This document shows, one piece after another, positions 1 through 64,000 of a DNA stretch of 64,000 bases. The notes beneath the pieces were generated by a model. The model was given only the letters and a program-made list of their open reading frames with translations. It ran no database searches and was not told the DNA's origin. This DNA is from an uncultured Melioribacter sp. GTDB taxonomy: Bacteria > Bacteroidota > Ignavibacteria > Kapaibacteriales > Kapaibacteriaceae. The position numbers and the translations under genes are program-made. Location: contig CAYMTW010000004.1 in assembly GCA_964393485.1 (NCBI GenBank), forward strand, positions 1,863 through 65,862, read 5' to 3'. How positions within the stretch are numbered: the stretch's first letter is position 1; each line of letters opens with the position of its first letter.

Positions 1-276
1 AGTCATGATAAGCATCCGCTCGTTGGTGATGCTGACTATGGAGGTCGGGAAGGGGCCGTCGGTGCACTGCATACAGCATATAGAAAGCCAGCAACGCAGA
101 TTCTCGGAAACATTCACCGTCAGGCACTTCATGCCCGGATGCTCACGTTCACACATCCGATCACTCGTGAGCGACTGACCTTTGAGAGCCCCCTGCCAAA
201 TGATATGCAGGCGTGCCTTGACCTACTTCGGAATGGCAGCGCCCATGCGTCCGCGGATCCAGGACGCGCGTTTTAG
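1..276 (+). CDS. rluD: RluA/RluD-family 23S rRNA pseudouridine synthase, C-terminal part (runs off the left edge)
   Basis: Frame 1, translated by hand, gives HPLVGDADYGG...RQALHARMLTFTHPITRERLTFESPLPND, the typical RluD C-terminus. Stop TAG at 274-276. Not in the ORF track. Confidence 0.8.
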   Translation, partial: SHDKHPLVGDADYGGREGAVGALHTAYRKPATQILGNIHRQALHARMLTFTHPITRERLTFESPLPNDMQACLDLLRNGSAHASADPGRAF

Positions 277-909
277 GGTGTAAGCGCTTGGTGTTGAAGC
301 GCTGAATCGTCTGGGATTAGGTATGACGGCCGCCAAACGTGCCGCCTGGTCGCGCGAAAGATCCTTGGCAGATACGCCAAAGGACTTCCGTGCTCCTTGG
401 CCGATGCCATAGACGCCATCGCCCCACTCGATCATGTTCATGTACACTTCCAGAATGCGACGCTTGCCCCAGAGCGCTTCGGTGAGGTACACGAAGTACA
501 CCTCGAAGGCCTTGCGGATCATGGACCTCCACGGCACTAAAAACACATTCTTGCAGGTCTGCATCGTGATGGTACTGGCTCCAAGTGGCGGACGTCCACG
601 TTTTATGCGTCCGGCGTTGACCCTCTCGGCGCGTTTGACCGCATTCCAGTCGATGCCGTTGTGACGCATGAAGGCGCCATCCTCGCCTCCCACGATGCCC
701 CGCGGAACCCACTGGGCAATGTTCTCGTAGCCGACCCACTCGTGACAAACGAGCATAGACTTGCCCGTGAAGGGGGCTTGTAAAACACGCCATACCATCA
801 GCGGCGTGATCGCCGGTGGTACGACGCGCAGAATTGCTACGACCACAACGGATCCGACGAGAAATGCCATGGCTGAGCGCCATGTCCAGAGGAGAATAGT
901 TTTCAACAT
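223..909 (-). CDS. mtgA: Monofunctional biosynthetic peptidoglycan transglycosylase (GT51)
   Basis: N-terminal TM helix; motifs EDGAFMRHNGID, GASTITMQTCKNVFL, RKAFE, KRRILEVYMN, LAAVIPNP. Confidence 0.9.
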   Translation of the reverse strand: MLKTILLWTWRSAMAFLVGSVVVVAILRVVPPAITPLMVWRVLQAPFTGKSMLVCHEWVGYENIAQWVPRGIVGGEDGAFMRHNGIDWNAVKRAERVNAGRIKRGRPPLGASTITMQTCKNVFLVPWRSMIRKAFEVYFVYLTEALWGKRRILEVYMNMIEWGDGVYGIGQGARKSFGVSAKDLSRDQAARLAAVIPNPRRFSASTPSAYTLKRASWIRGRMGAAIPK

Positions 910-934
910 AGGCCGCGTAGAGGAATTAAAAACC

Positions 935-976
935 TTACGAACGTTAGATTAGCACCTACAAATCTTTACGAACGTA
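935..976. promoter_or_regulatory. Candidate regulator binding sites: direct repeat TTACGAACGT at 935-944 and 966-975
   Basis: Two exact 10-mers 31 bp apart in the mtgA/Lrp divergent intergenic region. Each contains an imperfect palindrome TACG-AA-CGT(A/T). Confidence 0.4.
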
Positions 977-986
977 CGGAAACCAC

Positions 987-1433
987 GTGAAAGAGCTTGA
1001 CCGACAGATCTGCTCTCTGTTACAGGAGAATGCCCGCCTGAGTCTGAGCGAGATCGCCGAACAGGTTGGCGCTTCAGTACCGACGGTTAGCGATCGCGTG
1101 CGAAGACTGGAAGCCGACGGTATCATTCGCGAGTATACGACCTTGTTGCGTGCAGTCGACTTCGGATATGATGTAACAGCATTCATCTTCGTGGACATGG
1201 ACTCGAGTACCAACTATGACGGGTTCCGACGTCAGTGCAGAGCACGCAAAGAGGTTCAGGAATGCCATGCCGTCACGGGTACCGCCTCACATCTGCTTAA
1301 GGTGCGTGTGCGTACCACCGGTGAACTCGAACAGTTGCTCTCGTCTATTCAGCAGTGGAAAGGCGTCTCGCGCACACAAACGAATGTGGTGCTGAGCACC
1401 CACAAAGAAACCCCGTCAATCACGATCATCTGA
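987..1433 (+). CDS. Lrp/AsnC-family transcriptional regulator
   Basis: N-terminal HTH ([44 protein letters not shown]) and RAM domain (ECHAVTG...LLKVRV). Confidence 0.92.
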
Positions 1434-1461
1434 ATCAACAACGAACGAGGAAGGAGTAACC

Positions 1462-3618
1462 ATGGCCAACAATGTGGATGTCTCGACAGTTGCCCGCAAC
1501 TGGCGACTTGAAGGAGTCAGCGTCCCATCACCGACGGACGTCGTCAACGAGGTATTCGCCAGCGACGTCCTCACGATGGAGGAGCTTCGTCAGCGGCTGA
1601 GCAAGCCGGTATGGAAGTCACTTGTCGCAACGTCAGAGCGCGGAGCGACTCTTGATCCAGCCATTGCAGACACCGTAGCTCTGGCAATGAAGACCTGGGC
1701 TATGGAAAAGGGGGCCACACACTACACCCACTGGTTCCAGCCCCTTACCGGCCTTACGGCTGAGAAACATGATTCATTTGTGACGCCGACCAGTGATGGC
1801 TCGGCGATCTCCCAGTTCTCAGGAAAAGAGCTTATCCAAGGTGAGCCAGATGCGTCTTCATTTCCGAGCGGTGGACTGCGCGCAACCTTTGAAGCCCGCG
1901 GTTACACGGCGTGGGATCCGACCTCGCCAGCCTTCATTATGCGTCATTCCAACGGCGCTACACTCTGTATCCCGACAGCCTTTGCCTCATGGACTGGTGA
2001 GGCACTGGACAACAAGACTCCGCTGCTGCGCTCGATGGAGTGCTTGAACACGGCGGCCATGCGTGCACTGAAGCTTTTTGGCGACGCTGAATCGCAGCGC
2101 GTTGTGGCGACGGTAGGTGTGGAGCAGGAGTACTTCTTGATCGACGAAGAATTCTACTTTCGTCGTCCAGACCTTGTCATGTCGGGCAGAACACTCTTCG
2201 GCGCTCAACCGCCCAAGGGGCAGGAGCTCGAGGACCACTACTTCGGATCGATCCCAGACCGTGTGCTGACGTTTATGACCGACGCCGAACACCAGCTCTA
2301 TGCCCTTGGTATCCCCGTCAAAACACGCCATAACGAGGTCGCACCTGGACAGTTTGAGATAGCCCCGATATTCGAACAAGCCAATATCGCTGCCGACCAT
2401 CAGCAGTTGCTCATGCAGGTCTTCAAGAACACTGCGCGGCGCTATGGCATGGTTTGCCTGCTGCACGAGAAGCCGTTTGCCGGTGTGAACGGATCGGGCA
2501 AGCACGTCAACTGGTCGATGTCCACAGATGCTGGTCAGAATCTTCTCGAGCCCGGTGACACGCCGCATGAGAACATGCAGTTTCTATTCTTCTGTGCCGC
2601 CGTGATCAAGGCCCTGGATGAGCATCAAGACCTGGTTCGTGCCTGCGTGGCATCAGCCTCAAATGATCACCGTCTCGGGGCAAATGAAGCGCCCCCTGCC
2701 ATCATGTCAATGTTTCTTGGTGATCAGCTCACCGAGGTTTTCGAACGCGTGGTGTCGGGCAAGGGCGGATCATCGAAGAAAGCCGGGCTGCTCGGTCTTG
2801 GAACACAAGTGCTGCCTCGTCTGCCGCAGCATACGGGTGATCGCAACAGGACATCACCATTCGCATTTACGGGCAACAAGTTTGAATTCCGTGCCGTTGG
2901 TTCTTCGCAGTCAGTCTCGTTCCCGATCACCGTTCTGAATGTCATTGCCGCCGATGCGATCAACGCCATGGCGCTTAGCATCGAGAAGAGGATCAAAAAG
3001 GGACAGAGCTTTGAGGCGTCATTGAGTGAAGTCATCAAGGAAGTGTATTCGACCCATGCACGAATCGTCTTCAATGGTGACGGCTATTCACAGCAGTGGC
3101 ATGATGAGGCTGCTCGAAGGGGGCTTCTGGCTCTCAAGACATCGATTGATGCTATCCAGACTCTTGTCAGCACCAAAAACTGCAAGCTCTTCTCATCGCT
3201 CAGCGTGCTCACTCAACGTGAGCTGGAGGCGCGTCAGGAAGTGATGTTTGAGCAGTACTTCAAGTCGGTGAACATCGAAGGCGAGACCACAGAATGGATC
3301 GCGCAAACGCAGATCCTGCCAAGTGCACTCAGGACGCTCCGCGAAATGACGTCAGCTGGTGTCTCATTGCCTGCCATTGACAGAGCAACGGCCGAGCTGG
3401 CTGAGGTGATCAATGAGCTCGCCGTCTCGATCGGCCTGTTGCGTCAGCAAAACCAGGAGCTTGGAGGAGATACGGTGCACTCAAAGGCCCATCATATGCA
3501 GGACGGCGTCTTGCCGGCAATGCTGCGCGTGCGCTCGGCGGCCGATGCGCTTGAACGTCTTACCGCCTACGATCACTGGCCACTTCCTTCATACAGAGAG
3601 ATGCTCTTCGTCAAGTGA
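1462..3618 (+). CDS. glnA: Glutamine synthetase type III
   Basis: 718 aa; motifs [71 protein letters not shown]-like AAGGAG upstream. Confidence 0.95.
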
Positions 3619-3638
3619 CCGTTCGCAATACGGCGGCG

Positions 3639-6065
3639 TTACTTCTTCGTCGTGCGTTTGGCGGCTGTCTTTCGTGCCGTTGTCTTCTTTGCAACTTTCT
3701 TCACGGCCGTCTTTTTGGCGGCCGTTTTCTTTTCTGCCCCAGTCTCTGAGGTGGTCTTTTTGGCCGCTGCACTCTTCTTCGTCTTTGGTGCAGGGGCCTG
3801 CTGCTGAGCCAGCTGCAGACATTCCTCGAGAGTTAAGGCGGTTGCATCTGTACCCTTCGGCAGACGCACGTTCTGCTTGCCAACGACCACGTAGGGACCC
3901 CACCGACCCTTGAGGACCTTGACGGACGGATCATCTTCGAACACCTTGATCGTGTTCTCGGCGATCTTCTGACGTCTGGCAAGGATTACTTCAATGCCAC
4001 GAGGACCTGCTACCGTGTACGGATCATCGTCCTTTGCCAGAGAGTAAAACGCTCCATTATGCTCAATGTATGGTCCGAACCGACCAAGCTTGACCTCCAT
4101 TGGATGATCTTCATAGGAACCGATCACCCGTGGGAACTTGAACAGCTCCAAGGCCTGATCCAGCGTGATGCTCTCCATTGTGACGTTGCCGGGCAGCCCT
4201 TTCTGTCGCTTATTCTCGTCATCAGCATCTCCGATCTGGGCGATCGGCCCATATCTGGCAAGACGCACGTATACATTCCGTCCGCTTGCAGGATCGGTCC
4301 CGAGCAGTCGTTCGCCGCTTTGACGTTCTGCGGTCTCACTTGTTCGGACGACGTCTTGCTTGAACGGTTCGTAGAACGAGCGGATCATCTCCGTCCATCG
4401 CACGCTACCCTGAGCGATCTCATCAAACTGCTTCTCCACGGTGGCCGTGAAGTTGTAGTCCATGATCTTGTCGAAGTGCTTGGTCAAGAAGTCCGTGACG
4501 ATCGTGCCGATGTCGGTGGGGAAGAGCTTCGAACGTTCAGCGCCCGTGTTTTCCATTTCGACAATGCGCGTAACCTGGCCGGACTCAAGCTTAAACTCGC
4601 GCACCTGCCGTTGGCGACCTTCGCGGTCTTCCTTGACCACGTAGTTGCGAGCCTGAATGGTTGCGATCGTCGGGGCGTAGGTAGAGGGACGTCCGATACC
4701 GAGCTCTTCGAGCTTCTTCACCAGCGAGGCTTCCGTGTAGCGCGAAGGGGGCCGATCGAACTTCTCCCGAGCGGTCATTCGCTGCAGATGCGGGTGTGAA
4801 CCGATGGTAAGTGGCGGGAGCATCTTACCAGAGTCGTCATCGCTGGACTCTTCGTCGCTCGATTCAAGATACAGCTTTAAGAAACCATCGAATCGTATCA
4901 CTTCGCCCGTAGCCACCAGCACGTCAGGTCGCGTTGAGATCGAGATGCTTGCAATGGTACGTTCGAGCTGTGCCTCAGCCATCTGCGATGCCAGAGTGCG
5001 CTTATAGATCAGGTCGTAGAGCTTGCGTTCTCCGTCGGAGGTACCGGCACTGCGTTGTGAGAAGTCAGTCGGTCGGATGGCTTCATGTGCTTCCTGCGCC
5101 GAGGCCACTTTGGTGACGTAGTTGTGTGGCCTGCTGTAGTTCTGGCCAAAGGTAGAAACGATCTCCTGGCGAGCCCCCTCAATGGCAAGCTCCGAGAGGT
5201 TTACTGAGTCGGTTCGCATGTAAGTAATCAGTCCCGCCTCATACAGGCTCTGGGCGATGCGCATCGTGTTCGTAAGCGAAAAGCCCAGCTTGCGGCTCGC
5301 TTCCTGCTGTAAGGTAGAGGTTGTAAAGGGGGCGGATGGCGAACGCTTGGCCGGCTTGACCTCGAGATTGCTGACCGTAAAGGTGGCACCGAGACAGGAT
5401 TCGAGAAACTCGCGAGCCTGCTCTTCCTGATCGAATCGCTTCGGTAGCTCGGCTTTGAACGTCCGGCCGGAATCATCGAACTCGGCCACAATCCGGAACT
5501 GACTCTTTGACGTAAAGCCCTGGATCTCACGCTCGCGCTCAACGACCAGCCGTACCGAGACCGATTGCACGCGGCCAGCAGAAAGATTGCGCTGCACTTT
5601 ACGCCACAATACGGGTGACAAGCCGTAGCCAACCAGACGATCTAGCACGCGCCTGGCCTGCTGGGCATCGACGAGGTTCGTATCAATACCGCGCGGGTTT
5701 GCAACGGCCTTGAGAATGGCTGGCTTGGTGATCTCGTGAAAGACAATGCGCCGCGTGTGAGCCGCATTGAGGTCCAAAGCCTCAAACAGGTGCCAGGCGA
5801 TGGCTTCGCCTTCGCGGTCTTCGTCAGATGCAAGCCATACGGTCTCGGCCTGACGGGCCCGCTTCTTCAGCTCCTGAACAAGCTTCTTCTTGTCTTCATT
5901 GATCTCATAGACCGGTGTGAAGTTGTTATCCACGTCGATCGCCTTGTCGTTGCCCGGCAAGTCGCGGATGTGACCCATGCAGGAGGTGACCTCGAAGTCG
6001 GCTCCGAGATACTTCTGAATGGTTTTTGCCTTTGAAGGCGATTCGACGATTACAAGGTTTTTCAT
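3639..6065 (-). CDS. topA: DNA topoisomerase I with C-terminal repeats and Lys/Ala-rich tail
   Basis: KNLVIVESPSKAK, DEDREGE, SAGRVQS, catalytic LITYMRTDS, GIGRPSTYA. Confidence 0.97.
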   Translation of the reverse strand: MKNLVIVESPSKAKTIQKYLGADFEVTSCMGHIRDLPGNDKAIDVDNNFTPVYEINEDKKKLVQELKKRARQAETVWLASDEDREGEAIAWHLFEALDLNAAHTRRIVFHEITKPAILKAVANPRGIDTNLVDAQQARRVLDRLVGYGLSPVLWRKVQRNLSAGRVQSVSVRLVVEREREIQGFTSKSQFRIVAEFDDSGRTFKAELPKRFDQEEQAREFLESCLGATFTVSNLEVKPAKRSPSAPFTTSTLQQEASRKLGFSLTNTMRIAQSLYEAGLITYMRTDSVNLSELAIEGARQEIVSTFGQNYSRPHNYVTKVASAQEAHEAIRPTDFSQRSAGTSDGERKLYDLIYKRTLASQMAEAQLERTIASISISTRPDVLVATGEVIRFDGFLKLYLESSDEESSDDDSGKMLPPLTIGSHPHLQRMTAREKFDRPPSRYTEASLVKKLEELGIGRPSTYAPTIATIQARNYVVKEDREGRQRQVREFKLESGQVTRIVEMENTGAERSKLFPTDIGTIVTDFLTKHFDKIMDYNFTATVEKQFDEIAQGSVRWTEMIRSFYEPFKQDVVRTSETAERQSGERLLGTDPASGRNVYVRLARYGPIAQIGDADDENKRQKGLPGNVTMESITLDQALELFKFPRVIGSYEDHPMEVKLGRFGPYIEHNGAFYSLAKDDDPYTVAGPRGIEVILARRQKIAENTIKVFEDDPSVKVLKGRWGPYVVVGKQNVRLPKGTDATALTLEECLQLAQQQAPAPKTKKSAAAKKTTSETGAEKKTAAKKTAVKKVAKKTTARKTAAKRTTKK

Positions 6066-6078
6066 GGTGCGCTCTTAG

Positions 6079-6546
6079 TTACTCTCGTTCATTGTGCGAA
6101 CAAGAGAGCGGATCGTGACACGTGGCGAAAATTTGTAGTGAATGTGCCTTGGGTCTGAAACCCAAACGGGCACAAACACCATCACGCAGAGCATCGATCC
6201 CTTCTTCACGAAACTCTTCAATCCGGCCGCACTCCATGCAGATCAGGTGATCGTGATCCGGCATACGACTGGCGAGCTCAAAATGCGCACTTCCACCCTG
6301 GAAACGGTGCTTCATGAGAATTCCGCAGGTCGTCAGCAGATCAAGCGTAGAGTAAATGGTCGCACGTGAGATCCGATCGCCCCTTCCGTTCATGTAGAGA
6401 TAGAGCTCGTCAGCATTAAAATGCCGGTCAAGCTCGGCGATCCGGTCGATGACGTTGAATCGCTCCTGGGTGCCACGATACTTCTTCCTCTTGAGGAAGT
6501 CGGCAAACTGTTGTTTCAGAGATTCGTTGTCGGCTGGCAAAGACAT
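6079..6546 (-). CDS. fur: Fur-family metalloregulator (Fur/PerR/Zur)
   Basis: ISRATIYSTL winged helix, DHDHLICMECGRIEEF metal site, C-terminal Cys pair. Start refined to ATG at 6546. Confidence 0.87.
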   Translation of the reverse strand: MSLPADNESLKQQFADFLKRKKYRGTQERFNVIDRIAELDRHFNADELYLYMNGRGDRISRATIYSTLDLLTTCGILMKHRFQGGSAHFELASRMPDHDHLICMECGRIEEFREEGIDALRDGVCARLGFRPKAHSLQIFATCHDPLSCSHNERE

Positions 6547-6551
6547 GGGCA

Positions 6552-6575
6552 CAAATATACTTGTGCGTACTTTTG
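6552..6575. promoter_or_regulatory. Back-to-back Bacteroidota-type -7 promoter elements for fur (-) and speA (+)
   Basis: TATATTTG on minus (6559-6552) and TACTTTTG on plus (6568-6575) both match TAnnTTTG. Confidence 0.55.
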
Positions 6576-6613
6576 CGCTCGCTTTTCCCACCGATAATCC
6601 CCCAGAACGCCCT

Positions 6614-8509
6614 ATGCGCAAATGGCGCGTCGAAGATTCCCTCGAAACCTACAACGTCCCCGGATGGGGTATCGGATACTTCGGTATCAACGCCAGGGGG
6701 CATGTGGTGGCAGCACCGAGAAAGACCAAGGGTCCGCAGATCGACCTGAAGGAACTCGTCGATGAGCTTCTTCTGCGAGATGTCAGCGCCCCTGTGCTGC
6801 TTCGCTTCCCGGACATTCTCGATGACCGTATCGAGAAGATCTCGGATTGCTTTGCAAAGGCAGCTCGAGAGTATGACTATACGGGAACGTATTACAGCGT
6901 CTATCCGATCAAGGTCAATCAGCAGCGACCGGTGGTTGAAGAACTCGTGCGCCATGGCAAGAGATTCAACATCGGACTCGAGGCTGGCTCCAAGCCGGAG
7001 CTCCATGCTGTTCTGGCTATCATGGACAACAGCGAGGCGCTGATCATCTGCAATGGATACAAGGATGAAGAGTTCATCGAGCTAGCTCTACTGGCGCAAA
7101 AGATGGGCAAGCGCATCTTTCTCGTGGTCGAGAAACTCAACGAACTTCGGCTGATCAATGATGTTGCACGAAGACTTGGGGTTCGACCCAATGTTGGAAT
7201 TCGAATCAAGCTGGCATCAAGCGGAAGCGGCAAGTGGGAAGAGTCAGGGGGCGATCAGTCAAAGTTCGGCCTGAATGCCTCGGAGCTTCTCGAAGCCGTT
7301 GAGTATGCCCGCTCGAACGAAATGCTTGACTGCATCAAACTGATCCACTTCCACCTGGGGTCGCAGATCACCAACATCCGAAAGATCAAGCAGGGGTTGA
7401 GTGAGGTTGCCCAGTTCTATGTGCAGCTTATGGCGATGGGGTGCCGGATAGAGTTTGTTGACGTAGGGGGCGGTCTTGGTGTTGATTACGATGGTACGCG
7501 CAGCAGCGTGGCCTCGAGCATTAACTACTCGATCCAGGAGTATGCTAATGATGCGATCAGCTCGATCGCCGAGGCAGCTACCAAGAACTCTCTACCGCAC
7601 CCGCATATCATCACCGAGTCAGGCAGGGCATTGACAGCCCACCATTCGGTGCTGGTGTTCAATGTTCTCGAAACAGCAAGCGTTCCTACGTGGAATTCGC
7701 GTGATAAGATCTCCAAGAAGGATCACGAACTGGTTAGCGAATTGCACGAGATCATGACTTCACTCAACAGTCGGACGATGCTCGAAGCCTGGCATGACGC
7801 GCAGCAGCTGCGTGAGGAAACACTTGACAGGTTTTCGCTCGGACTGATCGATCTGCGTACGCGTGCCCAAGTCGAGCGACTCTATTGGACCATTGCCCAG
7901 AAGATCTCTGATATGGTCGGTGAGCTCAAGGCTGTCCCTGAGGAACTGCGTCAGCTGCCGAAGATGCTGGCCGACAAGTACTTCTGCAACTTCTCACTCT
8001 TTCAGTCGCTCCCAGATTCCTGGGCCATTGATCAACTTTTCCCGATCATGCCGATCCACCGATTGACCGAGCGCCCATCGAGAATGGCAACGCTGCAGGA
8101 CATCACCTGCGACTCGGATGGGAAAGTGGATCACTTCATCGGCGTACGAGATTACACGTCGCTTCTGCCGGTGCATCCGCTCAAGGCAGGAGAGCAGTAC
8201 TACCTGGCCGTGTTCCTTGTTGGAGCCTATCAGGAGATCCTGGGCGATCTGCATAACCTATTCGGCGATACCAATGCCGTGCACGTCACCGTAAGCGGTA
8301 ATAGCTACGAGATCGCACAGGTCATAGACGGCGAAACCGTTGCTGATGTACTCGACTACGTTCAGTTCGATGCGAAGAAACTCGTTCGCACAATGGAAGC
8401 CTGGGTGAGTGCCTCGGTCAAGGACAAGAGGATCACGGCCAAAGAGGGCAAGGAGTTCCTTGCCATCTACCGGTCCGGATTGTATGGTTACACCTATTTG
8501 GAAGAGTGA
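6614..8509 (+). CDS. speA: Biosynthetic arginine decarboxylase
   Basis: YPIKVNQ (PLP Lys), GLEAGSKPEL, HFHLGSQI, DVGGGLGVDYDG, ESGRAL, CDSDG, GAYQEILGDLHNLFGD. Start refined to MRKWRVEDS. Confidence 0.95.
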   Translation: MRKWRVEDSLETYNVPGWGIGYFGINARGHVVAAPRKTKGPQIDLKELVDELLLRDVSAPVLLRFPDILDDRIEKISDCFAKAAREYDYTGTYYSVYPIKVNQQRPVVEELVRHGKRFNIGLEAGSKPELHAVLAIMDNSEALIICNGYKDEEFIELALLAQKMGKRIFLVVEKLNELRLINDVARRLGVRPNVGIRIKLASSGSGKWEESGGDQSKFGLNASELLEAVEYARSNEMLDCIKLIHFHLGSQITNIRKIKQGLSEVAQFYVQLMAMGCRIEFVDVGGGLGVDYDGTRSSVASSINYSIQEYANDAISSIAEAATKNSLPHPHIITESGRALTAHHSVLVFNVLETASVPTWNSRDKISKKDHELVSELHEIMTSLNSRTMLEAWHDAQQLREETLDRFSLGLIDLRTRAQVERLYWTIAQKISDMVGELKAVPEELRQLPKMLADKYFCNFSLFQSLPDSWAIDQLFPIMPIHRLTERPSRMATLQDITCDSDGKVDHFIGVRDYTSLLPVHPLKAGEQYYLAVFLVGAYQEILGDLHNLFGDTNAVHVTVSGNSYEIAQVIDGETVADVLDYVQFDAKKLVRTMEAWVSASVKDKRITAKEGKEFLAIYRSGLYGYTYLEE

Positions 8510-8519
8510 TATCTCGCGT

Positions 8520-10637
8520 ATGACTCATCACACTGTCGTGCGTTGGATCATTGTCATCCTCCTAGCCCCGTTTGCCGTGATGAACGGTCATGCGCAGTCT
8601 CTTCCCACGGCGTATCATGACACGTTTGATGACAACAAGGGAGAGTGGCAGGTAGGGGGCTCTCTTGGGCGCAGCGCCTCGATCGTCAACGGTGTCTATC
8701 GAATTGATCAGCGTGCGGCGTTTGGATCCTGGTTCGCCAAGACCAACTGCTTTGTGGATTATTCCCAGGACTTTGAGGTTGAAGTCAAGGTGCGTCAACT
8801 GACAGGTTCGAATGCAGCTGGTTTTGGGATATTCTGGAGTGGGAAGGGAATCAATGCCTACAACGCCTTTGTGGTCAGTGGCATTGGGCGCTACCGTGTA
8901 ACATCAGAAATGAACGGTGCCGTCAATGACATGCAGCCGTGGACACCCTTTGAGGGAATGCCGCCTCTTCAGACATGGTTCACCATGACGATCCGGAAAC
9001 GCGGATCGGGCATGAGCGTGCTCGTCAATAACACGACACTCTTCCTGTTCGACCGTCCGCGGATCTTCGGTGGTGAGATAGGTCTGATCACGGGACCACA
9101 AGTCGTCGTAGAGTTTGATGATTTTATCGTGCGTCAGAATCAGGGTCCTATCAATCTAGCCGATGATTGTATCACTGACGGGAAGCCGGAAAGTCTTGGT
9201 CCGAATGTCAACTCGGTAGGAGGAGACATTTCTCCGGTCATAACAGCTGACGGCAAGCGCCTGTACTTCGGACGGTACCCGTATCTGGGAAACATCGGTG
9301 ATCCATCTACCGAGGATATCTGGTACACAGACTTGCTGCCGAACGGAACGTGGGGCCCTGCACAGAATGTAGGTGCGCCGCTGAATAACTATGCTTCGAA
9401 CTTTCTGGTGAGCATTTCGCCAGACAGAAACTCGGCCATCGTTGGTAACACGTATTACAGCAACGGTGCCCCGAAGGGGGCTGGTCTGTCATCAACGTAC
9501 ATGACGGAAAATGGCTGGAGCATCCCGAAGGAAATCAGGATCGACCGGTATTACAATGATGATCAGTTCTCCGAGCTGTGCCTTGACCCTAGTGGTATGA
9601 TCCTTGTGATGACGGTACAACGTGATGATACCAAGGGGCAGAAGGACATATACTTCTCCCGCCGTAAGCCAAATGGAATGTTCAGCGAGCCGGTCAACTG
9701 CGGTCCAGTTCTCAACACCTGGGGCAATGAGATCTCGCCGTTCATTGCCGCAGACGGTGTAACACTATTCTTTGCCACGGATGGTCGGAAAGGATATGGC
9801 GACATGGACATCTGGATGTCTCGTCGTCTTGATGACTCGTGGACAAAGTGGAGTGAACCAAAGAACGTTGGCCCCTTGATCAACACTGCGCAATGGGATG
9901 CCTACTTCACCATTCCGGCGAAAGCAGACTATGCCTATTTCAGCGGTGCCAGCCCTACCGATGGCAGCTCGGACCTGTATCGTGCACGCCTGCCAAAGGG
10001 CCTAAAGCCTCTGCCGGTGGCATTGATCACCGGCCGTGTCCTCGATGCGGCAACGAAGAAGCCTATTGCGACGAGCGTTAGCTATGAGAGTCTCACAAAG
10101 GGCGTTACCGCCGGCATAGCCCGGTCGGAGCCAACGAAAGGTTCCTATAGCATCGTTCTGCCTGTTGGTGACCTGTATGGGTTTCGCGCAGAGTTAGAGG
10201 GCTTCTATCCTGTGAGCGATCAGCTCGATACGCGATCGCTGGCCGAGTATACCGAGATCACCCGTGACCTCTATCTTGCTCCGATTGCGAAGAATCAGAC
10301 CATTACGCTCAACAATGTCTTCTTCGATTTCCGTCAGTCGGTTCTTCGTCCTGAGTCTCATGCCGAGCTTGACCGCCTTGCCGCCTTTCTGATCCAACGA
10401 CCTGCCATGGTGATCGAACTTGCTGGCCATACGGACAACATTGGAAGTGTCGGCGCAAACATGGACCTTTCGCGGCAGCGCGTTACAGCTGTGAAGGACT
10501 ATCTGGTAACGCGTGGCGTGGAAGCCTCGCGGATGAAGACCGTTGCCTATGGTGCCACGAAGCCCCTTGTGAAGAACAATTCCGACGATGCGCGCCGCCG
10601 CAATCGGCGTGTGGAATTCCGCATCGTTACCATGTAA
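8520..10637 (+). CDS. OmpA-family peptidoglycan-binding protein (ConA/DUF1080-like domain + PD40 propeller + carboxypeptidase-regulatory-like domain + OmpA_C), PorE-like
   Basis: Signal peptide; PD40 repeats (SPVITADGKRLYF, SPFIAADGVTLFF); OmpA_C motifs GHTDNIG..N..LSRQR and NRRVEF. Confidence 0.82.
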   Translation: MTHHTVVRWIIVILLAPFAVMNGHAQSLPTAYHDTFDDNKGEWQVGGSLGRSASIVNGVYRIDQRAAFGSWFAKTNCFVDYSQDFEVEVKVRQLTGSNAAGFGIFWSGKGINAYNAFVVSGIGRYRVTSEMNGAVNDMQPWTPFEGMPPLQTWFTMTIRKRGSGMSVLVNNTTLFLFDRPRIFGGEIGLITGPQVVVEFDDFIVRQNQGPINLADDCITDGKPESLGPNVNSVGGDISPVITADGKRLYFGRYPYLGNIGDPSTEDIWYTDLLPNGTWGPAQNVGAPLNNYASNFLVSISPDRNSAIVGNTYYSNGAPKGAGLSSTYMTENGWSIPKEIRIDRYYNDDQFSELCLDPSGMILVMTVQRDDTKGQKDIYFSRRKPNGMFSEPVNCGPVLNTWGNEISPFIAADGVTLFFATDGRKGYGDMDIWMSRRLDDSWTKWSEPKNVGPLINTAQWDAYFTIPAKADYAYFSGASPTDGSSDLYRARLPKGLKPLPVALITGRVLDAATKKPIATSVSYESLTKGVTAGIARSEPTKGSYSIVLPVGDLYGFRAELEGFYPVSDQLDTRSLAEYTEITRDLYLAPIAKNQTITLNNVFFDFRQSVLRPESHAELDRLAAFLIQRPAMVIELAGHTDNIGSVGANMDLSRQRVTAVKDYLVTRGVEASRMKTVAYGATKPLVKNNSDDARRRNRRVEFRIVTM

Positions 10638-10647
10638 AGGCAATCCC

Positions 10648-13600
10648 ATGCGCACAATGGCCCTTCTTCTGACTATGCTCTTGGCTGCGTCTGTCTTGAT
10701 CGCATCTGACGAGGAGAACGAAGAGCGCTTTCCGGATGATGTGCGTCATGTTGCCTCACGCTGGTACCAAATGGTGGAGGCTGAGCACGGCAACGTCTTC
10801 GACGTTATGCAGGCGATGCGCGAAGACTCTACACTTCACACGTCGCATCGGTGTCGTCAACGTCGCAAGGCCGAACACTGGATCGCACAGCGCCGTCCCC
10901 ATGCCGATGCTAGCGGCCGCATAGGCCCATTGCAGCCATCGTTGGCGGAGATCGATGCCGAGCGCACTCATAGATCAAAGATCGCTGAATCGTCGCAGGC
11001 TGAGCAGCCGCGATGGGAGGGAATCGGTCCTTTTGGTTGGGACTCCTCCGCAGTCCTAGCCACCGGCTCACAGGGGATCGGCGTAGTTCGCACGCACCTT
11101 GTTCTGCCCGATGACCGCCGTGTGATCTTGGCCGGAACGGTCTCGGCAGGGATGTGGAGAAGCTCGGATGCCGGACGCACCTGGACTGGAATCGCCCAGG
11201 ATGAGCCTATCACCTGGGTTAGCCGCTTTGCTGTTTCGGGACAGCACATCTATGCGGCCACCACGGCAGGACTGTATGTCTCCGTGGATAGGGGACTAAC
11301 CTTCAAGCGCCTGACCCTGAGCGGTGATGTAGCTCTATCGCAGGCAATAGCTGTCGATCTCTGCATTGTTGATCCGAATGATCACCGTCGAATAGTGATC
11401 TCTGCGATCAACCGCCTTTTCCTATCCACCGACGCTGGTGCTTCGTGGAAGTCTGCGAGTAACATGATCGGCACATGGTGGGATCTTGCCTGGCATCCGA
11501 CGCGATCAGATGTGGCCTATGGCCTGGTTCAGGTCGGCGGACACATCAGCTTTGCCCGCTCGACAAGCTCAGGGGTGAAGTTCAATCCGACAGGGCAGGG
11601 ATATCCGGCCGCACGAGACGACGCGCAAATGCTTCGCGCTCTGATTGGCGTTACGCCTGCCGATCCACGTATGGTAGCCGTCATGATCGGCGGAAAGACG
11701 GTATCCGATGTCGGCGGCGTGTACGGTCTTTACGTGTCCACAGACGAGGGTTCAACGTTCGAGCATCGCTGCTGTGGTAGCAACGATGGGCCAGAACCAC
11801 CGAACAAGGATACCAATCCGAACTTGTTCGACTACGACATCATGGGACAGGGGCTAGGTCAGATTACCTGGGATATGGGCTTTTCCATCTCCACCCGGGA
11901 TCCGCAGTTTATGGTCGCAGCCGGGATCTTTCCTTATCGCAGCTCCGATGGCGGCCGCACGTGGAGATCGCTGCCTGCTATGCACTACGACATACAGTCG
12001 TGCTCGATCATTGGCGACTCGGTGTGGCTTACCCATGATGGTGGGATGACGTTGAGTGCTGATCGCGGTGCGACGATCTCTGATCGCAGCAAAGGAATCT
12101 CGGCAACTGAGCTCTGGGGCTTTGGGCAATCTCATGATGGTCAGGTGATGACGATCGGAGCCTATCATCTGCCGACATTCATTCGCGACACAACGGTCTA
12201 TGCATCGGCTCGCCCAATCGATGGCTGGTATCCGTGGGCTGGCGCCGATGCCATGGGTGCCAACGTCAACCCGATCGCGACGGAGTGGATCTATGCCAAA
12301 CCTTGGAGCAATGTTCGAGCCTTGCGGACACGCTCGAAACTTTTGCCTCCGAGTTCATCGGACCTTGGTATTGACCTAGGTTACATCACGCTGAATAACA
12401 TCGGCTTTGATCCCGTTGATTACTTCCACATCGTAGCGCCAGATTATGCCAAGCAGCGATTAGTCTCCAGTAGAGATAACGCTATGTCATGGACCACACT
12501 CAAGCAGTTCACACGCTGGGTCCATCGCGTCCGCCAGCACCCTCGAAAGGGAGCTTCAATAATGGTCCTCGGCGATGATGCCCTGTGGCTTTCGAACGAT
12601 CGCGGCAGCACGTGGACCAACGCCACCCCTTCGGCATCTGTGGGGAAGGGGCAGGGCATGGTGGATATGGCCTTCGATGCCGACGATCCCCGCCACATCT
12701 ACCTGGCCTACGGTGGTAATCAGACGTCGGTGAAGGTTGTCGAATCCATCGATGCCGGCGCAACCTGGACGTCGATCAGTACAGGTCTTCCGTCGTTTGC
12801 CATCTTCACCCTCATTAGCCGCACCGGAGCACCGGGTGAACTGTATGTTGGAACGTCCTACGGCGTGTACCGTCGGACTTCTGACGGTCTGTGGGAATCC
12901 TTCGGTAAGGGGCTCCCGCTGAGCGACGTAAACTTTCTTGACATTGATCAGCCGCACGGTCTGATACGTGCTGCCACAAACCGTGGTCTCTGGCAAGCCC
13001 CGTTGCCGGCTTCAAGTACCCCGCGCGCTCAGATATCACGCAGCACAGACACCGTGCGATGTTCGCGCACACCAGTGCGCTTCGGATGTCGCTCGTCGGC
13101 ACTCGAAACGTCACGGTTCCGGCGCACATGGCATTTCCCAGGTGGTAGCCCTTCAACGTCGTCCGCTTCCGTTGTTGACGTCTTCTACCAGGCTCCTGGT
13201 TCGTACGACGCCGAGCTCATCGTGGAAAACGAGTACGGACGGGATTCCGTGCGCCTGACAGGCGCCGTGACGATGGTCCGGAGCGAGTGCGACGGATTTG
13301 ACCCCGTTGCCGGCAATGCGGCCGATCTCACGCAGCCGGGAGATCATATCACACTCGGTCGTTTTCCTCGGAAGGTGCGGGCGTTCACCTTTACGGCATG
13401 GGTCAAACCGGTAGGTATGCAGCCAAACTTCTCGGCCATACTCTGTACCGACGCCGACCCGAGCGTAGCACAGGAAGTCGGCCTGCAGTTTGTCAACGAT
13501 AACAACGAGCTTGGTTATCTCTGGACTAACGGACGTTGGTGGTGGGGCTCGGGACTCACCGTGCGACCAGATCAATGGTCACATGTGGCCCTGACGATCG

Positions 13601-14652
13601 ACAGCACCGGAGCTATGGTGTACGTCAACGGAATCCCAAGCAAGGACTATGTCAACCTGCCCCCTGCGGATCTGTCATCACTGGTGTTCAAACTCGGTAC
13701 GTACCATTACTGGAGCTCTCGCAACTTCAAGGGGCTTGTCGATGAGGTCGCGATCTACAGCCGGTGCCTGAGCACCGAGGAGATCCGCTCCGGAATGCAT
13801 CTTACAAAGCGTGGACCCGAGGATGGACTCTTGGCCTATTATCAATTCAACGAGTCTGTTGCCGGTGAGATCTATGACAAGCTCGGAGCAGGCAGTGGTC
13901 GACATGAAGCTGGTGCCGGCGTGGCCGTGTCCGAAGCTCCCGTAGCCGCTGGAAGAAGCCAGCTTAATCGGGTGAATCCCGGCGTACGCCTTGCCGCGTT
14001 CGAAGAGTTATCCGACAGCATTGTGTTCTATCAGCCATTAACGGATTCGGTTGATGTGGTGATGACACGCTTTGATCGCAATGATGGTGGACGCTTGCCG
14101 CAAGACCGCAACGTCCTTGAGGGGAGCTGGCGAAACGTTGATGTCTTTAGTCCCGCAGCCGGCGCTGAAGTCTCGTTCATCTCTGCATCGGCTGACTCCC
14201 GATATGCACCGACCGATGCTGCCTCACGGATGTATGGACTGATAACGCGATCGGGATGGGAGTACGCTCAGGCATGGTCATCAGCGCGCATCCGGGATAA
14301 CGGATCGATCCCCCTTCAAGGCCTGTCGGTTAGTGCCGCGGCGGACAGGGGTCTTTTGACGCCCCTTCAGCTGGCGGTGACTTACTCGGGTCCGGCTGTA
14401 GGAGTTCAGGAGACTGTCCATGTCGGTTCGAAGCTACGTGCCATACCACAGCCTGCCGCAGATGTGCTGGCTGTGACGTCGCCAGGTCTGATACGGCAGG
14501 TCGCGATCTATGATCTGTCGGGGCAGACGATGTTTCAAGCCACTTTCCCAGGCACGATGACAGAGCAGGGGATCGATGTTTCAAGCCTGAGGAGCGGCAC
14601 GTACGTGCTCACAGTGGATGGACTCCGTCACCTTGTCATCATTCATCGCTGA
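10648..14652 (+). CDS. T9SS-secreted multidomain protein: Asp-box/VPS10-like propellers + PKD + LamG + type A CTD
   Basis: Signal peptide; about 10 Asp boxes (RSSDAGRTW, LSTDAGASW, VSTDEGSTF, LSNDRGSTW, ESIDAGATW); PKD (WHFPGGSP..YQAPGSYDAELIV); LamG (FTFTAWVKP, WSHVALT, GLVDEVAIY); CTD (PQPA...IYDLSGQ...DVSSLRSGTYVL). Confidence 0.82.
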   Translation: MRTMALLLTMLLAASVLIASDEENEERFPDDVRHVASRWYQMVEAEHGNVFDVMQAMREDSTLHTSHRCRQRRKAEHWIAQRRPHADASGRIGPLQPSLAEIDAERTHRSKIAESSQAEQPRWEGIGPFGWDSSAVLATGSQGIGVVRTHLVLPDDRRVILAGTVSAGMWRSSDAGRTWTGIAQDEPITWVSRFAVSGQHIYAATTAGLYVSVDRGLTFKRLTLSGDVALSQAIAVDLCIVDPNDHRRIVISAINRLFLSTDAGASWKSASNMIGTWWDLAWHPTRSDVAYGLVQVGGHISFARSTSSGVKFNPTGQGYPAARDDAQMLRALIGVTPADPRMVAVMIGGKTVSDVGGVYGLYVSTDEGSTFEHRCCGSNDGPEPPNKDTNPNLFDYDIMGQGLGQITWDMGFSISTRDPQFMVAAGIFPYRSSDGGRTWRSLPAMHYDIQSCSIIGDSVWLTHDGGMTLSADRGATISDRSKGISATELWGFGQSHDGQVMTIGAYHLPTFIRDTTVYASARPIDGWYPWAGADAMGANVNPIATEWIYAKPWSNVRALRTRSKLLPPSSSDLGIDLGYITLNNIGFDPVDYFHIVAPDYAKQRLVSSRDNAMSWTTLKQFTRWVHRVRQHPRKGASIMVLGDDALWLSNDRGSTWTNATPSASVGKGQGMVDMAFDADDPRHIYLAYGGNQTSVKVVESIDAGATWTSISTGLPSFAIFTLISRTGAPGELYVGTSYGVYRRTSDGLWESFGKGLPLSDVNFLDIDQPHGLIRAATNRGLWQAPLPASSTPRAQISRSTDTVRCSRTPVRFGCRSSALETSRFRRTWHFPGGSPSTSSASVVDVFYQAPGSYDAELIVENEYGRDSVRLTGAVTMVRSECDGFDPVAGNAADLTQPGDHITLGRFPRKVRAFTFTAWVKPVGMQPNFSAILCTDADPSVAQEVGLQFVNDNNELGYLWTNGRWWWGSGLTVRPDQWSHVALTIDSTGAMVYVNGIPSKDYVNLPPADLSSLVFKLGTYHYWSSRNFKGLVDEVAIYSRCLSTEEIRSGMHLTKRGPEDGLLAYYQFNESVAGEIYDKLGAGSGRHEAGAGVAVSEAPVAAGRSQLNRVNPGVRLAAFEELSDSIVFYQPLTDSVDVVMTRFDRNDGGRLPQDRNVLEGSWRNVDVFSPAAGAEVSFISASADSRYAPTDAASRMYGLITRSGWEYAQAWSSARIRDNGSIPLQGLSVSAAADRGLLTPLQLAVTYSGPAVGVQETVHVGSKLRAIPQPAADVLAVTSPGLIRQVAIYDLSGQTMFQATFPGTMTEQGIDVSSLRSGTYVLTVDGLRHLVIIHR

Positions 14653-16252
14653 CGCTTCCAGCCGGCAACCCAGGACGAACCATCACGGACTGCTCGCGCT
14701 CGAGGGTGACAGCGCCAACATTCGCCCCTTTAGGTTTGCGCACAAATTTGCGCTGTGTATAGACCACCGGAACATATGAGGCGTTGCGTGCCTGTGAATA
14801 GTAGGCCGTAATGGCGGCAGCAACCTCGAGTACCTGCTTCGCGATCTTCGGTCCAGTCACACCGCGCAGCACAGCGTGTGAGCCACTGGCCCCGCGCACG
14901 TGCATCCACCAGTCGTTCTGCCGAGCAAACTTCATCGTCAGTTCGTCGTTATTCGCTGCGCTGCGCCCAACGTAGAGGGTATGATCGGCGTCGATCTGAA
15001 AGACACGGAACTTCCCGGCCGCAGCCGATGTCGTTGCTCTGGAGTCATCAGTCATGGGTCTGCTTGGTTTGGAAAGATCACTGAGTGATGCTGCTTCGAG
15101 GAGCTTCGTTCGCTGCTCCCGCAGGGTGTCAAGCTGGAGTTGCAGAGCCGGTAGACGTTTCTCGCGCGTGCGCGCAGCGATCTCGGCGTTGCGGGCCTTG
15201 TGATAGTACGCCGTGGCATTGTCGAGCAATGAACGGTCGGCACGAAGTGGAATCAGGTCGCTTGTCAGGCTGGAAACATTCATTGACTCGAGACACTCCA
15301 AGCCCTGGCGTTGCAGATTCGGTTGCGACATGATGGTGTCTGCCCAAGAGCGGTAGAGTGCCGGCCGCTCGGGTGCCTTGGCATCAGCCTCTACAGCCTG
15401 GAGCGTTCTCTCGGTGCGGGTGATCTGGGCATCAAGTACGCGCAATCGTGATCGCCGTTCGTTGACGAACGCACGGTGCGCGTGACGCAGTACTGATGCT
15501 CGACGAACAGCCTCAAGAACATCATCAGATTCCTCGTTGACCGTCCAACCCTGCAGAGGTGAAAGCGAGAACAGTCGCTCATCGCCCCGTGCTAAAAGAA
15601 GAAATCGAGGTTCAAATCGGCATTGGCCGATCAGATCCTCGGCCCCCTGCAAGAGGTTGTTGCGTTGCTGACTTGTTAGCGTACCAACGATGGCCTGTGT
15701 GTCAATGCCACATCGATGGCAGACCTCTTCGGCATAGTGCCTGCCCATGCGCAGACAACTGGATGCCACATCGCTTGCAACTGTTGAGTCATTTGTGGAA
15801 AGGGGCTCATGCATCTCCCGAGGAACGATCAGATAATCGCTCTCGAGCCGCTCAAGGCGATTATGGAGAGCATCGACTATGCACCCGTCCAGCGTGAGAA
15901 CGATGTTGCCTTTGCCGGCACTGAAAAGCTCGACATGCATTACGTGGCGGTCGAAGACAAAGCTGATGACGCGATCATCCTGCTGCTTCGCAACCACGGC
16001 CAGGTTCTGACCGACCAATTCCGGAAAAATGTCTCGGCTGTTTCGATGCGCTCGACGAAGAGATGTTCGCTCCGAGATACAGGCACCATCGGATGATACG
16101 TCGATGACAATTGATCGCTCGCGCGAGCCCCCTTCAAAGACAAGAGCCGCAACATGCTTTTCCTGGGACCATGCTGCCGTCAAGCGGGACGATGACAGAA
16201 GCTGGTGCAACGCACGAGCAACATGCTCTAGCGTGAGGTGGTGACTGGTCAC
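14639..16252 (-). CDS. rqcH: NFACT/Rqc2-family ribosome quality-control protein
   Basis: NFACT-N with DR motif (DDRVI) and ELF-x-G-x-GNI, coiled coil (NATAYYHKAR), NFACT-R (YVGRSAANNDEL, DWWMHVRGASGSH, VYTQRKFVRKPKG). Confidence 0.88.
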   Translation of the reverse strand: MTSHHLTLEHVARALHQLLSSSRLTAAWSQEKHVAALVFEGGSRERSIVIDVSSDGACISERTSLRRAHRNSRDIFPELVGQNLAVVAKQQDDRVISFVFDRHVMHVELFSAGKGNIVLTLDGCIVDALHNRLERLESDYLIVPREMHEPLSTNDSTVASDVASSCLRMGRHYAEEVCHRCGIDTQAIVGTLTSQQRNNLLQGAEDLIGQCRFEPRFLLLARGDERLFSLSPLQGWTVNEESDDVLEAVRRASVLRHAHRAFVNERRSRLRVLDAQITRTERTLQAVEADAKAPERPALYRSWADTIMSQPNLQRQGLECLESMNVSSLTSDLIPLRADRSLLDNATAYYHKARNAEIAARTREKRLPALQLQLDTLREQRTKLLEAASLSDLSKPSRPMTDDSRATTSAAAGKFRVFQIDADHTLYVGRSAANNDELTMKFARQNDWWMHVRGASGSHAVLRGVTGPKIAKQVLEVAAAITAYYSQARNASYVPVVYTQRKFVRKPKGANVGAVTLEREQSVMVRPGLPAGSVSDE

Positions 16253-19023
16253 GACCTTGTCCGCTTTCGCTTCTTGGTCTGGGCGCTCGTGACCACATTA
16301 GCCAATGCATGCGGCAGAATGTCGATCACGAGGCGCAGATCCCGGCGACGCATCTCATCGAGTTTCTTGAACCAGATGCCAAACACTTTCACGTCGCGCT
16401 TTGTTGTGTCTGCTGCGGCTAGCAGCCGCATGAGACTTCGCGCAATTCGAGGGTCGGTGCATTGATCGATCGTTTCGAGGATCGTGGATGCTGGGCGCCG
16501 CTGACCCCGCGTGATTCCCTCTACGGCAGCCATACGGACGATCTGAAGTGAGTCTGAGAGAGCGCCAGCAAGAACCTCAAGGGCATCAGGATGTCGCCTG
16601 CCAGCATGATAGGCCGCCCGTTGGCGTACATACGGATGCGCATCTGAACAGTTTGCTGCAAGGGAACATACCGAGGCGGAATCATCAATCTCCCCAATCG
16701 TCGCCGCTGCCAGGCGTCGGCGTTTCCACGAAGAGTCGGCAAGCATCCGGGTCAGGCGGGGCAGGGCCTCTCGGCACTTGACCTTGCCGATGACGGTCGC
16801 TGCCATGGCAAGCTCTGTCATGGATGTGCTTTCCAGCTTACGTAGCAGGAGCGCTGTCGTCGAATCCCGATCGGACTGATAGATCTGCGGTAGGGCGATC
16901 TCCAGGGTAAGGCGCTCACGAGGCATCTGGGTGCCAAACTTCATTGACAGGAAGTTCAGCGCTTGTAGCGAGCGTTTTCCCAGTTCGGCCCGAGCCGGTG
17001 CAACGGCATTCTGGAATCTCAGGTGGGATGCCGAGGCCTGCACAAACAAGCTGTCGACGCTGGAGGTCAGCGTCACTGGCACGGATCTCTCAGGCGCCAC
17101 TGGTGCCGACGTTGAGGCCTGCAGGCCGAGGTCGGCAAATACCCCATAGCTGGACTTCATCGTCACCGTGTCGTTGCGCGTGGTCTCTCCATACCGGTCG
17201 CTGCCTTCGACATCGACGAACAGACCGATCATGCCGTAACCGCGCCGCATATCCGAGTATCCAAGCGTGTTGATGATGTTCGAGGCGCTGTAGGCATCGT
17301 TGCCTTTCACGTCAACAAGGATCGACACTGCATTCGCATTGCCAGAACCAAGAGAAAGGCTTTCACAGACGTACACATCATCGCCGCGTTCATCGATCAG
17401 AATACCCGTAGCGATATCATGACCGCAGCCTTGAGAAACGCCATGCGAGCGGTAGGTGTCGTTGCCTTCAACATCATGGAACACTCCTACAGCGAAATGA
17501 ACGCCTGAACCCTGAGCGTACTGATAGGCATCGTATCGATCGTCTCCGGCAAGGTCCACAAGAGCTCCCAAGCCGTACCAATATCCCGTGCCCTGACCGT
17601 AGATATCACACGAGTAGAGGTCATTGCCGGCGGCATCGACGAGAAGTCCGATCCCGCCGGACATTGCAGGTCGTGAACCCAGTGCAGCACCCTGCACGAA
17701 TGAAACCTGATGATCATCATATCGCAGGACATCGGCAAAGGGGCTTACGGCGATATAGCGGTCATTTCCCGCACCGTCAGCCAGAACACCGGCGCCATTG
17801 GTGGCACCAAATGCCTGGGCCTGTGCGGCACATACATAAAGGTCATGTCCGGAGCCGTCAATGAGCATGCCGATTCCGACAATGCCAGCCCCCTGACAGT
17901 TGGTGCGTCCGCGATAGACGTCATTACCGGCGACGTCATGAAGGATGCCAATACCATAGAGTCCCGAACCAAGAGAATAATCTCCACCCTGGTATTCGTC
18001 GTTGCCAGCCTTGTCGATGAGAACGTCAGCACCGAATGCGCCGCTGCCCAGCGTGTAGTCTCCGCCTCGGTAAACATCATCGCCGGAGAAGTCGACGATG
18101 TAGCGCGTGTGCTGTGACCTGTCACGTGCCGATAGGTTGTACGTGTCATTGCCGCCGAGGTCGATGATGCAGGCATACTCGCCGGTGTATGTATCGGCCC
18201 CAGTCCCACCGATGGCAACACGACCGTAGCGGGTGGATAGGGTTATGGTGCTGACCGATTCACTCAAGATGTCGAGTGCCCTCGAGGTTTCGTCCATCAG
18301 ATGCAGAAGATCGGCATACAGGGAAGCCCCCTGTGAGCAGATCGTCGAAACGACCGCTGTGTCAATGCTCTGACTGACACGTTGCACCGCTGCACGTCCT
18401 ATACCTTCTTGCTCGTAGATCTGCCAGAGCGATAGCTCTTCTTCTCCCGGAGAAAGCCGCCAGAGGGAATCGAGCTCGTTCTGAAGATCGCCGAGGCTGC
18501 GCTGTCGATTGCGCGCACTCTCGACGGCCTCATGGGCACCGATGAACGCGCCCACAAAGCGAATGACTAGTATCCGAAGTGGCGTGCTGAGACTGTCCAG
18601 ACCTGCTACGATGTTGCGCTGACGCAGGTCATCCAGTGTGATGATATTGCCGTGAAATGTTCGTCGCAAGGCGGCTAGTCCTACACCCTGCATGAGGCCG
18701 TCGATGGCGTCGAGCATTTCGTGCACTCGCGCAGTTGACAGCGCCGTCGACATTGAGTCGGTCCACGTAAACACCGAGATTGGATCTGTGAACAGCCGAT
18801 CATGAAAGGGGCTTCTATGCCTATCGCGATCGATAAGGTCTGCCGGCATGGCAAGATCAATGCGACTCATGCCAAGGAGCGAAAGGGCAGTATCGACGCA
18901 GTGGGTAAGGTCCTTCGTCGATTGGCGTCGTGCCGAATCCCGAGACACTTGGGCATCAGCAGTAGGTGCGACCAGAAGTAGTAGGAGGGCGAAGAACAAA
19001 CACCAAGGATACAGGCGCATCAC
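16249..19023 (-). CDS. Exported protein with 12 DxxG[ND]DxY-type putative Ca-binding repeats and C-terminal HEAT repeats
   Basis: Signal peptide; repeats such as IIDLGGNDTY, LIDKAGNDEY, LVDLAGDDRY; HEAT-like units (DSSWKRRRLAAATIGEI, DAHPYVRQRAAYHAG, DSLQIVRMAAVEGI). Confidence 0.7.
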   Translation of the reverse strand: MMRLYPWCLFFALLLLLVAPTADAQVSRDSARRQSTKDLTHCVDTALSLLGMSRIDLAMPADLIDRDRHRSPFHDRLFTDPISVFTWTDSMSTALSTARVHEMLDAIDGLMQGVGLAALRRTFHGNIITLDDLRQRNIVAGLDSLSTPLRILVIRFVGAFIGAHEAVESARNRQRSLGDLQNELDSLWRLSPGEEELSLWQIYEQEGIGRAAVQRVSQSIDTAVVSTICSQGASLYADLLHLMDETSRALDILSESVSTITLSTRYGRVAIGGTGADTYTGEYACIIDLGGNDTYNLSARDRSQHTRYIVDFSGDDVYRGGDYTLGSGAFGADVLIDKAGNDEYQGGDYSLGSGLYGIGILHDVAGNDVYRGRTNCQGAGIVGIGMLIDGSGHDLYVCAAQAQAFGATNGAGVLADGAGNDRYIAVSPFADVLRYDDHQVSFVQGAALGSRPAMSGGIGLLVDAAGNDLYSCDIYGQGTGYWYGLGALVDLAGDDRYDAYQYAQGSGVHFAVGVFHDVEGNDTYRSHGVSQGCGHDIATGILIDERGDDVYVCESLSLGSGNANAVSILVDVKGNDAYSASNIINTLGYSDMRRGYGMIGLFVDVEGSDRYGETTRNDTVTMKSSYGVFADLGLQASTSAPVAPERSVPVTLTSSVDSLFVQASASHLRFQNAVAPARAELGKRSLQALNFLSMKFGTQMPRERLTLEIALPQIYQSDRDSTTALLLRKLESTSMTELAMAATVIGKVKCREALPRLTRMLADSSWKRRRLAAATIGEIDDSASVCSLAANCSDAHPYVRQRAAYHAGRRHPDALEVLAGALSDSLQIVRMAAVEGITRGQRRPASTILETIDQCTDPRIARSLMRLLAAADTTKRDVKVFGIWFKKLDEMRRRDLRLVIDILPHALANVVTSAQTKKRKRTRS

Positions 19024-20351
19024 TACATCCTCATCAGTGTCTTGAGATCCTCAGCAAGCCTCGGATTGATTTGTTCCAGAATCGCCAGCAGTTGTTCGGC
19101 ACGATCACGACGGTTCGACCGCAAGTAGCATCGTGCAGCATGGTAGAGAACGATTGGGCTTGATGTGAACCTCTCTACATCACGATCGATGAATCCTGCC
19201 GCATCGGCACACCGATCGGCATCAAAGCACGTTCGCAATCGTTCTGCGCGGTAGACCTGCGAGGTGTCCGTGATCTGTATGGCCTGAGCGTGGGCGCGCA
19301 GCGCCTCGGAGAAATTGCCGAGCTTACGGTAAAGAAGTGCAAGCGCATGGTACGAATCGCCAGCAAAGAGTGCCGATGTCGTTGCACAGCGTCGGTAGGT
19401 CTGGATCGCATCCTCGGAAAAGCCCAGAGCATCATATACACGGGCCAGGTTGTAGTAGGCCTCGGAGTAATTCGGCTTGATGGCGATAGCCTTGCGCAGC
19501 GAGCGTACGGCCGAGTCCATCTGCATGACCTCGGTCTGTAGCAGACCGAGATTGTACCACGCCATGGCATCATCGGGAGCGATGGACAGGTACTGACGGG
19601 CAACATCGATGGCTTCTTTGGTGCGCCCCTTGTCCTGCAGGGCGGCCGTCTGCAGGAGATAGGCCGACGGAGCCCGACTACCCAGAGCCACGGCACGTTC
19701 GAGAAATGGGAGTGCCTGCTCGGCACGCTGCGCAGCGATCAGTGTTTCACCAGCGAGTAACTGCGCTGAAGGATCATCGGGCCGCAGTTCTGCGCCCCGC
19801 GAGGCAAGCTCGGATGCCTCGGCACTGCGTTGCACACGCATGTAGCAACGCGTGAGTTGCTGCATGATGGCAACGTTGTCCGGTCGTCGGAACATGGACT
19901 CTTCGAGGTGCGTGATGGCCTCGCCACAGCGTCCAAGCGTCGCAAGGGTCATTCCGAGAGCCATCGATGGCTCAGCCGAATCTGGCGCAATGGCATGAGC
20001 TGACGAAAACATGCCGATAGCCTCTCCTGGACGACCCAATCGCATGAGGCAGTCGGCCGCGATCATGTGTGGCTGGTAGGCGTTGGGATTGGTGGCAATT
20101 GCTTTTCGAGACTCCTCAAGTGCCTGGGCTGGACGATTTTGCCGCAGAAGAGCCACCGAGAGAACAATCAATCGCTCTATATCCTTGGGGTTTCTTTGTA
20201 CTTCCGACCGTACGGTCGTTTCAACCAGTTTCCAGTTTCCAGAGGTGATGGCCTTGCGCACGGCAGGAGACACCTGCTGACCGAGTGAGCTGGTCAGAGG
20301 AATGATCAGGAGGGATACGAGGGCTAGGATTGATCTTCGAGCGGCATTCAT
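19023..20351 (-). CDS. Exported tetratricopeptide-repeat protein
   Basis: Signal-like N-terminus from ATG 20351, which overlaps the ribD stop; consecutive TPRs (AWYNLG, AYYNLARVY). Confidence 0.8.
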   Translation of the reverse strand: MNAARRSILALVSLLIIPLTSSLGQQVSPAVRKAITSGNWKLVETTVRSEVQRNPKDIERLIVLSVALLRQNRPAQALEESRKAIATNPNAYQPHMIAADCLMRLGRPGEAIGMFSSAHAIAPDSAEPSMALGMTLATLGRCGEAITHLEESMFRRPDNVAIMQQLTRCYMRVQRSAEASELASRGAELRPDDPSAQLLAGETLIAAQRAEQALPFLERAVALGSRAPSAYLLQTAALQDKGRTKEAIDVARQYLSIAPDDAMAWYNLGLLQTEVMQMDSAVRSLRKAIAIKPNYSEAYYNLARVYDALGFSEDAIQTYRRCATTSALFAGDSYHALALLYRKLGNFSEALRAHAQAIQITDTSQVYRAERLRTCFDADRCADAAGFIDRDVERFTSSPIVLYHAARCYLRSNRRDRAEQLLAILEQINPRLAEDLKTLMRM

Positions 20352-21430
20352 CGCTTGCGAACATACAGCGCATGGGTGTCTGAACCCACGCGCCTGGCAT
20401 GACGCACCTTCCACTTTTTCAGGGGGCTGTCGGCAAACCACTCCGGGCCGGAGCCGATGATCAGGGGTGCGGTATGCACTTCAATCTCATCAACCGCATC
20501 CTCGCGGAGCATACGTGAAGCAAGGTAGGGTCCGCCCTCAAGCAGTACGGAAGCGATCTTAAGCTGAGCCAGGGCCTGAAGTATATCACTGCTAGCGATG
20601 ATCATTGAATCATCGGTTGGCAGAACCACGAGTTCCACGCCATGGTCCCAAAGTCTGTGACGAGCTTCATCATCAGCTCGCTCAGAGCAGATGACAATGG
20701 TCCTGACGTCTCGCGCTGTTTCAACGAGCGTCGTGCTGGTGGGGACGCGGCAGTGCGGGTCGACCACAATACGGATCGGGTTCCTCCCTGAGCACAGGCG
20801 CACGGTCAGTTCCGGATTATCATACACTGCTGTTCCAACTCCGATCATGACGGCGTCGCGTCCCGAGCGCATGCGGTGCACACGAAGGCGGCTCTCGACA
20901 GACGTCAGGTATCGCGGCTGGTCAGGGGGCATGCGCACACGCCCGTCGATGGACGTTGCGATCTTCAACGTAACGTGCGGACGTCCCATCGTGATCCAGT
21001 GCACAAAAGCCCGGTTGAAGTGCTCGGCTTTATCCCTCAAAACGTCTACTGTCACTTCAATGCCAGCCGCGCGCAATGCTTCTATGCCCTTGCCGGCAAC
21101 GAGTGGGTTCGGATCGTGCATGGCAACCACAACGTGCCGCACACCACTCGAAATGATGGCTTCAATGCAAGGAGGCTGCTTACCGTAGTGCACGCATGGT
21201 TCGAGGTTGACGTACATCGTTGCACCTTCAGCCTTGCCGTTGAGTAACTGCAGAGCGTCGACCTCGGCGTGGACGTCACCGTAGGTATGGTGCCAGCCCT
21301 CGGACAGAACGATGTCGTCGCGCACGATAACACAGCCCACCATCGGATTGGGGCTGACGTGACCCGAGCCGAGGCGCGCCAGATCAAGGGCCCGCTCCAT
21401 ATAGAACTCATGTGATGCAGGTCTGGTCAT
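20348..21430 (-). CDS. ribD: Riboflavin biosynthesis deaminase/reductase
   Basis: PNPMVGCV, HAEVDAL, NLEPCVHYGKQPPC, LLEGGPYL. Confidence 0.95.
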   Translation of the reverse strand: MTRPASHEFYMERALDLARLGSGHVSPNPMVGCVIVRDDIVLSEGWHHTYGDVHAEVDALQLLNGKAEGATMYVNLEPCVHYGKQPPCIEAIISSGVRHVVVAMHDPNPLVAGKGIEALRAAGIEVTVDVLRDKAEHFNRAFVHWITMGRPHVTLKIATSIDGRVRMPPDQPRYLTSVESRLRVHRMRSGRDAVMIGVGTAVYDNPELTVRLCSGRNPIRIVVDPHCRVPTSTTLVETARDVRTIVICSERADDEARHRLWDHGVELVVLPTDDSMIIASSDILQALAQLKIASVLLEGGPYLASRMLREDAVDEIEVHTAPLIIGSGPEWFADSPLKKWKVRHARRVGSDTHALYVRKR

Positions 21431-22245
21431 GGAAGAGGTAGCCGCAGTTCAACAAAGGTTGTGTAGGCAAGGGGCTTTACCGGCAGCACAACTTCCAGGC
21501 GGTAGGTACTAGCCGGTGGGGGAAGGCCGTCATCTGCCAGGCCGTTCCAATCGGTAGTGTAGTCGTGGAAGCCCCCTGCCACGGTTGGCTCAACACTCGA
21601 GATCATCGTCAGAAAAGCCATGCCGGCGTTCGATGCCCATACAATCTGACCTTTCCCGTTGATCAGGCGCAGCCGCAGATGCTCGGAGGACGGGAAATAC
21701 TCCCCTTCGACCACCCGCTGACGCAAAGCCCGAGCGGTGAAGGTTATGGTGCCGTCGGCATTGCGTCGGTAGCTCACGAGAAGCTTGACTGCCGACGTGT
21801 CCGCTGGATCATGGTTGGCTTCGAAATGGCTATCGTCTGATGCAGTCTTCGCCTCGACACGATAGCGCACATTCTTACCATCGATCTGTGCGACGATACC
21901 AAGCGAATCGAACCCCGGCGTTGCTGCTGATGAAAAATCGCCAGTGATCATAGTCGTTACGGTTTCGCTCCTGCCGGGAGCACCCATCGAGGTCATTGAC
22001 ATTGGAATCTCATCGGTCGAGTTTGCTCGGAACACCAAAAGCGTTAACTGCGCGGCTCCCTTCAGTTTTGCTGCGTCGATAGGGTTAACGATGACAGTCG
22101 ACGACTGAGTGCTGGAGTCAAGGCGAACCGTCACGCCGATCGGTTGATCAGATGGCGATCCTTTGAGAGTCCGCACTGTCATCCCGGAAGACCCGGAACA
22201 TCCGGCCAGAGTCAGCAAAAACGCCATGGTGCTGAGCAGATTCAT
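21427..22245 (-). CDS. Lipoprotein with C-terminal BsuPI-like (proteinase-inhibitor/Ig-like) domain
   Basis: Lipobox LAGC; C-terminal pattern F-x-SSE..L...G..VW.S..GMAF......DW resembles BsuPI. The domain call is from motif memory only. Confidence 0.55.
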   Translation of the reverse strand: MNLLSTMAFLLTLAGCSGSSGMTVRTLKGSPSDQPIGVTVRLDSSTQSSTVIVNPIDAAKLKGAAQLTLLVFRANSTDEIPMSMTSMGAPGRSETVTTMITGDFSSAATPGFDSLGIVAQIDGKNVRYRVEAKTASDDSHFEANHDPADTSAVKLLVSYRRNADGTITFTARALRQRVVEGEYFPSSEHLRLRLINGKGQIVWASNAGMAFLTMISSVEPTVAGGFHDYTTDWNGLADDGLPPPASTYRLEVVLPVKPLAYTTFVELRLPLP

Positions 22246-22356
22246 CGTTTCACGTGGGAAGTGCATGTGAGAAGCGGACGAATGAGTGACGAATTGTTGG
22301 AAATCGACTCACGATGCGCAGTTTGATGTTGATACAAACTAGACCCATAGACCGAA

Positions 22357-23154
22357 TCATGCAACACAATGCTCGATGATGTTGCTGAGATGGCGCGATG
22401 CATGGTGTGCCGCCTCAATCACTTCTGCATGAGTTACTGCAGTCCCAGATGAATCCGTTAGCACGTTGGTGACCAGTGATAGAACAACGGCGTCCATGCC
22501 AAGTTGTCGAGCTCTGTGTGCCTCGATTGTCGTTGACATGCCTACAATGTCTGCCCCCATGCGCTGGAGCATCCGCGCTTCGGCACGAGTTTCGTAACTC
22601 GGACCGAGAACCTGTATGTAGGTTGCCGGTGTAAGCACAATGCCGTGCTGAAGGCAGCGTTCGGTGCACTGGTGCAGCCAATCAGAGCGCTCTCCGATAA
22701 CACCGGGTGCTCTCCTTGCAGTTCCAGCTGGAAGGAACATCTCGAGTAGGTCTATCGGTGTGACGATCTGACCAACGCGCAGTTTCGAATTCAGGGCCCC
22801 GACGGCGTTCATGATGACGGCCCGGCCGATCCCGAGGCGGTGTGCGACATCGATCAGCATATGCGAGGTCTCGCGACTGTGCCCCTCGTAGAGATGAAAC
22901 CGTCCGCTGCATAGAAGGTTCAGTGAGGATCCTATCCTCACCGTCCGGAACTCAAGGGCATGACCCTCAACGCCGCCGATTGGCATGCCAGGTACCTCTC
23001 TGTAGGGCAGCACATGCTCGACGGTGCCGCGCCGCGGTTCGTAGGTAAAACCCGACCCTGTGATGATCACGGTCTCGAACCGTTCCGTCCAGTGTTTCCG
23101 GAGAAACTCCGCCGCCAAAGCTGACGGGCTGTTGATGCGCTGACCTGCCTGCAT
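22357..23154 (-). CDS. Purine nucleoside phosphorylase (trimeric PNP family), divergent, Asn-type
   Basis: TGSG, GRFHLYEG, GPSYETRAE, VGMSTTIE, SLVTN. Start refined to 23154. Confidence 0.85.
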   Translation of the reverse strand: MQAGQRINSPSALAAEFLRKHWTERFETVIITGSGFTYEPRRGTVEHVLPYREVPGMPIGGVEGHALEFRTVRIGSSLNLLCSGRFHLYEGHSRETSHMLIDVAHRLGIGRAVIMNAVGALNSKLRVGQIVTPIDLLEMFLPAGTARRAPGVIGERSDWLHQCTERCLQHGIVLTPATYIQVLGPSYETRAEARMLQRMGADIVGMSTTIEAHRARQLGMDAVVLSLVTNVLTDSSGTAVTHAEVIEAAHHASRHLSNIIEHCVA

Positions 23155-23205
23155 GATGTGGCGCAAGTTACGCCGTGTGGGGTCATCGGCGTGTCGGCCA
23201 TGCCG

Positions 23206-23213
23206 TATCTTTG
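23206..23213 (+). promoter_or_regulatory. Bacteroidota-type -7 element upstream of yicC-gmk
   Basis: TATCTTTG matches TAnnTTTG, 32 nt before the yicC start. Confidence 0.5.
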
Positions 23214-23245
23214 CCGTCCCACAGAGTAACACCTCAGGACAGATA

Positions 23246-24121
23246 ATGATTCGAAGCATGACCGGATTCGGCAAGGCCGATGTGTCGATCCTCAACGTGC
23301 CAAGCACGATCGAGGTCCGGTGCGTCAACGGACGCTACCTCGAGGTGTCCACCAAGATCCCTCGTGAATGGTCCGATAAGGAAGGCCTCGTGCGTGAACA
23401 CGTTCGCGGACTGGTCACGCGAGGTTCGATCACGGTTTCGATCCGCCGCGACGAGAAGTCAGCCACCGTTGAGGCAAGGCCCAACCTGGACGCAGCGGCA
23501 TCGTATCTATCGGCTCTTCGGCAGATCCAAGAGCAGCTCAATGTGCCTGGTACCGTTTCGATAGAACATCTTGTGTCGCTGCCGAATATCTTTTCGCCCC
23601 CTGAAGAGTCAGCCGATGACGATTCCCTGTGGAAGGATCTTCAGAACGGGCTCACACGGGCATTGGAAGCACTCAACAGTATGCGTGACCGTGAGGGAGC
23701 TGAGCTGGCTCGGGACCTGCGCGAGCGCCTGCTGTTCATTGAGAAGGGGCTTGCAGCTATTGAAGCCAGTGCATCGGAGCGCGTTGCCATCGAGCGTACG
23801 CGGCTGCGCGAGCGGGTGGCACAGATCCTTGGAGAAGCCGCCATCGACGAGCAGCGCCTGGCGCTGGAAATTGTCCTGTTGTCAGAGAAACTGGACGTTA
23901 CCGAGGAATGTGTCCGACTTCGCAGCCACATTAAGCACATGCGCCAGTACATGGACTCGAGTGAGCACGCCGGACGGAAGCTCAACTTCATGCTGCAGGA
24001 AATGAACCGCGAAGTCAACACCATCGGATCGAAGTGTAATCATGCCGATGTGGCCGCCACGGTTGTCGGTATGAAGGAGGAACTCGAACGTATGCGTGAA
24101 CAGGTGCAGAATGTCGAGTAG
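23246..24121 (+). CDS. yicC: YicC/YloC-family endoribonuclease
   Basis: MIRSMTGFG, EVRCVNGRYLE, EECVRLRSH, GRKLNFMLQEMNREVNTIGSK; usual synteny with gmk. Confidence 0.93.
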   Translation: MIRSMTGFGKADVSILNVPSTIEVRCVNGRYLEVSTKIPREWSDKEGLVREHVRGLVTRGSITVSIRRDEKSATVEARPNLDAAASYLSALRQIQEQLNVPGTVSIEHLVSLPNIFSPPEESADDDSLWKDLQNGLTRALEALNSMRDREGAELARDLRERLLFIEKGLAAIEASASERVAIERTRLRERVAQILGEAAIDEQRLALEIVLLSEKLDVTEECVRLRSHIKHMRQYMDSSEHAGRKLNFMLQEMNREVNTIGSKCNHADVAATVVGMKEELERMREQVQNVE

Positions 24122-24713
24122 AAAGCATCTGATCGTCCTTAGCGCCCCTTCTGGTGCCGGCAAGACAACTGTTGCGCGTCACCTGTTGGCAACATTTCCG
24201 CAGATGCGATTCAGCGTGAGTGCTACGACGCGCCAGCAGCGTCCGGGGGAGCAGCATGGCGTTGATTACTTTTTTCTAACGCGTGACGAATTCCGTCGTT
24301 CGATCGAAGAGAACGACCTGATCGAGTACGAGGAGATCTTCGGCAACTATTACGGCTCGCTGCGCAGCGTTGTCAGCCAGGCCGTCAACCGCGGTGAGTT
24401 CCTCGTCTTTGATGTCGATGTTAAGGGAGCTCTGTCACTTCGGCAGGCCTTCCCCGATGATACACTGTTGATCTTCGTTGCTCCACCCTCGTTGCAGGCG
24501 CTTGAGCAGCGTCTGACGGCGCGCCACACCGAGACCGCTGAGCAGATCGCGACACGTCTTTCAAGGGCAGAAATGGAGATGGCGCATCAGGACATGTTCG
24601 ATGTGATCCTTGTCAACAGTGACCTCGAGCAGACGCTCGAGCGCGCAGAGGCGCTCGTGCGCTCCCACGTGGAAGGTTCTCCACACCAACCGTCGCTCTT
24701 CACCGAGCGCTAG
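24111..24713 (+). CDS. gmk: Guanylate kinase
   Basis: SAPSGAGKTT, SVSATTRQQRPGEQHGVDYFF, GNYYGS, DVDVKGA. Confidence 0.96.
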   Translation: MSSRKHLIVLSAPSGAGKTTVARHLLATFPQMRFSVSATTRQQRPGEQHGVDYFFLTRDEFRRSIEENDLIEYEEIFGNYYGSLRSVVSQAVNRGEFLVFDVDVKGALSLRQAFPDDTLLIFVAPPSLQALEQRLTARHTETAEQIATRLSRAEMEMAHQDMFDVILVNSDLEQTLERAEALVRSHVEGSPHQPSLFTER

Positions 24714-24721
24714 CCACATCG

Positions 24722-24729
24722 TAACTTTG
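24722..24729 (+). promoter_or_regulatory. -7 promoter element 6 nt before the fused E1 start codon
   Basis: TAACTTTG matches TAnnTTTG. Confidence 0.5.
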
Positions 24730-24735
24730 CCGTCT

Positions 24736-27174
24736 ATGAAGAAGTCGAAAAAGGCCACAGGGGGCATTTTGCCGGCGGGACTCTCCCCGCAGGATGTGTT
24801 GCAGGATTATCGCATTGCCGTGGTGAGCCGCCAGGCCTCGCTACTGGGTCGCAAGGAAGTACTCACCGGCAAGGCCAAGTTCGGGATCTTCGGCGACGGC
24901 AAGGAAGTGGCCCAGCTGGCCATGGCCCGAGCGGCGCGTCCCGGTGACTGGCGCAGCGGCTACTACCGCGACCAGACATTTATGTTCGCCACCGGACAGA
25001 GCGATGTGCAGAAGTTCTTCGCGCAGCTCTATGCTCACACGGACACATCAGCCGAGCCTGCAAGTGCCGGACGCTCGATGAACGGCCACTTTGCCACGCG
25101 GTTTCTCAATGAAGACGGAAGCTGGCGTTCACAGACGCAGTCGGTGAATGTCTCGGCGGATGTCTCACCAACGGGCTCACAAATGCCGCGTCTTGTGGGT
25201 CTTGCCTATGCCTCTCGTCTCTACCGCGAAGTCGAGGTGCTCAAGGAGCTAACCGACTTCAGCGTTGACGGAAACGAAGTGGCCTTCGGGACGATCGGCA
25301 ATGCCTCGAGTGCTGAGGGGATGTTCTGGGAAAGCGTCAACGCCATCGGCGTTCTCAAGGCCCCGGCAGTGATCTCCATCTGGGACGATGGCTACGGCAT
25401 CAGCGTCCCGAACGAGTTTCAGGTCACAAAGTCCAATGTCGGCGAGCTCCTAGGGGGCTTTGCACGACGTGAGGGCACACGCGACGGCTATGACATTCAG
25501 GTAGTGCGCGCCTGGGATTACCCGGAACTCGTCAGTGCCTACCGCCGCGCGGCCGAAATCGCACGTGTGGAGCATGTGCCGCAGATCATTCACGTTATCG
25601 ATGTTACACAGCCGCAGGGTCACTCGACAAGCGGCTCGCACGAGCGATATAAGTCTGCCGAACGTCTGGCCTGGGAGGCCGAGATGGACGGCATCGGCCG
25701 CATGCGCCAGTGGATCATTGATCAAGGCCTTGCCACTGAATCCGAACTGGATGCGATCGACCATGAATCGGTCACGCACGTCCAGCAGGCAAAGCAGGCC
25801 GCCTGGGATGCCTACATCGCCCCGATCAGGAGCGACATCGCCACGTGTATCGGACTTCTGCACAATTGTGCCGACGAACTGAAAGCTCGCGGTCACGCGG
25901 AGGCGGGGTCAACTATCAGTGCGCTGTCGGACGAGCTGGAACGCATCCGCGAGCCATTCCGTCGTGACATCATGACCACGACGCACCGGGCGCTGGTTGT
26001 AGCTCGGGCAGCGAGCACGGCGGCCACCTCAAGACTTGCGGAGTGGCGACGCGAATACGACAACAGTATTCGTCCACTCTACGCTTCGCACCTGACGAGC
26101 GAAAGCAGTGAAAGCCCCCTGACCCTGGCACATACGCCAGCACAGTTCGACCCTTCGGCAGCTGCCGTCAATGGCTCGGAGGTCATCCGCACTTGGTTTG
26201 ATCATGCTCTTGGCTCGGATCCTCGTGTGGTGATCTTCGGTGAAGATGCCGGCAAGCTTGGTGACGTCAATCAGGGCACGAGCGGATTGCAATCGATCTA
26301 TGGGGATCTGCGTGTAAGCGATACGGGTATCCGTGAGTGCACAATTCTTGGTCAGGCCATCGGACTGTCCATGCGAGGATTGCGTCCGATCGCCGAGATC
26401 CAATACCTTGACTACCTGCTGTATGCATTGCAGCTGATGAGCGACGACCTGGCAACGGTTCAGTGGCGCACGCGCGGCGGGCAGAAGGCTCCAGTGATCG
26501 TTCGTACACGTGGACACCGCCTAGAAGGCATCTGGCACTCGGGTTCGCCAATGGCTGGAATCATCAACCTCGTGCGTGGTGTTCATGTCTGCGTGCCCCG
26601 GAACTTCGTGCAGGCCGCCGGCATGTACCAGACGCTACTACGGGGCGACGATCCGGGGCTGGTTGTGGAAGTGCTCAACGGATATCGTCTGAAAGAAAAC
26701 ATCCCGATGAACATGGGATCCTACAGTGTACCCCTTGGCGTTCCGGAGGTTGTCCGCTCTGGGTCTGATGTAACCCTCGTCACCTATGGCGCAACAGTGC
26801 GCGTGGCGCTTGACGCGGCCGTCGTACTCGAACAGCTCGGTGTTTCGGTCGAAGTGATCGATGTGCAGACACTCTTGCCCTTTGATTTGCAAGGGGTTAT
26901 CGTTGATTCGCTAAAGCGGACGAATCGTCTGCTCGTCGTTGACGAGGACGTCCCGGGCGGCACAACGGCATACATCCTTCGCGAGGTTCTTGAGACCCAA
27001 GGGGGCTTCCGCTGGCTTGACTCGGCACCGATGACCCTGGCGGCGCGTCCGCATCGTCCGGCCTACGGTACCGATGGGAACTACTGGTCCAAACCGGAGG
27101 CTGAGCATATCGTCGATGCCGCGTATGCGATGATGCACGAGGTCGATCCGGTCCGCTACGCAACGTTCTCCTGA
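24736..27174 (+). CDS. Fused alpha/beta E1 of a 2-oxoacid (probably branched-chain) dehydrogenase
   Basis: FGIFGDGKE, WRSGYYRDQT, ThDP region GNASSAEG...WDD, beta part (FGEDAGKLGDV, DTGIRE, EIQYLDY, VIDVQTLLPFD). Confidence 0.88.
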   Translation: MKKSKKATGGILPAGLSPQDVLQDYRIAVVSRQASLLGRKEVLTGKAKFGIFGDGKEVAQLAMARAARPGDWRSGYYRDQTFMFATGQSDVQKFFAQLYAHTDTSAEPASAGRSMNGHFATRFLNEDGSWRSQTQSVNVSADVSPTGSQMPRLVGLAYASRLYREVEVLKELTDFSVDGNEVAFGTIGNASSAEGMFWESVNAIGVLKAPAVISIWDDGYGISVPNEFQVTKSNVGELLGGFARREGTRDGYDIQVVRAWDYPELVSAYRRAAEIARVEHVPQIIHVIDVTQPQGHSTSGSHERYKSAERLAWEAEMDGIGRMRQWIIDQGLATESELDAIDHESVTHVQQAKQAAWDAYIAPIRSDIATCIGLLHNCADELKARGHAEAGSTISALSDELERIREPFRRDIMTTTHRALVVARAASTAATSRLAEWRREYDNSIRPLYASHLTSESSESPLTLAHTPAQFDPSAAAVNGSEVIRTWFDHALGSDPRVVIFGEDAGKLGDVNQGTSGLQSIYGDLRVSDTGIRECTILGQAIGLSMRGLRPIAEIQYLDYLLYALQLMSDDLATVQWRTRGGQKAPVIVRTRGHRLEGIWHSGSPMAGIINLVRGVHVCVPRNFVQAAGMYQTLLRGDDPGLVVEVLNGYRLKENIPMNMGSYSVPLGVPEVVRSGSDVTLVTYGATVRVALDAAVVLEQLGVSVEVIDVQTLLPFDLQGVIVDSLKRTNRLLVVDEDVPGGTTAYILREVLETQGGFRWLDSAPMTLAARPHRPAYGTDGNYWSKPEAEHIVDAAYAMMHEVDPVRYATFS

Positions 27175-27232
27175 ACTTCCCCGAACGAGCCCGCAAAGCT
27201 CGTATCACCACCCCAGAAAAGGTCACCACAAC

Positions 27233-27640
27233 ATGAACATTCGCAATCTGACGATCCTCGCACTCGTGGCATTCCTGAGCGTGAGCATGCACGCCCAGGA
27301 CAAGGCAAAGCTTATGGCCCGCGGTCAACAGGTCTATACCGAGTACTGCAAGACATGCCACCAGGCCAACGGACAGGGGCTTGGAACGGTGTATCCGCCT
27401 CTAGCGAAGAGCGACTATCTCAAGAGCACACCGATGCCTCAGATCATCAAGGAAGTTGTCAATGGTAAGAGTGGCAAGCTCAAGGTCAATGGCAAGGAAT
27501 ACAACGGTGTGATGGCGCCACTGCCGAAGAAGTACACGGATGAAGACATTGCCTCGGTCATCACCTATGTCTATAACAGCTTCGGCAACTCGGGTCCGAC
27601 GGTTTCCGTGGCCGACGTCAAGAAGCACAAAAAGAAATAA
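27233..27640 (+). CDS. Monoheme class I cytochrome c
   Basis: Signal peptide, CKTCH heme motif, GQG..YPPLAKSD, distal Met in YNGVM. Confidence 0.92.
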   Translation: MNIRNLTILALVAFLSVSMHAQDKAKLMARGQQVYTEYCKTCHQANGQGLGTVYPPLAKSDYLKSTPMPQIIKEVVNGKSGKLKVNGKEYNGVMAPLPKKYTDEDIASVITYVYNSFGNSGPTVSVADVKKHKKK

Positions 27641-27670
27641 AATCGTGCCCCAGCACGATACGCTCTGCAC

Positions 27671-27712
27671 GCCCCCTGATAGCTCACGCTGCAGGGGGCT
27701 TGCGTATTTTTG
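27671..27712 (+). promoter_or_regulatory. GC hairpin after cytochrome c followed by a -7 element for the split E1 genes
   Basis: GCCCCCTG (27671-78) pairs with CAGGGGGC (27692-99); TATTTTTG at 27705-27712. Confidence 0.4.
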
Positions 27713-27751
27713 CGGTTTGTCCCACGATCTGACAGCATGATCTGCTGACCC

Positions 27752-28753
27752 ATGGCTCGTAAAAGAGGTTCGACATTTTCACCGGAATTGCGCAAAGACA
27801 TGCTCCGGTACATGCTAATGGCGCGCGAGTTCGACACCGCCATGCTGCGACTTTACCGTCAGGGCAAAGCCTTTGGCGGAGTCTATTCCCAGCTCGGCAA
27901 TGAAGCTGTCAGTGTTGGCAGTGCTCTTGCACTTGACCGCACACGTGACGTGCTGTTTCCGATGCACCGTAACATCGGCGGACACTTTGTCTTCGGTCAG
28001 ACGCTCGATCAGCTCATGCTGAATCATCTGGCGCGCAAGGGAAGTCAGATGCGCGGAACAGACGGCACGGGACACTATGCCGACCCGGCCCTGCGCATCT
28101 ACGGAAATGTTTCGCACCTGGGGGCGATGATCCCTGTGGCGGCTGGGTTCTCGCTGGCCGACAAGCTCCGCGGCGTGACGACCGTATCTATGACCTACAT
28201 CGGTGATGGCGGCGCGCAGGTAGGGGAAGTGCACGAGGCACTCAACTTTGCGTCGGTGCACAAAATTCCGCTGATCCTGATCATCGAAAACAATCAGTAC
28301 GCCTACTCGACCCCGAACTCCATGGAGTTTGCCTGTGAGCGCCTGAGCGACCGGGCCGTGGGATATGGAATGGCCGGCAGTACGATCGACGGCACGGACG
28401 TCGAGCTGGTCTATCAGACTTGTTGCGATGCTGTCGATCGCGCCCGCAAGGGTCTGGGTCCAACCCTGATCGAGACCGTGACGATGCGCATGCGCGGTCA
28501 TGCCGAACACGACGACTTCTCCTACGTTCCAAAGCAGATGCTCGAAGAATGGTCTGCTAAGGATCCCGTCGAGCGCTACATCGATCGTCTCGTTGCCGAC
28601 GGCGTTGTCACGCGAGATGAAACCGAACAGCTCCGATCAGCCATCCTGGCTGATATGATCTCCGCCATTGATCGGGCTCTGGAGCAACCGTGGCCCGATG
28701 CCGAAGAGGGTCTGAAAAATGTCTTCATGACGTCGAACACGGAGGGCCACTGA
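27752..28753 (+). CDS. ThDP-dependent 2-oxoacid dehydrogenase E1 alpha subunit
   Basis: SQLGNEA, canonical GDG-x26-NN motif, TMRMRGHAEHDD loop. Confidence 0.9.
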   Translation: MARKRGSTFSPELRKDMLRYMLMAREFDTAMLRLYRQGKAFGGVYSQLGNEAVSVGSALALDRTRDVLFPMHRNIGGHFVFGQTLDQLMLNHLARKGSQMRGTDGTGHYADPALRIYGNVSHLGAMIPVAAGFSLADKLRGVTTVSMTYIGDGGAQVGEVHEALNFASVHKIPLILIIENNQYAYSTPNSMEFACERLSDRAVGYGMAGSTIDGTDVELVYQTCCDAVDRARKGLGPTLIETVTMRMRGHAEHDDFSYVPKQMLEEWSAKDPVERYIDRLVADGVVTRDETEQLRSAILADMISAIDRALEQPWPDAEEGLKNVFMTSNTEGH

Positions 28754-28754
28754 A

Positions 28755-29726
28755 ATGCAGATGACCTACCTCGAAGCCATCGCCGACGCCATGCGCGTTG
28801 AAATGCGTCGCGATGAGCGCGTATTTCTTATCGGCGAAGACATCGGTGCCTATGGCGGAGCCTTCAAGCTCACCAAGGGCTTTCTCGATGAGTTCGGTCA
28901 CTCACGCGTGATCGATGCTCCGATCAGTGAAGCCGCGATCATCGGTGCCGCCATCGGTGCATCGCTCAACGGCATGCGTCCGGTTGCCGAAATGCAATTC
29001 ATGGATTTCGTTACCAACGGGTTCAATCAGATCGTGACCGTTGCCGGCACGACTGCTTATCGCTGGGGTATCCCCGTGCCGATGGTCGTGCGCGGACCTT
29101 CTGGCGGAGGTGTTGGAGCCAACCCGTTTCACAGTCGTAACTCCGAAGCCTGGTTTGCTCACGCCACAGGCATCAAGGTGGTGTGTCCGGCCTTCCCGGA
29201 CGATGCCAAGGGGCTGATGATGGCCTCCATGCGTGATGATGATCCGGTGGTCTTCTTTGAGCACAAGGGTCTCTATCGCAAGATCAAGGGTGAAGTGCCG
29301 GAAGGCGAGTATGTTGTGCCGCTTGGTAAAGCGCGAGTGGTGCGATCAGGTGCTGACGTTTCAGTGATCTGTTATGGTTCTGCCGTGCACATGGCTCTTG
29401 CTGCCGCAGAGGCTGTCGCATCGGAAGGTATCGACGTCGAAGTAGTTGACATCCGTACACTCGTGCCGTTTGATGAAGAGACTGTGTTGGAATCGGTGCG
29501 CAAAACCGGACGTGCAATTGTGGCTCATGAGGCTGTCCTGACTGCTGGTTTTGGCGGTGAGATCGCCGCCCGCATAGCTGACAAGGCGTTCCGCTATCTC
29601 GATGCGCCAGTCAAACGCGTTGCGGCATTTGATGCCCCGACACCGTTTGCTCCAACGCTCGAACAGGCTGTACTGCCAAATTCTGGGATCATTGCCGACA
29701 CGATTCGACAGATTCGTTCGTTCTAA
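28755..29726 (+). CDS. 2-oxoacid dehydrogenase E1 beta subunit
   Basis: IGEDIGAYGGAF, DAPISE, RPVAEMQFMDF, FFEHKGLY, VDIRTLVPFD. Confidence 0.93.
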   Translation: MQMTYLEAIADAMRVEMRRDERVFLIGEDIGAYGGAFKLTKGFLDEFGHSRVIDAPISEAAIIGAAIGASLNGMRPVAEMQFMDFVTNGFNQIVTVAGTTAYRWGIPVPMVVRGPSGGGVGANPFHSRNSEAWFAHATGIKVVCPAFPDDAKGLMMASMRDDDPVVFFEHKGLYRKIKGEVPEGEYVVPLGKARVVRSGADVSVICYGSAVHMALAAAEAVASEGIDVEVVDIRTLVPFDEETVLESVRKTGRAIVAHEAVLTAGFGGEIAARIADKAFRYLDAPVKRVAAFDAPTPFAPTLEQAVLPNSGIIADTIRQIRSF

Positions 29727-29804
29727 CGTGTCGGTGTTGAAAAGTTCGGAAAATGCCGTCGAACAACCGTCCGTATTTTGCCCCAAAATTTACAGGGTCT
29801 TTTC

Positions 29805-30098
29805 ATGTCCAAGGTTCTCTTCAGTGTCTCGTATTCAATTCCTGATGGCAAACGTCCGGAGTATCTGGCCGCTATCTCAGCCGTGAAGGAATTCTATTCG
29901 GGTTCTGATGTATCGTTTTCATTGTTTGAAACGAAGGGCAAGCACAATCACTTCCAGGAAGTGTATGTGTATCCAAGCCCGGAATCTTACGAGGCATCAG
30001 ACGATCCAGCAGCCACGGCTGCTATTTCTTCCTCGATCGAAAAGATCTACGCTCTGGCAACCGGTGTCGTGTACGACGTTGCCAATGAGGTAGCCTAG
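29805..30098 (+). CDS. Small hypothetical protein, possible dimeric alpha/beta-barrel (ABM/NIPSNAP-like) fold
   Basis: 97 aa; alternating beta-alpha-beta-beta-alpha-beta pattern. The fold is an inference. Confidence 0.55.
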   Translation: MSKVLFSVSYSIPDGKRPEYLAAISAVKEFYSGSDVSFSLFETKGKHNHFQEVYVYPSPESYEASDDPAATAAISSSIEKIYALATGVVYDVANEVA

Positions 30099-30118
30099 AT
30101 CCAAGTCGTTCTGCGTTA

Positions 30119-31255
30119 ATGAACGTCGCGTTTGATGCCAGTGCGATCCTTGGACGCAGCGGAATCGAACGGTATTCCCGTGAGCTCATCAAGGGGCTCC
30201 TCCGGAACAACCTCGTCGATGGGGTAACGCTGGCTGCCAGTGATGATGATGCGTCGAAGGTTGCTGCCTACTTCGCCCCCTTCAGCGGCGCGCAGGTGAT
30301 TGAGTGTCTGCCCCACGAACGCAAGTTTGGTGCCCCCCTGCGTGGCCTGATGCGTCTGGTTCAGCGCAATCGCATGTCGAGCGCTTTTACTGGGAGCGAC
30401 ATCGTGCATCTGCTCTCTCCCGGGAAGGTCATCCCGCGTCAGCGTCCAGTGGTTACAACGGTTCATGACCTATTTCCCATGTATCCGGAAATGGGGCTCG
30501 ACCCGATCCTTGTTCGACGGTTTCCGGGACGTGTTCGCCGCCATCTTGAAGCATCAAGCGCGATCGTGTGTCCGTCGGCATATACAGCATCGACCATACG
30601 GGAGTTCTTTCCCGCGTGTCGCCTGCCGATCCATGTTACGCCACTCGCGGCTGGTGAAGAGTTCACGCCAACGCCACTTGATCTTGATGTGATTGAGCGT
30701 TATCTGCTGCTCAAGCCGTATATCTTGTTTATCGGTCGCGTCGATCCGCGAAAGAATCTGCACCGCATGATGCAGGCCTGGTCGCTGCTACCGGAATCGC
30801 TACGTCGTCATGCCGAGTTCATCCTGATGATAGCTGGCGGTCAGGCGCAAGCTGACCAGTTCCGGGAGGGGCACCGTTCGGTTCTGGCAGACACCTCCAT
30901 TCGGGTCATTACCGATGTCCCGACGGACCACATGGTACAGCTTCTTTCCCAGGCGCGGGCTCTTGCCTTTGCTACACTTGGTGAAGGCTTCGGACTACCG
31001 GTGCTCGAGGCGATGCGCTGCGGCTGTCCGGTCATCACTTCGCAGACCACCTCGCTTCCGGAAGTAGGGGGCGATGCTGCTCTGTACGTCGATCCCACGC
31101 TCACAGAATCAATCACGCAGAGGATGCAGCAGTGTCTTGAGGATGATGCACTCGTCTCGCACCTTCGTGCGGCTGGACTGCAGCGCAGCGAGCACTTTAC
31201 CTGGGATGCAACAACACGAGCCACTGCCGACGTGTATCGCTCAGTCTGCGGATGA
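30119..31255 (+). CDS. Glycosyltransferase family 4
   Basis: TVHDLFP, FIGRVDPRKN, EGFGLPVLEAMRCGCPV. Confidence 0.92.
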   Translation: MNVAFDASAILGRSGIERYSRELIKGLLRNNLVDGVTLAASDDDASKVAAYFAPFSGAQVIECLPHERKFGAPLRGLMRLVQRNRMSSAFTGSDIVHLLSPGKVIPRQRPVVTTVHDLFPMYPEMGLDPILVRRFPGRVRRHLEASSAIVCPSAYTASTIREFFPACRLPIHVTPLAAGEEFTPTPLDLDVIERYLLLKPYILFIGRVDPRKNLHRMMQAWSLLPESLRRHAEFILMIAGGQAQADQFREGHRSVLADTSIRVITDVPTDHMVQLLSQARALAFATLGEGFGLPVLEAMRCGCPVITSQTTSLPEVGGDAALYVDPTLTESITQRMQQCLEDDALVSHLRAAGLQRSEHFTWDATTRATADVYRSVCG

Positions 31256-31259
31256 TGCC

Positions 31260-32387
31260 ATGGCTGATACTCTGATCAAACGACTAGAACTTGCCGTGCG
31301 CGGATGGTACAACGCGCGCGTCGGTCGTGGTGCGGCTCCAGTCATCGTTGACGCTCCGTTCGAGTGTGTGCAGCGTTCGAATGTCCAACGGATTTTGTTG
31401 CTCCGGCAGGATCGCATCGGTGACGTGATCGTCAGCACACCGATCATTCGTGCGCTGCGACATTGGATGCCCCACGCTCGCATTGACATGGTTCTTTCAA
31501 CCAACAACATTGCCGTGCGTCAGGCGGTTGAGCCGTATGTCGATCGCATCCAGGTCTTCCGCAAATCCGTGCTGCATCTTCTGCTGTTGCGCCGCGCGCT
31601 CCGACGTGAGCGCTATGACCTGGTCATCGACCTCATGGATAATGCGTCGTCCACTTCTGCTCTGCTGGTTTCGGGTGCACATGCCCGCTTTGCGATCGGC
31701 GTTGATAAGGTTAACCGTGGCGTGTATACCCATGTTGTGCCCCTTGCCGATCAGTCACGTGTGCATATCGTCGAACGAATCGCACGCTTAACGTGGCCTC
31801 TTGGGATATCCATTGAGGGTGATGATCTGCGTCTTTCTTTTCCGCTCTCCGATCAGCAGCGATCTTCTGCACGGCAGGCTCTTGCACGGGACTCCTCAGA
31901 GCGCATCCTTGCCGTGAACATTTCCGGCTCGGATACGCATCGGATGTATCCCGAGGAGAAAATGATCAGCGCCCTTTGTCAGATCCGTGAATGGTGCCGC
32001 AGCCGCTCAATCGATGATGTCGGCATGCGGATCATGAGCGCGCCGGCTCATGCAGACATGGCCAAGCGAATCGCTGCTGCATCTGGTGTGGCGGTGATTC
32101 CGCCACAATCCTCCTATGGTTCATTTGCGGCCTGTATCACGGAAAGCGATATGCTACTGACGCCCGACACGTCGGCCGTGCATGTGGCGGCCGCGCATGG
32201 AATTCCCAGTGTGGTGCTGTTTTCGCAGGATGCTCGCGGACTTTTGCCCTGGACGCCCTACGCAAGCCCGTGCTGGCCATGCATTACGGACAGTGGAGCG
32301 CTCGAGGCGATCAATCCATCGGAGGTTGTACATGCCGTGCAGCAGTTGATCCTGCAGACCACGACACGGAACGGACACGATGCGTAA
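31260..32387 (+). CDS. Glycosyltransferase family 9 (LPS heptosyltransferase-like)
   Basis: RQDRIGDVIVSTP, RERYDLVIDL, TPDTSAVHVAAAHGIPSVVLF. Confidence 0.9.
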   Translation: MADTLIKRLELAVRGWYNARVGRGAAPVIVDAPFECVQRSNVQRILLLRQDRIGDVIVSTPIIRALRHWMPHARIDMVLSTNNIAVRQAVEPYVDRIQVFRKSVLHLLLLRRALRRERYDLVIDLMDNASSTSALLVSGAHARFAIGVDKVNRGVYTHVVPLADQSRVHIVERIARLTWPLGISIEGDDLRLSFPLSDQQRSSARQALARDSSERILAVNISGSDTHRMYPEEKMISALCQIREWCRSRSIDDVGMRIMSAPAHADMAKRIAAASGVAVIPPQSSYGSFAACITESDMLLTPDTSAVHVAAAHGIPSVVLFSQDARGLLPWTPYASPCWPCITDSGALEAINPSEVVHAVQQLILQTTTRNGHDA

Positions 32388-32422
32388 CTTTCGGCCCTGA
32401 ATTCATCAATAACCTCCACGAC

Positions 32423-34198
32423 ATGCACTTCGAAAAACGCACACGTACCTGCGGTGAGCTTCGTCCGGCAGATGATGCTACAACCGTGATCCTCAACGGC
32501 TGGGTTAATGCCCGACGCGATTACGGAGGGGTCATCTTCATTGACCTGCGCGATCGTGATGGTGTGACGCAGGTTGTGGTCGATTCGGCCCACACTCCAG
32601 ATCTAGCAACGTCGATCGATGCGGTGCGCTCGGAGTTTGTGCTGTGGGTCAAGGGGCAGGTGCGACTGCGCGAAAATCCCAACCCCAAGATCCCAACCGG
32701 TCTGATCGAGATTCTTGCCGACGACATAGGGATCATCAACGCTGCTGACCTTACTCCGTTTGAGATCGTCGATGATTTGGCAACCAATGAAGAGCTGCGC
32801 CTGACGTACCGCTATCTCGACCTGCGACGTCCAGCTCTGCAGCGGAACTTTCTTGTTCGTAACAAGCTCTATCAGATCACGCATCGCTTCTTTGAGCAAG
32901 AGGGCTTCCTAGAAGTAGAAACACCAGTTCTGACGAAGTCTACACCGGAAGGCGCTCGCGACTTCCTTGTGCCGAGCCGCATGAACAAAGGCCGGTTCTA
33001 CGCCCTTCCACAGTCACCGCAGCTGTTCAAGCAGCTTCTGATGGTTTCGGGCTTTGACAAATACATGCAGATCGTCAAGTGCTTCCGCGATGAAGATCTG
33101 CGTGCCGACCGTCAGCCGGAATTCACACAGATCGACGTCGAGATGTCATTCATCACGCAGGAAGACATCCTTGCTCTTACCGAGCGGTTCATAGCAACCG
33201 CCTGGAAAGAGATCCTTGGTATCGACGTCGAGACGTCGTTTCGTCGTATGAGCTTTCATGAAGCTCTCAACCGCTATGGTTCCGACAAGCCGGACATCCG
33301 CTACGGCCTGGAGCTGGTGGACGTCTCGGCCCTGGCAGCTGCGAGTTCCTTCGGGATCTTTTCGAGCACCGTTGCCGATGGCGGCGTGGTCATGGGCCTG
33401 AACGCCCGGACTTGTGGAGGATTCTCCCGCAAGCAGATCGACGAGCTGACCGAGCATGCGAAGAAGTACGGTGCTAAGGGGCTCCCTTGGCTCAAGCTTG
33501 TCGATGGCGAGATCACCGGTTCGTTTGCCAAGCAGCTTACCGGCGACGAAGCATTGCAGCTTAGCGCGGCTCTCGGTGCCGAGAATGGTGATCTTCTCCT
33601 GTTCTTCCCGGGAGAGTGGGAGCGCGCCTGCACCATCGGCGGGGCATTGCGCACAGAGATCGCCCGACGCTGCGGCATCCTTGAGCAGCTGGCCGGAACG
33701 TACTCATTCCACTGGGTGATGGAGTTCCCGCTGCTCGAGTACAGTCCCGAAGAGTCCCGCTGGATCGCTCGTCATCACCCGTTTACAGCACCGATGAACG
33801 AGGACGTCAGTCTTCTGCACTCCGATCCGACGCATGCGCGCGCCGTTGCCCATGACCTTGTGATCAATGGCTATGAGGCGGCAGGGGGCTCGGTGCGTAT
33901 TCATACCAATGATGTGCAGCAGCGGATGTTCGATCTGCTCGGATTCGAGCGTGAAGATGCTGAACAGAAGTTCGGTTTTCTGCTCAATGCTCTGCGGTTT
34001 GGAGCGCCCCCTCACGGCGGAATAGCGTTTGGTTTTGACCGCCTGGTGATGCTGCTCTGCGGCACGGAAAATATCCGTGATGTGATCGCGTTTCCGAAGA
34101 CCACATCTGGTCTGTCGTTGATGGACGGCTGTCCGTCAGGCGTTGATGAGCGCCAGCTCGCCGATGTGGGCATCCGCACCTTGGGCGATCGTCCATGA
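32423..34198 (+). CDS. aspS: Aspartate--tRNA ligase
   Basis: [10 protein letters not shown] fold, [48 protein letters not shown]. Confidence 0.97.
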
Positions 34199-35064
34199 TC
34201 CGACGGGCCGTGACAGGTGCAGTCCTGGCAATCGTCGCCATTGCCGCAGTCGATGCGCAGTCGCAAGAAGCCGCCAATGAAAAATTCGAGGCGGGTCGGG
34301 TAGCTCGTCTCGAAGCAACGGCTCGAGACTCCGGGTGGGTGCGCCTGCCCCTTGGCGTGCTTATGGCCAGACTTGGTTATGAACTTGTCGGCACGCCGTA
34401 CGTGGGTGGCACACTCGAAGGTGATGGTCCTGAGGTATGCCGTGTTCGCCTGGACGGACTAGACTGTGTGACCTTCTTCGAGACGGTGCTCAATCTTGCG
34501 CGGAATCTCAAACTCGGTGCGTCTGGATTCGACCGGCTTTTAGAGAGCGTAACTCGCACCCGGTATCGTGCAGGCCGACTTGATGGATACACGAGTCGTC
34601 TGCACTATACCACCGAATGGTTCCTCGATAACGAGGCCAAGGGCATCGTCAAAGATGTCTCGCAGCAACTCGGTGGACGTCCGACACAGATGAAGCTCGA
34701 CTTCATGTCCACCCACCCGCAGTATTACTCCGCATTGCGCGCAGACACGTCGGCAACTCAGCGTATTGCCGCGATCGAACGCCGATTACAGTCAAAGACC
34801 ATGCACGTCATCCCACGTGAGAAGATCGCCGACATAGAGTCACAGCTGCACGATGGTGACATCGTTGCTATCATGACATCGAAGAAGGGGCTCGACTACG
34901 CTCACACCGGGATCGTTGTTCGCCAGGGGAATCGTGCGCGTCTCATGCACGCATCGTCCACCAAGAAGCAGGTCGTCTTCGACGGCTATCTCGCCGATGT
35001 CATTGCCCGGGTGGATACCTGGACGGGAATCAGTGTTGCACGCCCGAATGACGTTGGACGCTAG
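34195..35064 (+). CDS. DUF1460 N-acetylmuramoyl-L-alanine amidase-like protein
   Basis: Signal peptide; GTPYVGGTLE, LDCVTF (Cys), RLHYTTEW, GLDYAHTG (His), HASS. Confidence 0.88.
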   Translation: MIRRAVTGAVLAIVAIAAVDAQSQEAANEKFEAGRVARLEATARDSGWVRLPLGVLMARLGYELVGTPYVGGTLEGDGPEVCRVRLDGLDCVTFFETVLNLARNLKLGASGFDRLLESVTRTRYRAGRLDGYTSRLHYTTEWFLDNEAKGIVKDVSQQLGGRPTQMKLDFMSTHPQYYSALRADTSATQRIAAIERRLQSKTMHVIPREKIADIESQLHDGDIVAIMTSKKGLDYAHTGIVVRQGNRARLMHASSTKKQVVFDGYLADVIARVDTWTGISVARPNDVGR

Positions 35065-35770
35065 GCCCTGTGTGCTGCACATGCGCGGTGATGGCGTGAA
35101 AAACCTCGTCTACTGTAACTCTTCGTCCAGCTACCTCGGACAACGTCGCACTTGAGGTGCCGATCGATGTGCGCAATGCATCGCGCTCTTGATCAGTGGC
35201 TCTGATCACTTCAGAAAGACCTTCATGACCAGGTCCGCACAGAATTGAACCATGCTGCAACAGTACACCGTCGATGACCCGTTGCGCCGAGCCCACAACT
35301 TTACGTCCGTGCCAAAGGATCTCGCTGCGTGCGTGGGACGTAAAGCAGGCCTGACCCATCGGACCATTGGCGGCGTAGTGCGTTCGGAGATCCGAGTCGA
35401 GACTGGCAAACGTGAGGTCTGAACAGAGCGCAGACAGTGAAGCAAAGAGGAGATGGTGAATCTCTGCATACACGCCGCGCGCGTGCAGACTGTCCTGAAC
35501 AGGCGTACAGATGCAATATGTGACCTCATCGGCATGAAGTACAGCACGTCCGCCTGTGGGGCGGTGAACAACGTCGAGCCCGCTGCGATGCAAGGCATCG
35601 AGATCAATTGCTTCAAGGGGCTGGTGCTTTCCTAGCGATACACACCAGGGCTGCCAGGAATAGAGACGCAGAGTTGGTGGAACCTGACCGTGGCGCACCT
35701 GCTCCCAGAGCTCGAGGTCACGCCGCATGTTCTCGGCACCCGTAGCGCTACCGCTGACGATCAGCTCCAT
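35030..35770 (-). CDS. Lipoate-protein ligase A/LipM-family octanoyltransferase
   Basis: TLRLYSW, RPTGGRAVLH, KVVGSAQR, LQHGSIL. Confidence 0.88.
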   Translation of the reverse strand: MELIVSGSATGAENMRRDLELWEQVRHGQVPPTLRLYSWQPWCVSLGKHQPLEAIDLDALHRSGLDVVHRPTGGRAVLHADEVTYCICTPVQDSLHARGVYAEIHHLLFASLSALCSDLTFASLDSDLRTHYAANGPMGQACFTSHARSEILWHGRKVVGSAQRVIDGVLLQHGSILCGPGHEGLSEVIRATDQERDALRTSIGTSSATLSEVAGRRVTVDEVFHAITAHVQHTGPSVQRHSGVQH

Positions 35771-35772
35771 TG

Positions 35773-36981
35773 TTACCGTCCGTGCACGCGAAGGAATCGC
35801 AGTTTGCCTACGCGTAGGATTACTGGTGTCGTAAGATCAATGATCGCCATTGGATCGATGATCTTCACGGCATCGATCGAGACGCCCCCTTGCTGAATGA
35901 GCCGGCGAGCCTCGCTCTTGGATGCCACCATGGAAGTGACGCTGAGCAGCGTAATGATATCCATCGAGGTGCCGTCCACGAAGGTATCATCGATCACATC
36001 TGGGATGTCCTTGCGCACGAATACGCGCTCGAATTCGGCAAACGCTTCGTCGGCTGCTGCCTGACCGTGGTAGAGGCCGACGATTCGCTTGGCCACGTCC
36101 ACTTTGGCCGTGCGCGGATGCAAGGTGCCGTCGGTAAGTGCAGCTTCCATGGCCGCGACGTCCTTGCCTGGGGCAAAGCAGCCGTAGCGGTAGTATCGCG
36201 AGATCATCGTGTCGGGGATCGACATCGTCTTGCCGAACATGTCCTTTGCCGAGTCGGTCAGAGCGATGTAGTTGTCCAGCGACTTGCTCATCTTCTCCAC
36301 GCCGTCGGTGCCTTCAAGGATTGGCATCGTCAGAATGCACTGCGGCTCATGGCCATAGGCTTTCATGATCTCGCGTCCGACAAGCAGGTTGAACTTCTGG
36401 TCCGTACCGCCAAGTTCGACATCGCTGCGCACGGCAACTGAATCATAGGCTTGCGATAGGGGATAGAGGAACTCGTGCACACTGATCGGTTCACCCGAGC
36501 GGTAGCGCTTGGTAAAGTCGTCGCGCTCGAGCAGCTGCGCAACCGTGTACTTGGCCGAGAGCGTGATCACTTCGCGAAAGGACATCGCATCAAGCCACTG
36601 CGAGTTATGAACAACCTCTGTCTTTGACATGTCAAGGATCTTTGCAGCCTGGTCGACATAGGTCTTGCCGTTCTCGCGCGTCTCCTCAAGCGTTAGTGCT
36701 GGACGAGTCTTGGACTTGCCCGTCGGGTCTCCGATCATAGCCGTAAAGTCCCCGATGATCAGCACCACCGTATGCCCCAGATCCTGAAACTGACGCAGTT
36801 TGTTGAGCACCACCGCATGACCGATGTGGATGTCCGGCCGACTCGGATCTAGTCCGAGCTTGGCCCTGAGCGGCACACCTGTGGCAATACTCCGCTCGAG
36901 TTTCCTGGCAAAGTCCTCTTGCGGCAGCAGATCAACTACGCCGTCCGAGAGAATGTCTAGTTGTTCTTTGAGGGTCTTCAT
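35773..36981 (-). CDS. tyrS: Tyrosine--tRNA ligase
   Basis: KLGLDPSRPDIHIGH, ELGGTDQKFN, KMSKS, C-terminal S4 domain. Confidence 0.97.
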   Translation of the reverse strand: MKTLKEQLDILSDGVVDLLPQEDFARKLERSIATGVPLRAKLGLDPSRPDIHIGHAVVLNKLRQFQDLGHTVVLIIGDFTAMIGDPTGKSKTRPALTLEETRENGKTYVDQAAKILDMSKTEVVHNSQWLDAMSFREVITLSAKYTVAQLLERDDFTKRYRSGEPISVHEFLYPLSQAYDSVAVRSDVELGGTDQKFNLLVGREIMKAYGHEPQCILTMPILEGTDGVEKMSKSLDNYIALTDSAKDMFGKTMSIPDTMISRYYRYGCFAPGKDVAAMEAALTDGTLHPRTAKVDVAKRIVGLYHGQAAADEAFAEFERVFVRKDIPDVIDDTFVDGTSMDIITLLSVTSMVASKSEARRLIQQGGVSIDAVKIIDPMAIIDLTTPVILRVGKLRFLRVHGR

Positions 36982-37003
36982 TGGTCATTGGTCATTGGTC
37001 ATT
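36979..37003. repeat. Tandem heptamer (CATTGGT)x3 + CATT at the smpB/tyrS junction
   Basis: Read directly; on the coding strand it is (AATGACC)n. Confidence 0.85.
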
Positions 37004-37455
37004 CGCCTGATTTCGCGCTTTTGCTCGCGTTCCTTCGTGGCTGCACGTTTGTCGTAGAGTTTTTTGCCACGCACAAGTCCAAGTTCCACTTTGACGTACG
37101 GCCCCGAAAAATAGAGACTTAGCGGCACAACCGTGAGCCCCTTCTCCTCGATGCCTTCGCGCAGACGCAGGAGCTCGTGATGCTTGAGCAGGAGTTTGCG
37201 TCGGCGAAGGGGCTCGTGGTTCTCCCTGTGACCGAAGTCGTAGGGGCTGATATGAAGGCCCATGAGATAGAGCTCATCGCTTTTGCGGTCTGGGAACATC
37301 GCATAGGCATCGGCCATGTTGACCTTGCCGGCACGCAGTGACTTGACCTCAGTTCCCATTAGGGCAATACCGGCCTCGAACCGTTGAAGAACCTCGTACT
37401 CGAAAAGGGCCTTACGGTTGGTGATGATGGGTCGTATGGTGCGATCGCCGGCCAT
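36985..37455 (-). CDS. smpB: SsrA-binding protein
   Basis: NRKALFEY, EAGIALMGTEVKSLR, HISPY, RKLLLK, GKKLYDKR. Confidence 0.97.
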   Translation of the reverse strand: MAGDRTIRPIITNRKALFEYEVLQRFEAGIALMGTEVKSLRAGKVNMADAYAMFPDRKSDELYLMGLHISPYDFGHRENHEPLRRRKLLLKHHELLRLREGIEEKGLTVVPLSLYFSGPYVKVELGLVRGKKLYDKRAATKEREQKREIRRMTNDQ

Positions 37456-37460
37456 GAATG

Positions 37461-37493
37461 AAAAAAGCCCCGCGTGCTGTTCACGGGGCTTTT
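37461..37493 (-). terminator. Intrinsic terminator downstream of tRNA-Ser
   Basis: Minus strand GCCCCGUG-loop-CGCGGGGC followed by UUUUUU. It is A/T-flanked on both sides, so may be bidirectional. Confidence 0.75.
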
Positions 37494-37500
37494 CTGTGTG

Positions 37501-37591
37501 CGGAGAGGGAGGGATTCGAACCCTCGGTAGCGGTTATTACCACTACGACGGTTTAGCAAACCGTTGCCTTCAGCCACTCGGCCACCTCTCC
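37501..37591 (-). tRNA. tRNA-Ser(GCT), CCA not encoded
   Basis: Minus strand GGAGAGG...TGGCCGAGTGG...ACGGT-TTGCTAA-ACCGT (anticodon GCT), long variable arm, GGTTCGAATCC T-loop, CCTCTCC-G acceptor/discriminator. Confidence 0.96.
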
Positions 37592-37601
37592 TTGCGGAGG
37601 G

Positions 37602-37667
37602 CAAATATAGCAAGTTCCTCGGCAAGAAGTGAAAGCCTCGCCTCGTGCGGCCGTGTTCGTACTTTTG
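37602..37667. promoter_or_regulatory. Divergent -7 elements for tRNA-Ser (-) and mutS (+)
   Basis: TATATTTG on minus (37609-37602) and TACTTTTG on plus (37660-37667). Confidence 0.6.
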
Positions 37668-37671
37668 CCCC

Positions 37672-40287
37672 GTGAAATCATCCGCCGAGACGCCGCTGAT
37701 GCGGCAATACCGCACGATCAAGCAGAAGCATGCTGACATGGTTCTGTTGTTTCGCCTTGGTGATTTCTATGAAACTTTCGGCGATGATGCTGTCACAACC
37801 GCCCGGGCCTGTGGTATCACCCTGACCAAGCGCAACAATGGGGCAGCCGGAGACATCCCGTTGGCCGGATTCCCGCATCATCAGCTTGATGCCTATTTGC
37901 CAAAACTGGTTGCCGCCGGACATCGTGTGGCGGTGTGCGAGCAATTGGAAGATCCAAAGCTTGCCAAAGGGTTGGTCAAGCGCGATGTCGTAGAGGTTGT
38001 TACCCCCGGTATCGTGCTCTATGATAAGATCCTCGATGCGTCGGCCAATACCTTTCTGGCATGTCTGGTGGCACCTTCCAAAGAGGGGCAGCCATGGGGT
38101 CTTGCCGTGATGGACGTTTCGACGGGATCCTTTACCGCCGGGGACGTGCCGCCAGAGAAGATCTCTTCGATGCTCGATGCGTTCCGACCTGCTGAAGTGC
38201 TGGTGAATAAGGATCAGCGGGAGCATTGGGAGCCCCTTCTCAATCGTCTTCAGAAGGCCCCATCGGTGTCGAGGCGAGAGCCATGGCATTTTGACTTCGA
38301 TACGGCCCAGCGCACGCTGCAGCAGCACTTTGCCTCGGCATCACTGAAAGGCTTCGGCATCGACGCGCAGGCGCGGGGCATCGTTGCCGCGGGAGTGGCA
38401 CTGGAGTACGTGGCGGACTCGCAGCGCGGAGCGCTTGCACAGATCACGTCGCTGCAGACGCTGCGTTCGGATGACGTGATGGTGCTAGACCCCGCTACGC
38501 GACGCAACCTCGAGATCTCCTCGACCATGTCGGGGCAGCCCGGCAGCGGAGCGCTGGTTGGCTTTATCGACATGACGCGCACGCCCATGGGGGCGCGTCT
38601 GCTGCGCTGGTGGGTTCAGACACCGCTGACGGATCGCGGACGCATTGATCGACGCCTGAGCGTCGTGGGCGGCCTGCTCGACGAGAACGAAAAGCGAATT
38701 CAGCTTCAGGAGCTCCTCAGTAGCGTCGGTGATGTCGAACGCCTTCTTACTAAGGTCATGACTGGCCGCGCAACGGCTCGTGATCTGGGAGCACTACGCC
38801 GAGGGCTTGAACAGATCCCCGACATCGCAGCCGTATCTGAGGCCATGGATTCTGAGGACGTCCGTTCTCTGGTTCGTGGTATCGAACCCCACAGCCCCGT
38901 CGTCGACCTTCTTCGGCGCGCGCTGGTGGATGAACCGCCAGTTGCCATCGGCACGGCCGGCATGTTCCGAGCAGGGTATAACGCAGATCTGGATCTGGTT
39001 GCGCAGGCCCTGCTCAACGGCAAGGACTGGATCACATCCTATCAGCAGTCCGAACGAGAACATACCGGCATTGCCACGCTTAAGATCGGGTTCACGTCGG
39101 TCTTCGGCTACTATATCGAGATCTCTAACGCCAATGCCGGCAAGGTGCCGGAACGCTACGAACGACGTCAGACACTGGCCAATGCCGAACGCTACATCAC
39201 CACGGAGCTCAAGCAGCTTGAGCAGCGCATTCTGACGGCGGAAGAAAGCGTTCGTTCGCTTGAAACAACCCTGCTTACCGAATTGCGACAGAGTATTGCC
39301 GCTCATGGTGAATCGATCCAGAAGACCGCTCAGCGTCTTGCCACCTTGGACGTACTTGCGGGCTTTGCTTCGGTAGCTGCCGAGTATGACTACTGCCGTC
39401 CGGAGCTGCATGACGGCTCCGAACTGCGTCTGGTTGGAGCACGCCATCCGGTGATCGAACGTTTACTGGGTCCGGGACGCCGGTATGTTGCCAACGACGT
39501 CTCCATGGATTCGGATGATGCACAGATCCAGATCGTTACCGGACCCAATATGTCGGGCAAGTCAAGCTATCTGCGTCAGGTTGGTCTGACGGTCTTCCTG
39601 GCCCACATCGGATGCTACGTGCCGTGCTCTTCAGCACGCGTGCCCATGACCGATCGGATCTTTACGCGGGTCGGTGCGCAGGACAACATCCTCTCGGGCG
39701 AGAGTACGTTTCTGGTCGAGATGCACGAGAGTGCCAACATTCTACACAATGCGACGCGGCGCAGTCTGATCCTGCTCGACGAGGTTGGACGGGGCACGGC
39801 AACGTATGATGGTATTTCGATCGCCTGGGCCATTGCGCAGTATCTCCATGACCGTGTCGGTGCAAAGACCATCTTTGCCACACACTATCACGAACTCACC
39901 GAACTGGCCGAACAGTTCACTCGCGTGCGGAATGTCCATGTTGAAGTGCGCGAAGTTGAAGACGACATCATCTTCACCCATCGTGTGGTCGACGGTCACA
40001 GCGACCATTCCTTTGGAATTCACGTAGCCCGCATGGCCGGAATGCCGTCGGAGGTGATTACCAGCTCTCGACAGATCCTCAAGCGTCTTGAGGATATGCA
40101 TCAGGGGGCTGAGCCAGTGAGTGTGGCCGTGGCGTCGGCAGCCGCCGCATCATTACCTGTGCAGCCGATGCTCTTCACTGTGCAGGATGATGAGCTGCAT
40201 CGTCGCGTTATGAATCTAGACATCGAGAACATGACACCATTGCAGGCCTTGCAGGCATTGTATGAGCTTCGAAAGAGTATTTCATGA
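37672..40287 (+). CDS. mutS: DNA mismatch repair protein MutS
   Basis: TPLMRQY, FRLGDFYETF, TGPNMSGKSSYLRQ, ESTFLVEM, DEVGRGT, ATHYHEL. Start refined to GTG 37672. Confidence 0.97.
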   Translation: MKSSAETPLMRQYRTIKQKHADMVLLFRLGDFYETFGDDAVTTARACGITLTKRNNGAAGDIPLAGFPHHQLDAYLPKLVAAGHRVAVCEQLEDPKLAKGLVKRDVVEVVTPGIVLYDKILDASANTFLACLVAPSKEGQPWGLAVMDVSTGSFTAGDVPPEKISSMLDAFRPAEVLVNKDQREHWEPLLNRLQKAPSVSRREPWHFDFDTAQRTLQQHFASASLKGFGIDAQARGIVAAGVALEYVADSQRGALAQITSLQTLRSDDVMVLDPATRRNLEISSTMSGQPGSGALVGFIDMTRTPMGARLLRWWVQTPLTDRGRIDRRLSVVGGLLDENEKRIQLQELLSSVGDVERLLTKVMTGRATARDLGALRRGLEQIPDIAAVSEAMDSEDVRSLVRGIEPHSPVVDLLRRALVDEPPVAIGTAGMFRAGYNADLDLVAQALLNGKDWITSYQQSEREHTGIATLKIGFTSVFGYYIEISNANAGKVPERYERRQTLANAERYITTELKQLEQRILTAEESVRSLETTLLTELRQSIAAHGESIQKTAQRLATLDVLAGFASVAAEYDYCRPELHDGSELRLVGARHPVIERLLGPGRRYVANDVSMDSDDAQIQIVTGPNMSGKSSYLRQVGLTVFLAHIGCYVPCSSARVPMTDRIFTRVGAQDNILSGESTFLVEMHESANILHNATRRSLILLDEVGRGTATYDGISIAWAIAQYLHDRVGAKTIFATHYHELTELAEQFTRVRNVHVEVREVEDDIIFTHRVVDGHSDHSFGIHVARMAGMPSEVITSSRQILKRLEDMHQGAEPVSVAVASAAAASLPVQPMLFTVQDDELHRRVMNLDIENMTPLQALQALYELRKSIS

Positions 40288-41162
40288 GTGATTCGGTAAA
40301 GAAGCTCTGGGCCCAGCGTGACAGAGTAACACGTGCCATGACCATTGACGGGACCTTCCGTGCTGCCGTCGTGCACAACACCACGTCGGTGCGCACGGCG
40401 CAGGAGCGTCACGGTCTCGATGGAGTACCGTCGCTTGTGCTAGCGCGCACGATCACGGGTGCAACACTCATGGCCTCGTTTCTCAAGGGCGAAGAACGCA
40501 TGGTTCTGTCGCTCGAAGGTGACGGATTGATCCGCTCAGTAACGGCCGAGGCGATGCAGGTGGGCGAAGTGCGCGGCTACATTACCATGAACAAGAAGCC
40601 GGACGAGAGCCGTGCAACGCCCCTTGGTAAGGGGCTGCTGCGGGTGCAGCGTATCCTCTACGGTGAGTACGAGCCCGTCATGGGCATAGTGGAACTGCGC
40701 CGTGGGGACGTTACAAGCGACCTTGGCTACTATCTGACGCAGTCTGAACAGATTCCTTCGGCTTTTGTTATCGATGTGGCATACGATGAACATCAGAAGA
40801 TCCGGCAGAGCATTGGACTGCTTGTGCAGGCCATGCCCGGAGCGCGTCCGGAGGACATCTTTAAGCTGTACGACGCTATTGATTACCTGGGTCGGCTCAC
40901 AGAATTTGCCGATTCCGGCTACTCTCCCAATGATATTCTGCGACAGATCCTTCCGTCAGAGATCGAGATCATGGCATCTTCTCCCGTGGACTTTTTCTGT
41001 CGCTGTTCGCTGGAGAGATTCACCTCGGCACTGATGACGCTCGACGTCAAGGAGATCATCCAGATGCAGCAGGAGAACCAGCGCGAGCTTGTCTGTCAGT
41101 ACTGCTCGGCGAAGTATGAGCTTCGGAACGAGGACTTCGATCGATTGATCAATCGCTCATGA
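40284..41162 (+). CDS. hslO: Hsp33 redox-regulated chaperone
   Basis: TTSVRTAQERH, YYLTQSEQIPS, GLLVQAMPG, Zn switch CRCS...CQYC. Confidence 0.93.
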   Translation: MSDSVKKLWAQRDRVTRAMTIDGTFRAAVVHNTTSVRTAQERHGLDGVPSLVLARTITGATLMASFLKGEERMVLSLEGDGLIRSVTAEAMQVGEVRGYITMNKKPDESRATPLGKGLLRVQRILYGEYEPVMGIVELRRGDVTSDLGYYLTQSEQIPSAFVIDVAYDEHQKIRQSIGLLVQAMPGARPEDIFKLYDAIDYLGRLTEFADSGYSPNDILRQILPSEIEIMASSPVDFFCRCSLERFTSALMTLDVKEIIQMQQENQRELVCQYCSAKYELRNEDFDRLINRS

Positions 41163-42111
41163 GCGAGGTGATGGCTGCCACGAGCACGATATCATCGGCA
41201 GTGCAGCCACGAGAAAGATCGCAGTAGGGCTTTGCCAGACCTTGCAAGATCGGTCCGAGAGCAACCGCTCCGCCAAGGCGCTGAGTGATCTTGTAGGCAA
41301 TATTGCCGGCGTTCAGATCCGGAAAAATGAGCACGTTGGAATTGCCCTTGAGCACCGAGTCCGATGCCTTGCGATCAGCCACGCTGGGCACGGTAGCGGC
41401 ATCAAACTGAAGCTCGCCGTCGGCCAGCACGTCGGGCCGCACCTGGCGAAAGCGCTCAAAGGCAGATCGCACCTTATCGACCGAGGAGTGCGAGGCGCTG
41501 CCTCTGGTCGAAAAGCTCAGAAACGCAACACGGGGGTCCTCGGCTGTAAGCTTGCGGAAGTTCTCCGCCGCTGATGCGGCAATGTCGGTTAGCTGCTCTG
41601 ATGTTGGTTCGGGCACCACACCGCAGTCGGCATAGAACATGCACGCGTCGGGCCATGCCATGAGAAAGAAGCTCGAGACTACAGATATTCCTGGCGCACA
41701 TCCTATGGTCCAGAGTGCAGCCCGCACGACATCCGGTGTGGTCGAAACCGATCCGGCCACGGCGCCATCGACATTGCCAGTTGCGACCAGTGTGCCGGCA
41801 ACATAGAGTGGGTCGCGGGAGAGCTGGGCGGCCTGCGTCGCAGTAAGCCCCTTTGCCGAGCGACGTGCCAAAAGATGTGCCGTCGTAAGGTCTGAATGAA
41901 TGTCAACGTGTGTGACCTCGACGCCGGAGGGAGCTAGGATCTGGTGAAGGTTCTGTGCCTCATCTATTGAGGCAGCAACGAGAAGTGGACGACAGACACC
42001 ACGGTCGGCACAGCGTAGTGCTGCCTGCTGCACGCGTGGGTCATGCGCATCGGCAAAGGCAATGCGTCGCGCGCGCTGTGATGCCGTGGAGATCAGTCGA
42101 TCGATGATCAA
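41149..42111 (-). CDS. pta: Phosphate acetyltransferase (short form)
   Basis: DGAVAGS, VSSFFLM, ADCGVVPEP, LSFSTRGS, DGELQFDAA, FPDLNAGNIAYK, DLSRGC. Confidence 0.93.
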   Translation of the reverse strand: MIIDRLISTASQRARRIAFADAHDPRVQQAALRCADRGVCRPLLVAASIDEAQNLHQILAPSGVEVTHVDIHSDLTTAHLLARRSAKGLTATQAAQLSRDPLYVAGTLVATGNVDGAVAGSVSTTPDVVRAALWTIGCAPGISVVSSFFLMAWPDACMFYADCGVVPEPTSEQLTDIAASAAENFRKLTAEDPRVAFLSFSTRGSASHSSVDKVRSAFERFRQVRPDVLADGELQFDAATVPSVADRKASDSVLKGNSNVLIFPDLNAGNIAYKITQRLGGAVALGPILQGLAKPYCDLSRGCTADDIVLVAAITSLMSD

Positions 42112-43121
42112 GGGGCTATCCCGATTGCTGATGTCGTTGGCGCAGGCAGCGGAACCAGCTGCGTGCGTGCATCGCCATTTGCATTGTACACGGCTACGGC
42201 AGATGACGATGCCAGTTGGGCAAGGAGTTCGGCGCGAGCTTCATTGTAGGAGAGCCACGTCATGCTCTCGGGTTGAACGGTCGTCACGCGGTTGCGTGTG
42301 CGCGTGCTTACGCGCAACAGCGCGACATTGCTCGCTACAAATGCCTGCTGCGTTGCCGAAACAACGAGTCCCGATGGAGTTGTTTTGATCGCCGTGCTTC
42401 CGCGTGGAATCAGCTCCAGAGGTGCCGTAATCGTCCGAGTTGTAGCGTTGAGGAACTGCATGGTGGCGGCCGTCTGTGCGCCTGGGGTAACCTTGCCTTG
42501 ACCCATCGATACGATGCAAAACTGAGCGCTGGTCGGATCTGATGTCACAAACCACGGCACAGCAGCCGTCGCAATGATGGCCTCAACCTCCAGAGTTCGT
42601 GAGTCAATGATGGCAACAGCGTTGGAGTCTGGCAGGGTTACGCACAGTTGATTGCCATTGGCATCAATGTTCATCGGTCGGCTTGTCATGTTGATGCTGC
42701 GCGCAACACGGTTTACGGTCAAGTCAACGACGTCGATCAAATTCCTGGAGGGAATAGTGACGTAGGCCGTCGTCGCATTCGCAAACGCGATTGACGCTCC
42801 TGGCTCTGCGCTCAGGGCGATCGTGTCAAGAGTGCGCAGTGTGTCGGCATCGAACACGACGATCCACGGACGCTTGCTGTGGAGTAAGAAAATCTTATCG
42901 CGGAAACGACGCATCACATGAGCGGCCGAATCGGTGGGGTCAGTCCAAACAGCACCGCCGGCCAACTGATCGGGAACATCGATCACTGAAACAGCCCCCT
43001 GACGATCAGCGGTAAGAAGACGCCATGTATCATTGAAGCTATCAATGAATGGCTCTTCAGGTGAACAGCCGGCAACGACGAGGGCGATGGCTGAGATCAA
43101 CAGAGTGAGGCGAGACTTCAT
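42108..43121 (-). CDS. YncE/YVTN-type beta-propeller lipoprotein
   Basis: Lipobox VAGC; YVT/V-V-D repeats ([30 protein letters not shown]). Confidence 0.75.
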
Positions 43122-43942
43122 GCGATTCGTCCGATGACGTCGGTGACGAGAGTGGTGAGGATCGGTTCAGCCATAGCGGCTGCTTCCAAGACGTGCTCAA
43201 GGTGAACCGGTTGTAACGAGTCGGGAAAGCATTCGTCGGTAATGATACTGATACCCAGAACGTCCATGTTCATGTGCCGAGCAACGATACACTCCGGTAC
43301 GGTGCTCATGCCGACGACATCAGCTCCGATCAGGCGCAGAAACCGATACTCAGCGCGCGTCTCAAGATTGGGTCCGGTCACGGCCACGTAAACACCTCGG
43401 TGGACCTTCTGCGCGCGCTCAAGAGCACAGCGTTCGGCCAGTTCGAGTAGGCGACGTGAGTATGGCTCGCTCATATCTGGGAACCGAGGGCCGAGTGTTG
43501 GTTCATTGGGACCCACCAACGGATTATCACCAAGCAGGTTGATATGATCATCGATCAGCATAAGCTCGCCGCGGCGGTAGAGCGGATTCATCCCACCGCA
43601 GGCGTTTGAAACGATCAGTGTCGTCACGCCGAGCATCTTCATCACGCGCACCGGGAAGGTGATCTGCTGTAGTGAGTAACCCTCGTACTGGTGAAAGCGA
43701 CCCTGCATCACGACGACGCGTTTACCAGAGATCCACCCGAACACAAGGCGTCCGCTATGGGATTCTACCGTGCTGGTTGGGAAGTGCGGGATGTTCTGAT
43801 AGGGGATTGCAACGTCGATCTCCATACGGTCAACAAGCGCCCCAAGGCCCGTACCAAGAATGATCCCGATAGACGGGACGTCGGACGTGTGGCGACGGAT
43901 CTCGACTACGGCGTCGTTGATCTGCTCGAGGGTAGTGCTCAT
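43118..43942 (-). CDS. Purine nucleoside phosphorylase (trimeric PNP family), Asp-type
   Basis: [47 protein letters not shown]. Start refined to 43942. Confidence 0.93.
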
Positions 43943-44913
43943 GCGGAAGTGGGTCTGGTGGTCATGGATGATGGGTTTTCGCGAGGGGGCTGCCCTGGAT
44001 ACCAGGGACGTTCCGGGGCGTCCATGCAGGCCACGGAACAAGCACCATTGAATTGATGCGTGCACTCAGGGCATGCAAGGTGCTGCAAATGGCAGCGGTA
44101 ATTACGGCAGTCAACATAGGTCTCGGCAGGCTCGGCGCAATGGTGGCATCGTCCAACGATGCGACGATCGTCCGTATGGTTGATCGCAACGGTGCCTCGA
44201 TCGTCAAAGACATAGCAGAGTCCATCCCAGAGAGCCCCCTTTGTTTCGGGGTCCTTTCCGTACGAAACAATTCCTCCGTCGAGCTGATAGACTTCTTTGA
44301 ATCCGTCACGAAGCATGAACGACGTGAGCTTTTCGCAGCGGATACCTCCCGTGCAGTACGTCAGAATGGGCTTATCGCGGGCGTCGGCAAGATGTGTACG
44401 TATCCATTCGGGAAATTCCCGGAAGGACTCGACGTCTGGACGGATAGCGCCACGGAAATGTCCGATGTCAAACTCGTAATCCGTCCGTCCGTCGAGAATG
44501 ATCACGTCTCCTCGTTCGATGAGCTGCTTCCACTCGACTGGATTCAGGCGCTTACCGGTGATCTCATTGGGGTCCGAGGGCAGGTCAGCCCGAAACGTCA
44601 CCAGTTCCTTCTTTACCCGCACGAAGAGCTTGCTAAACGCATGGCTGTTGGCTTCATCAACTTTAAAGGCCATCGAGGCAAAACGTGTATCGGCTGTCAG
44701 AGCAGCGCGATAACGGTCACAGTCAGCAACCAATCCAGACACTGTTCCGTTGAGTCCTTCGGTGGCCACAAGGATGCGCCCCTTCAGGCCGAGTGATTCG
44801 CATAGACGGCGATGCTCGTCGACAAATGATTCGGGGTCGTCAATGGGGACGAATTGATAATACAGCAGGACGTTATACACTTGGGCTTTGCGGAAGTCGT
44901 CAGGAAAAGTCAC
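43939..44913 (-). CDS. trhO: tRNA uridine(34) hydroxylase, rhodanese-domain
   Basis: [48 protein letters not shown]-terminal Cys cluster. Confidence 0.92.
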
Positions 44914-44916
44914 CTA

Positions 44917-44967
44917 CAAATCTACGTCCGATCACTCCATTGCATGAGGCGTGAGTTCGTAGATTTG
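44917..44967. promoter_or_regulatory. Mirror-image divergent promoters: 10-bp inverted repeat CAAATCTACG...CGTAGATTTG
   Basis: TAGATTTG on minus (44924-44917, toward trhO) and on plus (44960-44967, toward the TPR operon). Confidence 0.55.
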
Positions 44968-44992
44968 CGATGCAGCAATCAGGAAGTACAGG

Positions 44993-47900
44993 GTGGGTAT
45001 TACGAGTATCAACGTCATACGCTCATGGGCGGTCATGGCCGCATGCGCACTAGCATACACAGCGGCTGGTGCGCAGGAGATCCTGTCCCCGGTGGTGCCG
45101 TCGGTAACCCTAGCACGTGGGGCGCACAGGCAACTTGAGCAGGCCCTGCTGCAGCGCTCGCTTGCCAAGCTGCGCCGCTACACTGGTGACTGGGCGCACA
45201 CGTCCTCAGCCGATTACGTCTGGCTTGACAGAGCCGAGATCGATAGGCGTCGCGAAAACAGGCTCGGCGCCGCGCGCCGGCTCTCCGAGTTCACTGAGCG
45301 CCGGTCGGGATCGCCCCTTGCCAGTGGTGCAATGCTTGAAAGGGGGCTCATGGCCCTCGAAGAGTCGGATCACGCCTCCGGTGCCTTATTGAGCGGCATG
45401 GCAGCCTCGATGGCCATGGAAGCCCATGAAGTGCGCCGTGACACAGTCTATATCCTGATAGCCCAGTTGGCATCATTCTGGGAGGCAACGTCCAGGGCCC
45501 ATCTTGGCGAACTCGATAGGGCACTTGAAGCGTATCAGCGTTCACTCAATGGAGATGATTCGCTTGCCGCGCAGGCGCGCTTTGCCATTGGCCAGGTCTA
45601 TGAGCAGAATGCTCAGGATGCCGAAGCATCGGCTGCTTATGGTGCCGTGTGGACTAAACACCCTCGTCATCCGCTTGCGATTTCGGCTCGCGTACGCCAG
45701 GCCGTGATCGCCCTAGGCAAGCGTCAGGCCGTACGTTCGATTGATCTACTCAACGGAATTGATTCGGCGCTTGTCGGATATGTTGCCGGACATGATCGGA
45801 GTCAGCCACTTGACACGACATCGCTGGACCTGGTTCCGGTGGTTCGGGCACAGGCTCTTGCGCAGGCTGGGCTTTACCAGCGGTCGATCGACACCTGTAA
45901 TGCGTTTCTGCTGCGACGTCCCACGTCACGACTGCGATATCTCGTTGATCTTACGGCTGGATACTCTCACCTGCACCTGGCACGACCAGATTCCGCGCTG
46001 CGTCATTACGATATCATTGTAACGGGGGACGTCGAAGAGTCCTCTGACACTCGCTACCAGGCCCTGCTCTACCGCGCCCTGTGTCTAAAGCGGCTTGGAC
46101 GCGTAGAGGAGGCCGACAAGGATTTCACCGCGCTCTCCATGCAAGGGGGCTATCCGTACAAGTCGCACGCATTGATCGAAGTTGGCCAGACGCAGTATGA
46201 GCGCGGAGACTATGAGCGAGCGGCGCGCGCGCTTGAGCGTGCCGAGCGTGAGGCGCAGGATGCCTCCACGCTGCTGCGTGCACAGATCCTTCTCGCAAGT
46301 GCACAGATGCACCGGCAGCAGTGGGCTAAGGCCGCCACAGTTCTTGAACGTGCCGAGAAGATCGCTGCTGAGGCCCGTGACGAACTCGTGCCGCTTCGGC
46401 AGCGCTACCTGGCCGATGCTCGGCTTCATCGCGGTATTTGCTTTGTCCAGTCGGCACAGGCCCGCAAGGCCATTGCCGCGCTGACGGATTTTCTGGGCAA
46501 CCATCCAACGGATCCCCGACGTGACGAGGCCACCTTCTGGCTGGCCGAGGCGATGTACAAGGAAGATCTTCTCAAGAACGCACAGGAACTCTATGAAGAG
46601 GTCGTGCGCCGCTACACCGCCAGTAATCGTCGCGAAGAGGCCATGTATGGTCTGGCATGGACCTATTTCCGCCGTCGTGATTTTGACCGCTCGTCGAAGG
46701 TCTTTGGTGAACTTATCAGTACCTATCCGGCGTCGAGCTATGCCGCCGAGGCCATGGTGCGGCGCGCCGACGGTCTCTATATCGCCAAGCAGTTTAAGGC
46801 TGCTGCACAGCAGTATGAACAGGCAGCGCGCCGCGGAGGTTCATCTGAGGAGGGGCAGTATGCGGCGTTCCAAGCCGGACAGTCAGCCTATCGCGGCGGT
46901 GAGCTTGGTCGGGCCGTTGAGTTAATGCGCGACTTCGTTCAGCGTTTCCCGAAGAGTCGTCTTGCCGACGATGCGCTGTACCTCATCGGATGGGTTGCTT
47001 TTCAACAGCAGGATGATGCCGGAGCCGTGGCCGAGTTTGAGCGACTACTGCAGGCTTATCCCGACGGAGATCATGCCGTGCGTGCTCTCTACACGATGGG
47101 TGATGCATATTTCAATCTTGGAAGCACAGATGCGGCCATCGGTACCTACCGTGATGTGATGAGCCGGTTCCCATCGCATCCGCTTGCCACCGAGGCGGCG
47201 CGTAGCCTCCAAGATGTTCTGGTGGGTCAGGGACGCACAGAAGAAGCTCTCGTGGTGCTCGATACGCTGATCCGCTCGAATCCGACGTCGATCGCGGCCG
47301 AAGAGTTCGCATGGCGCAAAGCTGAGATCTTCTACTCTGGAAAGAATTTCACCTCCGCCGCCGGCGAATTGCAATCCTACCTCAAGAGCTATCCGTCAGC
47401 TCAACGTCAGGACGAAGCGCTCTATCTTTTGGGCCGCACATATCTGTCGATGAACGACATTGCCCAGGCACGTGAGGCTTTCACGTCGATCGCACGAAAA
47501 GATTCGAAGAGCCGCTACGTGGTCACTTCGTCAATGGATCTTGCTGAGTACTTCACCCGCTCGGCGAATATGTCGTCAGCCGATTCGATCTATCGTATCA
47601 TCGTCCGGGATCACCCCGAGGACACAGTTGCAGCGTCGCTGGCCGGTTACGAAATGGCCGAGCATGCGCGTATGCGCGAAGACACAGCCACGGCATTGGA
47701 ACTGTACCGACAGACAGCCGATGTGTATCCGATGTCCGAGTATGGGGCGCAGGCGCGCTACAAGTTAGCGCAGCTGCACCGGCGCGCCGGACGTCTGGAC
47801 AGCACACGATTTCATCTCAATGTGCTGGCACAACGAACCGATGCACCACTGATCGTTGCTAATGTATTGTACGATCTTGGAACATCGTATATGCGTGAGA

Positions 47901-48127
47901 AGAGCTACGAAATCGCCGTTTCGTATTTCGAGCGGGTTCGTGATGATCATGCCGGGATAGAAGACTGGTACACGCTATCGATGCTAGGGCTGGGTGAGTG
48001 CTACGAAGCCCTCAATCGCAAGCCCGATGCTATGCAGACCTACCAGACGGTGTTGACACTTCGTCCCGATGATGACTATGGCAAGACGGCACAAGCACGG
48101 TTGAAGAGACTTGGAGGCCGGCGATGA
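44993..48127 (+). CDS. Large exported tetratricopeptide-repeat protein
   Basis: Signal-like N-terminus (AGA-QE); many CpoB/BamD-like TPR units (DEATFWLAE, EEAMYGLAW, ADDALYLIG, DEALYLLGR). Confidence 0.85.
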   Translation: MGITSINVIRSWAVMAACALAYTAAGAQEILSPVVPSVTLARGAHRQLEQALLQRSLAKLRRYTGDWAHTSSADYVWLDRAEIDRRRENRLGAARRLSEFTERRSGSPLASGAMLERGLMALEESDHASGALLSGMAASMAMEAHEVRRDTVYILIAQLASFWEATSRAHLGELDRALEAYQRSLNGDDSLAAQARFAIGQVYEQNAQDAEASAAYGAVWTKHPRHPLAISARVRQAVIALGKRQAVRSIDLLNGIDSALVGYVAGHDRSQPLDTTSLDLVPVVRAQALAQAGLYQRSIDTCNAFLLRRPTSRLRYLVDLTAGYSHLHLARPDSALRHYDIIVTGDVEESSDTRYQALLYRALCLKRLGRVEEADKDFTALSMQGGYPYKSHALIEVGQTQYERGDYERAARALERAEREAQDASTLLRAQILLASAQMHRQQWAKAATVLERAEKIAAEARDELVPLRQRYLADARLHRGICFVQSAQARKAIAALTDFLGNHPTDPRRDEATFWLAEAMYKEDLLKNAQELYEEVVRRYTASNRREEAMYGLAWTYFRRRDFDRSSKVFGELISTYPASSYAAEAMVRRADGLYIAKQFKAAAQQYEQAARRGGSSEEGQYAAFQAGQSAYRGGELGRAVELMRDFVQRFPKSRLADDALYLIGWVAFQQQDDAGAVAEFERLLQAYPDGDHAVRALYTMGDAYFNLGSTDAAIGTYRDVMSRFPSHPLATEAARSLQDVLVGQGRTEEALVVLDTLIRSNPTSIAAEEFAWRKAEIFYSGKNFTSAAGELQSYLKSYPSAQRQDEALYLLGRTYLSMNDIAQAREAFTSIARKDSKSRYVVTSSMDLAEYFTRSANMSSADSIYRIIVRDHPEDTVAASLAGYEMAEHARMREDTATALELYRQTADVYPMSEYGAQARYKLAQLHRRAGRLDSTRFHLNVLAQRTDAPLIVANVLYDLGTSYMREKSYEIAVSYFERVRDDHAGIEDWYTLSMLGLGECYEALNRKPDAMQTYQTVLTLRPDDDYGKTAQARLKRLGGRR

Positions 48128-49758
48128 TCACACGTCTTGCGCGAATTGCTCTTTCGCTGTCGGTCCTGATGATCGGCACACTCGCTGCATTTTCCCAGAC
48201 GCAGCCTTCGCCCCCTGTTCAGCCCAATGCTCCGCTGGAGCTTCCGGACTTCCTCGTCACGGGGAAGGCCGTGGTCGATATTGCAGCTGGTGCCAAGGCC
48301 CTGCCATCACGTCCGCCGACATTCTCACTCTCCGAGCTTGACTCGCTGAATCCAACCGAGAAACTTCCACCGCCGCTTGCGGCACGTCGGCCCCTTCCGT
48401 TGTTCACTCGTAAAGAACGAAGCTCGCCCGGCTATGTTGATCTTTCAGGTGGTGCTTACCTGACGCCAGCTCTCGAGGCTGGATATTCGCTTCGTACCGG
48501 TGGTTACACGCTTGATCTTGGAACGCACGTCGAACATTCACAAGGGTGGGTCGAAAACTCAGGGTACACAACGATTCAGGCAAACCTCAACTCCTCCTAC
48601 GTTGCACCCGAAAAGTTTTTGTACTTCGGCAAGGGGCTCACGGAGACCGATCTGCAGATTCGGCAGCAGTCGTATGCACTTTATGGTGACACGCTGCTCG
48701 GGCGCGAGCGATCGAGTACAGCGATCACGGCAGCCGTGACGACGGAGGCCAAGGTGGACAATACCGACATTACTGGACGCTTCGGATGGTCACGAACGGC
48801 TCTGATGACATCGGCGTCTGATTCGTTAGCCGAAGAGTCAGCCACAGATAACTCCATCACGGCCGGTGTTTCGGCGTTGTGGACACAGGGTGGCTCGGGT
48901 AGATCAGCCATTGATGTTGACCTTCGCCTGCAGTCACTCAACGGCAAGTCCTACACGTTTATCGAAGCCTTGTATCAGCGGCGTTGGAAGGGTCAGGCCT
49001 GGTCCTATGCCATTGCGGGTGGACCTCAACTCGGATCGACCACAACCGGAGAAACGCGTCTGGGTCTGCGTGTAGTAGGCATGGGGCAGACCGATTTGAC
49101 ATCTAACTCCACGGTGCGTATCGAGCTTGCTTCTGGACTTCGTCCGACCTCGTATCGAGAGCAGCTGCAGGCAAATCCCTATATCGTTGACTCGGTAAAT
49201 CTCGATCATGCGTATGACCTGGTCGATGCCCGCGTGTCGTTGGCCTATCAGCCGTCGGTGGTCACGTCTATGCTTTTCACTGCGGGATTTCGATCAACCT
49301 CGCGCGAGCGTACGTGGGAGGATGCCACCCAGGGTCGATTCATTCTGTCGTACCGACCAGTAACGGCTCTCTGGGCCGCCGCCGAGGGGACACATGCAGT
49401 GACGGCGCGCGATGTCGTTATCGGCGATCTGCAGTTGACCACTGCTGCGAGTGATTCGGGTCGAACACAGACCTACGTGCCGCTTCTGCGGGCAACACTT
49501 GGTTATGAGCGTTTATGGTCGTCGCAGGTGCGATCCAGCTTGTCAGTGCTCTACACCTCTCAACGCTGGGCCGATGTTGGCAACACGCGAACGGTGGACG
49601 GGTTCATTGATCTCCGTGCTGCCGTTGTCTATGCAGCCAGTGCAACCGTGGATGTTGAACTTCGTGGTGAGAACCTTGTTGATAGCAGTGTGTTCCTGTG
49701 GAACGGCTATCGGGGCAGGGGTATCTTTGTACGTCTTGGAATTCTCTGGAAGTTGTAG
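48124..49758 (+). CDS. Outer-membrane beta-barrel protein with TonB-box-like N-terminus
   Basis: Signal peptide; LPDFLVTG motif; alternating amphipathic strands; TBDR-like C-terminus (GFIDL...LRGENL...GIFVRLGILWKL). Confidence 0.7.
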   Translation: MITRLARIALSLSVLMIGTLAAFSQTQPSPPVQPNAPLELPDFLVTGKAVVDIAAGAKALPSRPPTFSLSELDSLNPTEKLPPPLAARRPLPLFTRKERSSPGYVDLSGGAYLTPALEAGYSLRTGGYTLDLGTHVEHSQGWVENSGYTTIQANLNSSYVAPEKFLYFGKGLTETDLQIRQQSYALYGDTLLGRERSSTAITAAVTTEAKVDNTDITGRFGWSRTALMTSASDSLAEESATDNSITAGVSALWTQGGSGRSAIDVDLRLQSLNGKSYTFIEALYQRRWKGQAWSYAIAGGPQLGSTTTGETRLGLRVVGMGQTDLTSNSTVRIELASGLRPTSYREQLQANPYIVDSVNLDHAYDLVDARVSLAYQPSVVTSMLFTAGFRSTSRERTWEDATQGRFILSYRPVTALWAAAEGTHAVTARDVVIGDLQLTTAASDSGRTQTYVPLLRATLGYERLWSSQVRSSLSVLYTSQRWADVGNTRTVDGFIDLRAAVVYAASATVDVELRGENLVDSSVFLWNGYRGRGIFVRLGILWKL

Positions 49759-49761
49759 CCT

Positions 49762-50910
49762 ATGGACACAAAAGATCCCGTTTGGGATGACGACGAAAGC
49801 GCGCCGAGTACTGACGGATTCCGTCCCCGTACTCAGCCTCCGGCTCCCGAGCCACCGGCCTCGCAGCAGGCCACGCAGAGCGGTCCGGATTCGGTTTTAG
49901 AACCAGTAGCCGAGCCAGCCCCGCATCTCGAATTGCCGAGCGAACCAGAGTCGCCGTCAATTGGTACAGAGATGTCTGGTTCTGAGTCAGCACCAGAGCT
50001 CGAGCCTACTGCGATACCTGTGCCTGGTGCTGATCGTGTTCGCATTGAACCAGTTGACAGTTTCCGCCGACCTGAAGCAGGGGGCTCGCGTGCTGCTCGC
50101 GATCGTCGCCAGCGTAGCTCGACGTCTATGGTGCTTGTGGCACTAATTCTGTTTCTGATCAGCGTCATTAGTATCGGCGTGTACCTTTTTTCCCGCGCAG
50201 CCGACAGCGATTCGGCTGGGGTAGCAGAGCAGGTGGAGTTCATCGACCAGGCGCAACAGGTCACGACGGATTCATCACAGCAGGTACCAGCTTCTCAGGA
50301 TGTACTACCTGCGCCCGCGCCAGAGCAGCCACCAGTCGAGCAAACGCCACCGCCGCCGCCGCCGCCGGGCGCCGGAACGAAGGCTGCACCGACAGCAGCC
50401 AGCGCCGCCGCGTCGGGTCGTGGTGCACGTGAACAGTCCACGCGGACCACAGCTCCCGCTCCAGATCTTGCCGAAAGCCAACCGCCACGCGTTGTTCCGG
50501 AGCCAGAGCCAGCCCCGAAGCCAAAGCCGGAACCTGCGCCGAAGCCTATCGTAAAACCAAAGCCTGAGCCCGCTCCGAAAGCCCCGTCCAAAGAATCGGT
50601 CCGTGAGCAGACTCCGTCTCGCAATTCGGCACCAGCGCCGAGTGCATCCCTGAAGACCACCAAGAGTTCCTCGTCTGCTGGGGCTCAATGGGTCATACAA
50701 GTTCATTCAAGTCCGTCCGTCGATGATGCCGATGAATGGCTCCGCCAGTTACAATCGCGCAACGTCGGTGATGGACGTATCGAGCCCGTCACCCAGCAGG
50801 GCAAGGTCTGGTATCGCGTCCGTTTTGGACGCTATGCCACACGGGAAGAGGCCGAGCAGGCCGCCCTTCAGCTGGGGTATCGAAATGCGTGGATCGATAG
50901 GGTTCGATGA
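49762..50910 (+). CDS. SPOR-domain membrane protein (FtsN/DedD/DamX-like)
   Basis: Acidic N-terminal region, Arg cluster, single TM, Pro-rich (PE/PK) linker, SPOR domain (WVIQVHS...WYRVRFGRYATREEA). Confidence 0.85.
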   Translation: MDTKDPVWDDDESAPSTDGFRPRTQPPAPEPPASQQATQSGPDSVLEPVAEPAPHLELPSEPESPSIGTEMSGSESAPELEPTAIPVPGADRVRIEPVDSFRRPEAGGSRAARDRRQRSSTSMVLVALILFLISVISIGVYLFSRAADSDSAGVAEQVEFIDQAQQVTTDSSQQVPASQDVLPAPAPEQPPVEQTPPPPPPPGAGTKAAPTAASAAASGRGAREQSTRTTAPAPDLAESQPPRVVPEPEPAPKPKPEPAPKPIVKPKPEPAPKAPSKESVREQTPSRNSAPAPSASLKTTKSSSSAGAQWVIQVHSSPSVDDADEWLRQLQSRNVGDGRIEPVTQQGKVWYRVRFGRYATREEAEQAALQLGYRNAWIDRVR

Positions 50911-51656
50911 CACGACACGTTGATCAGCCGGCGCTGACCATCCGTCTGGTGTGGAGTCCGAATGTTGTTCGGGGCTTCATCGGAGCGCTGTTGATCATGG
51001 GCCTGATCCTCGGCATGCTCACCTGCACACGGGTCGAGGTCGAGCCGATCGTTCTTCCAAAGACCACTCCCGTGACGCTGCTGGTGCTCGGTAGTGGAGA
51101 TGGCACTGGTGTACGTAAGGGGAATCTTACTGCCGAGGGGGCGGCACAGCGCGGCGCCGAAAGCAAGGACCCGCTCGTTGATGCCACACGCAGTAGCGGT
51201 GCATCCAAAGCCCCAACGTCGGACCCAGCACTGGCATCAAGGTTTATCCCCAAGGACGAAGCCGGACGCGGAGGCAAGACCTCCGACGAGTCGTCGTCGG
51301 ATCGTAGCATCGGCTCGGCTAAGGGCACCGATGAAGGAAGTGGTCTGGGCGAGTTGGGTGTGGGAAGGGGCAAGGGCGATGGCTATGGTGATATCGACTG
51401 GGGCGGCGGCGGCAACCGCACGGTCGTCACGAAGGTCATCCCGACGTTCCCACCGGGAGTGCTCGACACGAAGGTCAAGATCCGTTTTCGCGTGGCTGCC
51501 AATGGCGCCGTGACAACGGCCTGGCCTGAAAAAAAAGGTGGTAGCCGACTGGTTGAGCAGGCCGCGATTCAGGCGCTGATGCGCTGGCGATTCAATCGTC
51601 TGCCGTCGGATATCGAAATGGAAGGTGTGATCACATTTATGGTGAATTACCGATGA
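50907..51656 (+). CDS. TonB-family energy transducer (TonB C-terminal domain)
   Basis: N-terminal TM, Gly/Ser-rich linker, C-terminal P-x-FP...VKIRFRVAANGAV...AAIQALMRWRFN...ITF. Confidence 0.75.
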   Translation: MTRHVDQPALTIRLVWSPNVVRGFIGALLIMGLILGMLTCTRVEVEPIVLPKTTPVTLLVLGSGDGTGVRKGNLTAEGAAQRGAESKDPLVDATRSSGASKAPTSDPALASRFIPKDEAGRGGKTSDESSSDRSIGSAKGTDEGSGLGELGVGRGKGDGYGDIDWGGGGNRTVVTKVIPTFPPGVLDTKVKIRFRVAANGAVTTAWPEKKGGSRLVEQAAIQALMRWRFNRLPSDIEMEGVITFMVNYR

Positions 51657-51835
51657 TCGGAACTCTTGTCGCACTGGCCTCATCGCTGCCCGGAGGACTG
51701 CAGGTCCTCGTTGTATTGTTGCTCGTGGGCCTGGTTTTATCGATCATCAAGAAACTCGTCAAGATCGCCTTGTTGGTCACCTTCCTGATCGTTCTCATCT
51801 TTGTCATCCGTCTGCTCATGGTATCAATGCCGTAG
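51653..51835 (+). CDS. Small two-TM membrane protein
   Basis: 60 aa, very hydrophobic; start overlaps the stop of the TonB-like gene. Confidence 0.6.
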   Translation: MIGTLVALASSLPGGLQVLVVLLLVGLVLSIIKKLVKIALLVTFLIVLIFVIRLLMVSMP

Positions 51836-51874
51836 CCGGTTGGAATCCGTCTTTCGCTCACGAGGAAACAACGC

Positions 51875-53215
51875 ATGTCGCACAAGGTCGCGGTCATTGG
51901 AACAGGATATGTCGGTCTGGTCACTGGTGCCTGTCTTGCTGATGTCGGCAACGACGTCCTCTGTATCGATGTCGATCCCGGAAAGATCGAACGTCTTAAG
52001 CGCGGCGAGGTTCCGATCTATGAACCCGGACTCGATGTCGTGCTCAACCGGACGATCCGCGAGGGGCGCATCCGTTTTTCGCTCGACCTGACCACGGCCG
52101 TCGGGGAGTGCGATATCCTCATGCTCTGCCTGCCGACACCTCCGGGCAAGGACGGTCAGGCGGATCTGGAAATGGTGATCTCCGCATCTCATAGTGTTGC
52201 AGAGCTGCTCAACGAGTTGGACATTGTTGAGCCGCGCGTCGTCGTCAACAAGAGCACTGTCCCGGTGGGAACGGCTGCTCTGGTGCAGGGAATCTTCGAC
52301 CGAGTTGCGCCCACGCGCCACGTGGACGTCGTAAGCAACCCCGAGTTTTTGCGAGAAGGCTTTGCCGTCGAGGACTTCATGCGTCCAGACCGCATCGTGG
52401 TGGGAACCAGCAGCCCCCTTGCCGCTGAGCGCATGCACAGTCTGTACCGACCATTTACCGATCGCGGTTCGACGCTTCTGGTCTTTGATGAGAAAAGCTC
52501 AGAGGTCACCAAGTACGCTGCAAACTCATTTCTGGCGACCAAGATCTCCTTCATGAACGACCTGTCGGAATACTGCGAAGCCGTCGGAGCTGATATTGAG
52601 AGCATTCGCGTCGGGATTGGTATCGACCCTCGCATTGGTAATCGTTTCCTCTATGCCGGTATCGGCTACGGTGGCAGCTGCTTTCCTAAGGACGTCAAGG
52701 CTATCATCCATGCCGCCGATGAGGCTGGCACTCCGCTTGAGGTCATCAAGGCTGCCAAAGTCGTCAATGACCACCAAGTGCGACGTTTTACGAGCCGCGT
52801 GGTAGCCCGCTTTGATGGGGATATGTCCGGTAAGCGCGTGGCACTCTGGGGTCTTGCATTCAAGCCCGACACGGATGACGTCCGAGAGGCACCGTCGTTT
52901 GTGATCATCGACCGCTTACTTTCCGAAGGGGCTGAGATCGTTGCCTTTGACCCCGAGGCGCAGGAAACAACGCACAAGGTCATCGGTGATCGTATCACCT
53001 ATGCAGACGATGCCTACGCAGCGCTTTCCGGTGCCGACGTGCTGATCATTGCTACCGAGTGGCAGGAGTTCCGCGATCCTGATTTTGCGCGCATGCGCGC
53101 AGAGCTTGCCAGTCCAGTTGTTTATGACGGACGCAATATCTACGATCCACAGGACATGCTGGAACGGGGCTTTGAATACCATTCCGTCGGACGCGGCTCC
53201 GTGCACCCACGCTAG
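51875..53215 (+). CDS. ugd: UDP-glucose 6-dehydrogenase
   Basis: GTGYVG, LPTP, KSTVP, NPEFLREG, KYAANSF, GYGGSCFPKD, GLAFK. Confidence 0.96.
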   Translation: MSHKVAVIGTGYVGLVTGACLADVGNDVLCIDVDPGKIERLKRGEVPIYEPGLDVVLNRTIREGRIRFSLDLTTAVGECDILMLCLPTPPGKDGQADLEMVISASHSVAELLNELDIVEPRVVVNKSTVPVGTAALVQGIFDRVAPTRHVDVVSNPEFLREGFAVEDFMRPDRIVVGTSSPLAAERMHSLYRPFTDRGSTLLVFDEKSSEVTKYAANSFLATKISFMNDLSEYCEAVGADIESIRVGIGIDPRIGNRFLYAGIGYGGSCFPKDVKAIIHAADEAGTPLEVIKAAKVVNDHQVRRFTSRVVARFDGDMSGKRVALWGLAFKPDTDDVREAPSFVIIDRLLSEGAEIVAFDPEAQETTHKVIGDRITYADDAYAALSGADVLIIATEWQEFRDPDFARMRAELASPVVYDGRNIYDPQDMLERGFEYHSVGRGSVHPR

Positions 53216-53224
53216 AGTGGGACG

Positions 53225-54784
53225 TCAGCGGCGCCTACCTTCAAACTTCCGTCCACGCAATGTTCTGAATGCTCTGAGCTGACGCCGGCTGCGCCAGGCG
53301 CGTACGATCTTTAGCCAGAGGATCCGCAACAATAGTCCGAGCGACATCTTCGAGGCCATACTGCTGCTATCGAGCATGTTCCGCAGCTGGGCGCGTTCGA
53401 GCTCGCTGATCGGCATATCATCGCTGTTTGATGACGGTTTGTTGAGAATGTGGTCGAGCATCTTCTCGAGTTCGGCTGCGGCCTTCTCAAAGCGCTTTGC
53501 GTCGATCTTGTTGTAGCGCATCAGAAGGATCAAATGGTCGTAGAGGATGGCTGCGCGTTTGATGTCTTCGACTTGACGTTCCGTGCGCAGAGCCTCGAGA
53601 AGCGACTCTGCCAGTTCCTCGAACTGCACCACCTTTTCTTCGGAGAGCGAGAACATCTCGTTGGCGGCAATGTCATCGACATTGACGTACACCGTGCTCA
53701 GGCGACGGATCTCATCACCGTAGTGCTCGGCAAGGGTAGCCCCATATCTGGATGTGAGCTGTGAGATCTGACGCTGGATCTGATCGATCTGTGACCGCAG
53801 TGAGTCCTGACGCATCTTTCCGGAGGCCAGTGAAAGCTGACTCTCGAGATCACGGCGATGCGTGAAGAGCTCGCGAATGCGCACGGCTTCGGGCGAGTTG
53901 GACGAAGCCACCATGCCTTCGACCACCACGCTGTCCACCTGCAGGCGGGCACTGCCGATCTTAACCGTGTTGATCGTGATCTGTCCGCCAAGCTGTGAGC
54001 GCAGGTGCTCCATATCGATATGCGCCACGCCGTCGGTGACCACCAGGATCTGGGCATGGCTGAGCTTGCTCTCGTGCGAGATGTCGTCGATGGCCGTCTG
54101 AATGGCTTTCTGCAGCACCGTGCCGTTGCCCACGGCCTTGACGTGCATGACCGTGCTGATCAGGTGCTCATAGGACGGAATGTCGCGGGCCGTTAGCAGA
54201 TCGCCGATCTGCAGATCGAACGTCCGGAAGAAGATCGTACCAAGCTCGCGCTGGTTACGGCGCAGGAAGAGATAGACGATGGCCTTGGCAAGGTGGATGC
54301 GATAGTGCTGCTGCATCGAGTTCGACGTATCGAACAGGATATAGACCTTCTGCTTGCGGTCATCGGGCGCAAACCGATCTGACTCGGTCTGGTAGGCATA
54401 ATTGCGTGCCTGCTTCGGCCGTGGCATCCAGAGCGAGCGCTCGGCCAGCTTGCGCAGGAAGACCATTTCCGGCAAGAGATGCTGCGCCGGATAGATATAG
54501 CGGAGTTCGCTGACGGAGGTGATCAGATCGGCTTCGTACTCCTTGGCCTCCGGAACGTGCGGAACCACGATGGTGTCCACGCTGTCACGCTCGGCCAGCG
54601 GGTCGTTCAGCTCCAGCACTGGAGCTAGGGCACGGGAAATGGCATGTGTGGAATCTTCGAGAATCCGGGCGATCTCGTAGATGATGGTGAATTCATCCGG
54701 AAGGTGTTCTTCGACCGTTTCGAAGAACCCGAACTCTTCCATCTGCGAGAAGAACGTCGATGTCTCGATGGCCGAACGTGACAT
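53225..54784 (-). CDS. VWA-domain protein (ViaA-like partner of a MoxR ATPase)
   Basis: MIDAS DTSNS, GNGT, VTDG; encoded directly downstream of the AAA+ gene. Confidence 0.82.
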   Translation of the reverse strand: MSRSAIETSTFFSQMEEFGFFETVEEHLPDEFTIIYEIARILEDSTHAISRALAPVLELNDPLAERDSVDTIVVPHVPEAKEYEADLITSVSELRYIYPAQHLLPEMVFLRKLAERSLWMPRPKQARNYAYQTESDRFAPDDRKQKVYILFDTSNSMQQHYRIHLAKAIVYLFLRRNQRELGTIFFRTFDLQIGDLLTARDIPSYEHLISTVMHVKAVGNGTVLQKAIQTAIDDISHESKLSHAQILVVTDGVAHIDMEHLRSQLGGQITINTVKIGSARLQVDSVVVEGMVASSNSPEAVRIRELFTHRRDLESQLSLASGKMRQDSLRSQIDQIQRQISQLTSRYGATLAEHYGDEIRRLSTVYVNVDDIAANEMFSLSEEKVVQFEELAESLLEALRTERQVEDIKRAAILYDHLILLMRYNKIDAKRFEKAAAELEKMLDHILNKPSSNSDDMPISELERAQLRNMLDSSSMASKMSLGLLLRILWLKIVRAWRSRRQLRAFRTLRGRKFEGRRR

Positions 54785-54785
54785 A

Positions 54786-56105
54786 TCACGTCCGTTCCAT
54801 ACGCTGTAGCTCCCGTTCGACGGTGATCAGCGTCGATTGCAGAGCAAGCTCAACGGAATGCTTGAGCTCACGCACTTCGTCGCACACCGGCACCAGATCT
54901 GTGAGAAATTGCTCCAGGATCTTGCGGTTCTGATCCTGCGGCTGCTCGGCACCGAAGCGCTCCTTGATCCACTCGAAGAGTGTGCGCCGCACCGGGGCAT
55001 CGGCAAACTGCGACAGGGGGCGAAGCATCTGCTGGGGGTTCTCCTTGATCTCCTGCAGCAGGTGCGAGTAGTCCAGCAGCATCGTTACCTGATCAAAACC
55101 GCGCGAGGCCGTGAGTGAGTTCAGTACCGTCGTATAGGCCTTCTTGAACAGAGCGATCTCCTCTGGCAGGCCCACAGTTGAGAAGATGAAGTACAGGCGG
55201 CTGGCATCGTCATGGACGACGTTGCTTCGCCCCTTGAGTAGGGCCAGAGCACGCAGAAGATCAAGCGACTTGGCCTGCGTGCGCGGGGAAATGTAAAAGT
55301 CCTTACTACTGCCGGACTTTACCTGCTCATGAAGCTGGCGGTTGCGTAGGAACTCGAAGTGTCGGATGACGATGTTTGTGAAATACAGCATCTCGTTAGA
55401 AACACTAATCGATAGCTCTTCGCTGCGTCCCGTGATGATACGGTGCATGCTATGCAGCCGCTCAAACGAAATGCGTCGTGTGGGCTCGGCGGTCTTACCG
55501 CCATGGACCAGGTAGCGCTGTGATATCTGGTACTGCACGAAGGGATCCTTATCCGGCAGGATCACCGCCTTGAACAGAAACCGGTCCAGCAGGGCCTCGG
55601 TCACTTCGCTCACGCGCAGGTAGTTGGTGGCGGCGATCACCGTGTGCAGGGGCGAACTCACATCCTGGATGCCGCGCAGAAGACGACGCTCGTTGAGCAG
55701 TGACAGCAGCGCACGCAGGGTAAAGTCGTTAGCATCGAAGATCTCGTCGATGAAGCCGAACTGGCTCTCGACAAGCGAGCCCTGGGTATTGTGGATGATC
55801 CGTCCGGACTTGAGCTGTTCGAGGTCGAGTCCGCCGAAGAACGTGTCGGGCTGTTGTTCCTTGCTGGCCTGGACCCGGAACAGGCGGGCCCCTTCGAACA
55901 TGGCGAAGATCTGTTCGGCCAGCAGGGACTTGCCAACGCCCGTACGGCTCTGCAGCAGAAGGTGCTCGGCCGTGAGCAGGGCGCAGAAGGCCTGTTCGAT
56001 CACTTCCTCACGATTGATCACCCGCTGACCTATGAACCAGGCGGCGTCTTTGAGTTCTTTGGCGATCTCTTCAATGGATCCGGACGTGGCCTGTGCCTGC
56101 CCCAT
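54786..56105 (-). CDS. MoxR/RavA-like AAA+ ATPase
   Basis: INREE, variant Walker A SRTGVGKS, Walker B FIDEIF, LLSLLNER, AATN, ALLDRF, ISPR. Start refined to 56105. Confidence 0.88.
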   Translation of the reverse strand: MGQAQATSGSIEEIAKELKDAAWFIGQRVINREEVIEQAFCALLTAEHLLLQSRTGVGKSLLAEQIFAMFEGARLFRVQASKEQQPDTFFGGLDLEQLKSGRIIHNTQGSLVESQFGFIDEIFDANDFTLRALLSLLNERRLLRGIQDVSSPLHTVIAATNYLRVSEVTEALLDRFLFKAVILPDKDPFVQYQISQRYLVHGGKTAEPTRRISFERLHSMHRIITGRSEELSISVSNEMLYFTNIVIRHFEFLRNRQLHEQVKSGSSKDFYISPRTQAKSLDLLRALALLKGRSNVVHDDASRLYFIFSTVGLPEEIALFKKAYTTVLNSLTASRGFDQVTMLLDYSHLLQEIKENPQQMLRPLSQFADAPVRRTLFEWIKERFGAEQPQDQNRKILEQFLTDLVPVCDEVRELKHSVELALQSTLITVERELQRMERT

Positions 56106-56176
56106 ATCACACTCCCAGATTGGTGATGCGGCCAATATAGCAACGGGGCCAGCCCGGCCCGGCATCGCATTTGACG

Positions 56177-56184
56177 TAGTTTTG
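56177..56184 (+). promoter_or_regulatory. -7 element 4 nt before the uvrC GTG start
   Basis: TAGTTTTG matches TAnnTTTG. Confidence 0.5.
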
Positions 56185-56188
56185 CCCT

Positions 56189-58063
56189 GTGAACAGCGAC
56201 GTCCAGATCGACCCCCAGCGTCAGCGTCTGCAATCGATCGCCGATGCGATGCCGACGCGTCCGGGCGTATACCTGCATAAGGACGCCGGCGGTACGATCA
56301 TCTACGTTGGCAAGGCCAAGAATCTGCGTAGCCGTGTGCGGTCGTATCTGCAGGAAGCCCGTCCGGTGAACGCCAAAACTGCTGCCTTGGTGCAGAAGAT
56401 CGACGATATCGAATTCATCGTCACGGACACCGAGGTCGAGGCGCTGATCCTCGAAAATACGCTCATCAAGCAGCACCGTCCGAAGTACAACATTCTGCTC
56501 AAGGACGACAAGTCCTATCCGTTCATCCGGATCACACGTGAGGCCTACCCACGAGTGTTCAAGACACGTCAGGTCATTCGTGACGGCAGCACCTACTTCG
56601 GACCCTACACCGACGGAACCTACCTGTACCATTTGCTGAAGACTCTGCGCAGCGTGTTTCCGTTGCGCTCGTGTGATCTGCCGCTGACCGATGCCGGCAT
56701 TGCCGAAGGACGCTGGAAGGTCTGCCTGGACTATCACATCAAGAAATGCGACGGACCCTGCGAGGGGCTGATCTCGGCAGTGCGCTATAACGACTACATA
56801 CGTCAGGCCACACAGGTCTTGCAGGGACGCACGCGCGAGCTCGAAGCCAGCCTTGAGCAGCGAATGCATGAGCTGGCCGAGGACCTGCGTTTCGAGGACG
56901 CCGAGGTTGTGCGCCAGCGTCTTGAGCGTCTACGTTCCTATACCACCAAGCAGAAAATGCTGACAGCGGACACACGTGATCAGGACGTCTTTGCGCTTGC
57001 TCGATCCGAATCCACGGCCTGCAGTCTGGTGCTGACCATTCGCGACGGAAAGCTCGTGGGCAAGCGTCACTTTATCATTCCGTCGGTGCGCGACCGCAGT
57101 GACGAGGAGATCCTTTCAACAACCATCGAGCGCTGGTACCTTGACGCCGAGTCCGTACCTGACCAGGTGCTGCTGCCGATGGAGATCGAATCGGCCGAGA
57201 TCGTTGCCGACTACCTGCGTACGCGCCGAGGCTCGGCCGTCGAGGTGACGGTGCCAAAGATCGGCGACAAGCGCAAACTCGTACTGCTGGCCGAACAGAA
57301 TGCCGACGTGCTGCTGCGGGAGATCGTGGCACAGCAGGCCGCCAAGGACCAGACCGTTTCAAAGGCCGTGCTGGCGTTGCAGAAGGATCTCCGCATGGAG
57401 CGACTGCCGCGTCGAATTGAATGCGTGGACAACTCGCACATGCAGGGAACCGACTACGTCTCGTCGATCGTGGTGTTCATGGATGGTAAGCCCCGTAAAT
57501 CGGAGTATCGACATTACAAGCTGCGCACCATGACCGGCAATGATGACTTCGAGGCCATGAAGGAGGTCCTTACGCGGCGATTCACACCCGTTGACGACAG
57601 CGGTGAGCCCCGTGAGGTCGTCTATCCGGACCTGCTGGTGATCGATGGAGGAAAGGGGCAGCTCTCGCACGCCATGGAGGTGATGCGGGCTCTTGGCATC
57701 GAGGGCAAGTTCACGGTTGTGGGGCTTGCAAAGCGTCTCGAAGAGGTCTTCGTTCCCCAGAGCAGCACACCGGTGTTTATTCCCAAGACCAGTGCCGCGC
57801 TACGTCTTTTGCAGCAGGTGCGCGACGAGGCCCACCGTTTTGCCGTGCGCTACCACCGCATTCTGCGCACCAAGCGGACCCTGCAGACCGAGCTGACAAG
57901 CATTCCGGGGGTGGGTCCGAAAACGTCCACAACGCTGCTAACAACGCTTGGTTCGGTGCAGGCCGTGCGCCAGGCCACGCTCGAAGAACTTCAGGCCGTC
58001 ATTTCGACGTCGCAGGCCGCAAAGGTGTATGCGCATTTTCACACCGACGAGCCGACTGAATGA
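56189..58063 (+). CDS. uvrC: Excinuclease ABC subunit C
   Basis: GIY-YIG (PGVYL..IIYVGKAKNLRSRV), CLDYHIKKCDGPC, UVR domain, ECVDNSH, IDGGKGQ, HhH. Confidence 0.97.
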   Translation: MNSDVQIDPQRQRLQSIADAMPTRPGVYLHKDAGGTIIYVGKAKNLRSRVRSYLQEARPVNAKTAALVQKIDDIEFIVTDTEVEALILENTLIKQHRPKYNILLKDDKSYPFIRITREAYPRVFKTRQVIRDGSTYFGPYTDGTYLYHLLKTLRSVFPLRSCDLPLTDAGIAEGRWKVCLDYHIKKCDGPCEGLISAVRYNDYIRQATQVLQGRTRELEASLEQRMHELAEDLRFEDAEVVRQRLERLRSYTTKQKMLTADTRDQDVFALARSESTACSLVLTIRDGKLVGKRHFIIPSVRDRSDEEILSTTIERWYLDAESVPDQVLLPMEIESAEIVADYLRTRRGSAVEVTVPKIGDKRKLVLLAEQNADVLLREIVAQQAAKDQTVSKAVLALQKDLRMERLPRRIECVDNSHMQGTDYVSSIVVFMDGKPRKSEYRHYKLRTMTGNDDFEAMKEVLTRRFTPVDDSGEPREVVYPDLLVIDGGKGQLSHAMEVMRALGIEGKFTVVGLAKRLEEVFVPQSSTPVFIPKTSAALRLLQQVRDEAHRFAVRYHRILRTKRTLQTELTSIPGVGPKTSTTLLTTLGSVQAVRQATLEELQAVISTSQAAKVYAHFHTDEPTE

Positions 58064-59892
58064 GCTCGGCCCTTGAGCTTGTGCTAGCCGAGCTGCATCG
58101 GCTGGACCGTTTTGAACCGGTGGCCTATCGCATACCCGGTGCCTGGGTCGGTGCAGATTCACCTCAGGAGCTACCATCGGTCGCGTCCTTTTTCAGGGGG
58201 CTCATCGAAGCGCTGCCATCGCAGGCATCATCTGACGTCGCAGGTCGGGTATACTACAACGCCATGGTCCGGCATCTGACGTCCTATGACCACGGGTCGC
58301 AGGCCCGGCGCGCCGGATGGCGCAGCACGGGCACGTTTCTGAAAATGATCGCCGTGCTTGGGCATCTGCAGTCGCTTGGCGTCGGGACCATCGTGCTTCT
58401 GCCCATCAACACCATCGGCAGGGTAGGGCAGAAGGGGAGTATCGGTTCGCCATACAGCGTTCGGGATCCCTTTTCGATCGAGCCGCAGCTCTCGGAGCCC
58501 CTTCTCAGGATCGATCCCGAGATGCAGGCCCGGGCCTTTGTCGAGGCGGCCCACCGCATGGGCATGCGGGTGATCACCGAGGTGGTGCTTCGCACGGCCA
58601 GTCTCGACAGTGTACTGGCTGAGGATCATCCCGAATGGTTTTACTGGATCCATGCCGATCGGGCCCGGGCGTTCTCCGCACCCGTCTTCTCGGCCGTGCA
58701 GGCTGGACGCATTGCGCGTCAGGTTGAGTCCGGAAGTCGGGACAAACTGCCGCCGCCACCGGCCGAATACCGGCGTCAGTTCACCAAGCCCCCTCTCAGC
58801 GTACACTTCGATGCCGCCGGACGTTGCAGTGGCACCACGGCCGATGGTGAGCAGGTGACCGTTCCCGGGGCCTTTGCCGACTGGCCCGTGGACGATCCGC
58901 AGCCGGCCTGGTCAGATGTGACGTATCTGCGCCTGGATCGTCATACCGACTTCAATTACATGGCCTACAACACCATACGGATGTTCGACGCACGCCTGGA
59001 GGCACCTGAGGTGTCCAACGACGGTGCCTGGAACATTCTCAGTGCCATCATCCCTACGCAGATGCGCATGCTAGGTACGGACGGGGCGATGATCGACATG
59101 GGGCATTCATTGCCGTCGCGATTGCGCCGCCGGGTTATCGAGCAAGCGCGTGCCGAGCGAACTGATGCCGTGATGATCGAAGAGAACTTTCACATCGACG
59201 TCAGTTCAGCCCGCGACGGTTTTGACATCGTCACCGGATACCTTCCGTTTGACGCGCACTGTGCCGACGGACTGCGTCGGTTTATTGACCGCATTGCCTG
59301 TGAGCCGGCGCAGGTGGACTTTTTCGGCTGGGTGGAATCGCACAACACGGCTCGCCTGGCCGAACGCGTGCATCCGGACCGCGTAGCACCGACGTGGCTG
59401 TTTGTGAGTCTTGTGCCGCGTGCGCGGCCATGCATCGTCAGCGGCATGGAACTCGGCGAAACGCGTCCGATAAACACCGGACTCGGCTTTACGCCCGAGC
59501 AGATCAGCCGGTGGCCGGCCTCGGAGCTGGCGCTCTTCAGTGACGTAGCGCTGCCGTGGGACGCCGGCGCAGCGTTTCTGCATCAGATGCTTTCGCTGCT
59601 GGGCATGCTCGGCCAAATTGATCTCATCAGGGGGCTCACAGATGATGACACCATCACGCCCCTTACCGGTGGCAGCCCCGACGTGGTGGCCTATCATCGG
59701 ATTATTCGGGGCCTGCGACGCGGCATTGCCGTGGTGCTCAACACAGCTGATGAGCCGCGCGTGGCAGAGCTGTCAGGCGTCGGGATCTCGGCAGTTTCCG
59801 TGGACGCGCGCTGGGGTCTTGACGCAGCGGTTCTGCGTTGTCATCTCGAGGCGAATCAGGTACTGGTGATCCCCACGCACTGCCGGGGGTAG
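58060..59892 (+). CDS. GH13 alpha-amylase-family protein, Thermotoga maltosyltransferase-like
   Basis: GTFLKM, LLPI, GSPYSVRDP, AFVEAAHRMGMRV, HPEWFYWI, DPQPAWSDVTYLRL, GAMIDMGH, MIEE, VESHN. No signal peptide. Confidence 0.85.
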   Translation: MSSALELVLAELHRLDRFEPVAYRIPGAWVGADSPQELPSVASFFRGLIEALPSQASSDVAGRVYYNAMVRHLTSYDHGSQARRAGWRSTGTFLKMIAVLGHLQSLGVGTIVLLPINTIGRVGQKGSIGSPYSVRDPFSIEPQLSEPLLRIDPEMQARAFVEAAHRMGMRVITEVVLRTASLDSVLAEDHPEWFYWIHADRARAFSAPVFSAVQAGRIARQVESGSRDKLPPPPAEYRRQFTKPPLSVHFDAAGRCSGTTADGEQVTVPGAFADWPVDDPQPAWSDVTYLRLDRHTDFNYMAYNTIRMFDARLEAPEVSNDGAWNILSAIIPTQMRMLGTDGAMIDMGHSLPSRLRRRVIEQARAERTDAVMIEENFHIDVSSARDGFDIVTGYLPFDAHCADGLRRFIDRIACEPAQVDFFGWVESHNTARLAERVHPDRVAPTWLFVSLVPRARPCIVSGMELGETRPINTGLGFTPEQISRWPASELALFSDVALPWDAGAAFLHQMLSLLGMLGQIDLIRGLTDDDTITPLTGGSPDVVAYHRIIRGLRRGIAVVLNTADEPRVAELSGVGISAVSVDARWGLDAAVLRCHLEANQVLVIPTHCRG

Positions 59893-59897
59893 ACCGC

Positions 59898-61040
59898 TCA
59901 GGAGCGCGTGCGGGCCTGCAGAAACGTCGTGCGAAGCTCCATCATCATCGTCAGCAGGACGATTTGTGGGGGCACGAACCGTTCGATCTCGGCAGAGGCG
60001 CGCTCGATCGAGCGATAGGCCAGATCGAAGTTGGCTGCGGCAAACGAAGCTGCAAATCGTTCAAGGGGCTCTCGCTGGTCCACATTCAGGATGGAGACCG
60101 CAGTGCCACCCATGGTAATGGCATAGGCATCGCGCAGCCAGAGAAGCAGCGCATTGCAGACCGCCTGGCAGCGCGCACGGTCGCGTGTTGCGGCGATCGC
60201 AGCTACGGCGGCCACCAGAGCCGGACGCATTTCCTTGCCACGCAGGGCCGTGCGAAGAAGGTCCACACCGCCGTCGCGAATGCTTCGCACATCATCCGAC
60301 AGGTATGCCTCGGCGGCGCAATAGTCACCCTGGGAAAGCGAGGCCGCGATCTGCGCTTCTGTGTGGTCGTGATTGCCGCGCACGACCAGGGCTTCGACGA
60401 TCGTTGATTCATCCAGCGCCGGGACCGTTATGACCTGACAGCGTGAGATGATCGTCGGGAGTAGTCGATCCCGCCGCGCGGTTGTCATGATGATCGTCGT
60501 GTCAGCGTGGGGTTCTTCGAGAGTTTTCAGAAACGCATTGGCCGTGCTGACGTTCATGTCATCGGCATTGGCCACGATAGCCACTCGGCGTCCCTGCTGG
60601 ATCATCGACAGAGACAGCTGGCGGTTGAGTTCGCGGATCTGCACCGCGCGTATCTCATTCGCCCCTTCCATTCTTGTCGGGGCGTAGGGATTGCGTCCCA
60701 ACTCGCGGGCAAGGTCATAGAGTCCGTCGATCCATTCCTTGCGCAGCTCCTCAGCCCCGTCAAGCTTACCCGTCGGTATGGCCGAGACCAGCAGGATATT
60801 GGGGTGTTGCATTGTTCGGGCCTGCGTGCAGGACTGGCAATGGCCGCAGGGGGCGATCGACTCTGCCTCGATCAGCGGCGCCTGGCAATTGACCGTGCGC
60901 GCAAACTCCAGGGCAAGCGCCATCGTTCCGAAGCCGTCGTTTCCGCACATCAGCATCGCCTGCGGAATGCGGCCCTGCACGATGCAGCGCTGCAGTATCT
61001 GCTCTACCGACGACTGGCCGATGACGCTACTCCAATGCAT
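59898..61040 (-). CDS. holB: DNA polymerase III delta-prime subunit
   Basis: WSSVIGQ, PCGHCQSC, HPNI, ANAFLKTLEEP, LLPTIISRCQ. Start refined to 61040. Confidence 0.92.
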   Translation of the reverse strand: MHWSSVIGQSSVEQILQRCIVQGRIPQAMLMCGNDGFGTMALALEFARTVNCQAPLIEAESIAPCGHCQSCTQARTMQHPNILLVSAIPTGKLDGAEELRKEWIDGLYDLARELGRNPYAPTRMEGANEIRAVQIRELNRQLSLSMIQQGRRVAIVANADDMNVSTANAFLKTLEEPHADTTIIMTTARRDRLLPTIISRCQVITVPALDESTIVEALVVRGNHDHTEAQIAASLSQGDYCAAEAYLSDDVRSIRDGGVDLLRTALRGKEMRPALVAAVAAIAATRDRARCQAVCNALLLWLRDAYAITMGGTAVSILNVDQREPLERFAASFAAANFDLAYRSIERASAEIERFVPPQIVLLTMMMELRTTFLQARTRS

Positions 61041-61074
61041 GGCGGCGAAGATACGCCGCGTCGTATTTTGCCGC

Positions 61075-61776
61075 ATGAGGATTCTGGTGATCGAAGATGA
61101 GCGCAAGGTGGCAAGCTTCATCCGGCGCGGACTCGAAGAGGAACGCTACATCGTTGAGACGGCTGCTGATGGGCAGGCCGGGCTGGACCTTGCTCTGAAC
61201 AATGTGTTCGATGCGATTGTCCTGGACGTGATGCTGCCCAGGCTTGACGGGTATTCCGTGCTGCGGGCCATCCGTGAAGAGGGGCTGGCCGTACCGGTGA
61301 TCATGCTCACAGCGCGCGGCACTACGGAGGACCGCGTGCAGGGACTCGATCTTGGGGCCGATGATTATCTGGCCAAGCCATTCCACTTTGAAGAACTCGC
61401 AGCGCGGCTGCGCTCGATCCTGCGCCGCTCGTCAACCGAGAAGTCCACCAAGCTACAGTGTGCCGATCTGACGCTTGATCTGGTAACGCACTATGCCTTT
61501 CGGGCGGAGAAGGAGATCGAGCTCACCACCAAGGAGTACGCTCTGCTCGAGTACATGATGCGCAATAAGGACCGGATCCTGTCGCGCTCGATGATCATGC
61601 AGCACGTCTGGAAGCACGATTTCGATCCCGAGTCAAACATCATCGACGTCTACGTCAAACGCGTCCGGCAGAAGATCGAACGTCCCGGACAGTCACAATT
61701 GATCCACAGCATCCGGGGCGTGGGCTACCGCATGCGTGAAAGCGGTTCTGCCGAACCCTTATCCGATGAAGAATGA
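61075..61776 (+). CDS. OmpR/PhoB-family response regulator (CusR/CzcR-like), orphan in this window
   Basis: MRILVIEDE, LDVMLP, LTA, GADDYLAKPF, winged helix (LTTKEYALL, NIIDVYV, IRGVGY). Confidence 0.93.
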   Translation: MRILVIEDERKVASFIRRGLEEERYIVETAADGQAGLDLALNNVFDAIVLDVMLPRLDGYSVLRAIREEGLAVPVIMLTARGTTEDRVQGLDLGADDYLAKPFHFEELAARLRSILRRSSTEKSTKLQCADLTLDLVTHYAFRAEKEIELTTKEYALLEYMMRNKDRILSRSMIMQHVWKHDFDPESNIIDVYVKRVRQKIERPGQSQLIHSIRGVGYRMRESGSAEPLSDEE

Positions 61777-62098
61777 CAATCTGCACCCACTGTGCACCGA
61801 GCTTCAGGCCGTTGTAACGTCAAACGTCGGCCCTATCCAGAACGCCTTTGACGCCTACCAGAACGCCTGCTTTATTGCGCGTCCGGCCGAGTTCTTCTGC
61901 CTCGAACTCTGCGGCGAAGCCGGTGAGCTTGCCAACCTCGAAAAGAAACTCTGGAAAGGGGCTGACATTGCCGCCCACCGCATCGAAGATGAAGCCGCCG
62001 ATGTCTTCATCTCACTTATGAACTACGCTAACGCCCGGGGCATCGACCTCGCCGCCGCCGTTACCGATAAGCTGTCGCGGATAATCACCAGTAAGTGA
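61766..62098 (+). CDS. MazG-like all-alpha NTP pyrophosphohydrolase
   Basis: GEAGELAN and EDEAADV acidic motifs, GIDL. Confidence 0.82.
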   Translation: MKNDNLHPLCTELQAVVTSNVGPIQNAFDAYQNACFIARPAEFFCLELCGEAGELANLEKKLWKGADIAAHRIEDEAADVFISLMNYANARGIDLAAAVTDKLSRIITSK

Positions 62099-62111
62099 CA
62101 ATCGATCAATG

Positions 62112-62135
62112 GTAGCCCACGGCTTCAGCCGTGGG
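62112..62135 (+). repeat. REP-like palindrome GTAG-CCCACGGC-TTCA-GCCGTGGG
   Basis: GTAG tetranucleotide followed by a perfect 8-bp stem with a 4-nt loop, between convergent genes. Confidence 0.65.
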
Positions 62136-62164
62136 AAACGTGCTCGTGCCCCTTGTCAAAACAG

Positions 62165-62196
62165 AAAAACGGCACCGATCAGAGACCGGTGCCGTT
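62165..62196 (-). terminator. Intrinsic terminator of rpmG
   Basis: AACGGCACCG (62168-77) pairs with CGGTGCCGTT (62187-96); U-tract on the minus strand. Confidence 0.75.
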
Positions 62197-62251
62197 GTGG
62201 TGGACGAGATGTAGCCGACGACGCGCGCGCTAGGATCAGCGCAGCGACGTG

Positions 62252-62431
62252 TTAGCGGATTTCGCGGTGAACCGTGTGGCGACGCAGGAACGGATTGTAC
62301 TTCTTCAGTTCAAGACGTTCAGTGGTGTTCTGCTTGTTCTTCATTGTGGTGTAGCGAGAGGCCGGCTTGCCTTCCTTCTTCGCTTCGGTGCATTCGAGCG
62401 TAATGATTACGCGAGCGCCCTTCTTTGCCAT
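62252..62431 (-). CDS. rpmG: 50S ribosomal protein L33 (Zn-independent type)
   Basis: Hand translation gives [59 protein letters not shown] (59 aa, absent from the ORF track). SD AAGGAG upstream. Confidence 0.96.
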
Positions 62432-62507
62432 TGTGGTTCTCCTTGTGGTTTTTGCACCCTCACGGGTGAGGTGCGTCTAAACCGTTGATTGACATGAGTA
62501 TAGACGA

Positions 62508-62539
62508 CGAAACTACGGCGACGGTGGGGAAAATCCAAA
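62508..62539 (-). promoter_or_regulatory. Candidate rpmG promoter TTTG-N20-TAGTTTCG
   Basis: Minus strand -33 TTTG (62539-36) and -7 variant (62515-08) at Bacteroidota-like spacing. Confidence 0.45.
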
Positions 62540-62555
62540 CACTGAAGGGCCGTGG

Positions 62556-64000
62556 TTAGCGTGTTTTGCGCCCCTTTGTTGATTGCTTGCCAGCCGAATT
62601 CGCTGTAGATGCATCAGCAAAAGCCACGCGTACGGCCTCGTCGGCATGGGAAATGTAGACGATGGTAAGATCGTTGGTGACCTCGGCTTGCAGCTCCTGT
62701 ACGTCCTTGCGGTTGTCCTCGGGAACCAACACCGTGGTCATACCGGCGCGCTTGGCCGCCAGCAGCTTCTCGTTCAATCCGCCGATCGGCAGCACATTTC
62801 CGCGAAGCGTCACCTCGCCCGTCATGGCAACGTCTCCTCGTAAGGGGCGACCCGTTGCGGCCGAGAGAAGAGCCATGGTCATGGTGATGCCGGCAGACGG
62901 TCCGTCCTTCGGGATAGCTCCCTCGGGAACGTGTACGTGAATCTGACGGTCCTTGGCAAACATCTCATCAAGGTCGAATTGCTTGTGATTGCTGCGCAGG
63001 TAGGACAGCGCAGCCATAGCCGATTCCTTCATCACCTCGCCAAGTTTTCCTGTGAGCGTGAGCCGTTCGGTGCCTGGCATGATGTTGACCTCGACCGGGA
63101 GCGTGTCACCACCCATCGACGTCCAGGCAAGCCCCATTGCAACTCCAACCTTGTTGCTGAGTTCTTCGGGCTTGGACTTGAACTTCGGTGCCTTGAGCAT
63201 GGACTCGACCGATTTTTCGTCGATCACCCACTTCTTGGTCCGCGTGACGCTTTTGAATGTTTTGCTTGAGCGCATGTCACCCGTCAGGGGACCTGTGGAC
63301 TTCTTGCCGACCATGTCAACGATTTCCATGGCCAGCTTTCGTAGGATACTGGCGATCTCGCGCTCAAGGTTGCGCACGCCGGCCTCGCGCGTGTATTCGC
63401 GCACAAGCTTCAGCAGGGCAGCATCGGTAAAGGTGATGGTGAGCCCTCCCAGACCGTGCTTTTCGAGTAGCTTCGGAATGATGTACTGCTTTGCAATCTG
63501 TACCTTGTCGTGTTCGAGATAGCTTGACAGCTCGATCACTTCAAGCCGGTCGAGCAGGGGAGCAGGGATGTCGTACTTGACGTTGGCGGTGGCAATGAAG
63601 AGTACGTTCGACAGGTCGTAGTCAACTTCGAGATAGTGATCGCTGAAGGTAGCGTTCTGCTCGGGGTCCAGCACTTCCAGGAGAGCCGCACTTGGGTCAC
63701 CGCGGAAGTCCATCGACATCTTGTCGATCTCATCAAGAAGGATCACTGGGTTGTTGCTTCCGGAACGCTTCATCGACTGGATGATCTTGCCCGGCATGGC
63801 ACCGATGTATGTGCGACGATGTCCGCGGATCTCTGCCTCGTCGCGCACGCCCCCTAAGGAGAGCCGCACGAAGTTGCGTCCCAGTGCGCGGGCGATGGAC
63901 TTCGCAAGGGACGTCTTGCCCACGCCCGGAGGTCCCACTAGACAGAGGATCTGGCCGCGCACGGCGCCCACAAGATTGAGCACCGAGATGTATTCGAGAA
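62556..64000 (-). CDS. lon: ATP-dependent Lon protease, 3' part (5' end beyond the window)
   Basis: [28 protein letters not shown], catalytic PKDGPSAG Ser and GGLNEK Lys. The frame is open to the edge. Confidence 0.97.

Follow-up and report, generated by a model that had tools for sequence, protein, structure and literature searches.

Five co-directional genes on the plus strand, at positions 44993–51835 of the window (the whole stretch of 64,000 nucleotides that was analysed, from a Kapabacteria-like bacterium), are, judged from sequence and gene order, a real conserved unit of Ton/Tol type that is co-inherited as a block. Our tentative reading, put at slightly less than an even chance, is that the products form a module spanning the envelope and coupling the outer membrane at the septum, and not a nutrient importer. 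The genes encode a periplasmic TPR protein (44993–48127, 1044 aa), an outer-membrane barrel (48124–49758, 544 aa), a SPOR protein (49762–50910, 382 aa), a TonB-like protein (50907–51656, 249 aa), and a small protein (51653–51835, 60 aa). The start codon overlaps the stop codon as ATGA at three junctions (TPR/barrel, SPOR/TonB-like, and TonB-like/small gene), and the gap between the barrel and SPOR genes is 3 nt. The preliminary description had taken these tightly packed genes as one unit, and this was borne out by the coordinates and junctions and by the retention of the block in relatives. A UDP-glucose dehydrogenase gene lies on the same strand 40 bp downstream of the operon and is syntenic in Kapabacteria-type loci.

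The order TPR–barrel–SPOR–TonB-like–small gene was found in all 29 loci from GTDB genomes, as far as the DNA reaches. Twenty-three of them hold all five genes, five end at a contig end, and the remaining one is the most distant locus (L033), in which the TPR gene and the small ORF were not detected. The TPR gene is immediately upstream of the barrel gene in Kapabacteria-type and L039-type loci. The SPOR gene follows the barrel gene in every locus having downstream DNA, with the exception of L061, whose contig holds only the start of the SPOR gene. Every sufficiently long locus of the L039-type clade has the order TPR–barrel–SPOR–ExbB–ExbD–TonB. The Balneolales clade has barrel–(HU+SPOR)–ExbB–ExbD–TonB, where the SPOR protein carries an N-terminal HU domain, and its barrel is homologous to the window family (hhalign probability 99.2%). 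The TPR–barrel–SPOR–TonB-like block is kept in some loci whose flanks are unrelated. Kapabacteria, Ignavibacteria-labelled MAGs, and Balneolales all have the barrel–SPOR–TonB core, set among unrelated flanking genes, and the core genes are conserved in three classes of Bacteroidota. The dehydrogenase and TPR genes are missing in Balneolales and other distant loci, where the core stays. Since the order is kept across loci and the core is retained amid entirely different flanks, the arrangement is evidently not due to chance. A survey of gene neighbourhoods had been proposed beforehand, and synteny was indeed found in relatives. The statement in the preliminary description that similar gene pairs with no assigned function occur in Bacteroidota annotations holds only loosely: the family occurs in the three groups named above, labelled as hypothetical or as 'TonB-dependent receptor'.

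The barrel protein gave no match in Pfam or NCBIfam. Two AlphaFold2 models (from 22 and 145 sequences; pLDDT 77 and 90) both contain 22 strands in residues 103–543. The deeper model has a pLDDT of 90.1 and a pTM of 0.80, with residues 103–543 at about 97. In Foldseek searches with the two models, the top match was BtuB (E = 1e-16 and 4e-16), and TonB-dependent transporters are the only proteins among the matches listed. A profile of the barrel family also matched transporter barrels of the PDB (E = 9e-5). The plug domain is the feature underlying gated import by TonB-dependent transporters. Plug domain PF07715 was absent at E <= 1 from the window barrel and 21 homologues (22 members), and the Balneolales barrel homologues likewise gave no Plug match. 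Only 78 residues precede the barrel proper, and they are sheet-free with a pLDDT of 47–68 in the AlphaFold2 model. The protein is, as modelled, a 22-strand TonB-dependent-transporter fold with no plug. Structure prediction and a plug HMM search had been suggested for the barrel, which had been called plug-less; both were run, the PF07715 search was empty, and AlphaFold2 shows a folded plug nowhere. At residues 344–353, a loop carries a conserved NPY motif and includes a short helix.

In the mature barrel protein, a periplasmic N-terminal tail (residues 25–102, nt 48196–48429, plus strand) is predicted to be unstructured. Residues 22–100 are modelled with low confidence and nearly without secondary structure, the only element being a short helix at 69–73. 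The tail carries ELPDFLVTG (residues 39–47), which matches the Ton-box pattern (x-hydrophobic-V-T-A/G), recurs even in the most divergent member (L039, LPEFVITG), and is by this resemblance a candidate Ton box. Because LPDFLVTG (residues 40–47, nt 48241–48264) ends at residue 47 and the first barrel strand, GYVDLSGG (residues 103–110), starts at 103, 55 residues lie between them. With 16 Pro in residues 25–102, the short Pro-rich stretch noted earlier after the TonB-box-like motif is confirmed. The tail also contains a second motif, LDSLNPTEK (nt 48337–48363), and Pro-rich spacers. Among 37 diverse members, the majority fraction is 0.48 in the tail against 0.36 in the barrel, and the tail accounts for 13 of the 40 best-conserved positions.

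The SPOR protein has a C-terminal SPOR domain (PF05036, E = 5e-13; residues 308–378, nt 50683–50895), a conserved cytoplasmic DPxWDDD at the N-terminus (residues 5–12), one membrane helix (123–143), and a Pro-rich spacer with EP/KP repeats. It matched the FtsN-like model TIGR02223 weakly over its full length (E = 1e-4). As a predicted single-pass inner-membrane protein with a C-terminal SPOR domain, it has the architecture of FtsN, DedD, and DamX. SPOR domains typically favour septal, denuded glycan (FtsN, DedD, DamX, RlpA) and are present also in proteins that are not division-specific.

The TPR protein matched the tol_pal_ybgF model in eight stretches (E = 7e-80), followed by OM_YfiO (6e-43) and CpoB (1e-29); its repeated modules are thus of CpoB/YbgF type and also BamD-like, and they make up a long solenoid. 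The TPR protein of L039 matched tol_pal_ybgF in 14 stretches (E = 6e-126). The signal peptide ends in A-G-A, directly before Q, and conservation of a lipobox Cys was not seen in the N-terminal alignment of homologues. It had been likened to CpoB, and the model matches bear out modules of that type; by these matches it is a multi-module CpoB/YbgF-type protein and not a CpoB orthologue.

The TonB-like protein is a predicted single-pass inner-membrane protein with a membrane helix (20–40), conserved LGxGDGTGxRKGNLTAEGAAQ (59–81) and DWGGGGNR (164–171), and a C-terminal domain that starts near residue 177 (nt 51435–51653). Its linker is Gly/Ser-rich, not Pro-rich. The single sequence matched PF03544 with an E of 1.4e-3, under the Pfam cut-off, and tonB_Cterm with 9e-5. 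A 20-sequence family profile matched the E. coli TonB C-terminal domain with an E of 5e-9 and TolA structures with 0.8–0.9 only. The family profile therefore bears out the TonB-C claim, weak in the single sequence, and identifies a real TonB-family C-terminal domain that is closer to TonB than to TolA.

The S-x-x-x-H anchor motif couples TonB to ExbB–ExbD. This motif is missing from the anchor helix of the window protein, VVRGFIGALLIMGLILGMLTC, and its His is absent throughout the aligned Kapabacteria-type homologues. The TonB anchor of L039-type loci is canonical (GSIVFHAGL), and W-GGG-x-R ahead of the C-terminal domain is common to the window protein and the ExbB–ExbD-adjacent TonBs of these loci. 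ExbB–ExbD stator genes were not found among the ORFs of at least 150 aa in the window, nor a stator gene in any Kapabacteria-type locus examined. In two sister clades (L039-type and Balneolales), the SPOR and TonB genes are separated by ExbB/TolQ-like and ExbD/TolR-like genes. The motor A subunits encoded there score higher with TolQ models than with ExbB models, far below the cut-offs of the models. The system had been called energised; the motor genes inside the sister-clade clusters agree with this, and the window, with no motor gene and no S-x-x-x-H in the anchor, does not. The TonB of the Balneolales-type locus L054 also has no His though it is beside ExbB–ExbD, and the missing His is therefore no proof of uncoupling. 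The small protein has two hydrophobic helices with no acidic residue and a conserved KKLVK loop. It belongs to no Pfam or NCBIfam family, and its gene is limited to Kapabacteria-type loci and absent from distant ones.

In the proposed mechanism, the TonB-like domain would capture the Ton-box strand of the barrel by beta-strand pairing and so couple the two membranes of the envelope. Precedents for such pairing are TonB with transporters and TolA with TolB. The SPOR protein would gather the assembly where septal glycan strands are denuded, and the TPR protein would be a scaffold or a CpoB-like link to wall synthesis. The link would probably be powered by a stator of TolQR/ExbBD type, encoded elsewhere in the host genome, if at all. 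The outer membrane would then track the constricting septum or be stapled there; the working would be Tol-Pal-like, with an integral barrel as a substitute for TolB–Pal. By analogy with Tol-Pal elsewhere, the module may draw in the outer membrane as the cell divides. We infer septal localisation, force transduction, and a role in constriction from the parts present. Circumstantial evidence for a link with division comes from neighbouring genes: ftsK–lolA precedes the block in nine of 10 Balneolales-type loci, and murD–ftsW is directly upstream of the cluster in the L035 lineage. Only one order shows ftsK next to the block, and the cultured Gracilimonas sediminicola does not have this arrangement. 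The reading is partly supported by the tail, which is more conserved than the barrel, by the co-inheritance of the SPOR, TonB, and TPR genes, and by the motors of the sister clades. The report that Bacteroidetes have no recognisable tol-pal loci (PMC12204202) is also counted in its favour. Weighing against it are the absence of a stator gene from the window, the anchor helix with no His, and the Gly/Ser-rich linker; the ExbBD–TonB of the sister clusters could be a plain housekeeping Ton system, and the closure of a plug-less 22-strand pore is not accounted for. No description of a barrel–SPOR–TonB system was found in the literature.

Neither SusD, a binding protein, nor an inner-membrane permease was found beside the core genes in the loci examined, and no catabolic genes travel with the cluster in any lineage examined. 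Together with the missing plug, this speaks against a normal importer, in line with the preliminary description. The barrel could instead be a plug-less channel of transporter type, gated by its tail or a conserved loop, through which peptidoglycan fragments, polysaccharide, or some other solute, wall-related or not, is taken in or exported. The TonB-like protein would open the channel together with a stator, and the part of the SPOR and TPR proteins would be no more than to anchor the machine to the wall. The fold, the Ton-box-like motif, and the ExbB–ExbD–TonB genes of the sister clusters suit such a pore, the NPY loop and its helix could constrict the lumen, and plug-less SusC-like 'Type S' transporters of Bacteroides have been reported as working importers (bioRxiv 10.1101/2025.11.13.688124). 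We nevertheless regard it as unlikely, though deserving some weight: the uptake and catabolic genes named above are absent, conservation is greatest in the tail and not in the loops, and the partner found throughout is a SPOR protein, which binds peptidoglycan.

The operon could also encode a passive staple that tethers outer membrane, wall, and inner membrane all round the cell, with no energy and no septal role, the motor link having been lost in Kapabacteria. The absence of stator genes from the window and all Kapabacteria-type loci, the anchor helix with no His, and the two-helix protein in the place of ExbB–ExbD are in line with this. It is quite improbable, however, as ExbB–ExbD is retained in the sister-clade clusters, the L054 TonB has no His despite its neighbours, and SPOR domains favour septal glycan. 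Export of a polysaccharide supplied by the downstream dehydrogenase, with TPR protein and barrel working like AlgK–AlgE, BcsC, PgaA, or PelB, would suit the translational coupling of a big TPR protein to an outer-membrane barrel and the syntenic dehydrogenase gene but is very improbable: those systems have a 16–18-strand porin and a synthase or glycosyltransferase operon, whereas here the barrel has 22 strands in a transporter fold, synthase, glycosyltransferase, and Wza/Wzc-type genes are absent from the operon, and Balneolales and other distant clusters do without the TPR and dehydrogenase genes.

The envelope-spanning module that we favour resembles the Tol-Pal system of Proteobacteria (TolQ–TolR–TolA–TolB–Pal–CpoB) in its anchored transducer with a TonB-homologous C-terminal domain, its CpoB/YbgF-type TPR protein in the operon, and the best scores of the sister-cluster stator A subunit with TolQ models. 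The Tol-Pal transducer domain binds the unstructured N-terminal strand of its partner, as may the TonB-like domain with the barrel tail. Both systems would have a link to septal peptidoglycan; recruitment of Tol-Pal depends on the SPOR protein FtsN. In contrast to Tol-Pal, the outer-membrane partner is an integral barrel, and PD40 (TolB-type beta-propeller) and OmpA (Pal-type lipoprotein) domains were found neither in the operon nor in any homologous cluster examined. The C-terminal domain is nearer to TonB than to TolA, the SPOR protein is encoded within the unit, and the window has no stator gene. CpoB has a single TPR domain, whereas the window TPR protein has eight CpoB-like modules and that of L039 has 14.

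The 22-strand barrel, the N-terminal Ton-box-like motif, the TonB-family domain, and the ExbB–ExbD genes adjoining the TonB gene in relatives recall the Ton system (BtuB–TonB, PDB 2GSK). Unlike it, the operon has a conserved unstructured tail of 78 residues in place of the plug, dedicated SPOR and TPR genes but no uptake genes, and, in the window organism, a TonB-like protein with a Gly/Ser-rich linker and no S-x-x-x-H. The Type S proteins are likewise natural plug-less transporter-type barrels of Bacteroidota. By description they are set apart, as they belong to polysaccharide-utilisation loci and serve the import of small sugars (bioRxiv 10.1101/2025.11.13.688124), whereas the window family has SPOR, TonB, and TPR genes and its own tail. 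The Agl-Glt/Nfs machines of Myxococcus also combine a TolQR-type motor, TonB_C-type proteins, TPR proteins, and outer-membrane barrels in an envelope-spanning assembly. However, their barrels differ, their parts are far more numerous, their function is motility or spore coat, and a SPOR protein is absent; the sequence ties are a weak match to the AgmX/PglI tail (E = 3e-4) and generic TPR (a GltC model match in L039).

PorE and TolB–Pal fusions have been proposed as the tether from outer membrane to wall in Bacteroidetes (PMC12204202). Like the operon, PorE is a candidate replacement for Tol-Pal, which the phylum is reported to lack, and it combines TPR with wall binding. It is a single lipoprotein with TPR, beta-propeller, carboxypeptidase-like, and OmpA-like domains, unlike the operon, and it binds the wall through the OmpA-like domain and not through a SPOR domain. 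A separate PD40+OmpA protein, PorE-like in general kind, is encoded at 8409–10637 of the window, 34 kb upstream of the operon; the two systems are therefore distinct and may coexist.

The five ORFs assigned to one run in the preliminary description were all present and co-directional on the + strand. They encode a TPR protein (1044 aa, 44993-48127), a beta-barrel protein (544 aa, 48124-49758), a SPOR protein (382 aa, 49762-50910), a TonB-like protein (249 aa, 50907-51656), and a small protein (60 aa, 51653-51835). At three of the junctions the genes overlap by ATGA, and at the fourth they are 3 nt apart. The base composition of the operon, ~57% G+C, is the same as that of the remainder of the window. 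Simple promoter and terminator scans gave no excess over shuffled sequence. Therefore, the operon boundaries and the transcript are not defined by these scans. The gene for UDP-glucose dehydrogenase follows 40 bp downstream and may or may not be co-transcribed.

The gene order was compared among homologous loci. Within the DNA available, each of the 29 loci from GTDB species genomes kept the order TPR-barrel-SPOR-TonB-like-small. All five genes were present in 23 of the 29, and a contig end interrupts five. The order extends to the most distant GTDB loci (L029, L030, and L033; barrel identity 25–29%), and in L033, the most distant, the TPR gene and the small ORF were not detected. Most of the GTDB loci share a wider neighbourhood, and thus the order in these loci alone is weak evidence for one unit. 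An exhaustive profile search gave about 160 representative barrel clusters at E < 1e-30, with all full-length members at 510–630 aa. A profile search with the diverse barrel alignment did not reach beyond the earlier search. Among distant members, TPR-barrel-SPOR and barrel-SPOR-TonB_C are kept amid unrelated flanks. The set TPR-barrel-SPOR-TonB_C adjoins a nos cluster in one distant locus, and a run of murD-ftsW-TPR-barrel-SPOR-TonB-like is found in another. Because the core persists with unrelated flanks, synteny is not lacking and the proposal that the genes form one unit was borne out. The cluster very probably acts as one functional Ton/Tol-type envelope unit. Chance adjacency of the genes was rejected. 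Some MAG contigs with the Kapabacteria-type synteny (among L005-L033) are titled Patescibacteria, Chitinophaga pinensis, Hyphomicrobiales, or Didemnitutus, and they look like mislabelled or contaminated bins.

The barrel protein is publicly annotated as 'hypothetical' or 'TonB-dependent receptor', and its close homologues carry the names Candidatus Kapabacteria or Kapaibacterium, which makes this class of Bacteroidota the most likely source of the window. It matched no Pfam or NCBIfam family, and the single-sequence search gave no PDB match. With the family profile, the match was to strands near the C-terminus of TonB-dependent transporters of known structure (E = 9e-5). Weak PF00593 matches appeared in 8 of 22 barrel homologues, and no Plug match at E ≤ 1 was obtained in any of the 22. 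AlphaFold2 models were made with 22 sequences and then with 145 (pLDDT 90.1, pTM 0.80), and both have 22 strands. The strands span residues 103–543 with pLDDT of about 97. Residues 22–100 are predicted at pLDDT 47–68 with a short helix only, and a plug was still missing from the model after the deeper alignment. Foldseek on the model returned TonB-dependent transporters exclusively, with BtuB first. Since the tail is predicted to be disordered and Plug is not matched, no folded plug domain was found, in agreement with the preliminary description of a plug-less barrel.

The N-terminal tail of the mature barrel protein (residues 25–102, of which 16 of 78 are proline) is half as large as a plug. 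Across 37 diverse members, conservation is highest in this tail (majority fraction 0.48, versus 0.36 in the barrel), which accounts for 13 of the 40 positions that are conserved best. The conserved elements are the Ton-box-like ELPDFLVTG, K58, P61, LDSLNPxEK, and P92. Two further motifs are strongly conserved within the barrel. APEKF..FGKGLTETD (residues 160–176, window 48601-48651) lies in a turn, probably periplasmic. NPY (residues 350–357, window 49171-49194) lies on a long, probably extracellular loop with a short helix at 344–353. These two motifs are candidates for partner docking and lumen narrowing, and the tail and the conserved NPY loop are candidates for the seal of the plug-less 22-strand pore.

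The TPR protein has a signal peptide ending in AGA before Q, and a conserved lipobox is absent. It is built from TPR_6/TPR_16 repeats; the CpoB/YbgF model matches eight stretches (E = 7e-80), and BamD/YfiO-type models are also matched. The SPOR protein carries a conserved cytoplasmic DPxWDDD motif, a single membrane helix (123–143), and a SPOR domain (E = 5e-13). Its Pro-rich spacer at about residues 250–285 (window 50500-50600) has TonB-like Glu-Pro/Lys-Pro repeats, PEPEPAPKPKPEPAPKPIVKPKPEPAPK. The rigid-rod spacer of this kind is thus on the SPOR protein; the TonB-like protein is without such repeats and has a Gly/Ser-rich linker. Besides conserved Gly-rich motifs, the TonB-like protein has a single membrane helix (20–40). 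Its C-terminal domain was weak by single sequence (E = 1.4e-3). The family profile, however, matched the C-terminal domain of E. coli TonB at E = 5e-9, versus only 0.8 for TolA, which confirms at profile level the TonB-C domain proposed before. The S-x-x-x-H motif is absent from the membrane helix. This is not decisive, because the TonB of L054, a Balneolales-type locus, also lacks the His though it is beside ExbB-ExbD. The 60-aa protein has two hydrophobic helices, matched no Pfam or NCBIfam family, and is conserved in Kapabacteria-type loci only. Without acidic residues in its helices, it probably does not serve as a proton-conducting stator subunit.

Two sister clades carry homologous clusters with ExbB-ExbD. 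In L039, the most distant member listed, a 14-module CpoB-like TPR protein, the barrel, and SPOR are followed by MotA/ExbB, ExbD, and TonB_C. A metagenome scan gave 11 further loci of this type, and SPOR-ExbB-ExbD-TonB was present in every L039-type locus whose DNA runs far enough past the barrel. The L039-type TonB has the canonical anchor GSIVFHAGL and, before its C-terminal domain, the motif W-GGG-x-R, which is common to it and the TonB-like protein of the window. By this shared motif, the window gene belongs to a dedicated TonB subfamily of the cluster. The further clade was identified as Balneola/Gracilimonas by protein search (548 clusters). Its barrel of about 570 aa is homologous along the entire barrel (hhalign probability 99.2%) and gave no Plug match; its tail is different and conserved equally well. 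A gene of HU domain, helix, and SPOR, then ExbB, ExbD, and TonB, follow the barrel. On the same strand, ftsK, lolA, and an LPG-synthase-like membrane protein precede it in nine of ten loci with upstream DNA. The exception to ftsK-lolA is the cultured Gracilimonas sediminicola, in which barrel-HU/SPOR-ExbB-ExbD-TonB is kept amid different flanks. The co-directional run covers 3324-14780 in L054 and is also seen in L057-L065, several of which add an S41 peptidase. In this clade, the SPOR protein combines a DNA-binding HU domain at the N-terminus with a highly acidic spacer. The HU-helix-SPOR architecture is known in Bacteroidetes, with HU inside the cell and SPOR in the periplasm, where it is anchored to the wall (PMC5499826). 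The A subunits of the motors matched TolQ models better than ExbB models (E = 5e-26 versus 1e-14, and 2e-23 versus 6e-12), although every score fell well short of the curated cut-offs. The B subunits were ambiguous.

The overall result is a co-inherited, conserved envelope set that spans the outer membrane, periplasm, wall, and inner membrane. It is assembled from Ton/Tol components, and the clusters of two sister clades link it genetically to a stator. The preliminary description had read it as a TonB-energised septal tether between the outer and inner membranes, a reading that is supported in part. The conserved Ton/Tol unit, the plug-less barrel, and the stator of the sister clades agree with this. 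On the other side, no stator gene is present among the window ORFs of at least 150 aa, the TonB-like anchor is without His, and TolB and Pal equivalents are absent from the operon. In such a tether, the TonB-like domain would capture the Ton-box strand of the barrel, the SPOR protein would bring the assembly to septal glycan, and the TPR protein may serve as a scaffold. Like Tol-Pal, the machine would then hold the outer membrane to the envelope as the latter constricts. We place this mechanism slightly below an even chance. A gated channel is the main rival to this mechanism. There are reports of naturally plug-less SusC-like importers (bioRxiv 10.1101/2025.11.13.688124), but uptake or catabolic genes do not travel with the cluster. 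A passive staple is less likely than this. An exporter of polysaccharide built from the TPR protein and the barrel was the least tenable and was rejected.

We class the cluster among the Ton/Tol force-transducing envelope systems. Tol-Pal would be the closest to it in working, but the cluster is without TolB, Pal, and a TolA-type domain. The Ton import system has the barrel fold and the TonB domain in common with it, but the barrel of the cluster is without the defining plug. A TonB-type transducer, a CpoB-type TPR protein, and a septal-wall-binding domain are combined here, with a TolQR/ExbBD-type stator in sister lineages. On the outer-membrane side the partner is unexpected, namely a barrel of the transporter type after plug loss. 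In the literature on plug-less receptors, on SPOR with TonB, ExbB, or TPR, and on outer-membrane constriction in Bacteroidota, no description of the cluster was found. To our knowledge, how the outer membrane tracks the septum in diderms outside Proteobacteria is largely unknown. The cluster matters because recognisable tol-pal loci were reported to be absent from Bacteroidetes in a 2025 survey, which offered PorE as the only candidate (PMC12204202).

If the septal tether is true, Ton/Tol force transduction would serve a structural end for which a barrel provides the handle, and a concrete candidate would be at hand in cultured Balneola and Gracilimonas. A bolder and rather doubtful proposal is that the cluster is the long-missing functional counterpart of Tol-Pal in early-branching Bacteroidota (Kapabacteria, Ignavibacteria, and Balneolales/Rhodothermia). 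Driven by pmf, a dedicated TonB paralogue would pull directly on an integral plug-less barrel by its Ton-box tail at SPOR-marked sites, so that the outer membrane is dragged or stapled to the septum as it closes. Besides import and Pal mobilisation, Ton/Tol machines would then have a third functional class. If the barrel is instead a channel, its conserved plug-less form, together with a dedicated TonB paralogue and a SPOR partner, would define a new class of relatives of TonB-dependent transporters.

Other genes of the window were also inspected. A 742-aa protein (8409-10637, +) carries a PD40 beta-propeller repeat and, at its C-terminus, an OmpA domain. It belongs to the TolB-Pal-fusion or PorE-like kind, the kind proposed as the tether of outer membrane to wall in Bacteroidetes. 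The gene after it (10588-14652, +) codes for a BNR/Sortilin/LamG/PKD protein of 1354 aa that bears a sorting domain for type IX secretion. An AmiA-like N-acetylmuramoyl-L-alanine amidase (34195-35064, +) and a monofunctional transglycosylase (223-909, −) are present, neither linked to the operon. Amidases of the AmiA kind produce denuded glycan, the ligand of SPOR domains. A VWA protein (53225-54784, −) and a bpMoxR-type AAA ATPase (54786-56165, −) form a MoxR-vWA pair convergent with the operon, and the position of the pair is kept across Kapabacteria-type loci. In relatives, a 1287-aa VWA and beta-propeller gene lies near the pair, an arrangement like that of the MoxR-vWA-beta-propeller ternary systems from which the Pfam bpMoxR family takes its name. 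A 924-aa HEAT-repeat protein (16249-19023, −) abuts a 472-aa TPR protein (19023-20441, −). A 610-aa ORF (58060-59892, +) after uvrC matched no significant Pfam family, and ORFs of 617–625 aa are at the same position in distant relatives.
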